Below are positions 1 to 44,700 of a stretch of DNA of 44,700 bases, piece after piece. A program made the translations under genes and the position numbers. Origin of the DNA: Escherichia phage vb_EcoS_bov11C2. The DNA lies in the sequence record MT884012.2. One strand, written 5' to 3'. The notes under the pieces are model-generated. The model ran no database searches. It was not told the origin of the DNA and was given only the letters and a program-made list of their open reading frames with translations. Each line of letters starts with the position of its first letter. Positions within the stretch are counted from its first letter, which is position 1.

Positions 1-55
1 TATAATCCCCCTTAGATGGCAGGGCCGTCTCCTATGTTGCCGATGGTCGGCGCAT

Positions 56-628
56 ATGAACAAAAGGGCTTATATCATGGCAGAAATCAAAGTTAAGGGC
101 CGACGCGCCAAACTGGACGGACGAGTAGCAGTAACCCCGCGCCGTAAACCAGGCGAGCAAACCGAGCATACCAATCTCGGACCTGAAATCGAGTACGGAA
201 AGCGCCGTAAAGGCGGCAAATGTGGACGCCCTACTGACTACCGATCCGTTTACTGCGACCAGCTTCGCCGCTATTTTGCCGACGCCGACGCCTGGCAGGT
301 AAACTACTCCGATAAAGGCGCTGCGCAAGTAATCCCCCGCAACAAAATGCCAACCTTCGGTCGATTTGCCGCGGAAATCGGCGTGGGCGTAGCTTGCCTG
401 TATCGCTGGGCGCGTGCGCATGAGGAGTTCGCCGAGGCGATGGCTGACGCTATGGAGCTACAAAAAACCTTCCTGATGGAAGCTGGCGGCGTAACCATCG
501 CGGCGGGCTTCGCTACGTTCCTGCTTAAAGCAAACCACGGCGTCCGCGACGATGTACCGCTGGATGACGACGAAGATGATAACGGCGACGTAGTTGTCGA
601 ACCTTCCGGCAAAGGTCAGGGTGAATAA
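56..628 (+). CDS. terminase small subunit (putative)
   Basis: Basic N-terminus, HTH-like segment, directly upstream of and overlapping the large terminase start (stop/ATG overlap at 626-630). Alternative start ATG 77. Confidence 0.55.
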   Translation: MNKRAYIMAEIKVKGRRAKLDGRVAVTPRRKPGEQTEHTNLGPEIEYGKRRKGGKCGRPTDYRSVYCDQLRRYFADADAWQVNYSDKGAAQVIPRNKMPTFGRFAAEIGVGVACLYRWARAHEEFAEAMADAMELQKTFLMEAGGVTIAAGFATFLLKANHGVRDDVPLDDDEDDNGDVVVEPSGKGQGE

Positions 629-2013
629 TGCGTAACTATGCGGCAGAACACCGCGCACTGGAACGCGCGATCGCAAAGCGTAACCTACCGCCACGCCCGA
701 CACGCGTTGCGCAGGCCGTCCGCCTTTACCAGCCAGATTGCCTTCCGCACCAGGTCGAACTGCTGCGTGACACGAAGACTAAAATCCTCGGCCTGTGTTC
801 CGGCTTCGGTGGTGGGAAGTCATGGGTCGCAGCCCGTAAGGTAATCCAGCTTTTAACACTGAACCCTGGTCATGATGGCATCGTAACAGAACCGACTATT
901 CCACTCCTGGTTAAAATCATGTACCCGGAATTGGAAAAGGCATTCGACGAGGCGGGCTTCAGGTGGAAGTTCAATAAGCAGGACAAGATCTATAACGTGC
1001 TTGTGAAAGGCAAATGGACCCGCGTTATTTGCGAGTCAATGGAGAACTACACACGTCTTATCGGTGTTAACGCCGCGTGGATTGTTGCCGACGAGTTCGA
1101 CACCACGAAGCAAGACGTTGCAATGGCGGCGTATCACAAATTGCTCGGTCGTCTGCGTGCGGGCTTGGTACGCCAGTTCGTCATCGTGTCCACCCCGGAA
1201 GGCTACCGGGCGATGTACCAGATTTTCGAAGTGGAGAAGGACAGCCAGAAACGTTTGATCCGGGCGAAGACCACGGACAACCACCATTTACCGGCGGACT
1301 TTATAGACACGCTGCGCAGTCAGTACCCAGCTAACCTGATCGACGCGTACCTGAACGGCCTGTTTGTTAACCTTACGTCGGGCGCGGTGTACAAGATGTT
1401 CAACCGCGAGGAGAACGCCAGCACCGAAGAAGTGCAGCCGGACGACACACTGATTATCGGTATGGACTTTAACGTCACGAAAATGGCGGCGGTTGTGTAT
1501 GTCAGACGGCAGCGCGTCACCGAAAACAAGGAGTTCCGCGACGAGATTCACGCGGTGGATGAATTTGTGGACCTGTTTGACACCCCGGCTATGATTGAGG
1601 CGATCGAGGAGCGCTACCCGGAACATTGTGCCGCCGGTAGGGTCGTCGTTTACCCGGATAGCAGCGGCAAATCCCGCAAGACGGTCAACGCGTCGTCGTC
1701 CGATATCGCACAACTGGAAGACGCTGGCTTCGAGGTGGAGTATGACAGCGTTAACCCGCCTGTGAAAGACCGACTGATCGCGATGAATACGATGATGTGC
1801 AACTCGAAGGGCGTGCGCCAGTATTTTGTCAACCTGGATAAATGCCCTACACTAGCGAAATGTCTGGAACAGCAGGTGTACGACCTGAAGAAAGGCGAAC
1901 CGGATAAAACGGCCGGGGTGGACCACATGAATGATGCAGCGGGCTATCCAATTGCGCACCTGTTCCCAGTGATTCGTCCGATCGCCGTTGTTCCAACTGT
2001 AGACTTCTACTAA
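628..2013 (+). CDS. terminase large subunit
   Basis: Walker A GFGGGKS and Walker B-like WIVADEFD in the N-terminal ATPase, C-terminal nuclease-sized domain, 461 aa, followed by portal. Confidence 0.9.
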   Translation: MRNYAAEHRALERAIAKRNLPPRPTRVAQAVRLYQPDCLPHQVELLRDTKTKILGLCSGFGGGKSWVAARKVIQLLTLNPGHDGIVTEPTIPLLVKIMYPELEKAFDEAGFRWKFNKQDKIYNVLVKGKWTRVICESMENYTRLIGVNAAWIVADEFDTTKQDVAMAAYHKLLGRLRAGLVRQFVIVSTPEGYRAMYQIFEVEKDSQKRLIRAKTTDNHHLPADFIDTLRSQYPANLIDAYLNGLFVNLTSGAVYKMFNREENASTEEVQPDDTLIIGMDFNVTKMAAVVYVRRQRVTENKEFRDEIHAVDEFVDLFDTPAMIEAIEERYPEHCAAGRVVVYPDSSGKSRKTVNASSSDIAQLEDAGFEVEYDSVNPPVKDRLIAMNTMMCNSKGVRQYFVNLDKCPTLAKCLEQQVYDLKKGEPDKTAGVDHMNDAAGYPIAHLFPVIRPIAVVPTVDFY

Positions 2014-2023
2014 GGAAACGACC

Positions 2024-3544
2024 ATGACCGTTAACGTTGACAACCAGCACCCGCTCTATGCGCGCATTGCGCCAGAGTGGAAGATGATCCGCGATTGTGT
2101 AGCAGGGGAGCGCGCCGTGAAGGCGTGCGGCCCTTTGTACCTGCCTCATCCCGCCAGTGGCGACAATACTGACCCGAAAGCACGGGCGCGGTATAAGGCG
2201 TACAAGCAACGCGCGGTATTCCTGAACGCCACCGCCCGCACACTAAACGCGCTGTTAGGCGTCGCCTTTGCAAAACCTGTAAGTCTGGACCTTTCCGGGG
2301 TGATGGCTGACCTGATTGACGACGTAGACGGCAGCGGTATGCCATTGCCGCAACTTCTGCGCGGTGCTATGTCGGAAGTTCTGCAATCGGGACGCGCGGG
2401 CTTTATGGTGGACTACGACCGCCAGGCTAACTTTGATGAACTGGGTAACGTAGTGCCACAGACAGCCGCCGAGATGGCGGCACACCGACCGCTTATCCGC
2501 CTGTATACGGCAGAGCAGATCATCAACTGGCGGCAGACCCACGGCGTCGATACGCTAATTGTGCTGAAGGAAACGGACGAAATCAGCACCGAAGACCCTG
2601 ACGATTTCGCAAACCACGAAGTAACAATCTGGACCGAGCTTCGCATGATTGACGGCAAGGCACACGCCCGCCGCTGGTTTTACAACGCGGACACGTCCGA
2701 AGTGAAGATGGACTTGCCGCGAGGCTTCACCAGAACCGATCTTGTGCCGTTGGTGGATGCTTCCGGTAATGCGCTTACGCAACTACCGTTTTGCTGGTGC
2801 GGTGCGGTGGACAACAACGCAACGCCTGACGCCGCTCCGCTGGCGGATATCGCATCCATCAACATTAAGCACTACAACGCCGAAGCGGACGTCGCCGAGA
2901 TCGCGCACATCGTGGGTCAGCCTACCCTGGTTGCGACGGGCTTGACTCAATCATGGGCTGACAAGAACCTGAAGGGAGGCATTGCCCTCGGTGCGACTAA
3001 GGGCGTTATCCTGGGCCAGAACATGGACGCTAAACTGATCCAGGCGGAGGAGCGCAACTTGTCGGTTGCACTGTGTGAGCGTCGCGAATTGCAAATGGCT
3101 AAACTTGGCGCGGCCCTGGTCGAGAAGGGGACCGCACCTAAGACGGCAACCGAGGCGGCCTACGATGCGCAGACTGATAACAGTATCCTGTCGCTTATTG
3201 CCGGTAACGTTGAGAAGGCTTTCAACCGTGCGCTGCAAATCGTCCAACTCTTCACCGGTGACACCGCCGACCAGCGTGTGACGCTGAATAAGTTCTACAC
3301 CGAGATCACGGTTGATGCGCAGCTTATGACCGCGATGATGTCGGGTGTGCAGACGGGTACGGTCCGCCTGGCTGATTTCATCAAGTGGATGATGGCGCAG
3401 GGTGTCATCGACGACTCGCAAACCGTCGAGCAGGTTGAAGACGAATTGCGGAATCAGAATCCATTGCCTCAAATGTCCCCTGATGCGGTAGAATCTACCG
3501 AAGAAGACCCGGACAAGGTAGCGGACAATGGCGAAGACAATTAA
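2024..3544 (+). CDS. portal protein
   Basis: 506 aa ORF immediately after the large terminase, RBS AAGGA, acidic C-terminus; call rests on position and size. Confidence 0.75.
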   Translation: MTVNVDNQHPLYARIAPEWKMIRDCVAGERAVKACGPLYLPHPASGDNTDPKARARYKAYKQRAVFLNATARTLNALLGVAFAKPVSLDLSGVMADLIDDVDGSGMPLPQLLRGAMSEVLQSGRAGFMVDYDRQANFDELGNVVPQTAAEMAAHRPLIRLYTAEQIINWRQTHGVDTLIVLKETDEISTEDPDDFANHEVTIWTELRMIDGKAHARRWFYNADTSEVKMDLPRGFTRTDLVPLVDASGNALTQLPFCWCGAVDNNATPDAAPLADIASINIKHYNAEADVAEIAHIVGQPTLVATGLTQSWADKNLKGGIALGATKGVILGQNMDAKLIQAEERNLSVALCERRELQMAKLGAALVEKGTAPKTATEAAYDAQTDNSILSLIAGNVEKAFNRALQIVQLFTGDTADQRVTLNKFYTEITVDAQLMTAMMSGVQTGTVRLADFIKWMMAQGVIDDSQTVEQVEDELRNQNPLPQMSPDAVESTEEDPDKVADNGEDN

Positions 3545-4631
3545 TCAACATTTGGCGGATCGAATGATTCGCCGTCACATCTTCACCCAGCGCCTGAGCA
3601 ATGATCAGGCGCGGAGGGTGCTGGCTATGTGGGAGAAGTTCCGGCCCACTTTACTTGGTAAGCTGACCGAGTTACTTGATGGCAAAAAGTCCATGAGCAA
3701 CAAGGCACTTACCACACTGTTAACTCAACTCGACAAGACCGTCAAAACGGAACTGCGCGCCGAGTTTAAAGTGCTGGCGGAGAGCCTTCAGGAGTTCGCC
3801 GACGCCGAGGCTAATTATCTAGCAGACACACTAACGGCAGCGATCCAGCCCGCTGTCGCCGTACCGGCTGTTGAAGTAGTTGGCGTTGTTACCGGCGCGC
3901 AGATTGCAGCGACGGCAATGAAAAACCCGTTCCAGGGTAATACTATGATGCAATGGCCTGATTCCCTTTCCGAGTGGACCAGGACGCAGATCGGCAATCA
4001 GGTGCGCGCCGGATTCATCCAGGGAAAGCCAACGATGGAAATTATCGCGGACGTGAGGCGCGCGCTAGGCGGTCGTAGTGCGCAAGCCATCTCAAGCGTT
4101 GTTAAGTCCGCAGTCAACCACTATGCGGCGACCGCCCGCGAACTAATGGTAAAAGCAAATGACGATATTCTCGAAGGTCGCCAATGGTTATCTACATTGG
4201 ACACGCATACTTCTCCCATGTGCCAGCTACGCGATCGCCTGTTTTATCCGGTTGATGTTACTCCCGATACGAAAGGGAAGCGCGGCGGGAAAGTGGTGGC
4301 TGGATCACAATATGGCGCTGGTCCGGGCAAGCTACATTATTGCTGCCGTTCGACGGAGACGTGGAAAGTCAAAGGTATGGAAGATTGGCCCAGTGGTAAG
4401 CGTCCGGCACTGAAGGCTGACGCAGGCAGATTGCTGAGTGAGCAGGTAGACGCGCAGACTGATTTCTTCTCATGGGTGCAGCGCCAGCCGCGCCATATCC
4501 TGGAAGAATTATATGGAGTGCAACGCGCCGACCAGATTATGCGCGGCGTGAAAGTGCCGAAGATGTTCACCGATTCTGGTGAACTGATGACTATTGCACA
4601 GCTTAAAAACCGGGGGTTATGGCGTGATTAA
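3528..4631 (+). CDS. head morphogenesis protein (Mu F / SPP1 gp7-like)
   Basis: 367 aa ORF overlapping the portal stop; order terminase-portal-MuF-like is canonical; sequence features fit that family from memory. Confidence 0.7.
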   Translation: MAKTINQHLADRMIRRHIFTQRLSNDQARRVLAMWEKFRPTLLGKLTELLDGKKSMSNKALTTLLTQLDKTVKTELRAEFKVLAESLQEFADAEANYLADTLTAAIQPAVAVPAVEVVGVVTGAQIAATAMKNPFQGNTMMQWPDSLSEWTRTQIGNQVRAGFIQGKPTMEIIADVRRALGGRSAQAISSVVKSAVNHYAATARELMVKANDDILEGRQWLSTLDTHTSPMCQLRDRLFYPVDVTPDTKGKRGGKVVAGSQYGAGPGKLHYCCRSTETWKVKGMEDWPSGKRPALKADAGRLLSEQVDAQTDFFSWVQRQPRHILEELYGVQRADQIMRGVKVPKMFTDSGELMTIAQLKNRGLWRD

Positions 4632-4953
4632 ATATGCAGCGATTGGGCTGGTTATCGGTCTGGCGGTAGGATTCTGGCTAGGTGACTCCTATCGCGCGGG
4701 CGTAGTGGCGGAGGCAGCGCAAGAAGCGCAAGCCCAAGCCCAACGGCAGCAAACTAAAGTTGTTGAGCGCTCCGTGCAGGCAGAACAAGCCCGCGACGTA
4801 GAATACCGGACTATCACGAAAGAGGTTGTTAAATATGTTACGCGCCCTAACCGCCCTGATTGTAGTTTTGATGCTGAGCGCGTGCGGATCAAGCAACGCG
4901 CCGTTGATGCCGCTAACGGAGTCGGCGCTGCGACCGCCGTGCAAGTTCGATAA
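4624..4953 (+). CDS. i-spanin (Rz-like), putative
   Basis: GTG start overlapping the upstream stop, RBS GGGGG; N-terminal TM helix IKYAAIGLVIGLAVGFWLG then Ala/Gln-rich coiled-coil-like region; contains the o-spanin ORF in the +1 frame. Confidence 0.6.
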   Translation: MIKYAAIGLVIGLAVGFWLGDSYRAGVVAEAAQEAQAQAQRQQTKVVERSVQAEQARDVEYRTITKEVVKYVTRPNRPDCSFDAERVRIKQRAVDAANGVGAATAVQVR

Positions 4954-5065
4954 CCCGTCCGCGGACCCCGACGAAGATTTGATGATTGACGTGAAAAATA
5001 TGGAATGCGGGGCGAAGCTAAGGGCGCAGGTGCTGGAGTTGCAGCAAATAATTAAGGGGCCGTAA
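4835..5065 (+). CDS. o-spanin lipoprotein (Rz1-like), overlapped
   Basis: Signal peptide MLRALTALIVVLMLSAC with lipobox L-S-A-C, Pro-rich short mature part, RBS AGAGG 10 nt upstream; starts inside the i-spanin frame and extends past its stop. Confidence 0.65.
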   Translation: MLRALTALIVVLMLSACGSSNAPLMPLTESALRPPCKFDNPSADPDEDLMIDVKNMECGAKLRAQVLELQQIIKGP

Positions 5066-5077
5066 TGGCCCCTTTTT
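5056..5077. terminator. bidirectional intrinsic terminator
   Basis: GGGGCC-gtaat-GGCCCC followed by TTTTT; sits between convergent genes (o-spanin stop 5065, minus-strand gene end 5080). Confidence 0.7.
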
Positions 5078-5079
5078 CG

Positions 5080-5844
5080 TTAGCGCGGAATGCCGCAAAT
5101 CTCGTTAAGTGTCTTCACATCCAGCGCCACTGCCGTGGATTTTGGCTTGTCCGGGTACGGGATGAATTGCTCGACTTCAGGCCATGCCTTAATCAGCTTC
5201 TTGTCAGTATTGTGCAGGTCCAGCACACCGGTAACGGTCAACTTGAATGCGTCATACTTCGCACGCAATTCGCGGCGGGCCTGGTCGTTACGGTCCAGGC
5301 GCTTACAGAAGTCATGGTCCGCAGGGTAATCTGCGCGACCGCGAGGGAGATATATCGGCAGCGCTTTCCCGTCCTCGTCCACTTCGCACACTGACGCGAG
5401 CATAACTGTCTCGAACCCCGGAACGATATCGCCGAGATCAGGCGCGAGCTTATTCATATATTTCTCTTCCCAGTATCCGCGATGTACGCGGTATCGGCGA
5501 CCGTCACCGCTCAAGGACAAGGTGCGAACATTTCCGCCTGCGTTGATTTCGAAAGTGGCGTCGTAAACGCTGCCGATACCTTTCGGGCGGTCGGTGTTAT
5601 AACTATATGTCGCCTTGTTGGTGTATACACAGACGCCGTACATCTGCGACTGGTCGTCGCGAATTGCCTTGATATGCTCGCGGAGCGCTGCGAACGTGCG
5701 AATGCCTTCCGGCATACAGTCCAGCGTTATTGCGTACGCCAGATCGCGTGAGTCCATCATGATTTGTTTGGCTTCGGTTGCGATTTCGTGGTCGCGCAGG
5801 ATGTTAGATAGGATCTGATTTTTAATGTCTTTTGTCAGTCTCAT
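5080..5844 (-). CDS. hypothetical protein, antisense island in head module
   Basis: 254 aa ORF on the opposite strand to all surrounding late genes; no confident family assignment. Confidence 0.6.
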   Translation of the reverse strand: MRLTKDIKNQILSNILRDHEIATEAKQIMMDSRDLAYAITLDCMPEGIRTFAALREHIKAIRDDQSQMYGVCVYTNKATYSYNTDRPKGIGSVYDATFEINAGGNVRTLSLSGDGRRYRVHRGYWEEKYMNKLAPDLGDIVPGFETVMLASVCEVDEDGKALPIYLPRGRADYPADHDFCKRLDRNDQARRELRAKYDAFKLTVTGVLDLHNTDKKLIKAWPEVEQFIPYPDKPKSTAVALDVKTLNEICGIPR

Positions 5845-5883
5845 TTTTGTGTCCTCATTATTGGGGCTTTCGCCCCGATTGGT

Positions 5884-6198
5884 TTAGTTAAATTTGATGT
5901 TGCCGCCGGTTGAGGTTAAGCGAGCACATACAGATTCAACGGCATCGACGCACATGAAATCGTTAAAGGCTTCGACCAGGGCGTTTATGAAAGATGCCGG
6001 AACCAGGCCGCAAGCCGGATTATCGAATGTCGCGGAGTTGACCGCCGCTTTTGCCGCTTCAGAAGCATTCATGCTCTGGCACAGATTCAGCGCTTCCGCG
6101 TTACGCATTGCGTGAAAGGTAAAGGTATTCGCTACGGTAGCTTTATTGAAACGGGCCATTGCGGCGTCTACTGGAGTTGCTACGGTCATGTTAGTCAT
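5884..6198 (-). CDS. hypothetical protein (Ala-rich, about 104 aa)
   Basis: ATG at 6198 with RBS AAGGAAAA 8 nt upstream; alternative ATG 6213; first gene after the minus-strand promoter at 6218-6263. Confidence 0.55.
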   Translation of the reverse strand: MTNMTVATPVDAAMARFNKATVANTFTFHAMRNAEALNLCQSMNASEAAKAAVNSATFDNPACGLVPASFINALVEAFNDFMCVDAVESVCARLTSTGGNIKFN

Positions 6199-6217
6199 TT
6201 TGTTTTCCTTCATATCT

Positions 6218-6263
6218 CTGTTGGTGTGCAACCAATATACTGCAACCAACATCCGCAATGCAA
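6218..6263 (-). promoter_or_regulatory. sigma70-like promoter with ATTGGTTGCA motif pair and operator-like inverted repeat
   Basis: Minus strand reads TTGCAT (-35, 6258-6263), 18-nt spacer, TATATT (-10, 6234-6239), then GGTTGCACACCAACAG; the 22-nt TATATTGGTTGCACACCAACAG is identical to 39900-39921. Confidence 0.5.
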
Positions 6264-6352
6264 GCGAATTTTGCGATTATTTTTATCGCTGATAATATTA
6301 AGGCGTGAAGTCAAGCGGGTGGCCCGCTTTGCCACAATCCCAGGGGGATAGC

Positions 6353-7054
6353 ATGAAACTTACTAAAGCAGAATATGACGCGTTGCCAGACGGTATGAAG
6401 GCGCTTTTTGTTGCCGATGGCGACGGGTATAAATCAACTTTCATGACCGCAGAAGAAGTACAGGCGGAAATTAAGGGTCTGAAAGACAATAACGCGAAGC
6501 TGGTGATCGAGAAGAAAGCAGAAGCTGAACGCCGCGCCGAAGCCGAGCGCCTTGCGAAAGAGAAAGAGGAAGCCGCCGCGCGCAAGAATGGCGACCTCGA
6601 AGCGATCGATAAGTCCTGGAAGGATAAGTTTGCGAAACACGAAGCAGACACATCGGGAAAAATCGAAGCCTACCGCAAGCAGATCCACGACCTAACCATC
6701 GGCAGCGCTGCCAAAGACCTGGCGTCGAAGCTGTTCGGTAAGAATGCGGGCATCATGCAACGCCACGTAATGGATCGCCTGACGCTGGAAGACGGCGAAG
6801 ACGGCAGCTTGAAAGTGCGTGTCTTGCAGGATGGCAAACCGTCCGCGCTGACTATGGAAGAGCTTGAAAAAGAGTTCCGTAATAACGCCGATTTCGCATC
6901 CGTCCTGGCTGGCACGCCAGCAGGCGGCGCTCCTAGCAAACCGACGCAGGTTGTCGAAGATGTGAAGTCTAAAATTACGATGGGCCATAGCTTCGGTATC
7001 ACCGATCTCACCAAACAGGCCGGGGATATCATCGCTAAAATGGGCGACGAGTAA
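6353..7054 (+). CDS. scaffolding protein (putative)
   Basis: ATG 6353 with RBS AGGGGGA; charged Ala/Glu/Lys-rich coiled-coil-like sequence immediately upstream of the major capsid gene. Confidence 0.55.
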   Translation: MKLTKAEYDALPDGMKALFVADGDGYKSTFMTAEEVQAEIKGLKDNNAKLVIEKKAEAERRAEAERLAKEKEEAAARKNGDLEAIDKSWKDKFAKHEADTSGKIEAYRKQIHDLTIGSAAKDLASKLFGKNAGIMQRHVMDRLTLEDGEDGSLKVRVLQDGKPSALTMEELEKEFRNNADFASVLAGTPAGGAPSKPTQVVEDVKSKITMGHSFGITDLTKQAGDIIAKMGDE

Positions 7055-7059
7055 GCGGA

Positions 7060-7083
7060 TTGCCCGCGAAAGCGGGCAATTTT
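7060..7083 (+). terminator. intrinsic terminator
   Basis: TTGCCCGC-gaaa-GCGGGCAA then TTTT, right after the scaffold stop. Confidence 0.6.
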
Positions 7084-7151
7084 GCGAGCGCGTAAAACTA
7101 AGGTAACATTAATGCCACTGGGCGAATGCTCACAACTCAAAGGATTTCGAT

Positions 7152-8252
7152 ATGTCTTTAACAGTGTTCCAGCGTAAACTCGTTACCGCGGTTACGCAAA
7201 TGATCCCCGACAACCTGAACGTTTTCAACGCCGCCGCCAATGGCGCTGTTGTTCTCGGTACTGGTGAAGTGCTGAAGGACGTTATTGAGAAAATGTCCGT
7301 AGGCTTGATCGCTAACCTCGTTACCGACCGTAACGCCTACGCCCCCGTCGGCACTCCGGCGACCGCGAAAGTGCTGGCGCGTATGCTAACCAACTCGGTT
7401 AACCTTTCCGCAAAAGTGGGTCCGGTAGCAATCACTAAGGCTATGATGGCTAAGATCGAAACCAACGTTAACAGCGTTGCGGCTGAGATTGCGGCACAGG
7501 CTACTCAAGCGATTATGCTGCACTACCTGAAAGCTGGTATCGGCGCAAGTAAAGCGGCGATCGAAAGCAACGCAGCGGCAAAATACACCCAACCGGCGCG
7601 CGTTGACGGCGTTGGCGGTCGTACCTTCCCGACCCTGGCAGACTTCCCGCTGGCGGCTTCTAAGTTCGGCGATCAGGCGTCTTTGATTAAGTCTTGGTTT
7701 ATGGACGGCGTTACCTGGGCAAACTTCATTGCGTACCAGGCACTCCCTTCCGCTGAACAGGTATTCGCAATTGGCGATCTCCAGGTAATGGGTGATGGCC
7801 TGGGCCGTCGCTTCATTATCTCCGATGCCGCTGCCGATGCTATTGGCGCTGGTAACATGCTGGGTCTGGTCCCTGGCGCGGTTGCAGTTACGACCAACGG
7901 CCTCGACATGCTGGCGCAGGAAAAAGGCGGCAACGAGAACATTGAGCGCTGGTGGCAGGGTGAGTTCGACTTCAACGTGGCTGTTAAAGGCTACCGTCTG
8001 AAGGCGTCCGCTCGTACCCCGATCGAAGGTGTACGCTCGTTCAAACTGGACGATATCACCACTTCCGATAACTGGGAACTGGATCAGGGCCAGGTAGACA
8101 ACGCACCGGCAACCGTGCAGGATGTTGGCGCTGTGGGCGATGGCGATACTAAAGGCCGTCGTAAGACCCAGGCCGCACAGGCAGTGCCTACCCGCCACAT
8201 CAAGGAAACCGCTGGCGTACTGGTTACGCTGACTGCGACTACCGCGTCTTAA
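7152..8252 (+). CDS. major capsid protein
   Basis: 366 aa ORF with RBS AAGGA, downstream of the scaffold, flanked by terminators; position and size typical of a major capsid protein. Confidence 0.75.
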   Translation: MSLTVFQRKLVTAVTQMIPDNLNVFNAAANGAVVLGTGEVLKDVIEKMSVGLIANLVTDRNAYAPVGTPATAKVLARMLTNSVNLSAKVGPVAITKAMMAKIETNVNSVAAEIAAQATQAIMLHYLKAGIGASKAAIESNAAAKYTQPARVDGVGGRTFPTLADFPLAASKFGDQASLIKSWFMDGVTWANFIAYQALPSAEQVFAIGDLQVMGDGLGRRFIISDAAADAIGAGNMLGLVPGAVAVTTNGLDMLAQEKGGNENIERWWQGEFDFNVAVKGYRLKASARTPIEGVRSFKLDDITTSDNWELDQGQVDNAPATVQDVGAVGDGDTKGRRKTQAAQAVPTRHIKETAGVLVTLTATTAS

Positions 8253-8270
8253 CGGGCGCACATCCCAAAT

Positions 8271-8295
8271 GGGCGGGCTTATGCCCGCCTTTTTT
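8271..8295 (+). terminator. intrinsic terminator after capsid gene
   Basis: GGCGGGC-ttat-GCCCGCC followed by TTTTTT. Confidence 0.7.
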
Positions 8296-8310
8296 ATAGG
8301 AGTGCATACA

Positions 8311-8811
8311 ATGTATGGCGACCCGCAAACCTTTGTTATTTATGCCGCTGCGCGAGGCGTTGAAATTACGCCGAGCGACGCAACGCGACACCTTACTATC
8401 GTTAATGACTTCCTTAACGGCATAGACTGGATCGGCGAACAAGCAGACCCGACCGGAATTGACGCATGGCCCCGCGTCAACTACCCGTCAGACGGTAAGC
8501 CGGTGCGAAACACGCTTACTGAAGATTTGGCAGTAGTTCCCGCGGGGCAGATTGTAGACTTCGCATCAATCCCTGTCGCCGTTGAGCAAGCCGTTTACCG
8601 GCTGGCAATGTTGGTGGCTGACGAGGTCGATATTTCTCCTGTTGGCAGTGGTAAGGAGACTATCCGCGAGACTGTTGGCCCGATCACGATGGAATATGAC
8701 CCCGCGACGATTGGTAGCGGCGTCTCGTTCCCGTGGTGGGATGGCTTGCTGGGCCACTGGGTGAACGTAGACGGCAACGCAGCGGGTAATTTTGACGTAT
8801 TCCGGGGGTGA
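8311..8811 (+). CDS. head-tail connector / head completion protein (putative)
   Basis: ATG 8311 with RBS AGGAG; first gene after the capsid terminator; functional call by position only. Confidence 0.4.
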   Translation: MYGDPQTFVIYAAARGVEITPSDATRHLTIVNDFLNGIDWIGEQADPTGIDAWPRVNYPSDGKPVRNTLTEDLAVVPAGQIVDFASIPVAVEQAVYRLAMLVADEVDISPVGSGKETIRETVGPITMEYDPATIGSGVSFPWWDGLLGHWVNVDGNAAGNFDVFRG

Positions 8812-8812
8812 T

Positions 8813-8983
8813 ATGAATCCTGCATTACTGGCGGCTATTATCGCCGCAAATACTAAGCACCAACCAGAACCAGAGCCGGAACCAGAACCAGAGCCGGAAC
8901 CAGAGCCGGAACCAGAACCAGAGCCGGAACCAGAACCAGAGCCGGAGCCACCGGTACAGGAGGATGCTAATGGCGGGCTTTAA
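8813..8983 (+). CDS. small protein with (Pro-Glu)14 repeat
   Basis: ATG 8813 with RBS GGGGGTGA; hydrophobic N-terminus MNPALLAAIIAANTKHQ then 14 consecutive PE dipeptides. Confidence 0.5.
   Translation: MNPALLAAIIAANTKHQPEPEPEPEPEPEPEPEPEPEPEPEPEPEPPVQEDANGGL
8864..8947. repeat. tandem repeat, 84 nt of CCA-GAA / CCA-GAG / CCG-GAA units
   Basis: 28 consecutive Pro/Glu codons; the 18-nt unit ccagaaccagagccggaa recurs about 4.5 times. Confidence 0.9.
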
Positions 8984-9323
8984 TTACGCAGGATTAAAGC
9001 GGAAAGTGAATCCGCTGATTAAAAAATTCGGCATGACCGTTACGGTTACGCGTCCGGGATCGGTTGACCGCGTAGATGGCGAAGAAGTGGTCATCCCGCC
9101 GACCTCGTTTGACGTCATCGGTCTTCGCGAGGAGTACAAGCCTAGCGAGATCGACGGAACGCGTATCGTTGCCGGTGATGTGAAGTTTTTATGTCGGGCG
9201 GTTGAGCAATTGCGGGTGGGCGACCTGGTTAACCTGAACGGCACTGACTACCGGGTCATCAACCCTAACCCACTGCAACCGGCGGGAACTACCATGCTGT
9301 TTCAACTACAGCTAAGGGGCTAA
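8970..9323 (+). CDS. head-tail joining protein (putative)
   Basis: ATG 8970 six nt after AGGAGG; 117 aa; located in the head-tail joining cluster. Confidence 0.45.
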   Translation: MAGFNYAGLKRKVNPLIKKFGMTVTVTRPGSVDRVDGEEVVIPPTSFDVIGLREEYKPSEIDGTRIVAGDVKFLCRAVEQLRVGDLVNLNGTDYRVINPNPLQPAGTTMLFQLQLRG

Positions 9324-9324
9324 C

Positions 9325-9918
9325 GTGGCTGAAGTCTACTCATTCGCCGCCACTATTGCTACGTGGGTGGATAAGACGAAGGAGAACAACGATAAGGCGG
9401 TGCGGGCGTACGGGATGCAAATACTCGGACGCCTTATTGAGATCTCCCCGGTGGGCGACCCTCGCCGGTGGAAAATTAACAGGGCTTACGCGCTGGCCCG
9501 CCAGCACGCGAACAAGGTGAACGCCGCGCAGCGCCGCAAGAATGGCGGCAAACTGAAGCGCGGGCAGAAGAAGCACGCCAGCGTGCTGGTATCATTCAAA
9601 ACTAAAAACGGCAACGTCACGTTCCGCCAGCGTGGCTGGGCTGCGAAGAATTACACCGGCGGACGCTTCCGGGGAAACTGGCAGGTTACGTTCGACCGAC
9701 CGGCGGTTGGCGCTATAGACCGCGTGGACAAGGCCGGAACGGCAACATTAGCCGCTGGGCGTGAAGTGCTGGCGCATTACGATTCCAGTGAATACGGGTC
9801 GATCTGGTTTACTAACAACGTGCCATACGCGCAGCGACTTGAGTATGGCTGGAGTAAACAAGCGCCCGCGGGGATTGTTCGCGTCGTAGCGGCAGAAATT
9901 AATTCGAAGGTGAAATAA
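9325..9918 (+). CDS. neck / tail completion protein (putative)
   Basis: GTG start after RBS AAGGGG, 197 aa, between head-joining genes and the major tail gene. Confidence 0.45.
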   Translation: MAEVYSFAATIATWVDKTKENNDKAVRAYGMQILGRLIEISPVGDPRRWKINRAYALARQHANKVNAAQRRKNGGKLKRGQKKHASVLVSFKTKNGNVTFRQRGWAAKNYTGGRFRGNWQVTFDRPAVGAIDRVDKAGTATLAAGREVLAHYDSSEYGSIWFTNNVPYAQRLEYGWSKQAPAGIVRVVAAEINSKVK

Positions 9919-10340
9919 TGAGCAATACCGCAATCCGCAAAGCGCTTAACAGCGTGGTTGAAGAGTTATCGGCAAGCCTGAGCACAAGCCAGCGTCCGAT
10001 TAGGGTTAACTGGGAGAACGTGAGCGGCGACCACGCAAACGGCAGCGGTGTCTACCTGGAGCCGTACCTGCTACCGGCCCCGACCCAGTTTGTGGGCTTA
10101 CAGCAGAAGGGTCGGATCTATGCTGGCGTATATCAGGTTGCCGTGGTGTTTCCCGCAGGAACTGGAACACAGTACGCGAGCGAACTGGCGGACGCCATCG
10201 CTACGTCTGATAAGTGGCTGGCGGTGAAGATTTCCGGTGCGTCATTTCAGCTTCAGGACGCGCCATACACCAGTTCAGTGATTGAAGACGTTGATCGCGC
10301 CCGCATCGTGGTTACAGTACCCTACACCTGTTGCGCCTGA
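9918..10340 (+). CDS. tail terminator / tail completion protein (putative)
   Basis: ATG overlapping the upstream stop (TAATGA), 140 aa, immediately upstream of the major tail gene. Confidence 0.45.
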   Translation: MSNTAIRKALNSVVEELSASLSTSQRPIRVNWENVSGDHANGSGVYLEPYLLPAPTQFVGLQQKGRIYAGVYQVAVVFPAGTGTQYASELADAIATSDKWLAVKISGASFQLQDAPYTSSVIEDVDRARIVVTVPYTCCA

Positions 10341-10401
10341 TTTGGCGCTATTCTGCGCGTGCTGTATCATTAAACCGTATATCTAAACAGGAGCGTTCAT
10401 T

Positions 10402-11127
10402 ATGGGTTATCAACTTCCTAACGGGTCTAGCGTCCAGATTGGGTCCGTACTGGGTAGCGGCATCGCTGTTACGGCAGCCACCAACGCCGCCGCGTCTATC
10501 TCCGACCTTACGCAAGGTTGCGTAATTACCTGTGCGTCTTCGCATGGTCTGGTTGTTGGCGACGTTGTTATGTTCACTAAAACCCCGTGGGTCCGAGCGC
10601 TTAACCGCGCATTCATCGTGGGTAAAGTGGACACCAACGACGTTACGCTGGCGCGCTTCGACACCGAAGACGTTACCAAGTATCCTACCGGAGCGTTTGG
10701 TGTAGGCACTCCGGGCGAAGTGGTGAAAGTGTCGAGCTTTATCGACTTCCCGTTTATCACTAACGTTGCCGTGTTGGGTGGTGACCAGCAGACTACTACC
10801 TTCCAGCCGTTGCAGGTGAACACCGCAATCAGTCTTAACACCACGAAAAACCCGTTGGTACAGACTTACACCTTCACCCACGACGAAGAAGACCCGATCC
10901 GCCCAATCCTGGAAGACCTGGACGACACACAGAAAACCACTGTGATTAAGTTTACGAACCCAGCGGCAGCAAGCGGCAAAGGTGAAATTCGTATTTACCC
11001 GGCTAAGGTATCTTTCCAGAAGATTCCGTCCGCTGAAGTAAACAACGTGGAAACGGTACAATCCACTCTGACCATGCAGTCAGATATGGTTATCTACCGC
11101 AAGGATCTGGTCGAGGCATTGTCTTGA
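10402..11127 (+). CDS. major tail protein
   Basis: 241 aa, strong RBS ACAGGAG, Thr/Val/Gly-rich beta-type composition, followed by terminator and the G/GT chaperone pair. Confidence 0.7.
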   Translation: MGYQLPNGSSVQIGSVLGSGIAVTAATNAAASISDLTQGCVITCASSHGLVVGDVVMFTKTPWVRALNRAFIVGKVDTNDVTLARFDTEDVTKYPTGAFGVGTPGEVVKVSSFIDFPFITNVAVLGGDQQTTTFQPLQVNTAISLNTTKNPLVQTYTFTHDEEDPIRPILEDLDDTQKTTVIKFTNPAAASGKGEIRIYPAKVSFQKIPSAEVNNVETVQSTLTMQSDMVIYRKDLVEALS

Positions 11128-11157
11128 TTTGGTCGCTTAAATAGCGAGTGATAATAT

Positions 11158-11180
11158 GGGGCCAGCACGGCCCCTTTTTT
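11158..11180 (+). terminator. intrinsic terminator after major tail gene
   Basis: GGGGCC-agcac-GGCCCC followed by TTTTTT. Confidence 0.7.
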
Positions 11181-11196
11181 ATTGGAGAATACTACA

Positions 11197-11559
11197 ATGG
11201 CTAAAGCACCACTCTTTACACTTGACCCTAAGCCGACCTTTAAGCTGCCGATTGAGATCCCGCGCCCTGGAGAGAACGAACCCGGCAAGATGACGTTTAC
11301 CGTACGCCACCGCCCGATCGACGAATTTTCGCAAACCATGCAGGACACCGAACGAAAGCTATCGGAATATGACGACAATGACCCGGACGGCTTTAACGTT
11401 ATGGTCGAGGCCATCATGCACGTCGCGGAAGGCTGGAATCTGCCAGACGAATTTAACGCGGAGAACGTCCGCCGCCTGGTGGTCAACTACCCACGCGCGT
11501 TCGGTGTGTTCCACACGTCGTACTATCTCGAACTGATGGGATTGCGTGAAAAAAACTAA
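11197..11559 (+). CDS. tail assembly chaperone (G-like)
   Basis: ATG 11197 with RBS GGAGA; 120 aa; ends 700 nt before tape measure; contains slippery heptamer A-AAA-AAC at its 3' end. Confidence 0.7.
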   Translation: MAKAPLFTLDPKPTFKLPIEIPRPGENEPGKMTFTVRHRPIDEFSQTMQDTERKLSEYDDNDPDGFNVMVEAIMHVAEGWNLPDEFNAENVRRLVVNYPRAFGVFHTSYYLELMGLREKN

Positions 11560-11873
11560 TTGAGGCGGCGCGACGCTTTTATGGCCCGCCGCCACCCTCC
11601 GAAGATTTAGCCGCAAGTTTATGGGGCGCGGCCCCCGAAGATGTTTGTCCGCCTGTTGCGCTATGGCCTGACAACGCGAAGATAGTCGCGGTCTTCACAG
11701 ATTGCGCCACGCAATGGCGCACCGGATTTGGTGGCGCATACGGCATCGACTACGGCGTGCTGGAGTGGTTATTTAAGATGCACGGTATCGAAAACGAACA
11801 GCGCGCGTTTAAAGATATCAAGCTAATGGAACGAATCGCGCTTGATGAGATGGCGCAGCAGAACCCCGCATAA
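11197..11873 (+). CDS. tail assembly chaperone GT fusion via programmed -1 frameshift
   Basis: Slippery A AAA AAC at 11550-11556 just before the G stop; the -1 frame from 11556 is open for 105 codons to TAA 11871-11873 with no ATG of its own. Confidence 0.6.
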
Positions 11874-11877
11874 TGAA

Positions 11878-12190
11878 GCGGGACAAAACGGGATGTCCCG
11901 TTTTGTCCCACCCCACAAATGTGCATATCTAATCACTTCCATTGCATAATCTAAAAGCGGGACAATCGGGACGTCCCGTTTTGTCCCACCCCACAAATGT
12001 GCATACCTATTCGGATTTCGTGCATAAACTAAGCGGGACAAAAAGCGGGACAAACAAGGTGCGGGACAAAGCGGGACAGCACCCCCGTCCCAGCCAGTGC
12101 TGCCGCGGTTTTTAGCCGATCGGGACAGGCGGGACAAACCCCAGTCTTTCAGACTAGACGGGGGTCAATGGCCCCCCTCGTCTGAGACTG
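11878..12190. repeat. GGGACA iteron/palindrome array R1
   Basis: At least 10 GGGACA copies plus inverted copies; 30-bp perfect palindrome at 11880-11909; second imperfect palindrome 11959-11987; 71-bp unit 12021-12091 and 52-bp hairpin unit 12139-12190 each with 1 mismatch to 39549-39716. Confidence 0.85.
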
Positions 12191-12258
12191 CATAAGGTTT
12201 GTTTTAAATTCGCTGATACAATATCAATCGGCAACTGCATAAAAAAGGGGACTGCATA

Positions 12259-14901
12259 ATGGCAGATCAAGCAGCAGGCATCACGCTAAAGGTCGATGCC
12301 ACACAAGTCAGAACGGCAAATACGGCGCTGGACTCGTTCGCACAGAAGTCCGAGACTACGGAATGGAAAGCTAAGAAATTAAACGACACACTCGGCAACA
12401 CGAAAAAGGTGACGGGTGACGCCGCGGGCGGAATGGGGAAGCTGGCGAACGAATCGCAGCGCGCCGCCGATGGCATGACGAAACAAGAGCGACTTGCCAA
12501 CCGGTTAGGCATGTCGACCAAAAACCTGGGCTTTGCCTCGCGTAACGCCGCATTCCAGTTACAGGATATTGCGGTAACGCTTGAGATGGGTATGCCTGTT
12601 CACCGCGTCATGCTTCAGCAGTTACCGCAGCTAACTGGGGCGTTCGGTGGACTGGGTAACACGCTGCGTTTTGTTGCGGGCTTCCTCGGCCCAGTGGGGA
12701 TCGGCCTTGCTGCCTTGACGGCAACGTTAGGCGTAGGGGTGGCAATTACGTCCCGCGCAGAAAACCAGGTCGCAGCGCTTAACAAGACGCTGGCGCTGTC
12801 AGGTAACATTTCCGGCCTAACTGCAAACCAGATCCTGGTGCTATCCGAGAACGCCGAGCGCATGGGCGGGTCGTTCCGCAAGACGCGTGACACAATCCAG
12901 GCGCTGGCGGCGGCGGGTGTGAAAGCGGGTGGTGACTTCGGCGCACTGGCGAAGGTAGTGAATGACTTCGCGAAGGTGTCCAGCCAGCCGATCGAGGATG
13001 TGGTCGCGGCGGTGGCTAAGCTGTCTACCGACCCGGTAGGTGGCTTGCGAGCATTGGCGGATAAGTATCACGTCGTAAACGAAGCGCAGATCCAGCAGGT
13101 ACAATCCCTGGTGGATATGGGTCGTGAGACTGAAGCGGTGGCGCTGGCTAATAAAACAGCCGCGGCGTCGTTCACCACCATGACCAACGATATTAAGTCC
13201 AACATGGGAACGCTCGAGCGGTCGATGAACATCGTCACATCGGCAGCGAAATCTATGTGGGATGCAATCCTGGATGTTGGACGCGCGCAGTCCTCGAATG
13301 AGTCCGAGATGAAAGCGCGTGAGTCATTGCAGCGACTGACCACGGCTTACTATGCCGAGATGAAAGCGGTAAACGCTGCCGGTGGGGTGATGACCGAAGC
13401 GCAGAAAGCGCGTATTAACATGCTTTACAGCGAACTGGTAGCCCAGGAAAAAGTAGTGGCGTCGCTAACCCTGCGTAACCGTGCCGAGCGAGACAACGCC
13501 AGCGCCGCGGAACAATCAGCGAAGGCGAACGAGGAGGCCAACCGCACCGCCCGCGACCGCGCCGCGTTCGAGAAGGAGTACGCGACCAACGCGAAGCGGC
13601 GCGCCGACGAGATCGCCCGCCTCAATTTGCTGAATAAGCGCGGCGTGATTGATGAGAAAGAACTTGCCGAGGCGGTGAAGCAGGTCAACGAGCGTTACAA
13701 AGACCCCGCCCCGAAGAAGGCCGCCGCTGTTCGAGTCGATGCAGGGATGAAAATGCTGGAAGTAGCACGGAGCGAACTGGCACAGCTTCGTGAGTCTGGA
13801 AAGCAGATCGAAGCCAACGCATCGACGCAGACCCGCACGCAACGCGCGCAAGCGGCCTTAAACAAGCTGATCGCGGATAATGAGCAGTTAATTGCTGCGA
13901 GCAAAGAAAGAGCGCTAACGGCAGCCGAAAAGCAGCAGATGGTAGAATTCGGACGCGTGAAGGAAGTGCGCGAGCAGATCGTCGAAGAAGCCAAATTGCT
14001 GGACGCGAAAGAGAAGCAGGTCAAGGCGCACGCGCAGATCGACGCCTTCGTTAAGAACCAGAACGCCGAGCTAAAAGCCACCGCGGCGGGCTATGCGCTT
14101 TCCACTCGCGAAGCGGCTAACCTGCGCGAAGAATTGCAGCTAATTGATCGCCTTAAGCGGGTTGGCGCTAGTGATACCGATATTGATCTGGCGGTGTCTA
14201 AGCTGCGCGAAGTGCAGGAAGCACAGACAGGGGCTAACGCCTCGCTATGGGATGGCTTCAGCCGCGGGCTTAAGGATAGCGTGGATGATATGGGTAACGG
14301 ATATACGCAGATGGCGTCACTCACAAAATTCACGTTCGGCGCTATGCAGGACACGATGAACAAGTTTTTCGAGACTGGCAAGCTGAACGCAAAGGATATG
14401 GTTAAATCCATCCTTAGCGAATTAATCAAGCTGGCTACATCGCAGGCATTCAAGTCCATCGTTAGCGCTTTCGGTGGCGACGGCGGCAAAAACGGATTGT
14501 TCGGCGCTATCTTCTCGGGCCTAACTAAGAATGCGGACGGAGGAGCGTACGCAGGGGGCAATCTCGCGGCCTATTCGGGGAAAGTGGTAAGCCAGCCAAC
14601 CTTTTTCAGTTATGGCGTCCAGGCGTTCGCTAAGGGCGCAGGATTGATGGGGGAGGCTGGACCCGAGGCTATCATGCCGCTTAAGCGCGGCCCGGACGGA
14701 AAACTGGGCGTTGCCGCTGCCGGTGTAGGCGGAGGGATGATTGTAACAACCAACGTTAACATGGGGACCGGTAAGACGGATACCAGTGTTAGCGGACCAG
14801 ACCCGCGCACAGCGCAGGCGTTCGGAAAGCAAATCACCGAGTCGGTCAAGGCCGAGATCGTGAAGGCGACGAAACCGGGTGGTGTACTTTACAAACGATG
14901 A
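12259..14901 (+). CDS. tail tape measure protein
   Basis: 880 aa, Ala/Gln/Glu-rich coiled-coil core, Gly-rich hydrophobic C-terminal region, located between the GT chaperone and tail tip genes. Confidence 0.9.
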   Translation: MADQAAGITLKVDATQVRTANTALDSFAQKSETTEWKAKKLNDTLGNTKKVTGDAAGGMGKLANESQRAADGMTKQERLANRLGMSTKNLGFASRNAAFQLQDIAVTLEMGMPVHRVMLQQLPQLTGAFGGLGNTLRFVAGFLGPVGIGLAALTATLGVGVAITSRAENQVAALNKTLALSGNISGLTANQILVLSENAERMGGSFRKTRDTIQALAAAGVKAGGDFGALAKVVNDFAKVSSQPIEDVVAAVAKLSTDPVGGLRALADKYHVVNEAQIQQVQSLVDMGRETEAVALANKTAAASFTTMTNDIKSNMGTLERSMNIVTSAAKSMWDAILDVGRAQSSNESEMKARESLQRLTTAYYAEMKAVNAAGGVMTEAQKARINMLYSELVAQEKVVASLTLRNRAERDNASAAEQSAKANEEANRTARDRAAFEKEYATNAKRRADEIARLNLLNKRGVIDEKELAEAVKQVNERYKDPAPKKAAAVRVDAGMKMLEVARSELAQLRESGKQIEANASTQTRTQRAQAALNKLIADNEQLIAASKERALTAAEKQQMVEFGRVKEVREQIVEEAKLLDAKEKQVKAHAQIDAFVKNQNAELKATAAGYALSTREAANLREELQLIDRLKRVGASDTDIDLAVSKLREVQEAQTGANASLWDGFSRGLKDSVDDMGNGYTQMASLTKFTFGAMQDTMNKFFETGKLNAKDMVKSILSELIKLATSQAFKSIVSAFGGDGGKNGLFGAIFSGLTKNADGGAYAGGNLAAYSGKVVSQPTFFSYGVQAFAKGAGLMGEAGPEAIMPLKRGPDGKLGVAAAGVGGGMIVTTNVNMGTGKTDTSVSGPDPRTAQAFGKQITESVKAEIVKATKPGGVLYKR

Positions 14902-14908
14902 TAAAATG

Positions 14909-14939
14909 GCCCTCACTACAACGTGGGGGCTTTTTTTTT
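14909..14939 (+). terminator. intrinsic terminator after tape measure
   Basis: 8-bp stem (one G-U) with 6-nt loop followed by T9. Confidence 0.65.
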
Positions 14940-15539
14940 ATGTCACAAGGTACAATCATACTAGCGACGGGGCGTAGGACCGTATTAGGCACGGGAACCG
15001 CGTTCTTGAGCGAGATCGGTAAGGTCTGCGTATTTGCCCGCATCGACGGCAACGACTACGCACAAAAAATTGAGAAGTTCAACCATAACGAGTCCATCAC
15101 CCTAGTGGACCCGTGGGCCGGTCCAAATTATACCGGCGAGGCTTATGAGCTACTCGAAGCATACGACCCGAGGACCAACGAATGGCCATATTACTGGCAC
15201 ATGCAATTGCAAGGTGGCGGAGACGTGCAGTTGGCCTTCCGGTCAGAGGAATTGCAATTTGGTAACGGTTACGGTCAAAACATTGCGGATGGCCCGAACG
15301 CCGAAACGAAACAGTTCCCCATGCAATTCATCGGACTGACTACTGACAAGTGGTGCAATCCTAAACTGGTGTACAACTTCCTTCGCGGGCACTTCGTAAA
15401 GCCGTTTGTTGCCACCGCGCCAGATGGCGAAAAAGGTTTATTCGTGGTAGAGCGTTCGAGCTTGTCGTACACTGACAACGGACACCGCACGGCAACGGTA
15501 TCCGCCACCCTCAAGACCGCTATTGGATTCGTAAGATGA
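14940..15539 (+). CDS. minor tail protein (lambda M-like position)
   Basis: ATG directly after the T-run; first ORF after tape measure in a M-L-K-I-J-like series. Confidence 0.55.
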   Translation: MSQGTIILATGRRTVLGTGTAFLSEIGKVCVFARIDGNDYAQKIEKFNHNESITLVDPWAGPNYTGEAYELLEAYDPRTNEWPYYWHMQLQGGGDVQLAFRSEELQFGNGYGQNIADGPNAETKQFPMQFIGLTTDKWCNPKLVYNFLRGHFVKPFVATAPDGEKGLFVVERSSLSYTDNGHRTATVSATLKTAIGFVR

Positions 15540-16324
15540 ATAAACTTTATCGCGAGGCGACACGCTTCGACCCATCGGGCCGCGTTCGCCTGATTCACAT
15601 TGACGCGCAGGACGTGGAACCGGGCGACGGCGCGATCGGCGCGGGTCATCACTATTTTCACTATTGCTTTATTCCGCACACTGCCGAGGATATCGCCGCA
15701 GCAGGCGGAGACGAGGACAAGCTAAAGCCCAAGTCTATCTTCTTCGGCGGGCAGGAATTCGAATTTTGGCCCTTCGATCTGTCTGGCCTTAACTTCTCTA
15801 CATCAACGGCAGCAGAACCGCAGCTAACCCTCGTTGATATTGGCGGCATTATAACCCGGCTGTCGCTGAATCATGACCAGCTACTGGGCGCGAAGGTTGA
15901 GATCATTGATACGTTCGCGAAGTTCCTGGATAACGGATCGGACCCGGACCCGACGCAAAAACGTGTCCAGGAGTATTACATCGACTCACAGGTCGGGCGC
16001 AATCCGGGCAAGCAGATCACCTTCGCGCTATCCTCCCCCGCGGATATGGAGGGGCAAGTAGTACCCCGCCGCCAGATCATGAACATGTGCGAATGGGCGC
16101 TCAATGGGAAGTACGCCAGCGGGGATGGTTGCACATGGAACCTTGCACAGCCGGGCATCAAATATTACGACGAGCGCGGAAACGAAGTTATCGCGATGAA
16201 TATGGACCGATGCGGCGGCTGTTTGTCCGACTGTTATCTTCGTTTTGGGCAAGGTCTGGCGGACCCTAAAGCGGCGGTGCTGGACTTCGGCGGTTTTCCA
16301 GGGTCCAAATTAATTAAGGGGTAG
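15536..16324 (+). CDS. minor tail protein L-like
   Basis: 262 aa with C-terminal Cys cluster CGGCLSDC as in lambda gpL; ATGA overlap with the upstream gene. Confidence 0.7.
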   Translation: MNKLYREATRFDPSGRVRLIHIDAQDVEPGDGAIGAGHHYFHYCFIPHTAEDIAAAGGDEDKLKPKSIFFGGQEFEFWPFDLSGLNFSTSTAAEPQLTLVDIGGIITRLSLNHDQLLGAKVEIIDTFAKFLDNGSDPDPTQKRVQEYYIDSQVGRNPGKQITFALSSPADMEGQVVPRRQIMNMCEWALNGKYASGDGCTWNLAQPGIKYYDERGNEVIAMNMDRCGGCLSDCYLRFGQGLADPKAAVLDFGGFPGSKLIKG

Positions 16325-16326
16325 TC

Positions 16327-17067
16327 ATGCTAACGAAGAAGGTTAAACGCGATATTGCCGCACACGTTGCGGCATGTCTGCCGGAAGAAGCCTGCGGGCT
16401 GGTCGTCATGGTGGGCCGTAAGCAAGTATTCGTCCCGTGCCTGAACGTCTTCGAAGACCCCACCGGCGCGCGCTCTCGAAAAGATGCGTTTACAATTAGT
16501 GATATGGCCTGGATGGATGCCGAGGATATGGGCGACGTTGTGCGCGTAGTACACTCGCACCCAGGTCAGCGCGAGTTAACCCCGTCATTGGGCGACGTTA
16601 ATGGATGCAACGGCAGCGGCGTCGTCTGGACCATCACTAACGAATATGGCGACTTTATCGAGATCGACCCGGAAGACCCGCCGCTGGTAGGCCGCCGATT
16701 TGTTCTCGGGGTTACGGACTGCTACGGCCTCGTCATGGCATGGCATAAAAAGCAGGGCGTAAACCTGCCAGACTTCCGCGTACCGTATAACTGGTGGGAG
16801 ACAGGCGAAAACCTGTATATGGACAATTGGTATGGCGCGGGCTTCCGGGAGTGTGAGGAGAATACGCCGGGGGCAATGGTCATCATGCAGATCAGCGCGC
16901 CAGTGCCAAACCATGCCGGAATCTACCTTCCAGGAAACCAACTACTGCACCATATCTACGGCAGCCTGTCGAGCGTCATTCCCTTCCGGGCAGGATTTTT
17001 CCGGGACAATGTGGTTAAATGGGTACGTCATAAAGACCTACCGGGGAATATCACAGAATGGCAATGA
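16327..17067 (+). CDS. tail assembly protein K-like (JAMM/MPN plus NlpC/P60)
   Basis: HSHPG (JAMM metal-binding motif) followed by a Cys-His papain-like pair (DCYGLV, NHAGIY); 246 aa. Confidence 0.8.
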   Translation: MLTKKVKRDIAAHVAACLPEEACGLVVMVGRKQVFVPCLNVFEDPTGARSRKDAFTISDMAWMDAEDMGDVVRVVHSHPGQRELTPSLGDVNGCNGSGVVWTITNEYGDFIEIDPEDPPLVGRRFVLGVTDCYGLVMAWHKKQGVNLPDFRVPYNWWETGENLYMDNWYGAGFRECEENTPGAMVIMQISAPVPNHAGIYLPGNQLLHHIYGSLSSVIPFRAGFFRDNVVKWVRHKDLPGNITEWQ

Positions 17068-17675
17068 CCACATTTAAATTATACGGCGTTTTAGGACGTC
17101 GATTCGGTAAAGTGCACAAGCTGGACTGCTTTACACCGGGCGAGGGTATCACCGGCCTGTGCGTGAAGTTACCGGGCTTACAGGACTTTCTAATGTCGGC
17201 ACACCTGGACAACATGATGTTCAAAGTGCGCAAGGGCAATCACACTATGACCGGCTACGACGAGTTGGGTGAGTTCCACGGCGACCGCGTAGTGACCATC
17301 GCGCCGGTTATGACTGGCGCAAAAAGCGGACTGGGCCAATTGCTGGCGGGTGTCGCAATCGTGGTGGCGTCGTTTTATACCGGCGGGCTTGCGACTGCCG
17401 CTTTCGGAGCTTCAGCGGCGACCGCGGCCGCTATCGGCGCCGCGACGTTTTCGTTTGGGATGTCGATGGCGCTGGGCGGCGTTATGCAATTGCTGTCCCC
17501 GCAACCGAAAGGATTGCAGACAAGGCAGGATGTGGATAATAAGGCGTCTTATGCGTTCGGCGGCCCAGTAAACACGACCGCGCAAGGCACGGCACTTGGG
17601 GTATTATGGGGAGAGCGTGAGATCGGCGGCGCTATTATTTCAGCCGGAATCGTAACCGAGGATTTGAACGAATGA
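17058..17675 (+). CDS. tail assembly protein I-like
   Basis: 205 aa, ubiquitin-like N-terminal region then Gly/Ala-rich hydrophobic segment; between K-like and J-like genes. Confidence 0.7.
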   Translation: MAMTTFKLYGVLGRRFGKVHKLDCFTPGEGITGLCVKLPGLQDFLMSAHLDNMMFKVRKGNHTMTGYDELGEFHGDRVVTIAPVMTGAKSGLGQLLAGVAIVVASFYTGGLATAAFGASAATAAAIGAATFSFGMSMALGGVMQLLSPQPKGLQTRQDVDNKASYAFGGPVNTTAQGTALGVLWGEREIGGAIISAGIVTEDLNE

Positions 17676-20600
17676 CGATTGTCTATGATGTCACAGGCCA
17701 TAAAGGCGGCGGTGGCAAACAGCACACCCCACAGGAGACACCAGATAGCCTGCATTCGCTGGCTAAAATCCGCATCTTGCTTGCGCTGGGAGAAGGGGAG
17801 TTCGAAGGTATTCCAGACCCTAACGAATTACGGCGGCGCGTATATCTGGACGGAACACCGATCCAGAATGCAGACCTGTCTGAAAACTTCCCAGGCGCGC
17901 GTGTGGAGTTCCGCCCCGGAACACAGCACCAGGATGTGATCCACGGATTTTCAGCGGTGGAAAGTGAGCAATCTGTCGGCGTAAAACTGGAAAACGGCAC
18001 GCCGTGGGTGCGCCAGATTAACGACACCAGTTTGGACGCCGTGCGCATTCGCATCGGCATTCCGGCCCTGTACACAAACGAAGATAATGGCGACCTGGTG
18101 GGCGGGCGCATCGACTATAAGATCGTTGTGTATACGGATAACGCGGACCCGCGTGAGTTCAGATTCGCCGCCGTTGGTAAAACAATGTCGCTGTATGAGC
18201 GCGACCACCGCATCGAATTACCTCCGAACGTTAACACCGGCTGGCGCGTGGAGGTGCACCGCATAACGGCAGACTCCACATCGGCGAAAGTGGTTAATGA
18301 TATCCGGGTGCAGTCCATCACTGAGATTATTGACGCCCGCCTGCGTTACCCGCTAACCGCGCTGTTGTTTGTGGAGTTCGACGCCAAAGCGTTCCAGAAC
18401 ATCCCGCGCGTGTCCATCAAGTGCAAAGGCCGCAAAGTTCTAATACCGAACAACTACGATCCGATTAATCATACCTATTCCGGGGACTGGGACGGCACGT
18501 TTAAACGCGCATGGACGGATAACCCTGCGTGGCACTGGTACGATATTTGTATTACTGAGCGCTTCGGCCTCGGTCGGCGTATCAAACCGCAAATGTTAAA
18601 CCGGTACGCGCTCTACCAGATTGCGCAGCGCTGCGATCAGTTGGTCAGCGACGGCAACGGCGGTAGAGAAATCCGCTTTAAGAACGATATGTACATCCAG
18701 TCGCAGACAGACGCCTGGACCGTGCTTAAGGATTTAGCAGCTATCTTTGCCGGTATGACCTGGTGGGGAAACCAGATGTTGAATATCGTAAGTGACCAGC
18801 CGGTCGCAGCGGTATCGCACACTATCACCAACGCCTCGGTTATTGATGGCAGATTCGACTACGCGTCCGGTAGCCAGAAAACTCGGTATTCCACATTCGC
18901 GGTAGCATACGGCAACCCGAAGAACCACTATGAAGATGCCATTGCTACGGGTCAGCGTGTCGAACTGGTACGCCGCCATAAGATTAACCGTCTGGATATA
19001 ACGGCGATCGGCTGTACGCGTGAGTCAGAAGCGCAACGACGTGGGCACTGGGCGCTAATCTCCAACCAGCTTGACCAGCAAGTTAGCTTTAAGGTTGGCA
19101 TGGAGGGACTTTTCTTTATTCCGGGTAGCGTAGTCGCGATCGCCGATACAAACATTTCTGGCGGCTTCGAGACACGCGGCGGTCGCCTGTTGTCGGACCC
19201 TGGCACGCGGACGGTGCTGAACACAGACAGCGAAATCACGTTCCGCCCCGGTGATAAATTCCTGGTGCGCACCGATAGCGGAAATGTGGAGACTCGCGAG
19301 ATTGCCAGCGTCAACGGCAACAAGGTTACGCTAAAAACCGCACTGGATGCCGACCCGATCCCAGATCAACCGTTTTGCGTGGATGGCAACGATATCCAGT
19401 TGCAGAAATTCCGCATCACCGACCTGGAATATGACGACTCTACCAGCACTTTCTCGGTGCGCGGGATCGAGTACAACGATAGTAAATACGATGCCGTTGA
19501 TAATGGCGCTCGCCTTGATCCGGGCATCTTCACGCAAGTTCCTGATGGCGTAATGAAGGGGCCGGAATCCGTGACCATCACTCCGTCGCAGATTTCATCG
19601 CAAGGCCAGCTAATCACCAACGTGGATATTGTATTCCCGCCGGTGAAGGACGCCGTTGTGTATGAAATCCAGTGGCGACGCACCAGCTTGCAGAATATGG
19701 AAATCCAGTGGGGTAACGACTGGGTGAATATTCCGCGCACGGCGTCGAATGGCGCGCATATCCCAAACGTGTTTTCCGGTAACTATCAGGCACGCGTTCG
19801 CGCGATCGGTATGGGCGAGATTTCATCACCGTGGGTGTCGTCCGCTATCACGCCGGTGGAAGGTCGTCTCGGAGGTCTTAACGCACCTATCATCACCAAC
19901 GCGATTTCGGGCCTTCATCAAATTTTGTGGAAGTGGAACCACAACAACGCCGCGACGGATATCTCTTACACCGAGCTTGAAGTGCGCAAGACTGGTGAAA
20001 CGGAATGGAAGTTTCTTACAAACGTCCCATATCCGGGGGCGGAGTATGCCCAAACGTCGCTGGAGTTCGGGATCTATCAGCAGTTGCGCACCCGCGTAGC
20101 GGATAAAATCGGCAACCTGTCGGACTGGTCTGCCCCATTTGAAGGCCAGGTGAGTGACAAAGTTGACGAGTACATGAAGGGGCTTGACGACGAGTTCTTG
20201 ACTTCTGAGGATGGTAAACGCTTCCAGGAAGCGATCGACACCATTCCGCAAGGCATTTATGAAGCCATGCTCACCGACGCACAGCAATTGTTTAACGCCC
20301 GCACCGAGTACAAGGGTATTTATGCGGAAATCTCGGTCGCGTATAACGTGGCGGCGGACGCCCACAAGGCGGTCGCTCAACTGGAGACGTTGATCGGCAC
20401 GAGACTGGACGATGCTGAAGCGGCGATCCACACGCTGCAGACGGCGCAGAGTACGCACGAACAAGCGTTCGCCCAGTACCAACAAACTGTTGCCGCTAAG
20501 TTCGGGGAACAGGAAGCCGCCATCCAGCAGGTACAAACGGCGACTGCCGACGTAGCTGGCGCGCTGGCGGAGTATAAGACCCAGGTCGCGGCGCAGTTCG

Positions 20601-21118
20601 GGCAGCAGTCCGCAGCTATCGAGCAGAAGATGACGTCTTCGTTTAACCACGCTGGTGGTAGCGCCACTTACAGCCTTAAGGCTGGCGTGACGTATAACGG
20701 GACTTACTATGATGCGGGTATGCAGCTTTCCGTTGTGACGTCTGGCAACGCAGTTAAATCGCGTATTGCGTTCAAGGCGGACCAGTTCTACATCATGCAC
20801 CCATCTAATGGGTCGCTTTCGTCCGCGTTTATCGTAGACGGCGGGCAGGTGTACATCGACACGGCACGTATCAAGAACGCGTCAATCAACTTTGCGCAGA
20901 TCACGGACACGCTGCGGTCGAATAACTTCGTTGCGGGGTCGTCAGGGTGGAACCTGCCTAAATCTGGTAACGCGGAATTGAACAACGTAACGGTACGCGG
21001 CAACTTGTTCGCTACTACGGGGAACTTCGGATTCTCCGGCGGGTCCGTTACGATCGACTCAACGGGTGTTAACGTGCCATTACCTGGCGGGGGCAGGGTG
21101 AAAGTCGGGACGTGGTAA
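17672..21118 (+). CDS. tail tip / central fibre protein J-like
   Basis: 1148 aa, largest ORF after tape measure, follows the L/K/I-like genes, beta-rich C-terminal domains. Confidence 0.85.
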   Translation: MTIVYDVTGHKGGGGKQHTPQETPDSLHSLAKIRILLALGEGEFEGIPDPNELRRRVYLDGTPIQNADLSENFPGARVEFRPGTQHQDVIHGFSAVESEQSVGVKLENGTPWVRQINDTSLDAVRIRIGIPALYTNEDNGDLVGGRIDYKIVVYTDNADPREFRFAAVGKTMSLYERDHRIELPPNVNTGWRVEVHRITADSTSAKVVNDIRVQSITEIIDARLRYPLTALLFVEFDAKAFQNIPRVSIKCKGRKVLIPNNYDPINHTYSGDWDGTFKRAWTDNPAWHWYDICITERFGLGRRIKPQMLNRYALYQIAQRCDQLVSDGNGGREIRFKNDMYIQSQTDAWTVLKDLAAIFAGMTWWGNQMLNIVSDQPVAAVSHTITNASVIDGRFDYASGSQKTRYSTFAVAYGNPKNHYEDAIATGQRVELVRRHKINRLDITAIGCTRESEAQRRGHWALISNQLDQQVSFKVGMEGLFFIPGSVVAIADTNISGGFETRGGRLLSDPGTRTVLNTDSEITFRPGDKFLVRTDSGNVETREIASVNGNKVTLKTALDADPIPDQPFCVDGNDIQLQKFRITDLEYDDSTSTFSVRGIEYNDSKYDAVDNGARLDPGIFTQVPDGVMKGPESVTITPSQISSQGQLITNVDIVFPPVKDAVVYEIQWRRTSLQNMEIQWGNDWVNIPRTASNGAHIPNVFSGNYQARVRAIGMGEISSPWVSSAITPVEGRLGGLNAPIITNAISGLHQILWKWNHNNAATDISYTELEVRKTGETEWKFLTNVPYPGAEYAQTSLEFGIYQQLRTRVADKIGNLSDWSAPFEGQVSDKVDEYMKGLDDEFLTSEDGKRFQEAIDTIPQGIYEAMLTDAQQLFNARTEYKGIYAEISVAYNVAADAHKAVAQLETLIGTRLDDAEAAIHTLQTAQSTHEQAFAQYQQTVAAKFGEQEAAIQQVQTATADVAGALAEYKTQVAAQFGQQSAAIEQKMTSSFNHAGGSATYSLKAGVTYNGTYYDAGMQLSVVTSGNAVKSRIAFKADQFYIMHPSNGSLSSAFIVDGGQVYIDTARIKNASINFAQITDTLRSNNFVAGSSGWNLPKSGNAELNNVTVRGNLFATTGNFGFSGGSVTIDSTGVNVPLPGGGRVKVGTW

Positions 21119-21123
21119 ATGCG

Positions 21124-21147
21124 AAGGGGCCATATGGCCCCTTTTTT
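21124..21147. terminator. bidirectional intrinsic terminator
   Basis: AAGGGGCC-atat-GGCCCCTT then TTTTTT; between convergent J-like gene (ends 21118) and minus-strand gene (ends 21146). Confidence 0.7.
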
Positions 21148-22111
21148 AATACATGTTAGGGATGACGAGTAACGGGGTGGGTACGGTTATGTTGCGGTTA
21201 GGCATCTGGAATTGCTGCCGTGAGTAGTTACCAATCACGCGATTTCGAGCCGAGCTAACCACGTTGCCTGCCATGCGTATCCCGTTCATTCTCACGTGGT
21301 TGTATCCGCTGTTGTTCTCAATAAGCGCGCCGGTATATGAAAGCTGTACGAGGCTGTTACCGATATTCTGACCACCAGTGCCGATATTAATAACGGAATT
21401 GAGAACAAACGGCTTATTCACGGTAGAGAACGTGACCTGCCCCTGGTTGTTCGTCATGGTTATACCGGTCCCCGGTGATGGCGGCGTGTTATTGAAGATA
21501 ACCAAATCCAGGTCCACTTCGGCCCCTACGTCGTCGATCCCGCCATAAGACGAATTGCGGACGATGATATTACTGCCATCAAATCCTACCGACACGTTGC
21601 CATTATCCCAGCGCGCGAACGGGATACCGCCCACAGGCAAAGGCATACTACCGTTCACGTGCACGCGCTGCGCGTAGCGGCAGGTCATTAGCCGGGACAC
21701 GTTGGAAATCGCGGTGAAGTCTGTCGAGTTCGCCACCAGCAAGCCCGCATTGCGTGACCCCACCGGCAGCACTTCCATAATTATCCCCGCCCATTGAGGG
21801 AGGCCGCTGTAGGCGTTATACGCGTCCGCGCCTCGTAGAATAATTCCGCTATCCCCGTTGCGTTGTACCGACGTCACGTAGAACGGATCTGGAAGAACCA
21901 GCGTTTGGTCGAATACCTCAATCACTTCGACAGGGCGCGTGAGCGCAACGACAAGATCCGACCCAGGTGTTAGCGGGGTGTTAATGGTCAGCGTCTTGTC
22001 TGACTGGCAGCGTTGATCAAACGTAGTGCAGTATGACGGAGCGCGTAGACCGGCAGTTATCTCCATCACCGTCCTTCCGTCGTTGTAGTCTATAAGTATT
22101 CCAGCGCCCAT
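21146..22111 (-). CDS. beta-rich hypothetical protein, candidate receptor-binding protein
   Basis: ATG 22111 with RBS GGGAG (GTG 22120 alternative); Gly/Asn/Ser/Thr/Val-rich; opposite strand to tail genes, co-transcribed with the upstream lipoprotein gene. Confidence 0.55.
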   Translation of the reverse strand: MGAGILIDYNDGRTVMEITAGLRAPSYCTTFDQRCQSDKTLTINTPLTPGSDLVVALTRPVEVIEVFDQTLVLPDPFYVTSVQRNGDSGIILRGADAYNAYSGLPQWAGIIMEVLPVGSRNAGLLVANSTDFTAISNVSRLMTCRYAQRVHVNGSMPLPVGGIPFARWDNGNVSVGFDGSNIIVRNSSYGGIDDVGAEVDLDLVIFNNTPPSPGTGITMTNNQGQVTFSTVNKPFVLNSVINIGTGGQNIGNSLVQLSYTGALIENNSGYNHVRMNGIRMAGNVVSSARNRVIGNYSRQQFQMPNRNITVPTPLLVIPNMY

Positions 22112-22113
22112 AA

Positions 22114-22335
22114 TTACCACTCCCGAGATTTAACTGATACCGTACCAGAGAAGTTGCCGTCGCTATCCGCGGACAGGCCGGTGAAGCGCATATCCACATC
22201 TCCGGCAGGCACTTTTTGCCCATCGACGTAGCGCAACATGCAGCTACCGTAAGCTACCGTAATGCAATCGCCGTTGTTACGTTCTACCGCACAGCCGGAC
22301 AGAAGAACCGAACAAATCACAATTAATGTTTTCAT
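22114..22335 (-). CDS. small lipoprotein, candidate superinfection exclusion (Llp/Cor-like)
   Basis: ATG 22335 with RBS GGGAGA; signal peptide MKTLIVICSVLLSGC with lipobox L-S-G-C; mature part about 57 aa. Confidence 0.6.
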   Translation of the reverse strand: MKTLIVICSVLLSGCAVERNNGDCITVAYGSCMLRYVDGQKVPAGDVDMRFTGLSADSDGNFSGTVSVKSREW

Positions 22336-22415
22336 GTTATCATCTCCCATATTTGGTTGAGTTTTAGTATTGCACCGCTCAATCGAGAATGCAACCAATC
22401 TATGAGGATTTAGCT

Positions 22416-24032
22416 ATGGCAGCGGGTACTTTATCCGTAACGAATAACAGCAAGGCGGTTGTAGGGGTAGGCACAACGTTTACCGCGTTTAAAGCTGGCG
22501 ACTTCTTATCGCTGGTAGTGGGGCAAGTCCCTTACACTGTCGCTATTGCATCCGTAGAAAGCGACACGTCTCTTACGCTGGTGTTACCGTTCGACGGACC
22601 AACGGCAACCGGCCTAGCCTGGGACGGCGTTAAGCGCGATACCATGTCATTGGCAACGATGGGCGTTACCGTACAGGCACAAAAAGCATTGCGCTTGATG
22701 ATTGCAGATGAAAACAACTGGCGTGCAATCTTCGGCGACGCTGAAGAAATCACAGTGACGTTACCTAACGGGCAGGTTATGCAGGGCATGTCATGGGGCT
22801 ATCTGTCGCAGCTAATGAAGCAGATCGACCCTGTGGAGATGCGCAACCTGCAACAACAAGCAGCCGCATCGGAAGCAGCCGCGCAAGGATTTCGCAATGA
22901 GGCCGAAGGATTTCGCCATGAAGCCGAAGGATTCAAGGTGCAGAGCCTGGCAATCCTCAACAGCACGCAGGAGGTCCACGACGCCACCAGCACCATCAAG
23001 GACCAGACGAACCAGATCAAGACGGATACGCAGGCCATCAAGGACCAGACGAACCAGATCAAGACGGATACTGGCGTTATTCGAGATCAGGCCAATACAG
23101 CGAAGACGGACGCGCAAGCCGCCCGCGATGCCGCGCAGGGGTATCGGGATGAAGCCGAAGACTTCAAAAACGCGATCGACCCTACGCAATTCATGAAGAA
23201 GTCGCAGAACCTGGCAGACGTCGCAGATAAATCGTCGGCACGCGCTAATCTTGGTCTGGGGTCTGTAGCTACGGAGAACACCGTACCCATCGGGAAAGGC
23301 GGCACTGCGGCGACAACGGCAGCGGCAGCACGCGCTAATCTTGGCGTTGGTGATGATAGTAACGTTAAACACGCAACATTACGTCTGAATGGTGGGGAGT
23401 CATTAGTATTCGATGACGTCGAAAGAAACGGCTTAGTTCTGTCTAACGTATCGTATGGGATTGACAGTTGGGTAGGCTTCACCATGCACAAATGGTACGC
23501 CGACTGGGTGCGCGCAGGCATTGTTCGCGCTGCTAACACTCAAATGTCGGACTACCGGATTCATACGTGGAAGAACGGTGTTTCCGAGGCGCTATTCCGC
23601 TTCCTGCCGGACGGCAGGCTGATTCAGGGTAACAGCGGCAACCCTTCCGTAAATGAGTTTCAGAAAGCAGCGCTATCGGACCGCGACCTTAAAAAAGAAA
23701 TCCAATACACTGACGGCGAGGAAAGCTACAACCGCGTTCGTCAATGGCTTCCGGCAATGTTCAAGTATAAGGAGTCTGACGTACAGCGATACGGCCTTAT
23801 CGCACAGGACCTGGCAAGGATTGACCCAGAATATGTGCACTTGCTGCCGGGTTATGCCATTTATGAGGATATCAAGGGGGTGGACGAGGAAGGGAACGAA
23901 GTTGTAGTCGACCGAAAGGAGATCGGGTATACAGACGATGTGCTGTCGCTTGATAGTAACGTGTTGTTAATGGATCTGTGCGCCGCCTTCGTTCACCTGT
24001 TGCGGAAAGTGGAGAAGCTAGAAGGTAAATAA
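22416..24032 (+). CDS. side tail fibre with C-terminal self-cleaving chaperone domain (peptidase S74-like)
   Basis: ATG 22416 with RBS GAGGA; internal repeats (GFRNEAEGFRHEAEGFK; IKDQTNQIKTDT x2); C-terminal region with S-D-R-D-L-K (Ser...Lys at i+5) from 23676. Confidence 0.75.
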   Translation: MAAGTLSVTNNSKAVVGVGTTFTAFKAGDFLSLVVGQVPYTVAIASVESDTSLTLVLPFDGPTATGLAWDGVKRDTMSLATMGVTVQAQKALRLMIADENNWRAIFGDAEEITVTLPNGQVMQGMSWGYLSQLMKQIDPVEMRNLQQQAAASEAAAQGFRNEAEGFRHEAEGFKVQSLAILNSTQEVHDATSTIKDQTNQIKTDTQAIKDQTNQIKTDTGVIRDQANTAKTDAQAARDAAQGYRDEAEDFKNAIDPTQFMKKSQNLADVADKSSARANLGLGSVATENTVPIGKGGTAATTAAAARANLGVGDDSNVKHATLRLNGGESLVFDDVERNGLVLSNVSYGIDSWVGFTMHKWYADWVRAGIVRAANTQMSDYRIHTWKNGVSEALFRFLPDGRLIQGNSGNPSVNEFQKAALSDRDLKKEIQYTDGEESYNRVRQWLPAMFKYKESDVQRYGLIAQDLARIDPEYVHLLPGYAIYEDIKGVDEEGNEVVVDRKEIGYTDDVLSLDSNVLLMDLCAAFVHLLRKVEKLEGK

Positions 24033-24036
24033 GGCG

Positions 24037-24060
24037 AAGGGGCCGTATGGCCCCTTTTTT
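24037..24060. terminator. bidirectional intrinsic terminator
   Basis: GGGGCC-gtat-GGCCCC then TTTTTT; between convergent fibre gene and the last minus-strand early gene. Confidence 0.7.
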
Positions 24061-24634
24061 AGTTTGAGTTTTCCCAGTCCATTTTGCGCCGAACCAGCGG
24101 GCTTTCGTAATATTCCTTCCCCTCCACTTCCACTAAGGGCCAGTCGTTAACAATCACGTACGGTTCCGCAATATCCTCAATCACGCCGTGCGCGCCATGT
24201 TGTCCGAACGATACGCCCACCAGAATAACACCGGCAACGCGACGGGTCAGATATTCGCGAGCGCAACGGGCCTCGACCAGTCCCCGACGTATGCCGCTGG
24301 TGGCCTTAACCTCGTAGGTCCAGACGGCATCGATCACATGCTCGCGGAAGTCGGGGCCGGATTTAACCTTGCGCTTGCCGACCATGATAATATCGCCGCG
24401 GTCAATGGTGTTGGCGCTAAACAGGCCGGTACGCATAAGCAAACCTTGCGGGATGCAACTACGCCCGCCCGCCTGCCCCTCAAGGTACATTCCTGCAAAC
24501 ATTTCGCCCAACACACCGACCAGTCGGCTTTGCTTGCACGCGTCAGACTTTAAGCGCCATTGATCAAACTCGATGCTTGCTATCATTGCCGCCAGGTGGA
24601 ATTGTTTACCTGATATTTCATATTCGCCGTACAT
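24059..24634 (-). CDS. hypothetical protein, weak PD-(D/E)XK-like pattern
   Basis: RBS GAGGA 7 nt upstream; GDIIMV ... TYEVK spacing resembles a D...E-x-K nuclease core; unverified. Confidence 0.4.
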   Translation of the reverse strand: MYGEYEISGKQFHLAAMIASIEFDQWRLKSDACKQSRLVGVLGEMFAGMYLEGQAGGRSCIPQGLLMRTGLFSANTIDRGDIIMVGKRKVKSGPDFREHVIDAVWTYEVKATSGIRRGLVEARCAREYLTRRVAGVILVGVSFGQHGAHGVIEDIAEPYVIVNDWPLVEVEGKEYYESPLVRRKMDWENSN

Positions 24635-24676
24635 CGTGTGGTCCTCATTGATGCGGGCCGAAGCCCGCGATTAGAA

Positions 24677-25198
24677 TTATTTCAGTGCGCTACGTACCAG
24701 TGTTTTTTCCATGTTACGGAAGTCTTCCGGCGTCATAAGGATTTTGGATCCGTCTTCGCCAGTGAGCACGACCATAGGCTGAACGTCCTGGTCTACGACG
24801 CCGAAATTGGCGGCTTTGACTGTCATGCCCACCGATGCCGAAGGATGCCACGTCCCCGAGGTAGCGATGGGCCAACCTTTAAGGCTGTCGTATTGCGCTG
24901 CCGTTGTATCGACCTGAATCTCGTCGTGCACGGTCATGTACGACTCGCCCAGCAGGGCGGAATACGCTACCAGGTCGACGATATTGTCCTCCTGGTGCTT
25001 ACGGTGCTGACGAACCAGCTTCAGGCAGATCAGGAAGGTCCAGGCTTCTTGCTCGGTAAGATCGCGCCCGGTAAGCGCGTTAAACACGGCGGCTACCTGT
25101 TTAGCGCTGCGTTCTTCTTTCGCGTTGTCATAGCCGTTTTCTTTCCCGCGCTGTTCCATAGTGGTAGCGGCGTTTTTGCAGTATTCGTATGCTTTCAT
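24677..25198 (-). CDS. hypothetical protein
   Basis: ATG 25198 with RBS AAAGGA; downstream of the palindromic motif 25251-25272. Confidence 0.5.
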   Translation of the reverse strand: MKAYEYCKNAATTMEQRGKENGYDNAKEERSAKQVAAVFNALTGRDLTEQEAWTFLICLKLVRQHRKHQEDNIVDLVAYSALLGESYMTVHDEIQVDTTAAQYDSLKGWPIATSGTWHPSASVGMTVKAANFGVVDQDVQPMVVLTGEDGSKILMTPEDFRNMEKTLVRSALK

Positions 25199-25260
25199 GA
25201 TGTTTTCCTTTTTAGTGGAGGCGGTATTGCCCCCGACGTGATTAAGATACTGCAACCAAC

Positions 25261-25731
25261 CTATTGGTTGCAAGTAAATTTTGCAACGTTTATTGCGTAA
25301 ATTTTCGGGACTAAATCGCTGCACGCCCGACGAATTGCCGCGATGTTCTTCGGGCAGTCTTCAATGATGACCAGTTCCGATACGTCCGCATAGCAGACCA
25401 TTTTGAACACAGCGTACGCTTTAAACTCTGGCGGCGGGGTGTCGTCCAGCATGTGGCGCATGAACAACCGGCCTCTAGGGAATACTTCCAATTGCTCGGC
25501 TGTGGTGTCCCAGCATTCTCGCTGCCGGTTGGTCAGATACGCGATCTCGAAGCCTTGCTCTTTGTACATGGTCAGCAGCGGCAGCATATCCATGTTCAGA
25601 TCTTCGCGTATATGCGCTTTGTGCCACTTCGCCCAAAAGGTGGATTTTGTTTTTATGCCCGGAACCAGGTCGGCACGCGCATCGCTTGAACCGTTAATAA
25701 CGCCATCCAAATCGCAAATCAGTAATTTCAT
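25261..25731 (-). CDS. HAD-family phosphatase-like protein
   Basis: N-terminal LICDLDGVI (HAD motif I DxDG), RBS GAGGAG; 156 aa. Confidence 0.55.
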   Translation of the reverse strand: MKLLICDLDGVINGSSDARADLVPGIKTKSTFWAKWHKAHIREDLNMDMLPLLTMYKEQGFEIAYLTNRQRECWDTTAEQLEVFPRGRLFMRHMLDDTPPPEFKAYAVFKMVCYADVSELVIIEDCPKNIAAIRRACSDLVPKIYAINVAKFTCNQ

Positions 25732-25952
25732 TTCAACTCCTCGATCAGATTCATACGAACAACACGGGCCGAAAAAGCGTCACACACAAGATGACAACTG
25801 GCGGTCATTACAAGCCAGCCGGTAAGGTGCATGCCAAGCAATTGCTCCGGGCGACTGACCCGCCGCACTTTGTTCTCCCTCGGGTTAATTTGGTAGCGTT
25901 TAACAATTTCGTCCACGACGCGCATACTGCGGTCAACGACTAAGATATTCAT
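25728..25952 (-). CDS. hypothetical protein
   Basis: ATG 25952 in frame with track ORF 25728..25961; overlaps the Dam gene end by about 20 nt. Confidence 0.35.
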   Translation of the reverse strand: MNILVVDRSMRVVDEIVKRYQINPRENKVRRVSRPEQLLGMHLTGWLVMTASCHLVCDAFSARVVRMNLIEELK

Positions 25953-26418
25953 GTAGCTCACTCTCGCTCATTATTTCAATTTGTGCGCTGCCGATGGGTG
26001 GCGCTTCGTCAAAGATTATCAATTGCTGGCACTTGTTATTGCTCGGACCGACTTCGCCGGTGACAGCGTGAATGAATCTAATCCGCCAGTCCAGAAGAAT
26101 TATCAGGTTTGCAGTCTTCCGGGCAAGCCTCGCCCACTTCGTCGACGTGTCCTGATTCAGTAGCATGACAGTCCGGCGACCGTGCGCTGCGCATTCCACC
26201 CACGGCAGCGGGTCGGAATACGGCGGATTGCACCACTTCCACCCTTTCAACTCGGACCAGTCCACATCAAGCGCGCTGTGTTCCGCCGTGAAGTAACGCG
26301 GTAGCAGATGGTTTGCATCGCTTGCCGCCATATCGTAACGGAATCGGTACTTCCGACGAAGCGGTTTAAATAAAGCTGGCGGCGTGCGCCAGCTATCTTT
26401 TTGCTCACTCTTCTGCAT
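25933..26418 (-). CDS. DNA N6-adenine methyltransferase (phage Dam-like)
   Basis: WRTPPALF ... DMAASDANHL ... WCNPPYSD (NPPY catalytic motif); 161 aa, size typical of small phage Dam-type enzymes. Confidence 0.7.
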   Translation of the reverse strand: MQKSEQKDSWRTPPALFKPLRRKYRFRYDMAASDANHLLPRYFTAEHSALDVDWSELKGWKWCNPPYSDPLPWVECAAHGRRTVMLLNQDTSTKWARLARKTANLIILLDWRIRFIHAVTGEVGPSNNKCQQLIIFDEAPPIGSAQIEIMSESELHEYLSR

Positions 26419-26863
26419 GATCTGGACCTATTGCGTACAGGGCAATTTTCTTGTCGCTGGACAGAACGCGCCGGACTCGGGCCATATCCGCCGGACCCAG
26501 CGGTCGGCTATCGGAATAGTAGCTGCCGTTCGCACGCCACGCTATCAGCACCAGATCTTTCCGGTCGATCTTAGACTGGCGGCCCTTCGGGCGCACGTAT
26601 TCCTCGGCCCGTTTGCAATGCTCGCGCAGACCTTCGGCAGTGATGCGGTTTAGTGCAACGCTGGTTGTGTATCCGGTGCGCTGCATAATCCCCATCAATT
26701 CGAAAAGCAGTTCGAAGCGCTCCTCTAGCTCCTGGCGCACTTTCTTCTCACCTTCATATAGCGCCTGTTTGGTGTCCGCCAGCGCGTTCGCACGTTCGGC
26801 CTGTTCGCGGGCTTCGAGGCATTGCGCGGCCCAGTATGCTTTTTCTTCTTGTAAAATTTTCAT
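26405..26863 (-). CDS. hypothetical protein
   Basis: RBS GGAGA; 152 aa; coiled-coil-like N-terminus. Confidence 0.5.
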   Translation of the reverse strand: MKILQEEKAYWAAQCLEAREQAERANALADTKQALYEGEKKVRQELEERFELLFELMGIMQRTGYTTSVALNRITAEGLREHCKRAEEYVRPKGRQSKIDRKDLVLIAWRANGSYYSDSRPLGPADMARVRRVLSSDKKIALYAIGPDHAEE

Positions 26864-27106
26864 TTATTTAATCTCCGTAGTGCGAATCTCTTTGCGTGGA
26901 ATAAATTTGCCATCCATCTCCACCCAGCAGACTCCGTATCGCCATTGGGTATTACGTCCTGTTTGCTCGGCATATACGGTCTTGCATCCGTAGCGTTCCG
27001 TGTAGTAAATAGCAGCGGTAGGAACGCAAATACAAACGGCAAACATGAGGGTGAGGATCACCCAAAATCGAAGGTCGCCGTCGTAGTCGAAAAATAATGA
27101 TTTCAT
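26864..27106 (-). CDS. small membrane protein
   Basis: RBS GGAGA 8 nt upstream; one TM helix (FWVILTLMFAVCICVPTAAIYY); 80 aa. Confidence 0.5.
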   Translation of the reverse strand: MKSLFFDYDGDLRFWVILTLMFAVCICVPTAAIYYTERYGCKTVYAEQTGRNTQWRYGVCWVEMDGKFIPRKEIRTTEIK

Positions 27107-27125
27107 CGTGTTGTCTCCAGGTATT

Positions 27126-27151
27126 AAAAAGGGCGTCCAAACCGGACACCC
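27126..27151 (-). terminator. intrinsic terminator overlapping a promoter
   Basis: Minus strand forms an 8-bp stem (one G-U) then UUUUU; lies directly downstream of -10 TATATT (27154-27159) and -35 TTGCAT (27177-27182), which sit in a TGCAACCAAT pair (27161-27170, 27178-27187). Confidence 0.5.
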
Positions 27152-27187
27152 TCAATATAATGCAACCAATATTATTATGCAACCAAT

Positions 27188-27511
27188 TTACGAATAAAAA
27201 TTTGGGTCACGTGCGACGTCTACCAGGTAAAGGTTGCTTATGCGGTTGCCGTAGTGCCCTGGTGTGCGCTGGCGGCACACAACGGCGTAGCCAGGAGGGA
27301 TTGTATTTCCGGTTTCAATAATCCACGCCACACGCGCGCCCGATAGCGTCTTGCCGTTGCATTCGATACGTGTTCCGCCATCGGCAGTGTTAAGGTTGCC
27401 AATCTTGCAGCCTGTGGACTTCAGGCGGATGACGCCAGTCTTACTGTCGTAGGAAAAAAGCTGATTGGTCATTGCCACTGAAAAGTCGATGGCGTCGAAT
27501 GTAGTATTCAT
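27188..27511 (-). CDS. HNH_3/AP2-like domain protein with substituted catalytic positions (putative DNA-binding)
   Basis: LFSYDSKTGVIRLKS ... GARVAWIIETGNTIPPGYAVVCRQRT ... NRISNLYLV fits the HNH_3 pattern from memory, but expected His positions are Ala and Arg/Gln; ATGA overlap with the upstream MTase-like gene. Confidence 0.4.
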   Translation of the reverse strand: MNTTFDAIDFSVAMTNQLFSYDSKTGVIRLKSTGCKIGNLNTADGGTRIECNGKTLSGARVAWIIETGNTIPPGYAVVCRQRTPGHYGNRISNLYLVDVARDPNFYS

Positions 27512-28203
27512 TTTAAATTTTCCTCGTTAACCGCTATCGCGAAGCCGCGCGGAGTGAGCGAGCGGATTAATTTTGTGCGGGCTGATTTACCACCGAGGCG
27601 ACTATACTGTTTCGAGTACCCTTTTTCAACGAAAACAGGTTTCTTCTCTGGCATACGGAAGCCGTTGCCGGTCCATAAGCAGGTCAGCTTCGGATATGAA
27701 TCGCGGGCGTTGATGTATTCCGGGAAGAGCGGGTGTACGTCATCCTCCGGCAGATATCCACCATACTCCCACGGATCAAACGAGTGGTCTGGCTTGCGCC
27801 ACTGGGTGGAAAGCACACTGCGCGGATTCTCAATCATATATGGCACCTCGAAGAAGTCACCCAGGTAGGCGGCGATCTTCGCGGTGCGCACCGCCTTAAG
27901 CTGAAAGGCCGGGTCTTTCGCACGCTTGCGCGGGAAAGCTGGCGCGCCGCTCACTGCCAGATCCGTACACGGAGGGAACGCATAGATGATATCCGGCGTA
28001 CCGAAATCGCCATTCATCGCGCGGTCTACGAAGTCCAGATCGATAAACTCATTGCGATACCGGATTCCGCGGCCATAAATCCGGTAGTCAAGGTACGACC
28101 CGTGATCGGCTTCGGAGTAGTTAAAACAGTAGCACTTATGCCCCATCTCGGCAGCACGCTCAATCATCAAGCCGCTGCCGTCGAACAATGACCAGATTAT
28201 CAT
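27508..28203 (-). CDS. C5-cytosine DNA methyltransferase-like protein
   Basis: Motif order FDGSG (motif I-like), FPPC..LAVSGA (motif IV PC-like), ENP (motif VI ENV-like); only 231 aa so a target-recognition region may be reduced. Confidence 0.45.
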   Translation of the reverse strand: MIIWSLFDGSGLMIERAAEMGHKCYCFNYSEADHGSYLDYRIYGRGIRYRNEFIDLDFVDRAMNGDFGTPDIIYAFPPCTDLAVSGAPAFPRKRAKDPAFQLKAVRTAKIAAYLGDFFEVPYMIENPRSVLSTQWRKPDHSFDPWEYGGYLPEDDVHPLFPEYINARDSYPKLTCLWTGNGFRMPEKKPVFVEKGYSKQYSRLGGKSARTKLIRSLTPRGFAIAVNEENLK

Positions 28204-29624
28204 TTGCGCGCCTTTTTAGCTTTCATGTATTCCATCAAATCGTCCTGAATATCTCGCTTACTGTCACGACGCTCGGCGACCAATTCGTCCAGTGTCCCGC
28301 GCGCCTGGATAATGTAGACGAATACAGGTCTAGGGTGTCCGGCCTGCATCTGGCGAACCGGCCCGATACGTTCAACGATCTGCGAAAAGTGCTCAAAGTT
28401 CCAGGTATCAGAGAAGATTGCCAGGTGATGACCGCCGTCCTGCAAGTTAAGGCCGTGGCCCGCCGATGCCGGGTGTGCAAACATGATGGGGATCTCGCCC
28501 CTGTTCCACGCTTCCATATCCTTATTGCCCTGCTTACCCTTACCCAACGCAACGCCGTGCGGGAATTTCTTCTTGAGACGCGCCAGATCATGCTTGTACT
28601 GGTATGCGACGAGCAACGGTGCGCCGTTCAACTCCTCCACGATACTTTCCAGCGCGTCCAGTTTAGCGTCGTGAATTTTCACCCATTCATCGGTGCGCTC
28701 GCCGTCTTCGTCGACTTTATACACGGCCCCCGAAGCAAGCTGAAGGCACTTAATTGTCTTCGATGCCGCGTTCGCCGCCTCCACTGTTCCGCTTTCCAGT
28801 TCGGCAAATAGCTCGCTTTCAAACTGGTCATAAATCTTGCGCGCTTTCTTCGGCAGGTCCACGACAACCGGAGTATAGATTGGCTTGTCGCACCCGAAGT
28901 ATTCAGCCGCGTCAACGGTTAGGGATACATCAGACAGGCGTTGTTGTATTTCTTTCTCAGAGTTCTTTAGCGGGGCGTGCTGCATAGTGAAGCTGCCAGG
29001 CTTAACAGGCTTGCTAATGAACCAGCGATCGGTAAACGCCTTATAGCTACTGCCGAGGCGTTCGCCACCGTCGACAAACCACGTCTGACCCCATAAGTCT
29101 TTCAGCCCGTTTGGCGCTGGTGTGCCGGTCAGGTTAATCCAGCGCTTGACGTGCTTATGTGCGATCGCCGCCAGTGCGCGTGCGCGCTTACTACCCTGCT
29201 TGCTTCGGTAGCCTTTCAGCTTAGTCGATTCATCGGCAACAACGACCGTAAAGGGCCATGCATCGCCGTAATAGTCAACCAGCCACTCAACCACATCATA
29301 GTTAACACAAACCACGTTAGCGTCGCTCTCAAGCGCTGCGATACGGTCCTTCTCCGGCCCAGTGCCGTCTACGACCAGTAGGGATGAGAACCGCCATTTC
29401 TCCTGCTCCGGGGGCCATGTACCTGACGCGACACGCAGCGGGGCCAGCACCAGTACGCGGTCCTCATGATGGGACAGGACGCCAGTCTGGAACATTTTAT
29501 TCAGCGCCCACATTGTCGCGCCGGTTTTACCGGATCCCATTGTCGCCCAGATATTACATCGCTTATGCTTGAGGATGAACGCGGTTATCAACTTCTGATA
29601 TTCGCGGCGTCGGAATCGTGCCAT
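28200..29624 (-). CDS. SNF2-family helicase
   Basis: ATG 29624; Walker A MGSGKT, DExx-like VVADEST, motif III LTGTPAPN, C-terminal helicase domain. Confidence 0.8.
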   Translation of the reverse strand: MARFRRREYQKLITAFILKHKRCNIWATMGSGKTGATMWALNKMFQTGVLSHHEDRVLVLAPLRVASGTWPPEQEKWRFSSLLVVDGTGPEKDRIAALESDANVVCVNYDVVEWLVDYYGDAWPFTVVVADESTKLKGYRSKQGSKRARALAAIAHKHVKRWINLTGTPAPNGLKDLWGQTWFVDGGERLGSSYKAFTDRWFISKPVKPGSFTMQHAPLKNSEKEIQQRLSDVSLTVDAAEYFGCDKPIYTPVVVDLPKKARKIYDQFESELFAELESGTVEAANAASKTIKCLQLASGAVYKVDEDGERTDEWVKIHDAKLDALESIVEELNGAPLLVAYQYKHDLARLKKKFPHGVALGKGKQGNKDMEAWNRGEIPIMFAHPASAGHGLNLQDGGHHLAIFSDTWNFEHFSQIVERIGPVRQMQAGHPRPVFVYIIQARGTLDELVAERRDSKRDIQDDLMEYMKAKKARK

Positions 29625-29628
29625 TTCT

Positions 29629-29847
29629 TTATTCCGCCTTTTTCCAGACTTCGGTTTCACTGTTCCAGTTCCTTTTTGTAGCGTCGTAGTTGGTGGCGTG
29701 TCCGATGTGCACACCGGTAGCCCGGAAGCTCTTAAATTTTTGCCAGCACACCGTCAACGGCAGCGGATCATTCATGCCCGCAATAAACCATACGCGATCG
29801 CCCGGTTTACATTCGCCCAGCTTGGTGAGTCGGTAATGTTCTTTCAT
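29629..29847 (-). CDS. hypothetical protein
   Basis: ATG 29847 with RBS GGGAGA; 72 aa. Confidence 0.4.
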   Translation of the reverse strand: MKEHYRLTKLGECKPGDRVWFIAGMNDPLPLTVCWQKFKSFRATGVHIGHATNYDATKRNWNSETEVWKKAE

Positions 29848-29890
29848 CGTCATGTCTCCCAAAAATGGCGGGACAAGCCCGCCGTATTAA

Positions 29891-30064
29891 TTATTTTTGT
29901 TCTGCACGGTAGCGGCGCTGCCGTTCGCGCTCTTTCTTATTGCGGCACGATTTGCACTCTGCCCGATGCCCGTCTGGACTGCGCGCAGTTTTACCGGTGT
30001 ATTTGTGGAACTGGGATAGCGGCTTGACACAGCCGCAATTACTACAACGTTTTTCTTCAATCAT
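29891..30064 (-). CDS. small zinc-ribbon protein
   Basis: ATG 30064 with RBS GAGGA; CSNCGC ... CKSCRNK (two CxxC pairs); 57 aa; promoter-like element with motif variants at 30108-30129. Confidence 0.4.
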   Translation of the reverse strand: MIEEKRCSNCGCVKPLSQFHKYTGKTARSPDGHRAECKSCRNKKERERQRRYRAEQK

Positions 30065-30104
30065 CTCTAAAATCCTCGATATGGCTAACCGGCACACTAT
30101 ACCG

Positions 30105-30383
30105 CTATGCGACCAATTCAGCAACCAATAAATCGCAGTCGGATATGTTGTCGATAACGCGAACGTCAGCACCGCGGCGGGCCATTCGCTCATGTTCACG
30201 TACCTGGTGCGGCTTCGGTTTTCCTCCGGGGCGCTTCACTTCGACGAACACTATTTTGCCGTTGATGATAATAATCAGGTCGGGCGCACCCGCGCGCCCC
30301 TCCCATGCCAGTTTTCGGCAGAATCCGCCGACCTCTTTCACCCGTTTCATCAGGTGACTTTGAATCTTGCCTTCCGGTGTCAT
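30105..30383 (-). CDS. VRR-NUC-like nuclease
   Basis: ATG 30383 overlapping the polymerase stop; GAPDLIIIINGKIVFVEVKRPGG ... Q pattern (PD ... E-V-K). Confidence 0.55.
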   Translation of the reverse strand: MTPEGKIQSHLMKRVKEVGGFCRKLAWEGRAGAPDLIIIINGKIVFVEVKRPGGKPKPHQVREHERMARRGADVRVIDNISDCDLLVAELVA

Positions 30384-32674
30384 CACTTCCTGTACCTGTA
30401 CATGATGTCGCCTTCGGCGGCAAGTGGGAAGCCTTTCGCCCAAACAGGCAGGTCGCACATCAGCGCGCACAACTCCTCGGTTGTGTAGTCGTCAGTATCC
30501 GGCACTTCGGTTATCAGTTCATCGTGTACGGACAGTACGATCTCATATCCCGCAGCTTCAACGCCAGGCATGGACCATGCGAGGATATCGCGACACAGCG
30601 CCTGTACGATGTTTTCCGTGAGTTTGCCGCCGTAGGTGTACTGGAAGCCCCACTGGCGCGTCGTCTGATTCTCACCCTGATATTTAATGCGGGTGCTGGT
30701 GCGCTTCTTGCCGGTGTCTTCGTCAATCTCGGTCGTGACAGACAGCCCGATGCCTGGGTAGCTCATGATGCGCCCCGACGGCAACTCAATTTTCAACCAC
30801 CACCCCGCGGCGTTCGGGTCGTCGCGCTCCTCGTCGAAGGTTGGGTCGTGCTTCGCCTTCGTGCGCACAATCTTGAGCGCTTTCCTACCGTCCGGGCGAA
30901 CGTTAGCGCCCGCCCAGTATGCTTTGCCCGGATTGCGGATTGCGCACAACACCGCGTCCTCAAGCTCGGCCCAAAAGGCTACCGTCTTCGGGTGAGCCTC
31001 ACGCCACATACGTTTGATCGCGTCACAGGTAAGCCATACGTTTTTCGGCAGTATGTAGGTTGGGCGCTCATCCTTCTTGCCAGGCTTCGGCGGGCGCTTA
31101 GCTTCGTTAATGCGGGCGTACTCATAACCGCGTTTCGCCGCCGCCCAAATGTGATCCGGGAATGTACCCTTCATCACGTCCGCCATAGTGTAAAGGTCGA
31201 GGCCCAGGTTTTTAGCGAACTGCAAGAACGCCGCGACGCCGCCACCATAGCCCAGTCCCAATTCACACGCCTTTCCGATCTGGCGTAAGTCTTTGCGGTT
31301 GGCTTTGATGTAATCCGGGTCAAGGCCGAACATCTTACCGGCAGTCTCGCAGTAAATATCGCGGCCCGCCTTAAACACCATGAGCGCTGTTTTCTCGCCC
31401 GCGATCCAGGCAAGTCCACGCCCTTCCACGTTGGAGTAGTCCGCTACGACAAACTTCTTGCCCTTAGCCGGGATAATGCACCCGCGAACGGTCGAGGCTG
31501 TTAGCTTAGATATGTCATACGCCCAGTGCGCGGTCCCGCGTAACAGGGAATTGATGCCGTTGGTGAGCATGTGCGACCGGACCCAAAAAGCAACGTCGCT
31601 CTCGCCTTCGCGGCGCTTAATCTTCCCTTCGTGATCGTCGCTATACTCGCCGCGTGCCAGGTTTTGAGGCTGGAAGCCTTTACCCGCCCAGCGCAGCGTG
31701 CGCTTTGCGCCACCATACTGAAGACACCCACGGCGGCGACCGTCGGCAGACAGGCCATTAACGAGCGGATTGTACTTAGTCGATGCCGTTGATGACGCGC
31801 CGAGGCGCATTTCGATAAGCGCTTTGCCTTCGTCGGGGAAGTCCGGGTCTTCAAGCAGGTCGTTAAGTGTGGATTTCTGCGCGTTGTGGATTGTGAACGC
31901 CGGGGCGATATCACGCAGGATTGGCAGGAAGTCATTGCCTGTCAGTTTACCACCAAATCGCTCCCAGGCTTCCTCCTTCAATTCTTCCTTATGCGCCTGC
32001 ACCGCTTTGATCGCGGCGTTCGCCAGGTCAACGTCCACATAGAAGCCGCGGTCGTTGATCAACTGGTCGATAAGCAGGATTTCATCTTCCTTCGGGGTAT
32101 TACCCCAGTCCGGTATGCGCCAGTAGACCTCCCGCATCGCGATAATATCCAGCGCGGCATATCGCAGAAATTTGGCCCATTCTTCAGGGTGAGTCTCGCG
32201 AGTGTAGCGGCGTATTTTGTAGGTCTTAGGGGTAGGCTTACAGAATCGTTTGATCAGCGCCTTGCCTGCCTTATCCTTCGCGTGCTCTGCGTCAACGCCC
32301 AGCACCTGACACTGCATATCGAGGCTACCCGGCAGCGCGTGCCGAAAGGCCATAATCATGGTATCTTCGATCTGGCTTACCGGCAGGTCGATTCCCCACT
32401 TCTCACGGATAACCAGGCGGTCAAACAGGAGGCCGTTAGCCATCACGATTTTTGCTTTCTTGCGGGATACCTGACGGAGCGCCTTGCGCAGTTCACGCGG
32501 CATTGTTGGGGATTCAGTGGCATCCCATGTCTGCACGCGGCCTTCGTCGATGGCGTAGGTGCAAATCATAATCTCGGTGGTTGGGTGCTCTGCGTAGGCG
32601 TACGCCCCTACTTTCTTCAGGTCAACCCCGCTGAATGTCTCGGTGTCGAGAAACAAGCGTTCGAAGTCTTTCAT
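30383..32674 (-). CDS. DNA polymerase, family A, with 3'-5' exonuclease domain
   Basis: Exo I motif FLDTETFS; motif B RQIGKACELGLGYGGG (R-x3-K-x6-YG); motif C VHDELI; 763 aa. Confidence 0.9.
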   Translation of the reverse strand: MKDFERLFLDTETFSGVDLKKVGAYAYAEHPTTEIMICTYAIDEGRVQTWDATESPTMPRELRKALRQVSRKKAKIVMANGLLFDRLVIREKWGIDLPVSQIEDTMIMAFRHALPGSLDMQCQVLGVDAEHAKDKAGKALIKRFCKPTPKTYKIRRYTRETHPEEWAKFLRYAALDIIAMREVYWRIPDWGNTPKEDEILLIDQLINDRGFYVDVDLANAAIKAVQAHKEELKEEAWERFGGKLTGNDFLPILRDIAPAFTIHNAQKSTLNDLLEDPDFPDEGKALIEMRLGASSTASTKYNPLVNGLSADGRRRGCLQYGGAKRTLRWAGKGFQPQNLARGEYSDDHEGKIKRREGESDVAFWVRSHMLTNGINSLLRGTAHWAYDISKLTASTVRGCIIPAKGKKFVVADYSNVEGRGLAWIAGEKTALMVFKAGRDIYCETAGKMFGLDPDYIKANRKDLRQIGKACELGLGYGGGVAAFLQFAKNLGLDLYTMADVMKGTFPDHIWAAAKRGYEYARINEAKRPPKPGKKDERPTYILPKNVWLTCDAIKRMWREAHPKTVAFWAELEDAVLCAIRNPGKAYWAGANVRPDGRKALKIVRTKAKHDPTFDEERDDPNAAGWWLKIELPSGRIMSYPGIGLSVTTEIDEDTGKKRTSTRIKYQGENQTTRQWGFQYTYGGKLTENIVQALCRDILAWSMPGVEAAGYEIVLSVHDELITEVPDTDDYTTEELCALMCDLPVWAKGFPLAAEGDIMYRYRK

Positions 32675-32841
32675 TGCTTTATCCTCACTACGGCGTCAGC
32701 GCTGCCGATCATGGAGAAGATGCCGTCGGACAGGGCGATCTCTTCTCCATTGTTGCGAATCTCGGCAACTGTGAAATACTCGCCCAGCAATTTGGACCAT
32801 ACCTGCATTCCGACTTTTACTTCGCTGGCTTTAATACGCAT
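32671..32841 (-). CDS. small hypothetical protein (56 aa)
   Basis: Not in the ORF track (under 60 aa); ATG 32841, stop overlaps the polymerase ATG; fills the gap between SSB terminator and polymerase. Confidence 0.3.
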   Translation of the reverse strand: MRIKASEVKVGMQVWSKLLGEYFTVAEIRNNGEEIALSDGIFSMIGSADAVVRIKQ

Positions 32842-32856
32842 TTTTCATTGTCCTAT

Positions 32857-32880
32857 TAAAAAGCCCGCATTAAGCGGGCT
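32857..32880 (-). terminator. intrinsic terminator after SSB gene
   Basis: Minus strand AGCCCGC-loop-GCGGGCT followed by U-run. Confidence 0.6.
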
Positions 32881-32899
32881 TGAATAGTGGGCTTTGCCC

Positions 32900-33682
32900 T
32901 TAACGGCGGCGACGTTTACGTGGCGCTTCGTCTTCGTCGTCGTCCTCATCTTCGTCATCGCGTGGCTTACGACGTTTGCGAGGTTTTTCATCTTCCTCAT
33001 CGTCGTCGTCATCGCGGCGCTTGGATTTCTTGGACTTGCGCGGCTTGTCATCTTCATCATCGTCATCACGACGTTTTGACTTTTTGGACTTGCGCGGTGC
33101 TTCGTCTTCGTCGTCGTTGTCCAGGTCTTCGTCGGAACATGAAGACCCGCCACCTCCGAAGGCTTCGCCGTCTTCACGGAATCGCAGACCCAGCAAGCCA
33201 GCCCCGAGACCCTTGCCGTTGGTATTGTTCCACGCCCAGATATCAAGGGACACGTTGCAATAACAACCGGAGTAGATCTCCTGGCCTTCAATCTCGTCGC
33301 CGTCGATGGTCAGACCTTGTTCGGTCTGCTTCTCGCCGAGTGACGTTTGAATGATAGGCTGTTTGAACGATTTGGCGTTGATATACAACATGCCTTCGAA
33401 TTCTTCGGTCACTTCGTCACGCTCGTCACCGTCGCGGACTGCGCATTCCTTAGAATCCTGGGCGTAGTGGCGGTCCATCCACTTATCGGCATTCTTCTCG
33501 GATTTCAGCTTGTCGGTGAGCACTGCGCGCGCTGCCGCTTCCACTTTGTCCACCTGCGGATCTTCTTTATCCAGAAGAATCACGGCACGGTATGCCGGTT
33601 TTTGTCCATCCTGTTTAGGGGTATCACGTTCCCAGATTTTCAGGAAGCATACGCGCACATTTTTCAGGTTGACTTTAGCCAT
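32900..33682 (-). CDS. ssDNA-binding protein (T7 gp2.5-like / DUF2815-like) with mixed-charge repeat tail
   Basis: ATG 33682 with RBS GAGGAA; N-terminus MAKVNLKNVRVCF typical of this family from memory; C-terminal 90 aa of alternating PRKSKKSKRR and DDDDEDD blocks. Confidence 0.55.
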   Translation of the reverse strand: MAKVNLKNVRVCFLKIWERDTPKQDGQKPAYRAVILLDKEDPQVDKVEAAARAVLTDKLKSEKNADKWMDRHYAQDSKECAVRDGDERDEVTEEFEGMLYINAKSFKQPIIQTSLGEKQTEQGLTIDGDEIEGQEIYSGCYCNVSLDIWAWNNTNGKGLGAGLLGLRFREDGEAFGGGGSSCSDEDLDNDDEDEAPRKSKKSKRRDDDDEDDKPRKSKKSKRRDDDDDEEDEKPRKRRKPRDDEDEDDDEDEAPRKRRRR

Positions 33683-33772
33683 TTTCCAATTCCTCATTTT
33701 CACATGTATCGGGGTTATTGGAAGCCACCCCGTTCGGCTTGGTTGCCAATTTACTTGGTTGCGCCTGAGCGG

Positions 33773-34015
33773 TCAAGCATTTTCATTAAAAAGATTTCTG
33801 GTCACGTAGTTGGTCGCGTTCTCGATCCAGCTTAACGGCGGGCGGTTGATGTTCTTCTCCACCCAATCGACGGCAGCTTCGCTATAGCCGTCATCCAGCC
33901 AGCGGGTCGGATGTCGAATCATCCACGCCACCATTAACACGCCTTGCACGCAATGCAGGATAAAGCCCAGCGCGCCGAGCAAAAACATCAATAAGATTGC
34001 GAATACTTTATTCAT
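33773..34015 (-). CDS. small membrane protein
   Basis: N-terminal TM helix AILLMFLLGALGFIL; 80 aa; overlaps the exonuclease stop. Confidence 0.45.
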   Translation of the reverse strand: MNKVFAILLMFLLGALGFILHCVQGVLMVAWMIRHPTRWLDDGYSEAAVDWVEKNINRPPLSWIENATNYVTRNLFNENA

Positions 34016-35438
34016 TACTTAAGTCCTCGTCGGTAGCTTCAGACCACGCAGGGCGCGGGTCGTCGATTGGTGCTAATACCGGTTTTGCCGGTGCGCGCGT
34101 GATTTTATCACACAACTTCGCCCACACTTTCGGCTTCTCGTCCTTCAATACCTTCTCGGCATCAGTAGGGCTGAGTAATGTTTCTTTGTACATAACATCG
34201 CGCTTGATCCGGGCCTTCGTGAAGATCTCAATCACTTCGCTCTCGTCCGCCCACTTGCGGATTCCTTCCTTACCGGCAACCATCTTGAGGCCCAGCGATT
34301 CGCCATCACCCGCCATTACGGCCTTGAACACCGCGGACTCGATAGCCTTGATGTGCTGGCGCATTGCGTCAAGACCTTCATATGCCTTGCGCAGTTCCGC
34401 CGCGCTCATAGCGCCGGGGGCCGCTTCTTTCTTGCCACGCTTCGCACGTCGTGCCGCTTTGCGGGCTTCGCGGGCCATATTGCGGTCGTGATTGGCGCAT
34501 TCTTCCTCTGTCGCAATACTCACGTCGTCGCCCAGGTCTTCGTCTGTTGCCGTTGGTTGGGTCATCGTGTCGATTGCGGCCTTAGCGCGGGCGCTACACT
34601 GATCCGCAAATCGGCACCACTGGCACGCATCAACGCTCGGTCGGAAGTCGGCACGGGTGAGTCCCTTTTTGCCGCGGGCGTACGCCTCCAGGGCGGCGAT
34701 AGCACGCTTGGACGCAAACTTCGCGAATATCTCCAGGGCTTCTACCGAAATATCCCACTCCGACGCCCCGCCGCAATACGGCTGGAAGATAACCAGGCGC
34801 ACGGTCGTGATGTCGTACATGGATTGCAGCTTGCGCAGCAGGCCGAGCGCATACAGCATAAGCTGTTTGTTTTCTTTCGCCTCGACCTTATGCCGCCCCG
34901 TCTTCAGGTCGCCAACAATCAGCATGTACGTGCCGTCGGTCTTCTTCATGACCATGACCATATCGGCAGTACCGAACGTCTTAACCCGGTTGCCGTCGAT
35001 CTCGAAGCCAGAGTGTAGGACGCGGGTCAGATCGGTGCGCATCTCAAGCTGGACAAACTCCGCCACTTCGAGGAGCGGTCGCCAGTGGTCGACGTATGCG
35101 TCGCACTGTTTCACCATATCGTCGTTGACCAGTACGCCGCCTTTCGGCGCTTTCGGGTGTGCCTTTACCGGTCCCTTTCCTTCGTTCTCGACGTAGCACC
35201 CTTTGTACGTCTTCGCGGTTATCAGCTTCTCACCGGCGATAATGCGGTTTAGCACCACCTCAGATACGGTGTGCATACTCGTACCGTTAATCGCGGCTTG
35301 CCCGGATTCGTTCGGGATATCTTTTTCCACCACCAGGGCGGCTGGGCAACCCATCCATTTTTTAGCTCCGGATGGGCCGAGTAAAGAGTGTTCCGTGTTG
35401 CTACCGGATTGCGTTTTACGTTTTGGTTTAATCGTCAT
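34008..35438 (-). CDS. PD-(D/E)XK exonuclease, Cas4/RecB-like with Fe-S cysteine motif
   Basis: GDLKTGRHKVEAKENKQLMLYALG (D ... E-x-K ... Q..Y) and C-x2-C-x5-C (CQWCRFADQC) plus an N-terminal Cys; 476 aa. Confidence 0.7.
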   Translation of the reverse strand: MTIKPKRKTQSGSNTEHSLLGPSGAKKWMGCPAALVVEKDIPNESGQAAINGTSMHTVSEVVLNRIIAGEKLITAKTYKGCYVENEGKGPVKAHPKAPKGGVLVNDDMVKQCDAYVDHWRPLLEVAEFVQLEMRTDLTRVLHSGFEIDGNRVKTFGTADMVMVMKKTDGTYMLIVGDLKTGRHKVEAKENKQLMLYALGLLRKLQSMYDITTVRLVIFQPYCGGASEWDISVEALEIFAKFASKRAIAALEAYARGKKGLTRADFRPSVDACQWCRFADQCSARAKAAIDTMTQPTATDEDLGDDVSIATEEECANHDRNMAREARKAARRAKRGKKEAAPGAMSAAELRKAYEGLDAMRQHIKAIESAVFKAVMAGDGESLGLKMVAGKEGIRKWADESEVIEIFTKARIKRDVMYKETLLSPTDAEKVLKDEKPKVWAKLCDKITRAPAKPVLAPIDDPRPAWSEATDEDLSNE

Positions 35439-35626
35439 TATTCCACCCTTGAAAATTGAGCAATGTAATAGTCGTGTTTAACATTGGCCCGCTTCGCGGC
35501 TTCGTTCATGGTCGATGCCAGTTCTCGGGCTTGCGTCCAGCAGCAATTCCAGTTTTGATTCATAACAATTTCTGGTTGCTCGTCGCCGGTGATACGGCAA
35601 CGAAATAAAACAAAGAATATAGCCAT
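35438..35626 (-). CDS. hypothetical protein
   Basis: 62 aa ORF whose ATG directly follows the upstream stop and whose stop overlaps the exonuclease ATG; no recognisable motif. Confidence 0.35.
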   Translation of the reverse strand: MAIFFVLFRCRITGDEQPEIVMNQNWNCCWTQARELASTMNEAAKRANVKHDYYIAQFSRVE

Positions 35627-35878
35627 TTATTTCGTCTCCCAGCGGTCGATTGTTTTTGCTTCGGATGCAACTGCGAAGCGAACATATTCCAGATTGGAAT
35701 CCGCCCAAATATAAAAGTCGGGGTTAGTAAAGGTGGTGCGCTTAATTTGCGCGGGGGTATTGCGGCGTTTATCTATTACGGCAACGCGTGACTGAAAGCT
35801 GCCGATGCGTTCGAATAGCCAATAGTACGGGCGCTGGTCGCGGGAGTCCACCGCCTCGATTAGCGTGAAGCGTGCCAT
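35627..35878 (-). CDS. hypothetical protein
   Basis: ATG 35878 with RBS GAGGA 8 nt upstream; 83 aa. Confidence 0.45.
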   Translation of the reverse strand: MARFTLIEAVDSRDQRPYYWLFERIGSFQSRVAVIDKRRNTPAQIKRTTFTNPDFYIWADSNLEYVRFAVASEAKTIDRWETK

Positions 35879-35891
35879 TGTCTCGTCCTCT

Positions 35892-35918
35892 AAAAAGAGG
35901 CCCGCAGATTAGCGGGCC
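35892..35918 (-). terminator. intrinsic terminator after first early-left gene
   Basis: Minus strand GGCCCGC-loop-GCGGGCC followed by UCUUUUU; between gene 35927-36445 and gene 35627-35878. Confidence 0.55.
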
Positions 35919-35926
35919 GGAATATA

Positions 35927-36445
35927 TTAATCTTCCAGTTCGAAATAGGTTTCGACGATTTCTTTTAACTCTGTGTGGAAGTCTTCGACGTCGTCATCTT
36001 CCAGCTTGGCGATTGATTTGATCTCGAACGATTCCAGCAGGTCGTCGAATTCGTCGTTCGCGTCGTCGTCATCACCCCCGGCAATAATAGCGGCATACTG
36101 TTTGATCTCGTCGCGCATCTCTGCCAGCGGATCGGCATCTTTCTTACCTTTGCCTTTCGCCGGGGCTTTTTTACCCTTCGCAGGTTTTTCGTCTTCGGCT
36201 TCTTCATCGTCGTCATCTTCTACGACTTCTTTTTTGGACTTACCTTTCGCCGGGGCTTTTTTAGATTTAGCCGGTTTTTCGTCTTCGGCTTCATCGTCGC
36301 CATCTTCGACAACTTCTTTTTTCGCCTTAGACGGCTTCTTGTCTTCCTGTTTACCAACGGCAGCGCCAACGGTTTCATAATGCTTTGCAATGGTTTCCAG
36401 TGCTACTACGCCGCGAGTGATCAGGTTTACGATTTGCTCAAACAT
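35927..36445 (-). CDS. highly charged tandem-repeat protein, first gene of the leftward early operon
   Basis: ATG 36445 with RBS GGAG; two 29-aa tandem repeats (KKEVVEDGDDEAEDEKPAKSKKAPAKGKS) and acidic C-terminus. Confidence 0.5.
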   Translation of the reverse strand: MFEQIVNLITRGVVALETIAKHYETVGAAVGKQEDKKPSKAKKEVVEDGDDEAEDEKPAKSKKAPAKGKSKKEVVEDDDDEEAEDEKPAKGKKAPAKGKGKKDADPLAEMRDEIKQYAAIIAGGDDDDANDEFDDLLESFEIKSIAKLEDDDVEDFHTELKEIVETYFELED

Positions 36446-36641
36446 GGTATATCTCCGATTGGTTAAGTTTAGGTGTCGGCAGTTAACTTCGTCGGTGGCC
36501 TTAACATATTGCCAGGTTACGCGTTCTCCCGTTCGGGTAGTGGACCTGGTTATATAATCACGGTTGGGAATCCTGACACTTCGATCCGGCCCCTGCGTTG
36601 CCCCTCTCCAGTTTGCGTCCTGCATCCTGTCGACGGGGTGA

Positions 36642-36671
36642 ATAATAGATTGGTTGCAGGATGGGTGTCAA
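36642..36671 (-). promoter_or_regulatory. strong sigma70-like early-left promoter
   Basis: Minus strand TTGACA (36666-36671), 18-nt spacer containing TGCAACCAAT, TATTAT (36642-36647); about 190-nt leader to ATG 36445. Confidence 0.55.
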
Positions 36672-36682
36672 CAACTAATTTC

Positions 36683-36742
36683 AAAAAAAAAAGCGCCGAG
36701 GCAAAATGCGACGGCGCTAACCAATAAGAGACAATGAGACGG
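36683..36742 (-). ncRNA. candidate small RNA (orphan promoter plus strong terminator)
   Basis: Minus-strand terminator AGCGCCG-13nt loop-CGGCGCT followed by U10 (36683-36718) with no upstream gene on that strand; TTGAAA-N16-TAATAA promoter at 36749-36776. Confidence 0.25.
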
Positions 36743-36788
36743 GAATTATTATTACACGCGTGCGCGCCCGTTTCAATATCCAAAGGAT

Positions 36789-36834
36789 TTGACACCGTGC
36801 AGTTTTGGGTGTAGTTTCGTTGGTCATTAACCAA
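36789..36834 (+). promoter_or_regulatory. early-right promoter with inverted repeat at the start site
   Basis: TTGACA (36789-36794), 17-nt spacer, TAGTTT (36812-36817), then TTGGTcattaACCAA (36820-36834) before RBS GAGGG and ATG 36849. Confidence 0.45.
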
Positions 36835-36848
36835 CTGAGGGCAGAGCA

Positions 36849-37178
36849 ATGAATGTAAACGACGCAATCGAAATGTTAACGAAGACTGTTTGCAGTGAGA
36901 CAAGCCGGTCATGGGCATACACCGATGCCGTAGGGGCTGTGTTATTTGAAATCGAACGACTGCGCAGTATCGAAAAAGAATTGCGCGCCAGGCTGGAACT
37001 ACTCAACGGTACAGCAGCAAGCAAGCTGCAAAAACACAATGAAGAAATGGAAGAATACAAAAAGCAGGTTATCCGTTTGCGCGCCGAGGGCAAATCCTGG
37101 GCGATGATTGCTGAGTTGACCGGAATTAATCAGAGCACAGTTCGCTCCTGGGTACGCAATAATAAAACTTCTAAGTAA
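36849..37178 (+). CDS. HTH DNA-binding protein, candidate early regulator
   Basis: C-terminal helix-turn-helix SWAMIAELTGINQSTVRSWVRN; first gene of the rightward operon. Confidence 0.55.
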   Translation: MNVNDAIEMLTKTVCSETSRSWAYTDAVGAVLFEIERLRSIEKELRARLELLNGTAASKLQKHNEEMEEYKKQVIRLRAEGKSWAMIAELTGINQSTVRSWVRNNKTSK

Positions 37179-37188
37179 GGCCGCGGCA

Positions 37189-39453
37189 ATGAGCTTAATT
37201 AAATTCGCTGTAACAAAACCCGCTAAAAAAGGCGAAAAAGCCAGGGCGGAAAACTTCCAGATGACGACCGATGAGTTTTTCGAATTTATCAAAGATGCGA
37301 AAGAAATATCCTCGGTGCATATCAACAAGACGGAAGATAAAGCCGAGTATGCGCGCCGCAAGCGTAAGGCCGATGGCATCGTGGCGTATACCAGTGACGG
37401 ATTGCGTCGTAAGACCAGTGCGGTGGACCGCTCGATCCTGTTCTTTGATATTGACCGCACCGACACCCGCACCCTGCGCCGCTGCCGTAAGGCGTTCATC
37501 GACGCGGGTCTGGAACACGTATTTCACACCACCACCGGCGACCGCCACCCGCTGAAGGGCGGCACGCGTTGCGCCCGTTTCCTGGTGCTCACTGACAAGC
37601 CTGTACCGGCTGAAGACCTGGGCCGCGTACAATATGCACTATTACACCAACTGGGTCTGTCAGATGTGGACTTCGACGATTGCACGAAAGACACAAACCG
37701 CCTGATGTACCTGCCACACCAGCAGTCTGTTATTAAGTGCCACTATGGCAAGCGCGCCAATGTGCGTCGTCTACTCCGTCGGGCGGACAAGCTGGGGGTG
37801 GAAAAAGAGGAAGTACGCCGCGAGCTTACCCAGGGCGACGACGCAGTGGCAGACGGCATTCTGGACTGGTGCTTCCAGGCCGGATTCGAGGAGTTATCTT
37901 CTGGTCGTGGTTATGAAGTGCCGTGTCCTAACGAACATCTGCACAGCGGCGAAGGGTCGACGGCTATCATGGTCAAGGATGGTGAGATCCGTTTCAAGTG
38001 TATGCACACTGGCAACGAGTGTTGCTCGGAACTGAACAGACACCAGCACCTGGCGCTACGTCTTATCGGGATCCCGGACCACCTGAACGTCGAACCGCAC
38101 AACATGTCACGTAAGCAAATCGCCGCCATCCTCCCAGGACTGGACGACGAGGAAGTGGAATCATGCTATGCGCATATCGTTGATGCGGTCGGAGACGGCG
38201 ACGAGTACGGCGTATGTACCGACGCTGACCTGGATAACGAACCGGTCGCACTGTTCAGTAAGCACGACCCTATCATCGAGGGGTTGATTAACTTTAAATC
38301 GACCTGGTATATGGCTGGCGAGTCTAACATCGGTAAATCGTTCTACGTGCTGGGCCAAATGGGCGCTGTTGCCGCGGGTATTCCGTTCGGCGGTGCGAAG
38401 GTCGTCCAGTCTCATTGCTTCTATTTCGACGCGGAAGGTGGCGAAGCCTCCAACCAGCGTAAGGAAGCATTGCAGATCAAATATGAGCACGACCTGGACA
38501 AGCTGCACATTATCGATCTGCAATCACGCGGCTGGGATATCACCAGCAAGTCCGGCTTGCGTGAAGTTATCAGCTTCATCAACCGCACCGCTAACGGCGA
38601 ACCGGTTGGCCTGGTGGCGTTCGACTCACTCAACCAGACGGTTGCGTTGCGGTCCGCCGATGCCAAACCGTTCGACGAGAACAACGCCAGCGATATGGGC
38701 GAAGTGGTCAAAGCGCTGAAGGCCATCGCGGAAAATACAGGCGGCAGCGCGGGCGTCATCCACCACCCGGCGAAGGGTGCAAACGGCAGCAGATCTCCCC
38801 GTGGGTCCGGTGCGCTGCATGGTGCTGTCGATTCTGCGTTCTTCCTGGAGCAACCAGACGACAACCAGCCCGGACAACTGAACCTGTATCACGAGAAGGC
38901 ACGTAACGGCATCAAGCAAGCGCCGCGCGGCTTCGTCCTGCTCAAGTGCAAGGTGAAGGTGGATCTCCGCAAGTCCGAGGCGTTCGAGGCACACCAGTCC
39001 ACCAGCACAGGGCCGGACTTCGGCGATGTAGTTGCCGGTTGGGACGTCAAGCCAATTGCATCCACGCCACGCGACGAGACTCTTTACCTCGTACCGGTCG
39101 CCCTGGCACCGTTCGCCATCGAACAGGCGAAGGCCGCGGGCAAGGCCGCAGTTAAGGAGGAGAACGCCGCAGGACCGCGCAACGAAAAAGAGAAAGTGCT
39201 TTATGCGGCACTGGAAAAACTGATGGAAGATAACCCGGACCATACCGGATTCAGTAAATCGGCAATTGTACGCCAGGCGGGATTGGCAAAAGGCGGCACA
39301 TCGACGAAGGCAATCGACGATATGGTCGAGCGCGGCGTGCTCGGTTTTTATACAGATCCGCACACCGGGGCCATCTATGGGTCGTCAAATATCGTCATCA
39401 AAACGAATATACCCATCACGCTTTCGGCGACCGATGACGACCTGAAAGATTAA
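37189..39453 (+). CDS. primase-helicase (AEP-type primase-polymerase N-domain fused to RecA/DnaB-like ATPase)
   Basis: N-terminal hydrophobic DxD motif LFFDIDRTD; central Walker A GESNIGKS and Walker B VGLVAFDSLNQ; 754 aa. Confidence 0.7.
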   Translation: MSLIKFAVTKPAKKGEKARAENFQMTTDEFFEFIKDAKEISSVHINKTEDKAEYARRKRKADGIVAYTSDGLRRKTSAVDRSILFFDIDRTDTRTLRRCRKAFIDAGLEHVFHTTTGDRHPLKGGTRCARFLVLTDKPVPAEDLGRVQYALLHQLGLSDVDFDDCTKDTNRLMYLPHQQSVIKCHYGKRANVRRLLRRADKLGVEKEEVRRELTQGDDAVADGILDWCFQAGFEELSSGRGYEVPCPNEHLHSGEGSTAIMVKDGEIRFKCMHTGNECCSELNRHQHLALRLIGIPDHLNVEPHNMSRKQIAAILPGLDDEEVESCYAHIVDAVGDGDEYGVCTDADLDNEPVALFSKHDPIIEGLINFKSTWYMAGESNIGKSFYVLGQMGAVAAGIPFGGAKVVQSHCFYFDAEGGEASNQRKEALQIKYEHDLDKLHIIDLQSRGWDITSKSGLREVISFINRTANGEPVGLVAFDSLNQTVALRSADAKPFDENNASDMGEVVKALKAIAENTGGSAGVIHHPAKGANGSRSPRGSGALHGAVDSAFFLEQPDDNQPGQLNLYHEKARNGIKQAPRGFVLLKCKVKVDLRKSEAFEAHQSTSTGPDFGDVVAGWDVKPIASTPRDETLYLVPVALAPFAIEQAKAAGKAAVKEENAAGPRNEKEKVLYAALEKLMEDNPDHTGFSKSAIVRQAGLAKGGTSTKAIDDMVERGVLGFYTDPHTGAIYGSSNIVIKTNIPITLSATDDDLKD

Positions 39454-39548
39454 AATTTGCGCGCATTGGTTGCCGTTTTAAGTGTTTTTATCTGGTCGTA
39501 TTGGTTGCCGTGTAGTGTAGATATAATGAATAGTTATGCATTGAAACT

Positions 39549-39716
39549 GCATAAACTAAGCGGGACAAAAAGCGGGACAAACAAGGGGCGGGACAAAGCG
39601 GGACAGCACCCCCGTCCCGCCCCGGATGACGCGGCTTCCAGAGGAGCGGGACAGCGGGACAGCACCCCAGTCTTTCAGACTAGACGGGGGTCAACGGCCC
39701 CCCTCGTCTGAGACTG
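39549..39716. repeat. GGGACA iteron array R2 (copy of R1 units)
   Basis: 70-bp unit 39549-39618 and 52-bp hairpin unit 39665-39716 each differ by 1 nt from R1; six GGGACA copies. Confidence 0.85.
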
Positions 39717-39876
39717 AATAAAATCCGGGGATTGCAAAACACACGGCAGCATGATGCGAAGTGCGGTCGCGGATGAACTAGGCAACCAATGCTAGTAGCA
39801 TTATGCTGAGTGAAAAATGCGGTTTGCAGTTGCAGCAGATAGCGATCAACTTTTTCATGCGCGTGATTAATATTGG

Positions 39877-39921
39877 TTGCATCCGCCCAGGCACCCTGCT
39901 ATATTGGTTGCACACCAACAG
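39877..39921 (+). promoter_or_regulatory. sigma70-like promoter with ATTGGTTGCA pair and operator-like inverted repeat
   Basis: TTGCAT (39877-39882), 17-nt spacer, TATATT (39900-39905), TTGGTTGCACACCAA at the predicted start, then RBS AGGAGG and ATG 39933. Confidence 0.5.
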
Positions 39922-39932
39922 GAGGGCGGAAC

Positions 39933-40112
39933 ATGAAAACCGAAATGGTTAATAAGCGCGAAATCAAGATCGGCGATACGGTAGTCCACAACGGGGAGCT
40001 TCGCACTGTGTGCAAGCGAGCGTTTAGCATCGATGGATTTATGGGCCTGCTACTTTGGGGCGACAGCTATCGTTTAGGGCATAAACTGGTTGAGAGGGTT
40101 ACGGAACTATGA
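39933..40112 (+). CDS. hypothetical protein
   Basis: ATG 39933 with RBS AGGAGG; 59 aa. Confidence 0.45.
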   Translation: MKTEMVNKREIKIGDTVVHNGELRTVCKRAFSIDGFMGLLLWGDSYRLGHKLVERVTEL

Positions 40113-40435
40113 AATCGATTATCTGGAATTACGCAATGGCTATGGCGGCGGCACAAGAAGCGGCGGAGTTCGCCGGTGAAGGAGCGGAAGCGGTCGAAAG
40201 ACTAGCGGCAGCGTGGTCCGTTGTTCGCGTAACGCAGCAGGCCATCGCCTGTATGCTTGAGCGCCGCTTCGACACGATGGCGGAGATCCAGCCGTTGGCG
40301 AACGCTATCCAGGACTACGCGCTTGCATTTGCCCGTGAGCGCCTGGCTTATCGCTTCGGGATCGGTGAGACGGCAGCGACAAACGTTGCCCGGATTAAAG
40401 CCCAGCGCGAACTATTCGCCCAGCTTGCGAAATAA
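40109..40435 (+). CDS. hypothetical protein
   Basis: ATGA overlap with the upstream gene; 108 aa, Ala-rich. Confidence 0.5.
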   Translation: MKSIIWNYAMAMAAAQEAAEFAGEGAEAVERLAAAWSVVRVTQQAIACMLERRFDTMAEIQPLANAIQDYALAFARERLAYRFGIGETAATNVARIKAQRELFAQLAK

Positions 40436-40444
40436 GGGGCCAAA

Positions 40445-40714
40445 ATGAGCCGTAGACGAGCCAAACAGCTTTCGTGGCATATTCCCCTGCATTGCATACG
40501 AATATGGGCTAAGAATGCGACTGAGGGCGATTCTGTATTATGGTGTTATCGCGATGACGTTAAGCCGTTAACGCAGACTCGCTACTTGCACCAGTTCGCA
40601 GCACAACACGATTTCAGGGTGCGGACTTCCTTGCAACCAATGGGAATACGTATTACATTACGCCGAAAGCCAGCCATTGAGCGGGTAGGCAAACACTGGA
40701 GACTGAGCAAATGA
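40445..40714 (+). CDS. hypothetical protein
   Basis: 89 aa ORF in the early-right operon series. Confidence 0.45.
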   Translation: MSRRRAKQLSWHIPLHCIRIWAKNATEGDSVLWCYRDDVKPLTQTRYLHQFAAQHDFRVRTSLQPMGIRITLRRKPAIERVGKHWRLSK

Positions 40715-40863
40715 CACCAATGCAAATAACGCTAATGGCAGGGTATTCGCAGCAATTCGTAGACCTGTTATCTTGCATAGCGGACTATGAGATGGACGGC
40801 ATCGCTACGGTGTGCGATGGCGACACGAAGACTGTCGACGAGATTGAGGAGACTGAGCAATGA
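40711..40863 (+). CDS. small hypothetical protein (50 aa)
   Basis: Not in track; ATG 40711 with RBS GGAGA; ATGA-coupled at both ends. Confidence 0.3.
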   Translation: MTPMQITLMAGYSQQFVDLLSCIADYEMDGIATVCDGDTKTVDEIEETEQ

Positions 40864-41414
40864 AATTACTATTCCGCCGTAAGCACGATGGCCGCATCCT
40901 GAAGCCGATCCAGACCCTTGAGGCGCACGTCCGTTTGCACCACGAAGCAAGCGATCGCGTCTGGTGGGCGAAGAAAGACAAGCTGCCGGAAAACTTCGAC
41001 GTACTCACACACGATATTGCGCGCGGCGATGTGCTGCGTGACCTTCGCGACGGGCAATTGTGGGTTGTGGAGCACACCTCCCAGCTCGGCTTGCGGTTGA
41101 AGTCCGGTATCTTGTTGAAGGGGATGACGTACTTCGGCCTCGTAAATTACGAGCGAGTGGGTCGCAAATACAGCCTTCGGGACCGCCAGCCTCATGAGCG
41201 CGTGGAGTTCCGCAAGTCGCAGCCCGCGTATGCCACTTACGACGCGAGCAAAGTGATGGAGCCGATCCGCCAGGCCACGCGTGAGAGAGTCAATCGCTTT
41301 GATGCCGTGACGAATGCACAGCGCCATGCGCAGGAATACGGCGTTGGATTCATCCGTGTCGAACCAGACGGCAGCATGAAGGCCATCGACCCGCGCTCGG
41401 TGATTCTGAAATGA
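40860..41414 (+). CDS. hypothetical protein
   Basis: 184 aa; same RBS-start module GGAGACTGAGCAA-ATG as at 40698. Confidence 0.5.
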   Translation: MKLLFRRKHDGRILKPIQTLEAHVRLHHEASDRVWWAKKDKLPENFDVLTHDIARGDVLRDLRDGQLWVVEHTSQLGLRLKSGILLKGMTYFGLVNYERVGRKYSLRDRQPHERVEFRKSQPAYATYDASKVMEPIRQATRERVNRFDAVTNAQRHAQEYGVGFIRVEPDGSMKAIDPRSVILK

Positions 41415-41551
41415 GTGCGACTATCCGTGATATGCTGATGCACAACCGCTTTGAGATAGGCGGTCGGGTGTTTCGCAATTACTTCGTGGCGCGTGCCTGG
41501 GCGCGCCATATTGGCAAACCAGAGGGGGCAATACGATGCTACACGATTTGA
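41411..41551 (+). CDS. small hypothetical protein (46 aa)
   Basis: Not in track; ATGA overlap with the upstream gene; ends just after the next ATG. Confidence 0.3.
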   Translation: MSATIRDMLMHNRFEIGGRVFRNYFVARAWARHIGKPEGAIRCYTI

Positions 41552-41823
41552 TTTATTGGTTTGGTATGGCCAGCATGTTATGCCTGATCACGGCAGGGCT
41601 TGGCGCGATATGGGTATTCCTGGTATGGCCCGCGGTGGAAGCTGCCAGTATTACCCGCATGACGTTCCAGATATACAAGCGCCGTGGCATCACGGAGCAC
41701 CCGACCAGGTTGCGCATGTGGTGGCTATGGTATCGGGATATGATAGGGGGCCGGATGTTCGAGGCCGTCCGATCGGAAGGGTGGGAGTGGAAAGGCGTCG
41801 GCAAGTGGTCCATTTTCGATTAA
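41536..41823 (+). CDS. membrane protein
   Basis: RBS AGAGGGGG; N-terminal hydrophobic stretch of about 30 aa; last gene before the terminator. Confidence 0.5.
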   Translation: MLHDLIYWFGMASMLCLITAGLGAIWVFLVWPAVEAASITRMTFQIYKRRGITEHPTRLRMWWLWYRDMIGGRMFEAVRSEGWEWKGVGKWSIFD

Positions 41824-41840
41824 TTATGCAAGCGTGATAT

Positions 41841-41876
41841 AGTCCCAGTGAGCTAAAACTTACTGGGACTTTTTTT
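41841..41876 (+). terminator. intrinsic terminator abutting the lysis cassette start
   Basis: Perfect 9-bp stem AGTCCCAGT / ACTGGGACT with 12-nt loop, then T7 running into ATG 41877. Confidence 0.7.
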
Positions 41877-42167
41877 ATGGATAAGCTAAACGAGTGGTTA
41901 TTTGCCATCGCATGTCTGGCTGGCGGCTTCGTAGGCGCACGCATTCATGGTGAGGCTACGAAGGGGCCGCTAAACTTTGTTTTGTATGTTGTAGTTGGCT
42001 TCCTGTGTGCCATATTTGGCGCACCGGCTATCGCTGAGTGGGCTGGTTTGTCGGGTGAGCGCACTGTCGCCGGTTTAGGCTTCGTAACCGCGATCTTCTG
42101 GATGCCAATCGCCGACCGGATCAGGGAGACTATTGCGTCGTTCCGACTTCCGGGGGGTGCAAAATGA
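41877..42167 (+). CDS. holin candidate (three predicted TM segments)
   Basis: 96 aa with three hydrophobic segments; immediately upstream of a second membrane protein and the endolysin. Confidence 0.5.
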   Translation: MDKLNEWLFAIACLAGGFVGARIHGEATKGPLNFVLYVVVGFLCAIFGAPAIAEWAGLSGERTVAGLGFVTAIFWMPIADRIRETIASFRLPGGAK

Positions 42168-42409
42168 TTATCTCCGTCCTGTTGTTTGTTATCATCGGGG
42201 CTTCGTCCCTGTTTAACGTGTATGCGCCGTCCGTCCGGGATGGCATTTTCGGTCGGGTGCTGTATCTGTTAACGGCAATGGTCTGTGTTATCGGATTGTT
42301 GCAAACAGGAGACGTATCTGATACCACCTGGACCGCGTTAATCTGGCTGTTTGCATTGCGCACGCTGCGTAATGCTGTTTTGAATGGGGTAAAACATGCG
42401 ATTCAGTGA
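42164..42409 (+). CDS. second small membrane protein (holin/antiholin candidate)
   Basis: 81 aa, two TM segments; ATGA overlap upstream; overlaps the endolysin start. Confidence 0.45.
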   Translation: MIISVLLFVIIGASSLFNVYAPSVRDGIFGRVLYLLTAMVCVIGLLQTGDVSDTTWTALIWLFALRTLRNAVLNGVKHAIQ

Positions 42410-42887
42410 CAACGGTCTGAGATTTACGGCAGCATGGGAGCAATTCAGCCCAGTGCCGTATTTCGCGACTAAGAAAGAGCAGGCCCGCGGCCTGTATACC
42501 TGGGGCTATGGTCACACCGGCACTAATCCGCCGCGGAGCATTACCCGTGCGGAGGCACTGGAGCTACTCAAGCGCGATGTGGTGTATGCCGAGAACTGGG
42601 TGAACAAGTACGCGCATAAGAGCATTAACCAGGCGCAATTCGACGCGCTGGTGGACCTGGTTATCAATGCAGGTCAAGGTCCGATCGTACCGGATGACGT
42701 CGCGAATGATTTCGATGATGCGGTCCGCCTGGGCGACTGGGCTAAGGTACGTGCTACTCTGCCGCAGTTCCGCAAGCAAGGTGGCGAAGTGCTTAAGGGT
42801 CTGGTGCGCCGTGCAATCGGCAGACAGGCGTTGTTTGATGGTAAGCAGTGGGACGTTGCCGAGAAAATCGGGCGTAACGCAGCATAA
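42396..42887 (+). CDS. endolysin (lysozyme-like muramidase)
   Basis: 163 aa; N-terminal KKEQARGLYTWGYGHTG resembles the catalytic Glu region of phage lysozyme-like enzymes; follows holin candidates. Confidence 0.65.
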   Translation: MRFSDNGLRFTAAWEQFSPVPYFATKKEQARGLYTWGYGHTGTNPPRSITRAEALELLKRDVVYAENWVNKYAHKSINQAQFDALVDLVINAGQGPIVPDDVANDFDDAVRLGDWAKVRATLPQFRKQGGEVLKGLVRRAIGRQALFDGKQWDVAEKIGRNAA

Positions 42888-42902
42888 TACGAGGAACACA
42901 GT

Positions 42903-43070
42903 ATGTTAAAAAGCATTCTTGATCATAACGCTGACGCGCTCGCAGCGCTGGCTAAAACCGAAGACCCTGGCGCACGCGCTATCATCGCGGACACTATCAG
43001 CCATGCAGGCGTCTTTGACGCGAAGCTGCCTAGCCCGCCGCCACAGGAAGAATCTGGCCCAGTGACGTAA
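42903..43070 (+). CDS. small hypothetical protein (55 aa)
   Basis: Not in track; ATG 42903 with RBS GAGGA; ends just before the terminator at 43077. Confidence 0.35.
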   Translation: MLKSILDHNADALAALAKTEDPGARAIIADTISHAGVFDAKLPSPPPQEESGPVT

Positions 43071-43076
43071 ACAATC

Positions 43077-43101
43077 AAGCCCGGTTAATTCCGGGCTTTT
43101 T
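43077..43101 (+). terminator. intrinsic terminator after lysis cassette
   Basis: AAGCCCGG-ttaatt-CCGGGCTT followed by TTTT. Confidence 0.7.
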
Positions 43102-43307
43102 ATTGCTTGACTCGCAACCAACACAGGGGCCATACTGCAACCAATCAACTGGAGGAGTAATCAAGATGGCACGTAAAGATATTTGGGTATTAGCGATCTG
43201 GACCACCGCGGCTTTTATCGGCATGGTTATTTGCGAATTGATATAGCCCGCCGCCATACGGACCGTGGTATATTGTCCACGGTCCACTAATCAGGAATTA
43301 ATTAAAT

Positions 43308-44450
43308 ATGCACCCGCAAACTAAAATTACCGATGAGCAATTGATCGCAGAAATTCAGGCAGGGACTACGGTTAAAGATATTGCGAAGAAATACGGGATT
43401 GCCCTACGCAATGTTTATATGCGGAAAGCCCGCCTGTCGAAAAAAGGCATTGGACACGGTAACGATGCCGTAATACGCAAGCGCGTTGCCGATGGGTTTG
43501 GGGTTAAGCGCGTATCGGCCCTGGTGCGCGGCAATGGCGAAGAGGTCATGTCGTGGGTCATCACTGAGCAGGACAAAGAGCGCCAACTCGAAGCCATGCG
43601 CGCTGTTGTCGAGGGTATGAACAGCGAAATCACACCGGCAGCGCCAGTAAAAGCCCCGCCAGTACCGATCCAGGCGCTCGACTTGCTCAACCTGTACACC
43701 GTGTCCGACTTCCACCTGGGCATGTTGGCATGGGGCGAGGAGACTGGCGAAGACTGGGATATGGCGATTGCCGAAGACCTGTTCTACCGCTGGTTTGTCG
43801 AAGCCTTCGCACGCGCACCAGACGCAGGCACTGCCGTAATCAATATCCTCGGTGATATGGCGCACTTTGATAGCCTCGATGCCGTCACTCCCGCCAGCGG
43901 GCACGTACTGGACGCGGATACCCGCTACCAGAAGCTGGTCCGCTACATGATTCGCATGGTGCGTAACGTGGTGGAACTGGCGCTGCAAAAACACCACAAA
44001 GTCAAACTGCTAATCGTCCAGGGGAATCATGACGAGTCTGGCATGATTTGGCTGGCTGAAATGTTCAATACCCTGTACGAGAACGAGCCGCGCGTCGATG
44101 TGGATACGTCCCCGGACGTCTACAAAATGGTGCAGCACGGTAAGACCACACTATTTTTCCACCACGGGCACAAAGCGCGATTCGATGTTATCGAGCAGGT
44201 TATGATCGCTAAATTCAGACAGGCGTTCGGGTCGAGCGAATACAGCTACGCGCACGTAGGCCATTTGCATCACCAGAAGATTGTTGAATCCCGCAACATG
44301 ATTGTTGAACAGCACAGGACGCTCGCAGCGAAAGACGCCTACGCCAGTCGTGGCGGTTGGATGTCAGGTCGCAGCGCAAACGTCATCACCTATAGCGCCA
44401 ACTACGGCGAAGTAGCGCGCTTAACCATTAGCCCGGAAATGTTGAAATGA
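43308..44450 (+). CDS. calcineurin-like metallophosphoesterase with N-terminal HTH-like region
   Basis: Ordered motifs D-x-H (VSDFHLG), GD (ILGDMAH), GNHD (VQGNHDE), HHGH, GHLHH. Confidence 0.65.
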   Translation: MHPQTKITDEQLIAEIQAGTTVKDIAKKYGIALRNVYMRKARLSKKGIGHGNDAVIRKRVADGFGVKRVSALVRGNGEEVMSWVITEQDKERQLEAMRAVVEGMNSEITPAAPVKAPPVPIQALDLLNLYTVSDFHLGMLAWGEETGEDWDMAIAEDLFYRWFVEAFARAPDAGTAVINILGDMAHFDSLDAVTPASGHVLDADTRYQKLVRYMIRMVRNVVELALQKHHKVKLLIVQGNHDESGMIWLAEMFNTLYENEPRVDVDTSPDVYKMVQHGKTTLFFHHGHKARFDVIEQVMIAKFRQAFGSSEYSYAHVGHLHHQKIVESRNMIVEQHRTLAAKDAYASRGGWMSGRSANVITYSANYGEVARLTISPEMLK

Positions 44451-44659
44451 TCAGACAAGTATTCATGAGCACGCAGGCCACCCGCCTGAAAGAACTACGC
44501 AAGCAACTCGAAGGCTTGCGCCGATTTGAACGAACGGCAGCGGCAGTAGGAATGTCGATGGACGAGAGGATCGAAATACTGTCGCAAATACGCTACACAG
44601 AAGGCGCGATAAGAGAAGTACAAAGCATGTTAACCCGATACTACGGGCGCGACGTTTAA
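44447..44659 (+). CDS. hypothetical protein
   Basis: 70 aa ORF, ATGA overlap with the upstream gene, followed by a putative terminator. Confidence 0.45.
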   Translation: MIRQVFMSTQATRLKELRKQLEGLRRFERTAAAVGMSMDERIEILSQIRYTEGAIREVQSMLTRYYGRDV

Positions 44660-44666
44660 ACCGCAT

Positions 44667-44692
44667 AGCCTGCCGATTTGGTGGGCTTTTTT
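44667..44692 (+). terminator. putative intrinsic terminator
   Basis: G-U-containing 9-bp stem with 3-nt loop then T6. Confidence 0.4.
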
Positions 44693-44700
44693 GTGCCTGT

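Follow-up and report, generated by a model that had tools for sequence, protein, structure and literature searches.

The window analyzed here, 44.7 kb in length, is a complete Dhillonvirus genome. Directly behind the gene for a MuF/SPP1 gp7-like head-morphogenesis protein, and in front of a minus-strand cassette, it carries two overlapping open reading frames, here called the i-spanin and the o-spanin genes (Table 1). The o-spanin frame begins within the i-spanin gene, in the +1 frame [(4835 − 4624) mod 3 = 1], and runs on for 112 nt beyond the i-spanin stop codon, giving an overlapped arrangement. On its 5' side, the i-spanin gene (GTG start at 4624) overlaps the stop codon of the head-morphogenesis gene (TAA, 4629 to 4631), and this overlap of start and stop suggests that the two genes are probably translationally coupled. 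At this locus, the feature table of the deposited record (MT884013.2) contains only the frame at 4624 to 4953, as hypothetical, and leaves the o-spanin without annotation; in many sister records as well, the o-spanin is omitted and the i-spanin is listed as hypothetical.

Table 1. Genes, protein motifs and predicted expression signals at the spanin locus and at the holin-endolysin cassette (E values as given by the profile searches)
Feature	Coordinates	Strand	Description
MuF/SPP1 gp7-like head-morphogenesis gene	3528..4631	+	Directly 5' of i-spanin; phrog_241 "head morphogenesis" (1.3e-117)
i-spanin Shine-Dalgarno GGGGG	4612..4616	+	From sequence; identical site recorded for HK578 (Kongari 2018 supplement)
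i-spanin gene	4624..4953	+	GTG start, 109 aa; ORF and translation; TMD at N terminus; Cys80 conserved in periplasmic domain
i-spanin transmembrane helix	4633..4683	+	Residues ca. 4 to 20, YAAIGLVIGLAVGFWLG; kept in 19/19 homologs
o-spanin Shine-Dalgarno GAGG	4822..4825	+	9 nt 5' of ATG; also recorded for EK99P-1 (Kongari 2018 supplement)
o-spanin gene	4835..5065	+	ATG start; 76-aa precursor, predicted 60-aa mature lipoprotein; +1 frame relative to i-spanin
Dual-coding overlap	4835..4953	+	119 nt; i-spanin residues 71 to 109, o-spanin residues 1 to 40
o-spanin lipobox L-S-A-C (residues 14 to 17)	4874..4885	+	Cys17, predicted lipidation site; Gly18 and Ser19 next
Bidirectional intrinsic terminator (predicted)	5054..5079	.	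Common to spanin unit (+) and convergent Nmad5 gene (-); scan matches on both strands
Strong hairpin + T7	41841..41877	+	Directly 5' of holin ATG (6 nt); scan; fold -23.4 kcal/mol, z -5.6
Two holin genes	41877..42167, 42164..42409	+	phrog_2359 (4.9e-32), phrog_2508 (1.7e-27), both "holin"
Endolysin gene, GH24-type lysozyme	42396..42887	+	PF00959 (1.5e-20)
Terminator-like hairpin + T-run	43077..43103	+	End of lysis cassette; scan; fold -16.4 kcal/mol, z -3.1; conserved
Terminator-like hairpin + T-run	44667..44692	+	5' of terS, overlaps -35 of junction promoter; scan and fold
-35 hexamer TTGGTG	44678..44683	+	Predicted promoter of terS-terL-portal-MuF-spanin unit; invariant in 5/5
-10 hexamer TATAAT	1..6	+	Extended TG at 44698-44699; 17-nt spacer to -35; invariant in 5/5

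The annotation as deposited, with 4624 to 4953 as its only entry here, corresponds to a reading in which just the first gene is real and 4835 to 5065 is a chance open frame, and the GC-rich phage DNA at this place does contain many spurious ORFs of 60 to 110 aa in other frames. Conservation argues against that reading. Both spanin frames were intact, with conserved starts and lipobox and no indels across 442 nt, in all 19 Dhillonvirus copies (80 to 97% DNA identity); the o-spanin ORF had exactly 76 codons, and kept its ATG, Shine-Dalgarno site and lipobox, in 19/19 homologs down to 80% DNA identity. Third-codon-position diversity was 0.204 in the i-frame over the segment coding for the i-spanin only (chi2, P = 1.6e-8) and 0.215 in the o-frame over the segment coding for the o-spanin only (P = 2.4e-4), and the pattern of codon-position variability changed from the i-frame to the o-frame at the end of the i-spanin gene. 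Along the same lines, the pN/pS ratio was 0.17 in the i-spanin frame, as opposed to 1.2 to 4.5 for wrong frames across both segments, while past the i-spanin stop, it was 0.13 in the o-spanin frame and >4 in the others. Within the 119-nt overlap, nucleotide diversity fell to a pi of 0.074, compared with flanking values of 0.104 and 0.112, and the synonymous diversity of the i-frame was halved. Each gene is under purifying selection in its proposed frame. This frame-specific selection refutes the second ORF as a chance frame, a reading that the match of its product to phrog_5672 (2.4e-26) also contradicts and to which we give practically no credence. The locus can serve as a worked example of how frame-switching codon periodicity validates an overlapped gene. 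When all six frames of the 44.7-kb window were scanned for ORFs with a lipoprotein signal, four distinct ones emerged, namely, the o-spanin, an annotated lipoprotein (22114 to 22335) and two that are antisense to annotated genes.

The features of the i-spanin are those of a type II inner-membrane protein, with one N-terminal transmembrane helix and a periplasmic part of 85 to 90 residues. On the Kyte-Doolittle scale, its hydrophobicity peaks in the 17-residue window from residue 1 onward (value of 1.95), residues 4 to 20 form the sole hydrophobic stretch, and the remainder is polar and charged. The o-spanin begins with the signal peptide MLRALTALIVVLMLSA, directly ahead of C17 and followed by G-S-S, and the lipobox reads L[ST]AC or MSAC in 19/19 homologs. 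The residue at position +2, after the lipobox Cys, is Gly, and there is no Asp, that is, no inner-membrane retention signal. Given the signal-peptidase-II signal (LSA before C17) and the absence of Asp after the Cys, the o-spanin is expected to receive a lipid anchor and to end up in the outer membrane. In the mature 60-residue protein, C36 and C58 are conserved, and there are an acidic motif (DPDEDL) and a C-terminal helix. These two cysteines and C80 of the i-spanin, periplasmic residues that could form intermolecular disulfide bonds, were invariant in 19/19 homologs and align with cysteines of a pair only 35 to 38% identical, encoded on the IMG/VR contig L022. AlphaFold2 models were built from single sequences and served only as weak secondary-structure hints: helices at residues 3 to 72 and 84 to 97 for the i-spanin, at low confidence (mean pLDDT of 59), and a similarly low-confidence model for the o-spanin (pLDDT of 56). 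For the HK578 i-spanin, ca. 51% helix and no predicted coiled coil are tabulated by Kongari 2018 (PMC6139136). The preliminary description had placed at 4624 an i-spanin with an N-terminal transmembrane helix, and in the +1 frame, extending past its stop, an o-spanin with the lipobox LSAC; the ORFs, their exact coordinates and frames, the hydropathy value and the 19 homologs all agree with it.

Profile searches assigned both proteins to "Rz-like spanin" families, with matches to phrog_2536 (5e-36, residues 1 to 108) for the i-spanin and, besides phrog_5672, to phrog_1267 (4.4e-12, residues 4 to 74) for the o-spanin. The i-spanin is identical at 105/109 positions (96%) to HK578_005, which was entered as an i-spanin by Kongari 2018 (PMC6139136), and the o-spanin at 70/76 positions to that of EK99P-1. 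Both of these phages belong to the short subfamily of the "Jersey" overlapped spanin family, together with JL1, EP23, SSL-2009a and SO-1, and the 119-nt overlap is given for HK578 and JL1 alike (Kongari 2018, PMC6139136). In the BASEL phage Bas18, the pair is annotated as i-spanin plus o-spanin. The earlier identification of an overlapped spanin pair is upheld by the PHROG matches and by the listing of the HK578 pair as spanins in Kongari 2018. Scanned against Pfam-A, neither protein matched any family at an E value of ≤0.1, the Rz (Phage_lysis) and Rz1 models included, and against NCBIfam, there were only insignificant signal-peptide matches. Membership in the lambda Rz/Rz1 sequence family was rejected for want of a meaningful match, and the pair is joined to lambda Rz/Rz1 by architecture, not by sequence.

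The lack of a Pfam Rz or Rz1 match would also suit a membrane protein and a lipoprotein with a role outside lysis, such as superinfection exclusion, receptor masking or an envelope function tied to head assembly. So would the position of the pair amid head genes, away from the lysis genes, and the fact that no experimental test of any "Jersey"-family spanin was found in the literature searched (Kongari 2018 assayed the T4 and T1 spanins, Jersey and HK578 not being among them [PMC6139136]). We nevertheless consider a nonlysis role very unlikely. In several unrelated groups of phages, homologs from the same PHROGs belong to conventional cassettes, right behind the endolysin gene: the order is holin-holin-endolysin-i-o on contig L022 (38% identity for the i-spanin and 35% for the o-spanin), and i-spanin homologs are found in the lysis cassettes of Roufvirus phages (endolysin-holin-i) and of a lambdoid Klebsiella prophage (holin-lysozyme-i). 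Moreover, the genome offers no other candidate for outer-membrane disruption. A genome-wide lipobox scan found no further spanin candidate in the rest of the sequence, and gp57 (42903 to 43070), an acidic protein encoded 3' of the endolysin gene, was ruled out as an alternative disruptor, having neither a TMD nor a lipobox. As for exclusion, the lipoprotein and membrane-protein pair beside the tail-tip gene (21146 to 22335, minus strand) would be a more typical candidate. We therefore regard it as highly probable that 4624 to 4953 and 4835 to 5065 encode a two-component i-/o-spanin pair, in the sense of Summer 2007 and Kongari 2018, acting in outer-membrane disruption.

The holin and endolysin genes of this phage, reported beforehand at 41877 to 42887, were recovered there by PHROG and Pfam. 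For the endolysin, the annotated start is at 42453; the resulting short form matches PF00959 from profile position 12, and Bas18 and 101114BS4 are annotated with a form of 163 aa. The true start is likely the ATG at 42396 (163 aa) rather than 42453. From the end of this cassette (42887) to the i-spanin start (4624), the distance is 6,436 nt across the record junction (36.8 kb on the linear record), in agreement with the separation of more than 6 kb put forward previously, and the location of the pair between the head-morphogenesis gene and the antisense cassette proved equally correct. The choice of the first base of the linear record was rejected as an artefactual source of this distance, since 48 other records run uninterrupted across the junction. 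Homologs elsewhere are genetically associated with holin and endolysin; the pair in this genome is not.

The transcription-unit layout consists of consensus-type predictions only. The predicted promoter (TTGGTG-17-TGtTATAAT) bridges the ends of the linear record, and the hairpin of the 5054 to 5079 terminator (fold of −20.9 kcal/mol, z of −3.2) takes in the o-spanin stop codon; this terminator is conserved, with the paired change AAGGGG/CCCCTT to CGGGGG/CCCCC(C/T). The hairpin at 44667 to 44692 is likewise conserved, with a stem change from T.G to C-G. In the hairpin ahead of the holin gene (41841 to 41877), the stem was invariant in 5/5 Dhillonviruses and only the T-run varied (T7 or T6), and the holin ribosome-binding site, GGGA, lies within the 3' arm. 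On these predicted signals, a division of the lysis genes between two transcription units is plausible. One long rightward late transcript would be another possibility, leading from the lysis cassette to the terminase, portal and head-morphogenesis genes and up to the terminator at 5054, with read-through of the hairpins at 43077 and 44667. All annotated genes from 36849 over the junction to 5065 are on the plus strand, and the stems of the predicted terminators are modest, at −15 to −16 kcal/mol. In addition, the strong hairpin 6 nt upstream of the holin leaves this gene no space for its own promoter, so that transcription in this phage must pass through hairpins of this kind. However, two conserved hairpin-plus-T-run sites, at 43077 to 43098 and 44667 to 44687, separate the cassette from terS, and a near-consensus extended −10 promoter, invariant in 5/5 genomes, lies just 5' of terS; we find a single transcript quite unlikely. 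The preliminary description had spoken of lysis genes split between two transcription units: the physical split stands, and the two units are predicted ones.

By analogy with lambda Rz/Rz1, the C-terminal regions of the i- and o-spanins would bind each other, forming complexes that reach across the periplasm, through the meshes of the peptidoglycan, and build up harmlessly in late infection. The holins (41877 to 42409) would then trigger, the lysozyme (42396 to 42887) would destroy the wall, and the spanin complexes, once freed, would gather into clusters and bring about fusion of the outer with the inner membrane, with virion release as the outcome. Since it would be the cell wall and not timing that restrains the spanins, late synthesis should suffice, and linkage to the holin and endolysin would be unnecessary, a point that this locus illustrates well. 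Late synthesis would fit with a spanin pair that closes the terS-terL-portal-head-morphogenesis unit, which would run from the predicted junction promoter to the terminator at 5054 to 5079; the holin-endolysin cassette would belong to the unit before it, behind hairpins of its own.

As a trait of the Dhillonvirus and Guernseyvirinae lineages, the split is not peculiar to this phage. A bolder proposal, which we consider doubtful, is that the spanins as the coupled tail of a terminase-portal-head-morphogenesis operon represent a selected regulatory design and not a neutral rearrangement. If it were true, spanin dosage would follow head production, while holin output would be attenuated separately, and the hairpin 5' of the holin, which buries the holin ribosome-binding site, would be part of the design. 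It would also account for the maintenance of the split in Dhillonvirus and all three Guernseyvirinae genera, in contrast to the related spanins of lambdoid and Roufvirus phages, which remain in the cassette.

The pair and its unusual location are already known for Dhillonvirus and its relatives (Jerseyvirus, Kagunavirus and Cornellvirus). What this genome contributes is the missing o-spanin annotation, which matters little beyond annotation itself: MT884013.2 and many sister records, with the o-spanin missing and the i-spanin hypothetical, can be corrected. The "Jersey" family covers >600 sequenced phages of Salmonella, Escherichia and Klebsiella, many of them isolated for biocontrol or therapy. 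Its apparent lack of an experimental test is a modest but real gap.

Compared with the "Jersey" short subfamily, the genes described here are essentially the same, with GTG and ATG starts, Shine-Dalgarno sites, lipobox, the 119-nt overlap and a genome position near 4.6 to 5.0 kb in common, and differ by a few substitutions only. The Guernseyvirinae (Jerseyvirus Ent3, Kagunavirus Golestan and Cornellvirus Shemara) have the same spanin family and carry the pair in the head module as well, between the head-morphogenesis and scaffold genes and far from holin and endolysin; for Schulenberg, an E. coli phage said to resemble Guernseyvirinae, the split has been noted in print. However, the i-spanin of Guernseyvirinae is longer (ca. 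128 aa), with no more than 35 to 60% identity over the C-terminal half, and a decoration or minus-strand gene separates the pair from the head-morphogenesis gene. In Shemara, the pair is of the "separated" kind, with an overlap of only 8 nt.

Lambda Rz/Rz1 is the prototype two-component spanin and closes the S-R-Rz/Rz1 cassette. The pair described here resembles it in its predicted parts and topology, with a type II inner-membrane protein and, read from the same DNA in the +1 frame, a small lipoprotein of the outer membrane, and in its periplasmic cysteines. There is no detectable sequence similarity to lambda (no Pfam match), and for the HK578 i-spanin, unlike that of lambda, Kongari's tables give no predicted coiled coil. 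The o-spanin gene here overlaps the i-spanin gene instead of being fully embedded in it, and the i-spanin is shorter than that of lambda. The pair lies 6.4 kb from the endolysin, whereas that of lambda is inside the cassette. The prototype of the overlapped architecture is P2 LysB/LysC, in which the o-spanin starts within the i-spanin gene and runs past its stop. This architecture is shared by the pair in our phage, but LysB/LysC lies inside the P2 lysis cassette. In Kongari's classification, it belongs to another family, and P2 heads an overlapped o-spanin family (Kongari 2018, PMC6139136). For lysis genes that are not clustered, T4 is the textbook precedent, with PseT.3/PseT.2 away from the holin (t) and endolysin (e) genes (PMC6139136). 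The T4 spanins are similar to ours in not being near holin and endolysin, but they are separated rather than overlapped and unrelated in sequence, and in T4, holin and endolysin are not linked to each other either.

The region 4400-5200 matched 153 phage records by megablast, five of them at 100% identity. Since one of these, MT884013.2 (Escherichia phage vb_EcoS_bov16_1, 44,700 bp), was identical at equal coordinates, the window is a complete Dhillonvirus genome. In the annotation of that record, 4624-4953 is a "hypothetical protein" and 4835-5065 carries no feature. The i-spanin ORF begins at a GTG located 8 nt 3' of a GGGGG run, and its sole hydrophobic segment is the N terminus, MIKYAAIGLVIGLAVGFWLGD. 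The o-spanin ORF, sharing an overlap of 119 nt with it, starts with a lipoprotein signal (MLRALTALIVVLMLSA directly followed by CGSS, with Gly after the Cys). The coordinates, frames, N-terminal transmembrane helix, lipobox, and overlapped architecture in the preliminary description agreed exactly with the sequence and the ORF table. A six-frame scan of the genome gave only four distinct ORFs with lipoprotein signals, namely, the o-spanin, an annotated lipoprotein, and two antisense to annotated genes. The annotated lipoprotein gene (22114-22335, minus strand; signal MKTLIVICSVLLSG followed by C; phrog_4281) lies beside that of a 320-aa membrane protein (phrog_1265, category "moron"), and the pair (21146-22335, minus strand) is flanked by the J-like tail-tip and lateral fibre genes, which lie on the opposite strand. 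This spot is typical for a receptor-blocking superinfection-exclusion function.

Features of the spanin and lysis regions, with predicted transcription signals
Feature	Position	Strand	Details
i-spanin ORF	4624-4953	+	GTG start, 109 aa
o-spanin ORF	4835-5065	+	ATG start 9 nt 3' of GAGG, +1 frame, 76 aa
Predicted terminator after o-spanin	5054-5079	both	GC-rich hairpin then T-run; -20.9 kcal/mol, z = -3.2
Terminator-like hairpin and T-run before holin	41841-41870	+	-23.4 kcal/mol, z -5.6
Holin 1	41877-42167	+	PHROG/Pfam
Holin 2	42164-42409	+	PHROG/Pfam
GH24 lysozyme (endolysin)	ends 42887	+	PHROG/Pfam
Terminator-like hairpin and T-run after lysis cassette	43077-43098	+	scan, fold
Terminator-like hairpin and T-run before terS	44667-44687	+	scan, fold
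Predicted promoter, junction-spanning	TTGGTG 44678-44683; TG-n-TATAAT 44698-44700 and 1-6	+	17-nt spacer; two record ends read together

To judge whether both ORFs are genuine genes, we compared the window with 18 further Dhillonvirus copies from GenBank and IMG/VR (80 to 97% DNA identity). The 442-nt alignment of these 19 copies had no indels, and all retained the GTG and ATG starts. The second ORF was precisely 76 codons long in every copy, its lipobox reading L[ST]AC or MSAC. The length of the first ORF was 109 aa, except in five divergent copies (L004, L013, L016, L018, and L019), where the last seven residues (4930-4953) were missing, leaving 102 aa and an overlap of 98 nt. Diversity (pi) was highest at first-frame position 3 in the i-only segment, 4624-4834 (0.204 versus 0.073 and 0.034; chi2 P = 1.6e-8), and at second-frame position 3 in the o-only segment, 4954-5062 (0.215 versus 0.091 and 0.026; P = 2.4e-4). 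The pN/pS ratios (Nei-Gojobori proportions) were 0.17 (i-spanin) and 0.13 (o-spanin) in the proposed frames versus 1.2 to 4.5 in the wrong frames of the same segments. Within the overlap, overall diversity was lower (0.074 versus 0.104 and 0.112 elsewhere) and first-frame synonymous diversity was halved (0.150 versus 0.279), as expected under dual coding. The first frame was dominant up to about 4929, where the conserved i-spanin motif KYVTRPNRPDCSFDAERVRIKQRAVDAAN coincides with the signal peptide and linker of the o-spanin. From 4930 on, third-position variation followed the second frame and not the first, consistent with an i-spanin tail that is dispensable and cut short in some relatives. 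The overlapped pair is thereby confirmed as real rather than a product of chance.

Regarding family identity, the i-spanin fell over its full length within phrog_2536 (5e-36) and the o-spanin within phrog_5672 (2.4e-26) and phrog_1267 (4.4e-12), all "Rz-like spanin." Pfam and NCBIfam scans gave no family match for either protein, indicating that the pair has no sequence kinship to lambda Rz/Rz1. Gene context provided independent support for spanin identity. In L022, an IMG/VR contig, two holins (phrog_198 and phrog_217) and an endolysin (phrog_181) are directly followed by two overlapped genes whose products, with shared PHROGs and aligned cysteines, have 38% and 35% identity to those of the window. 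A lambdoid Klebsiella prophage also has an i-spanin homolog behind its holin and lysozyme genes, 3' of antiterminator Q, and in Roufvirus phages such homologs come after endolysin and holin. The window contained no other candidate for outer membrane disruption; the gene that follows the endolysin (55 aa) lacks both a transmembrane domain and a lipobox.

The i-spanin comprises a transmembrane domain (about residues 4 to 20), an Ala/Gln/Glu-rich stretch, a conserved TRPNRPDC80 loop, and a short stretch, ERVRIKQRAVDAAN; the o-spanin comprises a predicted lipidated C17, a Pro-containing linker, C36, an acidic DPDEDL motif, C58, and a C-terminal stretch, AKLRAQVLELQQII. Single-sequence AlphaFold models of low confidence (pLDDT 59 and 56) placed helices at 3-72 and 84-97 of the i-spanin and at 53-73 of the o-spanin, which appears to match this layout in outline. 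For the steps beyond this parts list, we rely on the lambda model outlined in PMC6139136, where the spanins tested were those of T4 and T1 only. By analogy, the C-terminal regions of both proteins would pair across the periplasm, in complexes confined by the peptidoglycan mesh until the holin triggers and the wall is degraded; once freed, they would fuse the inner and outer membranes.

PHROG and Pfam bore out the holin and endolysin positions proposed earlier (41877-42887). Read rightward across the record ends, the order, all on the plus strand, is holin, holin, endolysin, gp57, metallophosphatase-like gene, gp59, terS, terL, portal, MuF-like head-morphogenesis gene, i-spanin, and o-spanin. 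The sequence runs uninterrupted through this junction in 48 other records, and the distance from the endolysin stop to the i-spanin start is 6,436 nt, in keeping with the separation of more than 6 kb originally described. The portal gene (2024-3544, plus strand; phrog_145 at 4.4e-137; DUF4055) is the "minor tail protein" of the record. The endolysin start in the record (42453, 144 aa) is probably misplaced; the ATG at 42396 gives a 163-aa form (42396-42887, plus strand), annotated in sister genomes, that recovers the N-terminal portion of the lysozyme domain and has a 14-nt overlap with the second holin. Just 3' of the lysis cassette terminator, an unannotated 26-aa ORF (43166-43246, plus strand; MARKDIWVLAIWTTAAFIGMVICELI), preceded by GGAGG as a strong ribosome-binding site, encodes a tiny membrane peptide with a single hydrophobic helix, adjoining the lysis genes; it is kept in four other Dhillonviruses with mostly synonymous changes.

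The pre-holin hairpin (12-bp stem, T7) ends 6 nt 5' of the holin ATG and carries the holin GGGA site in its 3' arm; the stem was invariant in five of five Dhillonviruses, with only the T-run length varying. Because there is no room for a promoter 3' of this hairpin, the holin seems to rely on terminator read-through, with hairpin-limited translation. The automatic promoter scan is blind across the record ends, and joining them revealed a near-consensus candidate with an extended -10 upstream of terS, overlapped by the terminator-like hairpin before that gene. This intergenic block was nearly invariant in five Dhillonviruses with differing flanking genes, more conserved than those genes, and its stem carries a T.G to C-G change. 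The scan found no plus-strand terminator or promoter candidates between terS and 5054, where a predicted bidirectional terminator begins that includes the o-spanin stop codon, its stem kept via a paired change in relatives. On the best reading of these signals, the spanins would close a unit for packaging and head assembly, in which the i-spanin start overlaps the TAA (4629-4631) of the gene before it, and the unit preceding this one would contain the holin-endolysin cassette. The two transcription units of the preliminary description are thus favored by the predicted hairpins and junction promoter, their separation being itself a prediction; read-through could instead yield one long transcript from the lysis cassette to the spanins. 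Converging on the spanins at the shared terminator is a minus-strand two-gene insert that precedes the scaffold gene, consisting of a full-length Nmad5 protein (5080-5844; "nucleotide modification associated domain 5," PF18757, 2.3e-60) and phrog_24635 (5884-6198). This insert may hint at DNA modification as a function of Dhillonvirus.

The segment 4624-5065 is already known as a catalogued member of a spanin family in the usual place for its lineage, and the remaining value of this analysis is an annotation correction for MT884013.2. The i-spanin had tblastn matches in 666 phage records. Kongari et al. 2018 (PMC6139136) assign HK578, EK99P-1, JL1, EP23, SSL-2009a, and SO-1 to the "Jersey" families of overlapped i-spanins and o-spanins. 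In the supplement, the two HK578 genes are located at 4569-4899 and 4780-5011 and have the same 119-nt overlap, Shine-Dalgarno sequence, and start as the window pair; the two i-spanins differ by 4 residues out of 109. The annotation of BASEL phage Oekolampad (Bas18) places an i-spanin and an o-spanin directly 3' of the minor capsid protein, and two holins and an endolysin at about 42 to 43 kb. The labels "Rz-like spanin" or "putative spanin" appear in several other Dhillonvirus records. A pair located between head-morphogenesis and scaffold genes, at a distance from the holins and endolysin, is also present in Jerseyvirus Ent3, Kagunavirus Golestan, and Cornellvirus Shemara. For phage Schulenberg, this separation is spelled out in the genome announcement (PMC6763661), and the classic precedent for unlinked spanins is T4 (PMC6139136).

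Follow-up and report, generated by a model that had tools for sequence, protein, structure and literature searches.

The window analysed here, a stretch of 44,700 nucleotides (sequence record MT884012.2), is the genome of Escherichia phage vb_EcoS_bov11C2, a member of the genus Dhillonvirus that is 100% identical in the region under study to phages bov15_1 and bov16_1. Between the spanin genes and the scaffold gene there are two minus-strand genes, as the first-pass annotation had described from the sequence. They are antisense to all of their neighbours, with the portal, head morphogenesis, spanin pair, scaffold and major capsid protein genes all being located on the plus strand. The cassette begins with its own promoter, followed by a variable gene (ORF B), the conserved nmad5 gene, and a hairpin held in common with the converging spanin operon. 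The features of this locus, and the distant ones to which it is compared, are:

5054-5074, both strands: G+C-rich hairpin, from a terminator scan and folding
5080-5844, minus strand: nmad5 (ORF A), 254 aa, ATG start; matches PF18757 (Nmad5) and phrog_1965; carries K216
5860-5879, minus strand: intercistronic hairpin GGGGC-GAAA-GCCCC between ORF B and nmad5, from folding and comparison with Bas15
5884-6198, minus strand: ORF B, 104 aa; phrog_24635; variable slot
6218-6239, minus strand: 22-bp element TATATTGGTTGCACACCAACAG, with an exact second copy at 39900-39921
6241-6264, minus strand: upstream half of the cassette promoter, with the -35-like TTGCAT (6264-6259) and TTGGTTGCA (6249-6241)
6272-6299, plus strand: putative scaffold/capsid promoter TTGCGA-16-TAATAT, read from the sequence and tentatively assigned
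28200-35438, minus strand: replication module, from Pfam matches
28200-29714, minus strand: SNF2 helicase (Pfam)
30383-32674, minus strand: family-A DNA polymerase (Pfam)
32900-33703, minus strand: Enc34-type single-stranded-DNA-binding protein (Pfam)
34008-35438, minus strand: DUF2800 nuclease (Pfam)
39873-39921, plus strand: sister promoter with the second 22-bp copy

The start of ORF B is placed at the ATG at 6198, behind the Shine-Dalgarno sequence GAAGGA; the mechanically defined open reading frame extends to 6258.

The 254-aa product, in which no assignable motif had been recognized at first reading, is a full-length member of the Nmad5 family. It matches PF18757 with an E-value of 2e-60 and a score of 204.6 bits (cut-off 27), its residues 1-253 covering profile positions 1-206 of 206, and it matches phrog_1965 with an E-value of 5.6e-62. 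PF18757 comprises 840 clusters, mostly of stand-alone proteins of 170-250 aa; compared with typical 200-aa members, the window protein carries an insert of about 45 residues (roughly positions 113-160). All signature residues of the family are present (MRLT at 1-4, T213, K216, L217, W221, P222, L246, N247, P253), and alignments of 31 and 113 sequences show little or no variation in these columns. K216 is part of the signature motif T-x-x-K-L-x-x-x-W-P-E, and the Nmad5 proteins of the Yuavirus phages M6, SN1 and LKO4 have MRLT, this motif and LN-x-x-[IC]G-x-P in common with the window protein. The C-terminal peptide (LN-x-x-CG-x-P) is conserved and flexible, and was modelled at low confidence (pLDDT below 50). 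Among solved structures none resembles the predicted fold, and no enzyme fold was recognized. Conserved acidic or histidine residues were not found, a result that does not strictly exclude catalysis.

The first-pass annotation had cautiously pointed to a loose R, S-L-S, E-V-E spacing reminiscent of the ADP-ribosyltransferase triad. This spacing is all that speaks for an ADP-ribosyltransferase toxin with an R/S/E triad, and the positions concerned vary in homologues, S-L-S (110-112) being replaced by MLN or HLD and E-V-E (223-225) by EAF. Together with the full-length match to PF18757 and a fold that resembles neither the split, NAD+-binding beta-sandwich of such enzymes nor any other solved structure, this led us to discard the idea almost entirely.

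ORF B matches phrog_24635 (E-value 8e-67) and found no match in Pfam, NCBIfam or PADLOC. Its product is acidic (pI 5.1) and mostly helical; the AF2 model, built from 10 sequences, reached a pLDDT of 49 and was therefore too poor for a fold search. A candidate zinc site (H29, C63, C83, C91) was dropped, as C83 is a valine in distant homologues. The dN/dS ratio of ORF B is about 0.15 (homologues in a Pantoea phage and an Ackermannviridae phage) and that of nmad5 lies between 0.10 and 0.15 (four relatives); because of these low values and the family matches, both can be regarded as real genes. Two functions known from related phages belong to other genes: the anti-Tmn function is that of ORF35 of SMS22, and Ksap1, the KpAvs2 trigger of Dhillonvirus SECphi18, is a 74-aa gene of the methyltransferase-phosphatase region.

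The two genes differ in their distribution, and the view of the cassette as an insertion into the structural region consequently holds for only one of them. About 146 Dhillonvirus records have nmad5 at this same position, so the gene was not inserted recently; the genus as a whole, and a distant relative too, keep it between head-morphogenesis and scaffold genes, and one record, Teewinot, carries a natural deletion of the gene past about codon 34. ORF B, for which the description as a variable insert is apt, occurs in about 60 of about 150 Dhillonvirus records and is thus lacking in over half of the genus. Its slot is empty in Bas15 and occupied by other sequence in Dru_SM5 and L094, and homologues outside the genus are found in Dibbivirus and Ackermannviridae. 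The slots flanking nmad5 are variable.

The shared promoter element noted at first reading was recovered exactly: TATATTGGTTGCACACCAACAG occurs twice, at 6239-6218 on the minus strand and at 39900-39921 on the plus strand, with both copies oriented toward their own downstream genes. No shuffle of the window contained a match to it, even when three mismatches were allowed. The element consists of the -10 hexamer TATATT (6239-6234) and the beginning of the transcribed region, whose predicted start in the cassette lies near 6227, and it holds the inverted repeat TTGGT-N5-ACCAA. Folding ruled out an RNA structure in the leader (-1.0 kcal/mol, essentially unstructured); the inverted repeat is thus more likely a DNA site. 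The core TATATTGGTTGCACACCAAC is retained at both sites in four Dhillonviruses with two exceptions, a single base change in Dru_SM5 and a TAGATT -10 hexamer at the second site in SSL-2009a. At the sister promoter, TTGGTTGCAT provides the -35 region, followed by a 17-nt spacer, TATATT and the second 22-bp copy; the operon behind it contains small genes (39934-41837) and ends at a strong terminator (41841-41870) ahead of the holin gene.

In the cassette promoter, the -35 hexamer TTGCAT agrees with the TTGACA consensus at only three of six positions, which is why a generic sigma-70 scan did not call it. The upstream half of this promoter is conserved in Bas15, Dru_SM5, Teewinot, LM40P1 and L094. 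Its second component, TTGGTTGCA, lies one base upstream of the -10 hexamer and is present in 12 copies in the window against 0.44 expected. Promoters that carry it are those of the cassette and of cor, that of the leftward DNA-metabolism genes and that of the 39.9-kb small-gene operon. Four Dhillonviruses retain most of these positions, and the motif pair of the cassette promoter is also present in the distant phage L094. A 109-aa helix-turn-helix protein encoded at 36849-37178 is a candidate for binding to the TTGGTTGCA sites. Back-to-back with the cassette promoter, the sequence suggests a plus-strand promoter (6272-6299) that would serve the scaffold and capsid genes; it is overlapped by the palindrome GCGAT-N7-ATCGC (6273-6289), which occurs only once in the window.

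At the other end of the cassette, the bidirectional terminator proposed by the first-pass annotation is borne out by folding: the hairpin at 5054-5074, 5 nt from the nmad5 stop codon, is stable on the plus strand (-20.9 kcal/mol, z -3.2) and on the minus strand (-19.2 kcal/mol, z -3.4). It is followed by UUUUUCGUU on the plus strand and by the weaker AAUUAUUU on the minus strand, and acts as an intrinsic terminator for the spanin operon and as a weaker one for the cassette. The intercistronic hairpin (-11.5 kcal/mol; none of 200 shuffles folds equally well) has no U-tract behind it on the minus strand; it is missing where ORF B is missing, in Bas15, and is therefore part of the ORF B module.

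With a recurrent promoter motif and a terminator hairpin that set it apart from the late operon, the cassette would have the transcriptional autonomy of a moron. The same phage offers a parallel in cor, a superinfection-exclusion gene that lies antisense in the tail module with its own promoter and terminator, and whose promoter carries the same TTGGTTGCA motif. ORF B is moron-like in being variably present and shared with unrelated phages, whereas Nmad5 is conserved genus-wide. Since Dhillonviruses are virulent phages, the cassette does not represent lysogenic conversion expressed from a prophage. Its membership in the TTGGTTGCA class fits expression ahead of the late genes, and it is from these shared motifs that we infer the label 'early'. 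In the literature searched, we found no account of the temporal regulation of Dhillonviruses; as to transcriptomes and timed proteomes, the bov25_1D paper deals with host genes only and the EE09 paper with a single late time point.

The larger gene is not new to the literature; it is the published nmad5, and what is added here is a modest amount of context. Yamashita et al. (2025, Commun Biol 8:290; PMC11846954) studied nmad5 of the Dhillonviruses SM_A8 and SMS22, which is the gene described here, likewise located beside the scaffold and capsid genes. These authors reported that nmad5 is dispensable, a deletion mutant being viable and forming plaques, that it resisted cloning in E. coli, apparently owing to toxicity, and that the K216E substitution in SM_A8 nmad5 leads to escape from Tmn while the deletion mutant is still Tmn-sensitive. 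The sensitivity of the deletion mutant shows that Nmad5 is not the sole Tmn trigger. The window protein is 88% identical to and colinear with SM_A8 CDS7 and has kept K216, and all of the orthologues studied share at least 88% identity with it; hence, the published properties should apply to it. The promoter class, the ORF B slot and the association with replication modules described here are not part of the published account, and the published escape-mutant survey of SECphi4 and SECphi18 does not mention the cassette.

Outside of the genus, Nmad5 is frequently a neighbour of replication genes. In a survey of 80 other phage loci from IMG/VR, 31 had it directly between the genes for an Enc34-type single-stranded-DNA-binding protein and for a family-A polymerase, with a median gap of 32 nt between the binding-protein gene and Nmad5; it should be noted that this set of 80 was seeded with one peptide pattern and that 35 of its loci belong to a single cluster at 70% identity. 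In most of the remaining annotated loci, Nmad5 follows a CI-like repressor or precedes SSB. In Vibrio phage Athena1 the gene precedes that for replication protein O, in mEp235 it is part of the PL operon and is followed by erf and ssb, and in Yuavirus it is found near the polymerase gene. The window encodes the same replication families, from which its nmad5 gene is displaced by about 25 kb (relative to the polymerase gene) and placed under its own promoter. These gene neighbourhoods suggest a functional link between Nmad5 and the replication module, and we read Nmad5 as a non-enzymatic accessory factor of this module. Since lambdoid and T1-like carriers of Nmad5 do not possess a phage polymerase, the polymerase cannot always be its partner.

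In PMC11846954, Nmad5 is called a DNA-modification enzyme, a designation resting on the Pfam name (nucleotide modification associated domain 5) alone. If it were correct, Tmn would sense the modified DNA, and one observation outside of Dhillonvirus agrees with it, as it also counts against an adaptor function: in the Pseudomonas Yuavirus phages M6, LKO4 and SN1 the gene is located within a thymidine hypermodification cluster. Among the contexts named here, only this homologue adjoins modification genes. The window gene has spanins and scaffold as neighbours, and neither nearby nor elsewhere does the annotation contain a hydroxymethylase, 5-hmdU DNA kinase, aGPT-Pplase or radical-SAM partner; the only modification genes of the genome encode Dam-like methyltransferases, and the annotation of the closely related SSL-2009a contains no hypermodification pathway. 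Homologues are present in lambdoid, T1-like and temperate phages that carry no modification genes, and Dhillonviruses resist restriction systems only moderately. Taken together with the lack of conserved catalytic residues and of an enzyme fold, and with the Tmn sensitivity of the deletion mutant, this makes a modification enzyme improbable in our view. A role of both proteins in head assembly or in the virion, to which the conserved position of nmad5 between head genes might point, appears much more remote still. The genes lie on the opposite strand under a promoter of non-late class, nmad5 can be deleted by design or, as in Teewinot, by nature, its homologues elsewhere reside in early or replication regions, and ORF B is too often missing. 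Furthermore, 16 of 17 structural proteins were detected in the lysate proteome of Dhillonvirus EE09, and that proteome lists none of 254 or 104 aa.

A stronger competitor, which we nevertheless consider unlikely, is that either Nmad5 or ORF B, or the two of them, act as dedicated inhibitors in host takeover or anti-defence, binding a host or defence protein and having no role in the phage replisome, with K216E extending the inhibition to Tmn. The apparent toxicity and dispensability of nmad5, Tmn escape by one substitution but not by deletion, accessory positions of the gene in early operons, the variability of the flanking slots, and a divergence of Nmad5 that exceeds that of its structural neighbours (38% identity in L094 versus 63-83%) would all be compatible with such a function, as would a small acidic ORF B protein exchanged between unrelated phages. 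Against this stand the absence of matches of either protein to PADLOC models or to named families, anti-defence families included, other than Nmad5 itself, the tight placement between binding-protein and polymerase genes in many phages, which is unusual for anti-defence genes, and the fact that wild-type Nmad5 is not known to counter any defence system.

We suggest instead that the region is a self-contained transcription unit, antisense within the Dhillonvirus head module and predicted to be expressed before the late genes, in which Nmad5 would be a non-enzymatic adaptor and ORF B a small acidic accessory protein exchanged horizontally; for this explanation as a whole, we regard the chances of its being right or wrong as evenly balanced. 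Nmad5 would bind to the phage DNA replication and recombination machinery, proposed to be the module of DUF2800 nuclease, Enc34-type single-stranded-DNA-binding protein, family-A polymerase and SNF2 helicase, and would share its regulation with the replication genes by way of the common operator-like motif. The MRLT N-terminus, the T213-x-x-K216-L217-x-x-x-W221-P222 motif and the C-terminal LN-x-x-CG-x-P would form its working surface, on which K216E would bring about a change, and not a loss, of function.

A parallel can be drawn to phage T2, where Tmn is triggered by RIIB, called an early replisome factor by the authors of that study (PMC13001434). Like Nmad5, RIIB is dispensable, tied to replication genes and expressed before the late genes (a prediction in the case of Nmad5), and single substitutions in either protein alter the outcome with Tmn. 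Phages with nonsense mutations in rIIB escape Tmn, unlike those in which nmad5 is deleted, and the two proteins are not related in sequence; homology of Nmad5 to T4/T2 RIIB was rejected at an hhalign probability of 0.3%. It is conceivable, although we hold this rather speculative, that Nmad5 is a widespread non-enzymatic replisome adaptor. Its conserved N-terminus, central motif and C-terminal peptide would then engage a partner in replication or recombination, such as the acidic tail of an Enc34 or gp2.5-type single-stranded-DNA-binding protein, and in Dhillonviruses the resulting complex would take the part of T2 RIIB as the early replisome feature read by Tmn. The surface sensed by Tmn would be remodelled or masked by K216E, and the escape of a point mutant but not of a deletion mutant would thereby be accounted for. 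Should this be true, 'nucleotide modification associated' would be a misnomer derived from one lineage.

The nmad5 gene is among the very few phage determinants that change the outcome of Tmn and is already in use for phage-therapy engineering, while the function of its product has so far been assumed from the family name. A genome annotation without a hypermodification pathway, a protein family without enzyme-like features and a usual placement, in other phages, between the genes for the single-stranded-DNA-binding protein and the polymerase alter the way in which Tmn escape is to be read, and the TTGGTTGCA promoter/operator class provides a first handle on temporal regulation in Dhillonviruses.

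The first-pass annotation had described, between the spanin pair and the scaffold gene, two minus-strand genes bracketed by a bidirectional terminator (5056-5077) and driven from a 22-bp element shared with a distant operon. The observation is correct, both genes being genuine, and its interpretation is so in part. The locus consists of:

5080-5844, minus strand: ORF A (nmad5), 254 aa
5884-6198, minus strand: ORF B, 104 aa from the ATG at 6198, the preferred start
5054-5074, stable on both strands: hairpin starting 5 nt past the ORF A stop codon
6239-6218 (minus strand) and 39900-39921 (plus strand): the only two, exact copies of the 22-bp element TATATTGGTTGCACACCAACAG in the window

In nucleotide comparisons, the segment 4600-6700 is 100% identical to that of the Escherichia phages vB_EcoS_bov15_1, bov16_1, bov22_1 and bov25_1D, and 94-95% identical to many other Dhillonvirus members, e.g., SSL-2009a; 154 phage records match this query, 133 of them over at least 80% of its length. 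The annotation of SSL-2009a places terminase, portal, head morphogenesis and two spanin genes on the plus strand ahead of the cassette, followed by two minus-strand hypothetical genes and then, again on the plus strand, by the scaffold, major capsid protein and tail genes. A structural role for the cassette proteins themselves is very improbable.

Over its entire length, ORF A matches the Pfam family PF18757 (Nmad5; 204.6 bits versus a cut-off of 27; E 2.3e-60), an assignment that displaces the ADP-ribosyltransferase triad suspected earlier in the larger protein; we now regard that enzymatic identity as hardly conceivable. Compared with four relatives of 63-96% identity, ORF A has a dN/dS of 0.10-0.15, and ORF B, which matches phrog_24635, one of about 0.15 against homologues of 58-65% identity in a Pantoea Dibbivirus and an Ackermannviridae phage. 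A GAAGGA Shine-Dalgarno sequence lies 7 nt upstream of the ORF B ATG; alternative starts are a TTG at 6258 (the mechanical ORF) and 6213 (the SSL-2009a annotation). The terminator is borne out by the hairpin, whose U-tract is good on the plus strand and weaker on the minus strand. The i-spanin/o-spanin pair (4594-5065, plus strand), which falls inside the head module, some 37 kb distant from the holin/endolysin genes (41877-42887), ends at this same hairpin, so that the antisense cassette splits the late head genes into two transcription units. At 6273-6289 (plus strand), a unique palindrome, GCGATTATTTTTATCGC, which is kept in other Dhillonviruses, overlaps a putative scaffold/capsid promoter back to back with that of the cassette.

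The cassette promoter reads, on the minus strand, cgcTTGCAT, an 18-nt spacer, TATATT and ggttgcA, and predicts a transcription start near 6227 with a 29-nt unstructured leader. Because its -35 hexamer matches TTGACA at only three of six positions, a generic sigma-70 scan missed it. Both copies of TATATTGGTTGCACACCAACAG, none of which is expected by chance, are oriented toward their own downstream genes, and the core of the element holds an inverted repeat, TTGGT-N5-ACCAA, that surrounds the start site; since the leader RNA is predicted to be unstructured, this repeat looks like a candidate protein-binding site on the DNA. The operon sharing the element (39934-41837) ends before the holin gene at a terminator with a 12-bp stem and is therefore a unit separate from the late operon.

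Part of this promoter architecture recurs across the genome. The 9-mer TTGGTTGCA occurs in 12 exact copies in the window, compared with 0.44 expected, most of them in intergenic promoter regions. Including one-mismatch variants, its positions are:

6227-6249: cassette promoter, two copies
22390-22398: promoter of cor, the antisense superinfection-exclusion gene in the tail module
25251-25272 (25.2 kb) and 27161-27186 (27.1 kb): leftward DNA-metabolism genes; the first is the one perfect inverted pair
30108-30128 (30.1 kb): leftward DNA-metabolism genes, one-mismatch variants
36650-36658 (36.65 kb): divergent early region
39873-39912 (39.9 kb): small-gene operon, two copies
43113-43144 (43.1 kb): further site

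The recurring layout is TTGGTTGCA-N8-TTGGTTGCA-N1-TATATT, in which the first copy provides TTGCA(T/A) at -35. Most positions are kept in SSL-2009a, Dru_SM5 and LM40P1, four Dhillonviruses in all, and the cassette-promoter pair is also retained in the far more distant Dhillonvirus-like contig L094. We consider it likely that TTGGTTGCA serves a phage regulator as operator or activator site and that this regulator defines a non-late regulon, of which the cassette, judged by its promoter sequence, is a member; no transcriptome of a Dhillonvirus came up in a literature search. The best sigma-70 consensus promoters genome-wide, 36671-36642 (11/12 matches, with a TTGGTTGCA copy within its spacer) and 36776-36748 (10/12), both on the minus strand, point toward the leftward operon, and an immediate-early role is probable for them. 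A candidate binder of TTGGTTGCA is the putative 109-aa regulator encoded at 36849-37178 (plus strand), which matches only helix-turn-helix models (HTH_23, HTH_28, Sigma70_r4_2); its gene opens the rightward primase-helicase operon, and the protein is called 'transposase' or 'resolvase' in relatives. Past the primase-helicase gene, a 480-bp non-coding gap contains six direct GCGGGACA repeats (39560-39670) that look like replication-origin iterons, and related GGGAC-containing hairpins akin to this cluster are found at 11879-11978.

The proposal that the cassette had been inserted seems to hold for one of its genes. At a coverage of at least 80%, tblastn finds Nmad5 in 146 phage records, nearly all of them Dhillonviruses with 85-100% identity, a single record being at 63%. 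For ORF B the count is only 71 records: some 60 Dhillonviruses and, as the remainder, Pantoea phage AAM37 and members of the Ackermannviridae, in which it is set amid arrays of small hypothetical genes. In Bas15 (PaulFeyerabend), the promoter stands directly ahead of nmad5 without an intervening gene, and Dru_SM5 has a 53-aa ORF in that slot. ORF B, together with its GGGGC-GAAA-GCCCC hairpin, looks like an inserted module in the window. Nmad5 itself is truncated in Teewinot (OK499993.1, 2500-2640), where a natural deletion removes the gene from about codon 34 to the last few codons and leaves the promoter and terminator hairpin intact. In L094 (83% identity to the window for the capsid protein, 69% for portal, 54% for small terminase), Nmad5 occupies the same position, yet is only 38% identical; the promoter there contains ATTGGTTGCAT twice, and the flanks (5680-5997 and 6738-7040) carry a 105-aa phrog_2510 gene upstream and a 100-aa lipoprotein-like phrog_519 gene downstream. 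These different neighbours mark the position as an accessory-gene hotspot, and the overall pattern of conservation and variation identifies Nmad5, from sequence comparison, as its old, fast-evolving anchor and not as a recent insertion. Elsewhere, between the head-tail adaptor and head-closure genes, a small ORF (8792-8983, plus strand) encodes 16 uninterrupted Pro-Glu dipeptides, (PE)16, plus two flanking prolines, through a hexanucleotide tandem repeat; its SSL-2009a homologue is much shorter (38 aa), so that the repeat length seems variable.

In other phages, Nmad5 is found in these settings:

Yuavirus LKO4: thymidine hypermodification cluster, upstream of DNA polymerase
mEp235 (lambdoid): PL operon, between N/Nun and cIII-kil-erf-ssb
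Hungariovirus C130_2 (T1-like): among small hypothetical genes of one operon, immediately ahead of the holin/endolysin genes
Vibrio phage Athena1: just upstream of replication protein O
Vibrio phage D285 (72 kb): small-gene array

We surveyed 80 IMG/VR loci, a sample gathered with a single peptide pattern, in which many loci appear to be prophages of isolate genomes and one lineage contributes 35. In 31 of the 80, Nmad5 sits immediately between the Enc34-type single-stranded-DNA-binding protein (PF10991; 32 nt away in the median) and a family-A DNA polymerase, with a DUF2800 (PD-(D/E)XK) nuclease upstream and an SNF2 helicase downstream. At most other annotated loci, it follows a CI-like repressor or adjoins SSB or polymerase. 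The more general context of Nmad5 is thus an association with replication/recombination. All four of these replication families are also encoded in the window, on its minus strand (28.2 to 35.4 kb), but nmad5 there is 25 kb distant and has a promoter of its own, which belongs to the same motif class. Where many other phages carry Nmad5, between binding protein and polymerase, the slot here has just a 56-aa ORF (32674-32900, minus strand; 32797-32967 in the compared record L001; orf45 of SSL-2009a); among the candidate defence triggers cloned in an escape-mutant study was a 56-aa SECphi4 protein of unknown function.

The structure prediction and fold search proposed earlier yielded, for Nmad5, an AF2 model (31 sequences, pLDDT 77, pTM 0.75) with an N-terminal helical hairpin, a small beta-sheet, a long helix (178-208), short helices and about 27 C-terminal residues of low confidence. 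No solved relatives were found, the viral library returned Nmad5 proteins only, and a profile search of PDB sequences was empty. The family found by an exhaustive profile search comprises 840 clusters, almost all of them free-standing proteins 170-250 aa long. Across 113 diverse members, G104, T213, L217, W221, P222, P229, L246, N247 and an N-terminal R-L-T are near-invariant, and no acidic or histidine residue is conserved. The model has a beta-bridge at residue 2, with T213 as the second isolated bridge residue, which suggests that the N-terminus packs against T213; the conserved N-terminus would then cluster with the T-x-x-K216-L-x-x-x-W-P motif.

K216 has a published history. Yamashita et al. 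2025 (PMC11846954) isolated Dhillonvirus mutants escaping the Tmn defence system and traced escape to K216E in SM_A8 nmad5 (CDS7; K296E in the longer SMS22 annotation): its reversion restored Tmn sensitivity, and engineering it in conferred escape. Since nmad5 is already known and experimentally studied in this genus, little here is new. The window Nmad5 is 88% identical to CDS7, colinear, and keeps K216; on our model, K216E would be a charge reversal amid the most conserved surface of the family. The main rival reading, in our estimate an unlikely one, is that either protein, or both, would be an inhibitor dedicated to host takeover or anti-defence and have nothing to do with replication. On its side may be set that nmad5 was uncloneable, with apparent toxicity, and that its deletion gave viable phage without Tmn escape; anti-Tmn is a separate gene (PMC11846954). 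In T2, RIIB, labelled an early replisome factor by the authors, directly activates Tmn (2026 preprint, PMC13001434); Nmad5 has no detectable relationship to RIIB.

That Nmad5 is a modification enzyme appears still more doubtful. The LKO4 cluster would suit it, and Yamashita et al. used that term, their one basis being a citation of the computational paper from which the Pfam name stems (PMC11846954). The annotation of this genome contains no hypermodification genes and Dhillonviruses show only moderate resistance to restriction systems, so that the 'nucleotide modification' label is unsuited here; we infer that the conservation pattern fits a binding protein better than an enzyme. To a joint reading we give roughly even chances: the cassette would be expressed ahead of the late genes, the nmad5 product would serve the replication module as an accessory factor without enzymatic activity, K216E would alter function on its conserved binding surface, and ORF B would be an exchangeable accessory gene.

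The analysis makes two modest, useful additions to the biology of these phages, namely the TTGGTTGCA promoter/operator class and evidence that ties Nmad5 to replication modules and not to base modification.

Follow-up and report, generated by a model that had tools for sequence, protein, structure and literature searches.

What does it mean that one phage genome carries the same 22-bp element at two predicted promoters on opposite strands, and which protein might read it? The window analyzed here, a stretch of 44,700 nt that is the whole genome of a Dhillonvirus phage, had been credited in a preliminary description with an identical 22-mer at two promoters, a TTGGT-N5-ACCAA inverted repeat at three start sites and, beside one of these, the gene for a helix-turn-helix (HTH) protein that was proposed as a Cro-like repressor of all three. 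The sequence elements themselves are as described. Exact copies of the 22-mer, TATATTGGTTGCACACCAACAG, stand at 6218-6239 (minus strand, site A) and 39900-39921 (plus strand, site B), with no third site in the genome at up to three mismatches and none in 100 shuffles. Exact TTGGT-N5-ACCAA repeats number exactly three (Table 1), against a chance expectation of ~0.04 in 44.7 kb for an exact palindrome with 10 specified bases; no exact copy with any other spacing from N0 to N12, and no one-mismatch version with N3, N4, or N5, is present in the window. Read directly from the sequence, the spacing between TTGCAT and TATATT, given as 17-18 nt, is 18 nt at site A and 17 nt at site B, and the repeats do span the predicted start sites and core promoter sequence of A, B, and the rightward early promoter of the HTH gene (P_R), where the third repeat lies downstream of the TAGTTT. 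At P_R the repeat starts 2 nt past the -10 hexamer, and at A and B it shares the last two bases of the -10. As a palindrome overlapping the core promoter or predicted start, TTGGT-N5-ACCAA has the placement of a Cro/CI-type operator.

The sequences around the two 22-mer copies are unrelated to each other, and their identity is therefore not the result of a recent long duplication. Conservation, which had been proposed as a check on the element, extends to an inner 18-mer, ATTGGTTGCACACCAACA, that is invariant at both A and B in five Dhillonvirus genomes. The account of the 22-mer that we favor, with confidence about evenly divided for and against, is that it forms the -10 to +10 core of a single promoter type present in two copies.

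The unit that is repeated more widely is a 10-bp asymmetric box, ATTGGTTGCA, with the core TTGGTTGC. The box is the most over-represented 10-mer in all five Dhillonvirus genomes examined, and its core occurs 19 times in the window against 2.0 expected, a count that none of 100 shuffles reached. Non-coding DNA makes up 7.5% of the genome and holds 16 of the 19 copies (binomial P = 7e-16), which are spread in both orientations over about 11 promoter regions, at -35, spacer, and +1 positions, and over an origin-like region after the helicase-primase gene. Alignments of the five genomes show invariant boxes within variable spacers and, across the Dhillonviruses (5-17 distinct sequences), 13% of columns vary within boxes compared with 37% elsewhere in intergenic DNA (Fisher P = 2.5e-10); judged by this comparison, the box elements are under purifying selection. 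Boxes are also retained in locus L022, which has a non-homologous control region, both in the P_L spacer and directly past the P_R -10. The spacing between paired boxes is irregular, at 9 to 35 bp, and their orientation varies, so that no single protein geometry is implied. Asymmetric, present in many copies, enriched in intergenic and promoter DNA and also conserved, the box is classed here as a dispersed phage regulatory box. Since it marks nearly every early and middle promoter of this phage and its relatives, it is probably a previously undescribed genome-wide control signal, of which the 22-mer is only the most visible part. In the literature that we searched the box is not described, neither the motif nor Dhillonvirus promoters are mentioned, and nothing turned up on binding, start sites, or expression or on the timing of Dhillonvirus transcription.

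Table 1. Coordinates of boxes, predicted promoter elements and associated genes in the window; hexamers are listed in the order -35, -10.
Feature	Position	Strand	Details
22-mer, copy A	6218..6239	-	TATATT 6239-6234; box A2 ATTGGTTGCA 6236-6227; inverted repeat TTGGTtgcacACCAA 6235-6221
Genes downstream of copy A	5884-6198 and 5080-5844 (Nmad5)		Variable cargo
Site A, upstream part	6241..6263	-	-35-like TTGCAT 6263-6258; box A1 GTTGGTTGCA 6250-6241, inside the 18-nt spacer and abutting the -10
Promoter B	39872..39921	+	Box B1 39872-39881, its TTGCAT (39877-39882) -35-like; 17-nt spacer
Promoter B, 22-mer	39900-39921	+	TATATT 39900-39905; box B2 39903-39912; inverted repeat 39904-39918; ATG 39933
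P_R, rightward	36789..36834	+	TTGACA 36789-36794; 17-nt spacer; TAGTTT 36812-36817; repeat TTGGTcattaACCAA 36820-36834
HTH gene	36849..37178	+	ATG 36849; 109 aa; predicted long helix and C-terminal HTH
P_L, leftward	36642..36671	-	TTGACA, 18-nt spacer, TATTAT; 11/12 match; spacer contains a reverse box (36649-36658 on the plus strand) that ends 1 nt short of the -10
Promoter J, upstream of SSB gene	33739..33776	-	TTGACC, 17-nt spacer, TAAATT; reverse boxes 33755-33762 (spacer) and 33739-33746 (directly past the -10)
Promoter D	30096..30129	-	Box D1 30129-30120; TTGCTG 30124-30119; TATAGT 30101-30096; box D2 (30117-30108) within the 17-nt spacer
Promoter C	27154..27187	-	Box C1 27187-27178; TTGCAT 27182-27177; TATATT 27159-27154; box C2 (27170-27161) within the 17-nt spacer; strong hairpin with T-run downstream
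Promoter F	25251..25272		Inverted box pair TGCAACCAATagGTTGGTTGCA; TTGCAA, 18-nt spacer, TATCTT; upstream of gene starting 25189
Box E	22390..22399	-	TTGCAT -35-like, 17 nt ahead of TGcAATACT; upstream of lipoprotein (Cor-like) gene 22114-22335
Promoter H	43107..43145	+	TTGACT, 18-nt spacer, CATACT; downstream of terminator 43077-43098; reverse boxes 43114-43121 (spacer) and 43136-43145 (over -10/+1); small ORF 43166-43249 next
Origin-like region B	39465..39790		Three boxes of subtype GCATTGGTTGCC: 39465-39474 (+), 39500-39509 (+), 39781-39790 (-); they flank GCGGGACA(A) iterons at 39558-39607
Sole clearly intragenic box	40632..40641	-	Antisense within gene 40445-40714; same place in all five genomes

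The boxes stand in defined registers to the predicted promoters. In one of these the TTGCA of the box is the -35 hexamer, exactly 17 nt ahead of TATAnT; in others the box abuts the -10 or spans -10/+1. Pooling 67 boxes from four genomes gives a TAnnnT peak exactly 17 nt past the box TTGCNN (8 boxes, against a background of ~1.2) and a second peak at 0 nt (5 boxes), with the remaining 54 of the 67 outside both the -35 and the -10-abutting register. At the consensus-like promoters P_L, J, and H, reverse boxes occupy the spacer or +1. The 17-nt phasing supports the view that the predicted promoters are real. In a simple sigma-70 scan, in which total matches across the genome did not exceed those in shuffles, P_L (11/12) and H (9/12) pass; A and B (TTGCAT/TATATT, 8/12) and P_R (TTGACA/TAGTTT, 9/12, with only 3/6 in the -10) all fall below threshold, a failure that we ascribe to TTGCAT matching TTGACA at just three of six positions. 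The structural operon carries no box and has a terminator followed by TGtTATAAT, an arrangement conserved in other Dhillonviruses.

This phasing could be read without any dedicated factor, the box being simply the preferred extended -35 of the sigma-70 promoters of this group and the extra copies being remnants of duplication or overlapping promoters. The eight boxes, from three genera, with TTGCA(T/A) exactly 17 nt ahead of TATAnT would follow directly, as would the position of the 22-mer as a portable promoter core ahead of variable cargo genes, and reverse boxes can supply TTGCA too, as at site F, because TGCA is self-complementary. However, TTGCAT is a poor -35, and the five bases upstream of the hexamer, ATTGG, are as conserved as TTGCA and are not known to match any sigma-70 or UP-element contact. 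Moreover, a correctly spaced -10 is missing for the boxes that lie in spacers, across +1, in reverse orientation inside consensus promoters, or in clusters devoid of promoters. We consider a factor-free origin of the pattern quite improbable.

What these genomes show directly is the box family: where its members stand on promoters, in which registers, how well they are conserved, and that they occur outside the genus. The best explanation of it, to which we would give an even chance, is that the box is a cis-regulatory word set on the core of almost every early and middle promoter and in the origin-like region, and is absent from the structural (late) operon. We infer that it is bound by a protein, that binding represses, and that a temporal logic follows. 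In this model, the box is the putative binding site of one sequence-specific factor that would compete or cooperate with host RNA polymerase. Where the box provides the -35 (TTGCAT, 17 nt ahead of TATAnT), the factor and sigma-70 would use one and the same stretch of DNA; polymerase would be blocked by factor bound to a second box, whether this is placed inside the spacer, across -10/+1, or head-to-head in the form TTGGT-N5-ACCAA. Early and middle genes would in sum be jointly down-regulated or timed, with the box-free structural promoter staying on. The occurrence of the box on every early promoter, that of the lysis genes included, sits awkwardly with a pure repressor.

The identity of this putative factor is a separate matter, for which the preliminary description had named the HTH protein encoded at 36849-37178 as the obvious candidate. 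The C-terminal HTH of this protein gives its best Pfam matches to HTH_23 (2e-7), Sigma70_r4_2 (2e-6), and HTH_28, and its HTH_3 score of 17.6 bits lies under the 23-bit cutoff, so the fold family is not of the Cro/CI (XRE, HTH_3) type. An AlphaFold model (pLDDT 85) places a 59-residue helix ahead of the HTH and is compatible with a dimer. The recognition helix, TGINxSTVRxW, is invariant across all alleles. Foldseek against the PDB returned just generic LuxR/GerE/resolvase HTH matches (E > 0.6), and the PHROGs and NCBIfam labels are limited to "transposase" and a weak sigma-70 region-4.

A dimeric, Cro-like action of this protein on TTGGT-N5-ACCAA at its own promoter and at A and B, with joint shut-off of all three, would account for a repeat that occurs three times, with N5 only, and each time over a predicted start. 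The P_R repeat is conserved together with its spacer in 14 loci with 109-aa alleles, amid variable neighboring bases (one further 109-aa locus has a single arm mismatch), the HTH with its invariant recognition helix follows a long helix, and neither this HTH family nor the N5 repeat occurs outside Dhillonvirus. Set against this, HK578 and CHD5UKE2 keep the recognition helix, the 22-mer, the A and B repeats and all boxes, yet have no repeat at the HTH gene promoter, and L022 has a single reverse box in place of the P_R repeat. The spacer of the A and B repeats, TGCA(C), is conserved because it is part of the box, a pattern not accounted for by a dimer that ignores the spacer. In Edwardsiella phage eiAU-183, which lacks the HTH protein, the homologous promoter has +1 boxes; the fold matches are generic, and the iterons beside the HTH gene (given as GCGGGACAA, and also as GCGGGACAAA), which are found in Dhillonvirus only, are an equally good candidate target. 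We regard such a Cro-like role as unlikely. Of the layout originally proposed, the operator-like part remains plausible, as the repeats lie over predicted starts and are conserved; the simple three-operator circuit does not, given that the 19 core copies are distributed among about 11 promoter regions, face either way, and take up -35, spacer, and +1 positions.

The distribution of the box beyond the genus also bears on its reader. Phage eiAU-183 has 23 copies, 17 of them intergenic (P = 8e-13), and Klebsiella phage VLCpiS11a has 13, of which 10 are intergenic (P = 2e-9); both use the same -35 and -10/+1 box grammar as Dhillonvirus, and a homologous version of the promoter B architecture is present in eiAU-183. 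The box is also enriched in Serratia phage Tsm2. At the position of the HTH gene all three phages encode a Cro/XRE-type protein, and none has a homologue of the 36849-37178 protein. An identical 8-bp core recurs in phages of Escherichia, Klebsiella, Edwardsiella, and Serratia whose proteins are only ~45-65% identical. The box is thus probably not read by the HTH protein; at most, that protein may recognize the palindromic form specific to Dhillonvirus. We would argue, on the strength of these genome comparisons, for a component common to the eiAU-like and Klebsiella phages or to their hosts. In phyletic profiling of all window proteins across box-positive and box-negative relatives, a small Dam-family methyltransferase and two structural proteins sorted with the box, and no other candidate protein did so; this sorting probably reflects phylogenetic hitch-hiking through shared ancestry. 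Pfam searches of 33 further ORFs found no other recognizable sequence-specific DNA-binding domain. L024, a distant relative of the HTH protein, proved uninformative because it belongs to an unrelated AT-rich phage without the box.

Origin-like clusters in eiAU-183 and Tsm2 suggest a role for the box in replication instead of, or besides, transcription. The box may be an iteron recognized by a replication initiator, either the helicase-primase or a partner protein, in the origin-like regions; as in iteron plasmids and DnaA regulons, it would find a second use at promoters, in autoregulation and in coupling the replication genes to initiator level. In eiAU-183, a stretch of ~770 bp at the stop codon of the helicase-primase gene contains nine boxes, and the equivalent of region A another five. 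The 3' end of the Tsm2 helicase-primase gene contains four copies, which fall in two different reading frames. In the window, region B contains three boxes and the promoter of the helicase-primase operon a partial-box palindrome, and most box-bearing operons encode replication proteins. Shemara-like Salmonella phages have the variant TTGGCTGC around the helicase-primase region and TTGGTTGT directly past the P_R -10. We hold this possibility to be doubtful, however, as alignment of the winged-helix-like C-terminal region of the helicase-primase revealed no signature that sorts with box status and regions A and B of Dhillonvirus use a different iteron, GCGGGACAA. Furthermore, exact 17-nt phasing to a -10 is a property of promoters and not of origins, and boxes also lie upstream of lysis, lipoprotein, and cargo genes.

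A broader, and likewise tentative, version holds that TTGGTTGC is an ancient cross-genus word with one conserved reader, serving both as iteron and as core-promoter operator and so placing replication and early/middle transcription in one loop. This version covers the small virulent Enterobacterales siphoviruses (Dhillonvirus, Eiauvirus, and the Klebsiella and Serratia Guernseyvirinae-like phages), and its most plausible reader is the replication initiator complex. Were it to hold, which we consider unlikely, replication initiation and early and middle transcription would be wired together in strictly lytic phages.

An unchanged core in phages of four host genera would also be easily explained by a conserved host protein, through which phage transcription would be tied to host physiology. 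The FadR-subfamily GntR pyruvate sensor PdhR is an example, with a box, AATTGGTnnnACCAATT, whose half-site ATTGGT (PMC7660256) is identical to the first six bases of the phage box. Nevertheless, the PdhR arrangement ATTGGT-N3-ACCAAT (core GGTnnnACC) is absent from the window at up to one mismatch, only N5 being found, and PdhR or a GntR reader was rejected on this spacing. In most boxes a single half-site stands alone ahead of a conserved TGCA for which PdhR has no requirement, and the lineage-specific TTGGCTGC and TTGGTTGT of the Salmonella phages better fit a co-evolving phage factor. We judge a host reader very improbable indeed. A sigma-54 reading, TGGCAC-N5-TTGCA, was rejected by inspection, no box pair having the required GG-to-GC distance. 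Explanations at the RNA level were likewise set aside: there are no Rfam or tRNA matches, and most boxes precede the predicted start or occur on either strand. A pattern scan of viral contigs for TTGGTTGC-N1-30-TTGGTTGC was too unspecific to be of use, returning at least 120 unrelated contigs that included giant-virus repeats.

Dhillonviruses, which are among the commonest coliphage isolates, form part of the BASEL collection and serve in work on defence systems and therapy. A box that marks nearly all early and middle promoters provides a promoter map for the genus, and its 10-bp site offers a handle for a regulator search by pull-down. The box and 22-mer could also serve as a portable, compact promoter/operator cassette, because the predicted 22-mer core already stands ahead of variable cargo genes in nature. 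That the box is unchanged across four host genera, despite the swapping of the first early regulator gene, raises the question of whether the host supplies its reader or whether this is a conserved replication protein of the phage.

Several known systems resemble parts of this arrangement. P1 C1 operators and L5 gp71 "stoperators" are short asymmetric sites in many copies, mostly intergenic or at promoters and in some cases paired as imperfect palindromes, through which one factor acts on many operons; the box is similar in each respect (its single factor being putative), although at 10 bp it is shorter than their 13-17 bp. Unlike these, it supplies a -35 in fixed register and occurs in origin-like clusters. 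P1 C1 and L5 gp71 are immunity repressors of temperate phages, whereas the window phage is virulent: neither annotation nor Pfam scans of the window contain an integrase or CI-like gene, and the genus is described as lytic (PMC8594841).

As in the lambda Cro/CI circuits, palindromes lie over promoter cores, one of them at the small HTH gene with which the rightward early operon begins, next to a divergent leftward promoter. The differences are that the HTH is of the HTH_23/sigma-70 region-4 type, that there are three palindromes but 19 boxes, that HK578-type phages lack the putative autoregulatory site and that relatives with a true Cro/XRE-type gene at this position have the same box elsewhere. 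In iteron plasmids, Rep monomers bind the iterons and dimers an inverted repeat at the rep promoter. As in these plasmids and phage P4 (alpha, ori/crr), direct-repeat clusters adjoin the presumed initiator gene, a second cluster lies at a distance (regions A and B) and a partial-repeat palindrome is found at the promoter of the presumed initiator operon; in the window, however, the boxes are mostly at promoters and the clustered iteron is another word, GCGGGACAA. The middle promoters of T4 also have a phage-specific word, the MotA box, in place of a good -35 and with constant spacing to a strong -10, but this is centered at -30, in that register only, whereas the TTGCA of Dhillonvirus sits at the normal -35 position. 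No MotA- or AsiA-like protein was seen by Pfam, which recognized no family in most of the small early ORFs.

The stoperators of mycobacteriophage L5 gp71 are cited in PMC11447400, which also reports, for coliphage TLS (Drexlerviridae), a 21-nt dispersed direct repeat, aaATAGCACnnnTTGnTAAAA, in ~20 copies, with proposed roles as stoperator, enhancer, or UP-element. Like the box, this is an uncharacterized PHIRE-type intergenic repeat of a small virulent siphovirus, one related to Dhillonvirus. The TLS repeat has another sequence and length and is described as direct only; the box is common to several genera, faces either way, and overlaps -35, spacer, and +1.

The preliminary description reported an identical 22-mer, TATATTGGTTGCACACCAACAG, at two distant promoters and a TTGGT-N5-ACCAA inverted repeat at three start sites, and both observations are correct and non-random, the start sites being predicted ones. 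The 22-mer is exact at 6218-6239 (-) and 39900-39921 (+), within flanks unrelated to each other, and has no further match at up to three mismatches in the window, nor any in shuffles. The inverted repeat is exact at 6221, 36820 and 39904; the window holds no copy at any other spacing from N0 to N12 and no one-mismatch TTGGT/ACCAA variant at N3-N5. At sites A and B, the predicted promoters that carry the 22-mer, TATATT follows TTGCAT after 18 and 17 nt respectively, as described, and both fail a simple sigma-70 scan because TTGCAT is a weak -35 (3/6). The true repeated unit, missed in that description, is a 10-bp asymmetric box, ATTGGTTGCA. The 22-mer consists of TAT, the box and CACCAACAG, and the inverted repeat is the TTGGT of the box together with a downstream ACCAA. 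With up to one mismatch the box occurs 17 times in the window against 3.3 expected and is the most over-represented 10-mer of the genome, while for its core, TTGGTTGC, 19 copies compare with 2.0 expected. Non-coding DNA makes up 7.5% of the genome and contains 16 of the 19 cores (binomial P = 7e-16); of the other three, two lie within the final codons of a gene, with the next promoter immediately downstream.

The box takes several registers on predicted promoters. Where a forward box supplies the -35-like hexamer, a second forward box can lie in the spacer (C2, D2) or across the -10/+1 (B2). In promoters A and F the -35 is separate (TTGCAT or TTGCAA) and a forward box adjoins the -10, with box A2 spanning the -10/+1, and P_L (the predicted leftward early promoter), J and H combine consensus-like -35 elements with reverse boxes, in the spacer beside the -10 or just past it. 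When 67 boxes from four genomes were pooled, TAnnnT after TTGCNN peaked at exactly 17 nt (8 boxes, background ~1.2), with a second peak at 0 nt (5 boxes). A reading of the box as purely an extended -35 element for sigma-70 we place third in confidence among four alternatives.

Positions of promoters, boxes and operons (P_R, predicted rightward early promoter)
Feature	Elements	Coordinates	Strand or direction
Site A	TTGCAT, 18 nt, TATATT	6263-6258, 6239-6234	-
Site B	TTGCAT, 17 nt, TATATT	39877-39882, 39900-39905	+
P_R	TTGACA, 17 nt, TAGTTT; repeat 2 nt further on; ATG	36789-36794, 36812-36817; ATG 36849	+
Forward box as -35: B1, C1, D1, E	TTGCA(T) exactly 17 nt before TATAnT-type -10	39872, 27178, 30120, 22390	
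P_L	TTGACA-18-TATTAT; box	36671-36642; box 36649-36658	
J, upstream of SSB gene	TTGACC-17-TAAATT; boxes	boxes 33755, 33739	
H	TTGACT-18-CATACT; boxes	43107-43136; boxes 43114, 43136	
Origin-like region past helicase-primase gene	three GCATTGGTTGCC-subtype boxes flanking iterons	39465, 39500, 39781	
Structural genes		~56 to 21118	rightward
Replication operon		~36625 down to 24059	leftward
Early operon	HTH gene, then helicase-primase	from 36849	rightward
Second rightward operon	includes lysis genes	from 39933	rightward

The window, co-linear with MT884013.2, spans the whole genome of the Dhillonvirus Escherichia phage vB_EcoS_bov16_1/bov15_1, and its structural operon has no box. Upstream of that operon and its small terminase gene, the joined record ends (44667-44700 and 1-6) carry a terminator (44667-44687) and then TGtTATAAT, a perfect extended -10 that bridges the two ends. 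In HK578, CHD5UKE2, Gluttony and JL1 the junction is conserved and runs on without a break, and TGtTATAAT is likely a box-free promoter for the structural operon. In the same four phages the box is again the top 10-mer, with 16-18 sites each at orthologous positions. Across alignments of 12 intergenic regions (5-17 distinct sequences), 13% of columns vary within box cores as opposed to 37% elsewhere (Fisher P = 2.5e-10). The early control region of the locus L022 is non-homologous, yet it carries two reverse boxes in the P_L spacer and one reverse 10-mer just past the P_R -10, where the window has TTGGTcattaACCAA; box and P_R palindrome therefore occupy equivalent positions. At site A of JL1, box A1 and TATATT are lost and ATTGGTTGCACACCAACA is kept.

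Outgroup phages fetched through their helicase-primase (43-49% identity) share the replication module without the HTH protein. Core boxes number 23 in Edwardsiella phage eiAU-183 (17 intergenic, P = 8e-13), 13 in Klebsiella phage VLCpiS11a (10 intergenic, P = 2e-9), 12 in Serratia phage Tsm2 (1.7 expected) and one in Salmonella phage Shemara. The box grammar is that of the window: eiAU-183 has TTGGTTGCAt-17-TATAGTTGGTTGCAaggacGCAACCAggag, with boxes at the -35 and over the -10/+1 plus an inverted box, and VLCpiS11a has two occurrences of TTGGTTGCAA-17-TATAGT. We commit to the box being the site of one putative sequence-specific factor on core promoter DNA. The data establish the motif family together with its placement, registers, conservation and spread past the genus; binding, timing and the sign of regulation we infer. 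From boxes at the -35, in the spacer, over +1 or head-to-head as in the 22-mer, such a factor would block or modulate host RNA polymerase at every early and middle promoter in concert, and the box-free structural promoter would escape.

The HTH protein (36849-37178, 109 aa) had been proposed as the obvious candidate for a Cro-like repressor with a shared operator. It does have a C-terminal HTH (HTH_23, 2e-7; HTH_28; Sigma70_r4_2, 2e-6), with weak NCBIfam matches to ECF-sigma region 4, and its AlphaFold model (pLDDT 85) shows a 59-residue helix followed by the HTH, for which Foldseek returned only generic HTH domains. Scans of other ORFs turned up no comparable domain recognisable as sequence-specific DNA-binding, so that the protein is a candidate regulator by elimination only. 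Its family is tiny and limited to Dhillonvirus-sized contigs; the alleles vary in the N-terminal half and all share one recognition helix, TGINxSTVRxW. HK578 and CHD5UKE2 keep that helix along with all boxes, and their P_R (TTGACA-17-TAGTAT) is followed by unrelated sequence without repeat or box. More telling against the protein as box reader are the outgroup phages, which have the box; tblastn with the HTH protein gave no match in eiAU-183, VLCpiS11a, Tsm2 or Shemara, even at E = 10, and the product of the first rightward gene in these phages is a Cro/XRE-type protein of 69-78 aa. Three features are specific to Dhillonvirus, namely the HTH family, the N5 palindrome and the GCGGGACA(A) iterons, so that the palindrome is a possible target of the protein and the iterons beside its operon an equally possible one. 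An HTH/Cro-like circuit restricted to the palindromes ranks second among our alternatives.

Among non-structural proteins, phyletic profiling sorted only a small Dam-family methyltransferase (25933-26418 (-), N6-adenine, PF05869) with the box; every box-positive genome (Dhillonvirus, eiAU-183, VLCpiS11a, Tsm2) has it, and Shemara, classed as box-negative, lacks it. The box contains TGCA and no GATC, and the association is probably shared ancestry or phylogenetic coincidence. A host GntR-type factor ranks last of the four: the PdhR half-site ATTGGT is identical to that in the box, but the N3 spacing of PdhR is absent from the window.

The alternative we rate highest is an initiator iteron with transcriptional side-effects. 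Nine boxes lie within ~770 bp at the helicase-primase stop of eiAU-183, and five more upstream of its tape-measure gene, the equivalent of 'region A' annotated in SO-1. In Tsm2 the helicase-primase gene itself contains four copies towards its 3' end, and since they fall in two different frames, selection acts on the DNA. In Shemara-like phages TTGGCTGC occurs in the corresponding area, and two copies of TTGGTTGT lie just past the P_R -10. These arrangements resemble iteron/initiator systems, where an iteron-derived palindrome lies at the initiator's promoter. Against an initiator of this kind, box status is not reflected in the winged-helix-like C-terminal region of the helicase-primase. The box is notable for its occurrence across genera and for a possible coupling of origin control to promoter control, and in concept its closest company is the sets of dispersed operators in P1 and L5. 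In the searchable literature we found neither the box nor Dhillonvirus promoters described; the SO-1 GenBank record flags only the 'region A/B' repeats, and the nearest published analogue is a 21-nt repeat, dispersed and unexplained, in coliphage TLS (PMC11447400).

A second repeat family, (A)AGCGGGACAAA, occurs at 11876-12138 and 39558-39607 (also ~39640-39672), with seven copies upstream of the tape-measure gene, some paired with reverse-strand copies into palindromes, and four to six just past the helicase-primase gene. These clusters correspond to regions A and B as annotated in SO-1; GCGGGACA has 13-19 copies in Dhillonvirus versus 0-4 in outgroups. The two clusters may form an origin/crr-like pair, and the HTH protein may have its target here instead. 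Some stretches of region B and promoter B predate the genus (window 39510-39557; Shemara, L146, 38195-38233 and 38463-38540; L165, 12706-12731). For example, a box or box variant with GAATAG(TTATGCA) is common to the window, Shemara and L165. Just before the first gene past region B, the window and Shemara share ACACCAACAG(A)GGAG; in Shemara this gives CTG-N10-CAG, which resembles a LexA box.

Promoters C and F are each directly followed by a strong hairpin, at 27125-27152 (-) and 25210-25237 (-) respectively. The one at C, GGGTGTCCggtttGGACGCCC then TTTTT (-17 kcal/mol), is terminator-like, ~5-30 nt past the predicted start, and may end upstream transcripts while stabilising, or attenuating, the new one. 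Directly after promoter H, an unannotated 27-codon ORF (43166-43249 (+), MARKDIWVLAIWTTAAFIGMVICELI) with a good Shine-Dalgarno probably encodes a membrane peptide; its counterpart in CHD5UKE2 is annotated as a small hypothetical protein. The genes after promoter A (5080-6198 (-)) occupy a variable cargo slot within the head-gene block, holding a 104-aa unknown protein and an Nmad5 protein (Pfam 2e-60) in the window, a DNA polymerase III beta-like 'moron' in SO-1 and a different gene in HK578. Promoter A and 40 nt upstream are invariant.

Two annotations are likely off. The gene at 24677-25255 overlaps box F and has a better start at 25189, an ATG with a Shine-Dalgarno; the first leftward gene (35927-36625) starts at 36445, since the PHROG match to the long ORF begins at its residue 61, and the resulting 180-nt leader is missing from CHD5UKE2. 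The product of the latter (35927-36445 (-)), kept in all relatives examined at 30-60% identity, is very acidic and has KKAPAKGK repeats rich in lysine as well as a short N-terminal helix that is conserved; DNA mimicry and binding to the nucleoid or to polymerase are possible roles. Words of the GCTGCCGT / CGCTGCCGTTG type are strongly over-represented genome-wide within coding regions (e.g. 16608, 23314, 24896, 29755, 36355), GCTGCCGT with 29 copies on both strands against ~1.9 expected from base composition; the bias, also seen in Tsm2 and Shemara, could be one of codons or oligonucleotides, or a Chi-like signal.

Follow-up and report, generated by a model that had tools for sequence, protein, structure and literature searches.

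A small protein with a variable Pro-Glu tail encoded between the neck genes of Dhillonvirus phages: a conserved and translated gene whose repeat length drifts between isolates

Between the head-tail adaptor gene (Ad1) and the head closure, or stopper, gene (Hc1) of Escherichia phage vb_EcoS_bov11C2 lies a reading frame of 56 codons, whose product begins with a hydrophobic stretch and continues into fourteen consecutive Pro-Glu dipeptides. The question raised by this locus is whether so short and repetitive a frame is a gene at all, and, if it is, what a protein of this design may be doing at the head-tail junction. The window analyzed here is the whole stretch of 44,700 nucleotides (record MT884012.2), a complete 44.7-kb Dhillonvirus genome of an isolate from Hungarian cattle faeces (PMC8407724); the bovine isolates number five, with three farms of origin (PMC8967787). 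Translation of positions 8813–8983 (plus strand) yields MNPALLAAIIAANTKHQ(PE)14PPVQEDANGGL, a micro-protein with a net charge of about −15, for which AlphaFold2 run with the family alignment (mean pLDDT 79) predicts a helix at residues 3–14 followed by an extended chain, with no secondary structure beyond residue 14. Both the translation and the helix-plus-extended-tail model bear out the description given by an earlier sequence-only reading of this DNA, that of a 56-residue ORF in which a hydrophobic N-terminus leads into (PE)14. The run is the sole dipeptide repeat of four or more units in the six frames of the whole window, and the longest such run encountered across 50 shuffles was three units.

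Table 1. Features of the micro-protein locus and its surroundings (positions in the window).
Feature	Position	Strand	Remarks
Terminator-like hairpin	8271..8290	+	Follows the capsid gene and bounds the neck-tail transcription unit on its upstream side
Head-tail adaptor Ad1	8311..8811	+	Pfam DnaT_2, E 6e-14; phrog_477, E 3e-36; upstream neighbor
GGGGG Shine-Dalgarno-like run	8804..8808	+	4 nt upstream of the micro-protein ATG
Micro-protein gene	8813..8983	+	ATG 8813 to TAA 8983; 56 aa; phrog_11158 member
Codons 1–15, MNPALLAAIIAANTK	8813..8857	+	Conserved hydrophobic helix, proposed anchor
(PE)14 tandem repeat	8864..8947	+	TRF and codon layout, A[BCABC][BCABC]ABC'
AGGAGG Shine-Dalgarno for Hc1	8958..8963	+	Lies within the micro-protein gene, at its 3' end
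Head closure (stopper) Hc1	8970..9323	+	phrog_161, E 1e-31; downstream neighbor
14-nt overlap of micro-protein gene end and Hc1 start (ATGGCGGGCTTTAA)	8970..8983	+	
Terminator-like hairpin	11158..11174	+	After the major tail gene

The frame is closely fitted to both of its neighbors (Table 1). The Ad1 stop codon TGA (8809–8811) stands a single nucleotide before the micro-protein ATG, a TGAnATG layout that suggests translational coupling between the two, and this arrangement is kept in the main Dhillonvirus group together with the GGGGGT that precedes the start, which in a divergent lineage (locus L017) is replaced by AGAGGT. At the opposite end, the Shine-Dalgarno sequence of Hc1 and the overlap with its start lie inside the micro-protein gene, so that conservation of the C-terminal ..QED.NGGL residues is partly imposed by the Hc1 signals; to judge from this layout, conservation of the N-terminus is, unlike that of the C-terminus, not imposed by them. 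The order of genes (scaffold, major capsid protein (PF20036), terminator-like hairpin, Ad1, micro-protein, Hc1, Neck1/tail completion, tail terminator, major tail protein and a second hairpin) confirms the assignment to a head-tail joining cluster made from the sequence at the outset, with Ad1 upstream and Hc1, Neck1, the tail terminator and the major tail protein downstream. Hc1 itself matches PDB chain 10lj_A ('Stopper protein gp12') with an E-value of 2.5e-69. Promoter- and terminator-like sites are absent between 8291 and 10341, so none flank the micro-protein gene. A moron, that is, an independently transcribed insert, was considered and rejected, since the frame lacks a promoter and terminator of its own and, from the layout of its start and stop signals, would be coupled to the genes on either side. 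A frameshift fusion of the micro-protein with Hc1 was likewise set aside: the repeat can be read through in the frame of Hc1, as the ZCEC12 annotation does, but no slippery site was seen, and every natural indel preserves the separate frame. The strong hairpin at 8271–8290 falls within a longer version of the adaptor ORF (beginning at ATG 8269), favoring the annotated Ad1 start at 8311.

The micro-protein belongs, in expanded form, to a family of small proteins that has been catalogued but not characterized. The family profile, phrog_11158, has 38 positions and no assigned function; the micro-protein matches it with an E-value of 2e-21 (77 bits) over profile positions 1–28 and a second stretch, and its 38-aa relatives score 4e-27 against the same profile. 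Family members HK578_010, SSL-2009a gp12 and B2 ORF32 have an N-terminus identical to that of the source protein and share its synteny, the source ORF starting 1 nt past the Ad1 stop and lying between Ad1 and Hc1; the source copy differs from the family norm in its 14 rather than 3–5 PE units and 56 rather than 38–39 residues. An intact ORF in the same place and with the same N-terminus was found in every Dhillonvirus locus examined, these being 15 from IMG/VR, nine on metagenome contigs, 33 that represent clusters at 90% identity, and those of about ten GenBank records inspected base by base. A 17-mer scan of metagenome contigs returned 101 loci, nine of them with a family member (38 aa in all nine) and the others chance matches, and an exhaustive profile search over 1.84 billion representatives retrieved only the family itself and PE-rich noise, with no distant homologues hinting at a function. 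A 456-aa metagenome protein (P0036), scoring 60.7 bits over five stretches, contains five 'IEKLLAANTVSAPEPEPAPEPV' repeats that resemble the family junction 'IIAANTKRQPEPEPAPEPEPPV', probably a low-complexity coincidence. Within the first 15 codons, the main group displays nine synonymous third-position variants versus about five replacements, while a lineage with just 75% identity in Hc1 carries the N-terminus MNPAIIVAMLAALATKE, with conservative changes only, and a dN/dS of 0.06 was obtained for these codons between SM_A2 and a Logan contig. Judged by this pattern of substitutions, the N-terminus of the micro-protein is under purifying selection.

Direct evidence of expression comes from a relative. 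LC-MS/MS of purified vB_EcoS-B2 virions identified two unique peptides for ORF32, a protein of 38 aa (3990.7 Da, pI 3.76) encoded between ORF33 (Ad1) and ORF31 (Hc1) (PMC5945888), whose sequence MNPALLAAIIAANTKRQPEPEPAPEPEPPVQEDDNGGL, re-read from the B2 record, is that of an orthologue of the source ORF. An untranslated ORF, one of the grounds on which the sequence-only reading was prepared to be given up, is contradicted by these peptides, and the micro-protein gene is real, conserved and translated. The reported ORF32 coverage of 22.3% is at odds with the tryptic peptides expected. The B2 particles also contained DNA polymerase, scaffold protein and a phosphoesterase (PMC5945888), and because such non-virion proteins were present in the preparation, detection proves translation, not a structural role. 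In mass spectrometry of EE09 virion or lysate, 24 proteins were detected, with the 35-aa orthologue absent (PMC10673088). The protein may accordingly be viewed as a non-structural late product, either an assembly chaperone for Ad1/Hc1 or an acidic DNA- or protein-mimic, which merely co-purifies with particles and whose Pro/Glu tail is a disordered solubilizing or decoy segment. Both the EE09 result and the clearly non-virion proteins of the B2 particles speak for this explanation, as does a position between neck genes with coupling-type signals, which is what would be expected of an assembly factor. It also draws on the PDB, where near-identical Dhillonvirus chains exist for the capsid (9zys), the portal (10ec, 11cq), and the stopper (gp12), terminator (gp14) and tail tube (gp15) (10lj), whereas sequence searches returned no chain for the micro-protein family beside these solved components, and none for the adaptor. 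Its probability is nevertheless lowered by the finding of B2 orthologue peptides in purified particles, and further by two diverged alleles, described below, that carry a selected Ig-like domain of the pb10/Hoc type, leaving it a minority possibility. As to the PDB entries themselves, by their gp numbering the adaptor would be gp10 and the micro-protein gp11, and a search found no publication describing 9zys, 10ec, 11cq or 10lj.

Conserved and translated as it is, the small ORF is often missed or mis-called in sequence records. It is unannotated in MT884013.2, the GenBank record that matches the window, and annotated as a hypothetical protein in bov25_1D. In Teewinot and SM_A2 a reverse-strand ORF has been annotated across the repeat instead, and in ZCEC12 the annotation is of a 154-aa Hc1 that uses an upstream start and reads the repeat in another frame. 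The P-GXEC-L2P5 record (PQ843332.1) contains a 77-nt tandem duplication (354–534 of locus L139) that takes in the last part of Ad1 and codons 1–20 of the small ORF, resulting in a truncated copy, the only one seen, followed by an intact one; since this record is 88.6 kb long, or about two genome lengths, its assembly is suspect.

The tail, in contrast to the helix, varies greatly in length, and the repeat itself suggests how. A TRF analysis describes the array both by a period of 18 nt (5.3 copies, 15% indels) and by a period of 30 nt (2.3 copies) with 100% identity over 8867–8934, so that an initial estimate of about 4.5 copies of an 18-nt unit was roughly right, while the perfect unit is one of 30 nt. 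This unit becomes apparent when the array is written in codon pairs (A = CCAGAA, B = CCAGAG, C = CCGGAA; Table 1), where the block BCABC occurs twice in tandem. A megablast search with region 7100–11200 returned 158 related records, nearly all of them Escherichia/Shigella phages of the genus Dhillonvirus (HK578-like), and the region is 100% identical over its full length in bov16_1 (MT884013.2, same coordinates), bov15_1 and bov22_1. The sister isolate bov25_1D differs from the window genome-wide by three SNPs (8524, 10775, 16935) and exactly one 30-nt repeat block, its array being (ABC)x3 and the window carrying the additional tandem BCABC; the paper on the isolates notes 'a gap of 30 or 89 bp' but does not discuss it (PMC8407724). 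Across the family the usual form has 38–39 aa and 3–5 PE-like units, and the Ig-free alleles extend from 32 aa in SM_A8 (18 nt lost), through 34–44 aa in the cluster representatives, 43 aa in ZCEC12 (CCAGTA three times, 6 nt x3), 46 aa in bov25_1D (nine PE) and 56 aa in the source phage, the longest Ig-free allele seen with one exception, to the 72 aa of Teewinot, where a native 27-nt segment (PAPEPEPPV) is present five times. SM_A2 has undergone a separate expansion, of 6 nt x17. All of these changes are multiples of three (6, 18, 27 or 30 nt) and leave the ORF intact. A phase-variable, on/off contingency locus was rejected as an explanation, since the observed changes alter length and not the reading frame.

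Comparison of repeat length across related phages, which the sequence-only reading had proposed as a check, thus bears out its expectation that repeat number varies between isolates: there are 14 PE units as against nine in a sibling three SNPs away and mostly 3–5 elsewhere, with independent changes in other lineages, and the Ig-free proteins span 32 to 72 aa. Seen against the usual form of 3–5 units, (PE)14 is, on the evidence of these alignments, a recent expansion private to the source lineage, and it was probably near-neutral and produced by slippage. The expansion, which is in frame, would have arisen by slipped-strand mispairing or by unequal recombination between the 18- and 30-nt blocks. 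The same comparison indicates that tail length is under little constraint and drifts between isolates. The difference between nine and 14 units might be suspected of being an artefact of short-read assembly, as the genomes were assembled with SPAdes from 2x150-nt Illumina reads and their records have since been updated to version.2. However, the perfectly periodic stretch measures 68 nt and the full array 84 nt, both shorter than a read, and since a periodic stretch of 68 nt fits within 150-nt reads an assembly collapse is unlikely; three records agree on 14 units, and many other lengths were reported by independent laboratories, making an artefact very improbable. On the practical side, the phage has been put forward as a biocontrol agent against E. 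coli O157, and the repeat, as the sole length polymorphism between its near-identical field isolates, is useful as a cheap strain marker as well as a caution for genome comparison.

This variability bears directly on the stronger of the functional suggestions made at the outset, that the micro-protein acts as a molecular ruler or fixed-length spacer setting the distance across the head-tail joint. In favor of the idea are the known rods formed by X-Pro sequences, the extended chain modeled by AlphaFold2 and the location of the gene within the neck module. A ruler would be of fixed length, and yet the tail ranges from about two to at least 14 repeat units among phages with near-identical neck proteins: capsid-to-tail-tube regions that are approximately 93–100% identical in nucleotide sequence, with Hc1 proteins mostly 87–100% identical, encode micro-proteins of differing length. 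Siblings separated by three SNPs differ by 10 residues, and homologous necks exist that have no micro-protein gene, as in other genera with Hc1 proteins 31–38% identical (Aeromonas pAEv1818, Stenotrophomonas AXL_1, HK639, Rogue1), where Ad1 directly abuts Hc1 and no ORF lies between them. With lengths of 32–72 aa (122–147 aa when an Ig domain is included) alongside neck proteins that are about 90% or more identical, and with the gene absent in related genera, the ruler is not supported, and we regard it as very improbable.

Further insight into what the tail may do is provided by two rare alleles in which it is joined by an additional domain. At the same locus in SM_A2 (PP920552.1), a protein of 147 aa consists of the family N-terminus, some 90 residues of inserted sequence, and then an unbroken run of about 17 PE units, and in the Logan contig SRR10023924_189 a protein of 122 aa (P0034), located between Ad1 and Hc1, also begins with the family N-terminus. 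The insert matches Pfam Ig_3 in SM_A2 (E 2e-6), and P0034 has a precomputed PF13927 assignment. Identity of 40% was found between the Ig insert and both the 'Hoc-like head decoration' proteins of T5-like phages and the Ig domain at the C-terminus of the HK97 major tail subunit, and when searched against the PDB the P0034 domain retrieves 'Decoration protein' 8zvi (E 1e-14) and 5lxk (E 6e-13) as well as Hoc 3shs (E 4e-4). A single-sequence AlphaFold2 model of P0034 reached a pLDDT of only 48 and was unusable, so the Ig assignment here is one of sequence. The two proteins are 67% identical, and within the Ig region pN is 0.22 per site versus a pS saturated at 0.78, indicating that the domain is maintained by selection. 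Ig-like domains in phages are reportedly found almost exclusively on exposed virion proteins. In P0034 the layout is ..KRPPEPVPD-[Ig]-EPEPEEDENGGL, placing the Ig domain inside the Pro/Glu segment, and removal of the domain leaves almost exactly the 38-aa form; in both alleles part of the Pro/Glu segment is distal to the domain as a C-terminal tail. Since in SM_A2 this distal part comprises the entire (PE) run, the run cannot be read simply as a stalk that keeps the domain off its anchor, while the insertion of the domain inside the Pro/Glu segment of both alleles suggests that the segment acts as a linker. The spacer envisaged at the outset is therefore plausible in the form of a tolerant linker, and not as one of fixed length. 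SM_A2 additionally contains a 111-nt tandem duplication (at about 688–909 of locus L140), in which Hc1 codons 1–9 and the ribosome-binding site of Hc1 are included along with the PE repeat. The duplication, whether genuine or produced in assembly, keeps to the Hc1 frame, so that an Hc1 with a longer N-terminus, MAGFNYAGL(SQ)n.., could result.

The explanation we prefer, with a probability of about one half, is that of a genus-specific accessory virion protein, consisting of a helical anchor, probably docked at the level of the neck adaptor, and an exposed acidic Pro/Glu stalk of unconstrained length that occasionally bears an Ig-like module. According to this proposal, a late gene that occurs in Dhillonvirus alone, and whose start and stop signals are laid out for its translation to be coupled with that of the neck genes, would supply a protein whose hydrophobic N-terminal helix of 12–15 residues docks it onto a virion component. 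The most likely docking site would be at the adaptor level because of the position of the gene and its coupling. The strongly acidic Pro/Glu tail would remain extended and solvent-exposed, serving as linker or bristle, and in rare alleles would present an Ig-like domain of the pb10/Hoc type. Where the protein docks, its position on the virion surface and whatever advantage the acidic stalk may bring are inferred. A more ambitious version sees in the family a new class of minimal virion 'display stalks', with multiple anchor helices arrayed around the adaptor/connector, a rod tuned by slippage (a contingency locus varying in length instead of switching on and off) and swappable modules such as Ig-like domains, by which surface charge, adhesion or recognition by defence systems would be altered between isolates; this is distinctly improbable.

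The accessory virion protein has also to be weighed against a far more modest origin, according to which the gene is a vestigial or nearly neutral stub, a remnant of an Ig decoration gene or a minimal coupling ORF, kept for the Hc1 ribosome-binding site and for Ad1–Hc1 coupling, with a repeat that is freely slipping junk. Such a stub would be in keeping with an unconstrained length of 32 to 72 aa, with a gene missing from related genera, with C-terminal conservation explained by the embedded Hc1 Shine-Dalgarno sequence and start codon, and with the fact that P0034 stripped of its Ig domain approximates the 38-aa form. It is less easily reconciled with first 15 codons that vary mostly synonymously, with conservative replacements across lineages, or with length changes that are all in frame and disrupt no allele, the sole truncated copy (in P-GXEC-L2P5) lying beside an intact one. 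We thus consider the stub unlikely, to a degree similar to that of the non-structural protein. If the anchor helix of the accessory protein does dock on the virion, its 15-residue tag followed by a tolerant linker would constitute a natural site for the display of foreign domains on Dhillonviruses, and in the Ig-like alleles nature appears to have performed such domain display already. The biology is modest, and overturns nothing known about head-tail joining; the parts most worthy of follow-up are the Ig-bearing alleles and the anchor-plus-linker design.

Repeats of other kinds were observed elsewhere in the genome. Two intergenic regions (11870–12145 and 39540–39670), one of them just upstream of the tape-measure gene, share a module, some 75 nt long, in which GCGGGACA(A) words abound and parts of which form GGGAC..GTCCC hairpins. 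The word AAGCGGGACAAA, allowing up to one mismatch, has eight matches versus 0.25 expected, seven of them in these two regions and one outside, at 35046, and from its sequence the module looks like a phage-specific regulatory or promoter element. Coding repeats include a 54-nt repeat (32992–33117) that gives the protein of 32900–33682 (minus strand) a C-terminal (DDDDE..PRKSKKSKRR)x3, a 90-nt repeat (36153–36329) encoding two copies of a 30-aa Lys/Glu/Asp-rich unit in the protein of 35927–36445 (minus strand), and 21-nt (7-aa) repeats of the IKDQTNQ / IKTDT type at 22885–23063, in a hypothetical protein of 539 aa (ORF ~22416–24032, plus strand) that adjoins the tail genes.

Several known systems invite comparison with the micro-protein. 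Runs of X-Pro form extended, polyproline-II-like rods in TonB and procyclin, and the (EP)n(KP)n spacer of TonB shares with the micro-protein an alternation of Glu and Pro from which a stiff, extended chain is expected. Unlike TonB, however, the micro-protein is hydrophobic only from P3 to A12 or T14, too short for a membrane span (some 20 residues in TonB), and it has no (KP)n half, no TonB C-terminal domain and no match to TonB in Pfam. The analogy with the TonB linker drawn by the sequence-only reading is consequently one of composition alone, as membrane helix, (KP)n and C-terminal domain are all absent. The (EP)n acidic rod of trypanosome procyclin (PARP, PF05887) bears a similar likeness; homology to the Pfam Trypan_PARP family was rejected as compositional, the score being 27.3 bits versus a cut-off of 100 with the repeat alone aligned. 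Ksap1, a small Dhillonvirus protein sensed by KpAvs2, was examined as a candidate and found to be a different gene, of 74 aa, located between methyltransferase and phosphatase genes. Accessory and dispensable structures that project outward from the head-tail junction are known in the whiskers of T4 fibritin and in the neck passage structure of TP901-1/Tuc2009, both of them large trimeric fibres, in comparison with which the micro-protein is small (4–6 kDa), with no fold beyond one helix, and homology to them is not expected. A parallel in design is offered by T5 pb10 and the Hoc proteins of T4 and RB49, in which an anchor and a linker carry an exposed Ig-like domain. The 56-aa source protein differs from these in having no Ig domain, and the family as a whole in a putative anchor that is a single short helix rather than a folded capsid-binding domain, and in a gene located among those of the neck; the rare alleles, nonetheless, share with pb10 and Hoc the complete succession of anchor, Pro-rich linker and Ig domain.

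Follow-up and report, generated by a model that had tools for sequence, protein, structure and literature searches.

The phage studied is a virulent Dhillonvirus, and the window (44,700 nucleotides) is its whole genome. Between the genes for the G/T tail assembly chaperone and the tape measure protein lies a block of short repeats (in region A), which begins 6 bases past the chaperone stop codon (11871–11873) and ends at the tape measure ATG (12259). The −1 frame of the chaperone is open across 11550–11873 and its product matches DUF1799, and the tape measure gene product matches TMP_2 and Tape_meas_lam_C. The features of region A and its upstream boundary are as follows.

About 11548–11556: slippery run GAAAAAAAC of the tail assembly chaperone
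11550–11873, + strand: T part of the G/T tail assembly chaperone (−1 frame, DUF1799), which forms the upstream boundary
11880–11909: palindrome 1, GGGACAAAACGGGA-TG-TCCCGTTTTGTCCC, holding the short repeat twice direct and twice inverted
11922–11956: degenerate box pair of tandem unit 1, TGCATATCTAATCA, 7 bp, TGCATAATCTAAAA; 21 bp start to start
11959–11987: palindrome 2, an imperfect copy of palindrome 1
12000–12034: box pair of tandem unit 2, TGCATACCTATTCG, 7 bp, TGCATAAACTAAGC
12035–12091, + strand: direct repeats R1–R4, GGGACA at 12035, 12047, 12063 and 12073 (spacing 12, 16 and 10)
12087–12091: inverted copy GTCCC, for which pairing with R4 is possible
12092–12120: locus-specific spacer, kept among Dhillonvirus copies of region A and unlike the region B spacer
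12122–12136, + strand: direct repeats R5–R6
12142–12190: long hairpin or palindrome, imperfect, its 5' arm rich in G and its 3' arm rich in C
12191–12258, + strand: stretch of 65% A+T with ACTGCATAA copies and the ribosome-binding site of the tape measure gene
12214–12222: extended −10 promoter-like site TGATACAAT, in the A+T stretch before the tape measure gene

The dense GGGACA block before the tape measure gene is real. The window holds 26 exact matches to GGGACA, 11 of which lie in 11880–12136 (8 direct and 3 inverted), and the GGGAC core occurs 14 times in the region A block (9 direct and 5 inverted). The expected number of GGGACA per 313 bp is 0.064 at the rate seen elsewhere in the genome, or 0.18 from base composition, and the excess in region A has a Poisson probability of approximately 1.7e-21. 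A sequence-only reading of this DNA had reported at least 10 direct copies; its total and its chance estimate held, whereas its direct count was slightly high against the exact count of 8. The same reading had described a perfect palindrome (14+2+14) at 11880–11909, an imperfect second palindrome at 11959–11987, a repeated tail, which is TCCCACCCCACAAATGTGCATA at 11906–11927 and 11984–12005, an AT-rich stretch (65% A+T when measured over 12191–12258, versus 46% genome-wide), and three (G/A)ACTGCATAA copies at 12186–12195, 12233–12242 and 12250–12259, all of which were borne out. The TCCCACCCCACAAATGTGCATA tail belongs to a 78-bp tandem unit, the two copies of which are 83% identical. The CTGCATAA copies were also present. 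TGCATAA and CTGCATAA are the half-sites of a conserved palindromic box pair and form no separate feature.

A second copy of the element after the primase-helicase gene

The element is not confined to the tail operon. A second array, with six GGGACA copies at 39562–39661, was overlooked in the earlier reading; it lies in region B, directly after the gene for a 754-aa primase-helicase. Positions 12021–12195 and 39548–39721 are approximately 90% identical and define a shared module of about 175 bp. The features at this locus are as follows.

37189–39453, + strand: candidate initiator gene (754 aa), with AEP-type primase, AAA_25/RepA-like helicase and C-terminal winged helix (approximately residues 664–744)
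39501–39508 and 39522–39527: TTGGTTGC and a TATAAT hexamer, respectively, just upstream of the region B boxes
39527–39561: region B box pair, TGAATAGTTATGCA (9/10 to the ARG-box core), 7 bp, degenerate TGCATAAACTAAGC
39562–39618, + strand: direct repeats R1–R4 and the inverted copy, with spacing equal to that in region A
39648–39661, + strand: direct repeats R5–R6
39668–39716: long imperfect hairpin, with 1 loop base different from the region A hairpin
39741–39751, + strand: ACACGGCAGCA, between the hairpin and the next promoter, kept in all related lineages
39877–39905, + strand: sigma-70-like promoter TTGCAT-17-TATATT before gp49 (39933), overlapped by two TTGGTTGC copies

Each of the 158 GenBank relatives had a match to region A, which in 146 covered at least 80% of its length, and the hairpin was present twice, on the same strand, in every Dhillonvirus contig of IMG/VR. 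The length of the shared module was 168 ± 1 bp in 26 copies. The identity between the region A and region B modules (0.88–0.90) was at the level of orthologous copies across genomes (0.89–0.91), and the two copies within a genome resembled each other a little more than copies taken from separate genomes did (permutation p = 0.012), indicating that one sequence is maintained at both loci. The GenBank record of phage SO-1 already annotates these repeats. An apparent expansion of the array in TH11 was set aside as a 515-bp duplication in a record marked UNVERIFIED, and a comparison of the module with the plasmids in PLSDB gave no match.

The ordered layout after the primase-helicase gene was kept in the related lineages L026, L027, L031, L067/L072, TS6 and FSL SP-031, the primase-helicases of which are 37–48% identical. 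This layout consists of an ArgR-operator-like box pair, three to four direct short repeats and inverted copies, followed by two to three further repeats, a long imperfect hairpin and a sigma-70 promoter. The short repeat itself differs by lineage (GGGACA, GGGATA, CCGACA, CGGACA, GGGGAT or GGGGGAGA), whereas the spacing of approximately 12/16 bp persists. A repeat that changes while the layout stays is the behavior expected of sites for a co-evolving phage-encoded specificity protein, and the occurrence of both direct and inverted copies fits recognition of double-stranded DNA. The extra copy before the tape measure gene was found in Dhillonviruses only; relatives such as Salmonella phage TS6 have no array at that position, and all GGGGGAGA repeats of TS6 lie within a single element. 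Judged by sequence comparison, region B is the ancestral copy and the tail operon copy is a Dhillonvirus-specific duplicate. A scan of viral contigs with TGAATAGTTATGCA returned mostly chance matches and gave L055 and L067/L072.

Box pair, hairpin and candidate initiator protein

The box pair is palindromic, and its distance of 21 bp start to start corresponds to 18-bp boxes 3 bp apart. The geometry of ARG boxes and their conserved positions (G4, A6, T7, A12 and T13) have been described (PMC6640053, PMC4381063). We scored box pairs out of 20 against the core TGAATnnnnATTCA, the ARG-box core being TGAATwwwwATTCA. The scores were 19 for TS6, 17 for L026, 17 for L027 and 16 for L067, all at the 21-bp phasing; with the same score, real E. 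coli operators reached 19 (argI), 17 (carAB), 17 (argECBH) and 14 (argR), and the genome background was 14 at most. The pairs of these four lineages score as ARG boxes. In the studied phage, box 1 of region B alone was good (9/10) and box 2 was degenerate, giving a pair score of 13, and the units of region A scored 12–13. At the box position of tandem unit 2, phage HK578 has GTGAATAGTTATGCAG, the same as the region B box.

Like ArgR operators, the phage sites, which are candidate targets of ArgR, are paired palindromic boxes at exactly 21 bp. They differ from ArgR operators in that the box center AGTT is more conserved than ArgR binding alone requires, and in that they occur without arg-regulon context. 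In a comparison with the accessory site of ColE1 cer, no cer-like Xer core sites were found in the phage; ACTGCATAAGGTTTGTTTTAAAT loosely resembles dif, but it is missing from region B and from the other lineages and was judged to be a chance match. Two candidate DnaA boxes in region A, TGTGCATAT and TGTGCATAC (8/9 to TTATNCACA on the other strand), were rejected because they are not conserved within the genus. Other Dhillonviruses have GTGAAT at that position, so what is conserved there is the TGAAT/ATTC palindrome rather than a DnaA box.

The region B hairpin is approximately 49 bp long and lies 215 bp past the primase-helicase stop codon. Within the genus the stems of the hairpin are invariant and the loop is variable; outside the genus, the pairing is preserved by stems of different sequence. 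RNAalifold showed compensatory changes in 6 of the 11 hairpin pairs, and the folding energy ranged from −21 to −33 kcal/mol among lineages. The origin of plasmid pRN1 is a stem-loop just downstream of the rep gene that is likewise conserved in structure and not in sequence, and the authors of that study noted similar stem-loops 3' of phage rep genes (PMC4234260); the phage hairpin has this combination of position, conserved structure and unconserved sequence. The hairpin first seemed more stable on the minus strand, but G-U counts were similar on both strands and the sign was reversed in L028, and its strand therefore cannot be called. A search of Rfam 15 gave no family at gathering score, only miRNA-like noise (E 0.9–3.4).

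In the models, the 754-aa protein comprises an AEP primase, a RepA-like helicase and, at the C-terminus, a winged helix, a design shared with P4 alpha and pRN1 ORF904. The AEP fold was matched with an E-value of 1.4e-5 and the AAA_25 Pfam family with 2.3e-19, whereas the direct match to the RepA chain 1g8y was weak. The three-part design of AEP primase, hexameric helicase and C-terminal winged helix is that of a pRN1-type Rep. The Foldseek E-values of the winged helix were weak (0.03 or higher), which counts against assigning the element to an origin. The N- and C-terminal domains were not detected in Pfam and PDB sequence searches, and a match to BurrH was set aside because no single matched stretch was above threshold alone. 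As protein queries, the C-terminal fragment gave 2 matches only and the N-terminus of the tape measure protein gave none.

Proposed origin-type binding sites and competing explanations

Of the explanations considered for the element after the primase-helicase gene, a replication-origin-type binding site for that protein is the most likely. In this reading, which we favor tentatively, both arrays would be origin-type sites bound by the initiator, and region A would be a second such site comparable to oriR of phage SPP1. Among the functions suggested in the sequence-only reading, an iteron-type origin and a binding array for a phage DNA-binding protein fitted the comparative evidence best, because the element adjoins the primase-helicase gene, the repeat varies while the layout is constant, and the protein ends in a winged helix; the small HTH protein, which had been put forward as a binder, fitted poorly. 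Control of late transcription, the third function suggested there, is less likely.

In the proposed mechanism, region B (39527–39716), 3' of the candidate initiator gene, would be an origin-type cis element, of which region A (11874–12258) is the duplicate. The winged helix would bind the short GGGACA repeats as double-stranded DNA in both orientations, which would give rise to direct arrays and palindromes, and a host protein on the conserved box pair, with ArgR as the best guess, would bend the DNA beside the array. Assembly of the protein, perhaps together with transcription from the nearby promoters, would open the long palindrome and the A+T-richer flank, after which the helicase would load and the AEP primase would begin synthesis on the exposed strand. 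Region A would then be a second initiator-binding site within the late genes, acting either as a second origin or as a bound-protein fork barrier. Such a barrier, like the one proposed for SPP1 oriR, would help replication change over to concatemer synthesis.

The repeat cluster is far above chance (11 copies in 313 bp and 6 in region B), as in iteron origins. Several observations count against an origin. The repeats are short (6–8 bp) and unevenly spaced (12, 16, 10 and 9), unlike classical iterons of 17–22 bp. No clear DNA-unwinding element with repeated 13-mers was found; beside the arrays, region A has a 68-bp stretch at 65% A+T, and the flank of region B has approximately 50%. L022–L025, L028 and L029 encode the same three-domain protein with no array beside the gene, L028 and L029 having a reduced remnant only, 0.8–1.5 kb downstream, and the element is absent from Kagunavirus and Jerseyvirus. 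Each of six lineages has its own repeat variant, and the recognition helix also begins differently among them, although general divergence would produce a similar picture. The fit between helix and repeat is also imperfect, since L026 (RRPAM) and L027 (RRPAV) nevertheless have different repeats. GC skew was rejected as an origin marker because it tracks gene orientation only, and T7-type primase recognition clusters were rejected because, although GGGAC resembles GGGTC, no trinucleotide is common to all lineages.

The closest precedent for two sites is Bacillus phage SPP1. Its protein gp38 binds direct-repeat origins at two places, one within the initiator gene and one that breaks up the virion-assembly genes and is framed by transcription signals (PMC6316719). 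Both phages are lytic siphoviruses of approximately 44 kb with headful packaging. Both have two similar repeat sites for one initiator (bound by gp38 at SPP1 oriL and oriR, proposed here), one at a replication gene and the other within a conserved virion-assembly gene order, separated by 13 kb in SPP1 and 17 kb in this phage. There is no sequence similarity between them, and oriL lies inside gene 38, whereas the site described here is 3' of the gene. Where this phage has a single polypeptide as its candidate, SPP1 divides the work between a distinct origin-binding protein, a loader, a DnaB-type helicase and host DnaG. The A+T-rich unwinding element of SPP1 is clear, whereas ours is weak.

The other comparisons concern the protein and the hairpin. 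The C-terminal winged helix of P4 alpha binds origin repeats (PMC4234260, PMC2777425). Alpha resembles the 754-aa protein in combining a primase, a hexameric helicase and a C-terminal winged helix in one polypeptide, but its primase is of DnaG/Toprim type and its helicase of SF3 type, in contrast to the AEP primase and RepA/AAA_25-type helicase here, and the best fold matches of the phage winged helix did not include that of P4 (1ka8). P4 carries octamer repeats, direct as well as inverted, at ori and at crr, which are separate regions; one of the two adjoins the alpha gene. P4 is without a long hairpin of this kind. A helicase of RepA/AAA_25 type is shared with the oriV system of the IncQ plasmid RSF1010 (strong in Pfam, weak for 1g8y). 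RSF1010 has iterons beside a G+C-rich segment, and its hairpins (ssiA/ssiB) are primase start signals. It differs from the phage in having three separate proteins (RepC, the RepA helicase and the RepB' primase), 20-bp iterons and two hairpins on opposite strands. RSF1010 has been named as a comparable initiation system (PMC4234260). The pRN1 operon encodes a small repressor and a prim/pol-helicase-winged-helix protein (PMC4234260). The phage likewise has a gene for a small DNA-binding protein and a three-part Rep gene in an operon, with a site just past the rep stop codon that contains a long stem-loop of conserved structure and conserved flanking sequence. Unlike the phage, pRN1 has no iteron array, its helicase is of SF3 type, its host is archaeal, and its stem-loop is approximately 100 bp long as against 49 bp.

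Both copies of the element lie just upstream of promoters and are oriented with transcription, and a transcription-control element would look alike. The main rival, which we consider rather unlikely but worth weighing, is a transcription-control site or insulator at operon boundaries. A phage regulator would then occupy the repeats, and either ArgR or a phage dimer would occupy the box pair. Such an element would set the timing or level of the promoter of gp49 and of the extended −10 promoter of the tape measure gene, its hairpin would block read-through, and the duplication would have brought the tail-tip genes under the control that also governs the late operon. Near-consensus promoters follow the element in distant lineages (TTGACT-17-TATTAT, TTGACA-17-TATTGT and TTGACG-17-TATATT), which is consistent with control of transcription; however, the arrays lie 80–300 bp upstream of promoters already near consensus, a poor position for activating or repressing them in the classical way. 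Phage Ioannina has a canonical terminator after T, then region A, then the tape measure promoter. A U-tract is missing from the hairpin in Dhillonviruses. After an insertion in L028 and L029, the hairpin, ACACGGCAGCA and the promoter have stayed with the downstream operon, and not with the primase-helicase gene. The box pair is a match to ArgR operators, whose usual role is in promoter regulation (PMC6640053), and a promoter-like site, TTGGCT-17-AAAAGT, overlaps the boxes in TS6 and L067. A promoter scan gave nothing notable in region A or B. A separate promoter-associated motif, TTGGTTGC, with 19 copies in the genome, already resembles a general regulator site, and no candidate regulator tracks the arrays, the upstream HTH gene being swapped between lineages.

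Alternatively, the element could act as RNA, in a leader or 3' UTR, with sites for an RNA-binding protein or with antitermination or processing hairpins like HK022 put and lambda nut. We regard this as very unlikely. The hairpin is stable as RNA (z-scores −1.7 to −3.4) and shows the compensatory changes described above, but neither strand is clearly preferred and a DNA palindrome fits as well; it also belongs to no Rfam family at gathering score. Alternative pairings are possible, for example of R3 or R4 with the inverted copy, yet the repeats point in either direction, and a protein that binds single strands would not recognize both equally well. The Dhillonvirus site TTGGTT-15-TATAAT could start a transcript across region B, but this upstream promoter is not conserved across lineages. 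An RNA sponge of CsrA type was ruled out because the repeats of L027 (CCGACA) and L067 (CGGACA) have no GGA.

Marginally less credible still is an operator array for the small, 109-aa HTH protein (36849–37178), acting as a repressor or with the array as an anti-repressor sink. Its gene lies in the same operon as that of the primase-helicase, its C-terminal part matches HTH_23, HTH_28 and Sigma70_r4_2, and the 68% relative L170 keeps a related HTH protein together with GGGACA repeats. However, identity to the ortholog in HK578 is no more than 49% over 67 residues while the arrays are the same, and distant relatives of the same architecture have an unrelated XRE/Cro-type protein at that position, with or without arrays, which makes the HTH protein a poor candidate for the binder; the genome-wide TTGGTTGC motif would be a more natural target for an early regulator.

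Least probable of all is a plain intrinsic terminator or a packaging signal. The HK578 and WFI records annotate a rho-independent terminator at the first palindrome, but on the + strand no T-run follows the palindrome stems and no intrinsic terminator (G+C-rich stem followed by a T-run) was found in 11500–12600 or 39300–40100, the scan flagged only two matches on the − strand, at chance level, and a terminator would need neither 14 repeats nor a second copy. The pac site of P1 is also made of clustered hexamers, and three records begin or end within region A; these ends are most likely assembly breaks, since a 175-bp repeat is a likely place for an assembler to open a circular assembly. P22 gp3- and Sf6-type small terminases have their pac site within the terS gene. 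The phage packages its DNA by headful (PMC9022532), and its small terminase is similar to P22 gp3 and to that of Sf6, which argues against a pac site here.

The Dhillonvirus group was described as "generally understudied" in an announcement paper (PMC9022532), and among the papers searched, none names a replication origin or treats these repeats. Dhillonviruses and their Salmonella relatives are common therapy and model phages (e.g. in the BASEL collection). For engineering, the sites should be kept when phage genomes are refactored and might find use in phage-dependent replicons. The box pair raises the possibility of an unexpected link between a host amino-acid repressor, ArgR, and the control region of a lytic phage. 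It is possible, though improbable in this full form, that the phage has an origin tied to arginine supply through the ArgR box pair, with a self-contained initiator that reads very short, fast-evolving repeats beside a hairpin of conserved structure, and an element copied into the tail operon as a second origin or as a programmed fork barrier driving the change to concatemer synthesis. If the arrays are origin-type initiator-binding sites, they would mark the likely origin or origins of approximately 160 sequenced phages and would offer a candidate code for initiator-DNA recognition, in which six repeat variants are paired with six winged-helix variants. Region A would then be the second example, after SPP1, of an origin copy within structural genes.

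The repeat block before the tape measure gene and its second copy

The window (44,700 bp) covers the whole genome of a virulent Dhillonvirus, a siphovirus in the HK578/SO-1-like group. The sequence-only reading had proposed a non-coding gap before its tape measure gene. This gap was genuine (385 bp, starting directly past the stop codon of the chaperone T frame), because the T frame, with its DUF1799 match, is open to 11873 and the tape measure gene starts at 12259.

Features around region A, the GGGACA repeat block
11197-11559, + strand: G part of the tail assembly chaperone, Phage_TAC_4 match
11550-11873, + strand: open -1 (T) frame of the chaperone, DUF1799 match, with a run of seven A (~11549-11555) at the overlap
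11874-12258: region A
12259-14901, + strand: tape measure gene, TMP_2 and Tape_meas_lam_C matches

The stretch 11550-11873 probably encodes a G/T-type -1 frameshift product with the A-run as slippery site, and two small CDSs of the record that overlap the T frame (38 aa, 11757-11873; 43 aa, 11579-11710, - strand) are probably mis-annotated. The CDS at 2024-3544, annotated as 'minor tail protein', occupies the expected portal position directly after the large terminase gene; the product of the same-position gene in the relative L170 matches DUF4055.

Exact GGGACA occurs 26 times in the window genome, and 11 of these copies lie within 11880-12136, with 0.064 expected in 313 bp at the rate of the remaining genome (Poisson P ~1.7e-21). 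The reported density far above chance was thus confirmed, and the reported number of at least 10 direct copies was slightly high (8 direct and 3 inverted). The perfect 14+2+14 palindrome (11880-11909), its imperfect copy (11959-11987), the repeated tail and three ACTGCATAA copies were all present where they had been described. Two 78-bp tandem units, 83% identical to each other, make up the first half of region A. Six further GGGACA copies cluster at 39562-39661 in region B (39527-39716), which starts 74 bp past the stop codon of the gene for a 754-aa primase-helicase (37189-39453) and is followed by a run of small + strand genes and then by lysis and terminase genes. Alignment within the window showed ~90% identity between 12021-12195 and 39548-39721.

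Elements of the module shared by regions A and B
1: box TGCATAAACTAAGC
2: four direct GGGACA, spaced 12, 16 and 10 bp
3: inverted GTCCC
4: spacer of 28-29 bp, unlike in sequence between the two regions
5: two further direct repeats
6: 49-bp imperfect palindrome CAGTCTTTCAGACTAGACGGGGG...CCCCCCTCGTCTGAGACTG

Only region A has two additional upstream units, each with a palindrome and a box pair, and it ends in a 65% A+T stretch with an extended -10 site (TGATACAAT) 37 bp ahead of the tape measure start codon. The raw repeats are already known, because the GenBank record of Sodalis phage SO-1 marks both sites ('region A' and 'region B') as mutually similar direct, inverted and palindromic repeats, annotated without established function.

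Region A was matched in 158 of 158 related GenBank records (at least 80% of its length in 146), and every Dhillonvirus contig in IMG/VR had the hairpin twice on the same strand. Alignments of 14-16 phages showed invariant GGGAC cores and hairpin stems, and a variable hairpin loop and variable inter-repeat spacers; the module length was 168 ± 1 bp (26 copies). The identity between regions A and B (0.88-0.90) equalled that of the same site across genomes (0.89 and 0.91), indicating that one sequence is maintained at both sites by selection, gene conversion or both. Module copies from the same genome were slightly more similar than cross-genome copies (permutation p 0.012).

Some Dhillonviruses (L007, L008, L012, L016 and L020) carry an extra ~54 bp within the first 55 bases past the primase-helicase stop (window ~39454), which duplicates a TTGGT(T/C)GCC site and adds the palindrome ATATGGGGATTCCCATAT; the window phage is without this segment. 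In phage TH11 (L192, MT446389.1 15368-16372), a 515-bp tandem duplication spans the T-frame end and the entire region A; it may be an assembly artefact from the repeats, and the record is flagged UNVERIFIED. Phage Ioannina (L193) has a canonical intrinsic terminator, GGCCGG-gtaatt-CCGGCC-TTTTT, directly past the T stop codon (125-150), and the motif TTGGTTGC adjoins its tape measure promoter; both are missing from these places in the window phage.

The element in other lineages

Relatives were gathered by searches with the 754-aa protein (37-48% identity). The same ordered layout was found directly 3' of the orthologous gene in L026, L027, L031, L067/L072, Salmonella phage TS6 (L166) and FSL SP-031, with a different short repeat (GGGATA, CCGACA, GGGGAT, CGGACA or GGGGGAGA).

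Order of the element in distant lineages
1: two 14-bp palindromic boxes TGAATAGTTAT(G/T)CA, exactly 21 bp apart
2: three to four direct repeats, the first three ~12 and 16-17 bp apart in most lineages
3: one or two inverted copies
4: spacer
5: two to three direct repeats
6: long imperfect hairpin, G-rich in its 5' arm
7: half box of TTATTCA type
8: ACACGGCAGCA (window counterpart 39741-39751)
9: near-consensus sigma-70 promoter of the next operon

The hairpin differed in sequence in every lineage with its pairing kept (compensatory changes in 6 of 11 pairs, RNAalifold), and every lineage version had a folding energy of -21 to -33 kcal/mol. L170 (68% identity) retained GGGACA and the same hairpin. 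When the whole TS6 genome was read, all repeats were confined to this one element, and the gap ahead of its tape measure gene was an unannotated T frame with no array. Because the TS6 repeats lie at one site and the layout stands 3' of orthologous genes, region B is the ancestral site and region A its duplicate, which was present in all Dhillonviruses examined and in none of the other lineages examined.

No array adjoining the gene was found in L022-L025, L028 or L029, which have ordinary terminators there; a remnant reduced to hairpin, ACACGGCAGCA and promoter lies 0.8-1.5 kb further downstream in L028 and L029. The element was not found in Kagunavirus or Jerseyvirus. In L029 (6940-6990), six tandem TGGCAGCA units stand behind ACACGGCAGCA, close upstream of the late promoter; this is an expanded form of the conserved motif at window 39741-39751. 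The more distant relative L030 has a primase-helicase without the winged-helix C-terminus, and past this gene (5400-5670) lies an A+T-rich stretch with seven GCAACCA and several TTATGCA boxes, bracketed by a perfect ~28-bp inverted repeat (GCCCCGGGGCACTTATTGATTTATAAGG); it would be an origin-like or control region of a different kind at the same position.

The E. coli ArgR operator consists of two 18-bp semi-palindromic boxes with 3 bp between them, most conserved at G4, A6, T7, A12 and T13 (PMC6640053, PMC4381063), and the spacing of the phage box pair is identical. Box pairs were scored by plain match count against TGAATnnnnATTCA at 21-bp phasing.

Box-pair scores (maximum 20)
argI operator: 19
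carAB operator: 17
argECBH operator: 17
argR operator: 14
TS6 (1110-1180, - strand): 19
L026 (5305-5345): 17
L027 (5175-5215): 17
L067 (5320-5355): 16
Window region B (39527-39561): 13
Window region A units: 12-13
Best elsewhere in the window genome: 14, at 2 of 89,330 positions only

Box 1 of region B (9/10) was the one good box of the window, and in the region A boxes TGCAT/TGAAT and TATTC remained as half-sites. Across the genus, half-sites were conserved and the centre was variable. Host ArgR may bind the box pair, and a phage protein could equally be its reader.

The primase-helicase and the proposed function of the element

The only Pfam match of the 754-aa protein was a mid-protein AAA_25 domain, to whose family the RSF1010 RepA helicase belongs. 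A model of residues 1-350 (pLDDT 84) best matched the AEP domain of cyanophage S-2L PrimPol (E 1.4e-5), followed by LigD polymerase, Prim-PolC and herpesvirus helicase-primase. The protein is predicted to combine an AEP primase, a RepA-like helicase and a C-terminal winged helix. The start of the predicted recognition helix varies between lineages that differ in their repeats (GGT-STKAI, GGN-RRPAM, GGR-RRPAV, GGG-RYAAL, GGD-RYKIL, GGNSRRRSL), and its match to the repeat is not strict.

The same three-part design is found in P4 alpha and pRN1 ORF904. P4 alpha comprises a primase, a hexameric helicase and a C-terminal winged helix that binds origin repeats, and the pRN1 origin, proven by deletion and relocation, is a stem-loop, conserved in its structure but not its sequence, that lies just 3' of the rep gene; the pRN1 authors described comparable stem-loops 3' of the rep genes of phages (PMC4234260, PMC2777425). 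In SPP1, oriL lies inside the initiator gene and oriR interrupts virion-assembly genes between transcription signals; gp38 binds direct repeats at both, and a role proposed for oriR is fork stalling that sets off the switch to concatemer synthesis (PMC6316719). Because of this protein design and the SPP1 precedent for two sites, we tentatively favour, with slightly less than even confidence, a reading of regions A and B as initiator-binding sites of the origin type. Beyond the anatomy, distribution and folds observed here, we infer protein binding to the repeats and replication initiation at both regions. The winged helix would read the short repeats, a bending host factor, perhaps ArgR, would read the box pair, opening and priming would occur at the palindrome and its flank, and region A would serve as a second origin or fork barrier.

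The strongest rival, a transcription-control or insulator region, is possible but rather unlikely. Region A of Ioannina has a canonical terminator on one side and the tape measure promoter on the other, and the hairpin-promoter part of L028 and L029 has remained beside the downstream operon; however, the arrays are 80-300 bp away from promoters already close to consensus, and the genome has a separate promoter-linked motif, TTGGTTGC, in 19 exact copies (~2 expected; 0 of 100 shuffles reached 19). Nearly all copies are intergenic, many are paired, and several overlap sigma-70-like promoters (TTGCAT-17/18-TATATT). An early or late regulator of the phage probably has the motif as its operator, and the motif is also clustered past the primase-helicase gene in L030 and L170 (as GCAACCAA).

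Copies of TTGGTTGC in the window and examples of overlapping TTGCAT-type promoters
Copies 1-10: 6228, 6242, 22391, 25252, 25264, 27162, 27179, 30121, 33739, 33755
Copies 11-19: 36650, 39466, 39501, 39782, 39873, 39904, 40633, 43114, 43137
39877-39905, + strand: promoter before gp49
6249-6220, - strand: promoter
27186-27150, - strand: promoter

An RNA element is less supported and improbable. An operator array for the small HTH protein (109 aa, 36849-37178), which had been suggested as binder, is a shade more doubtful; this protein is a poor candidate because its sequence diverges strongly within the genus and an unrelated XRE-type protein takes its place in distant lineages with or without arrays. 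Pac sites or plain terminators are the least probable.

As origin-type sites, regions A and B would fit among known kinds of origin, with no new category. To our knowledge, the following are new within the literature searched: region A as the duplicated copy of an element conserved 3' of the primase-helicase gene, a lineage-specific short repeat inside a fixed architecture, a hairpin conserved by structure, the predicted AEP primase, RepA-like helicase and winged helix of the adjacent protein, and operator-grade ARG-box pairs as part of the element. Because these box pairs (19, 17, 17 and 16 of 20) score like real ArgR operators, their sequences suggest that these virulent phages have a host arginine-repressor site built into the control region past the primase-helicase gene.
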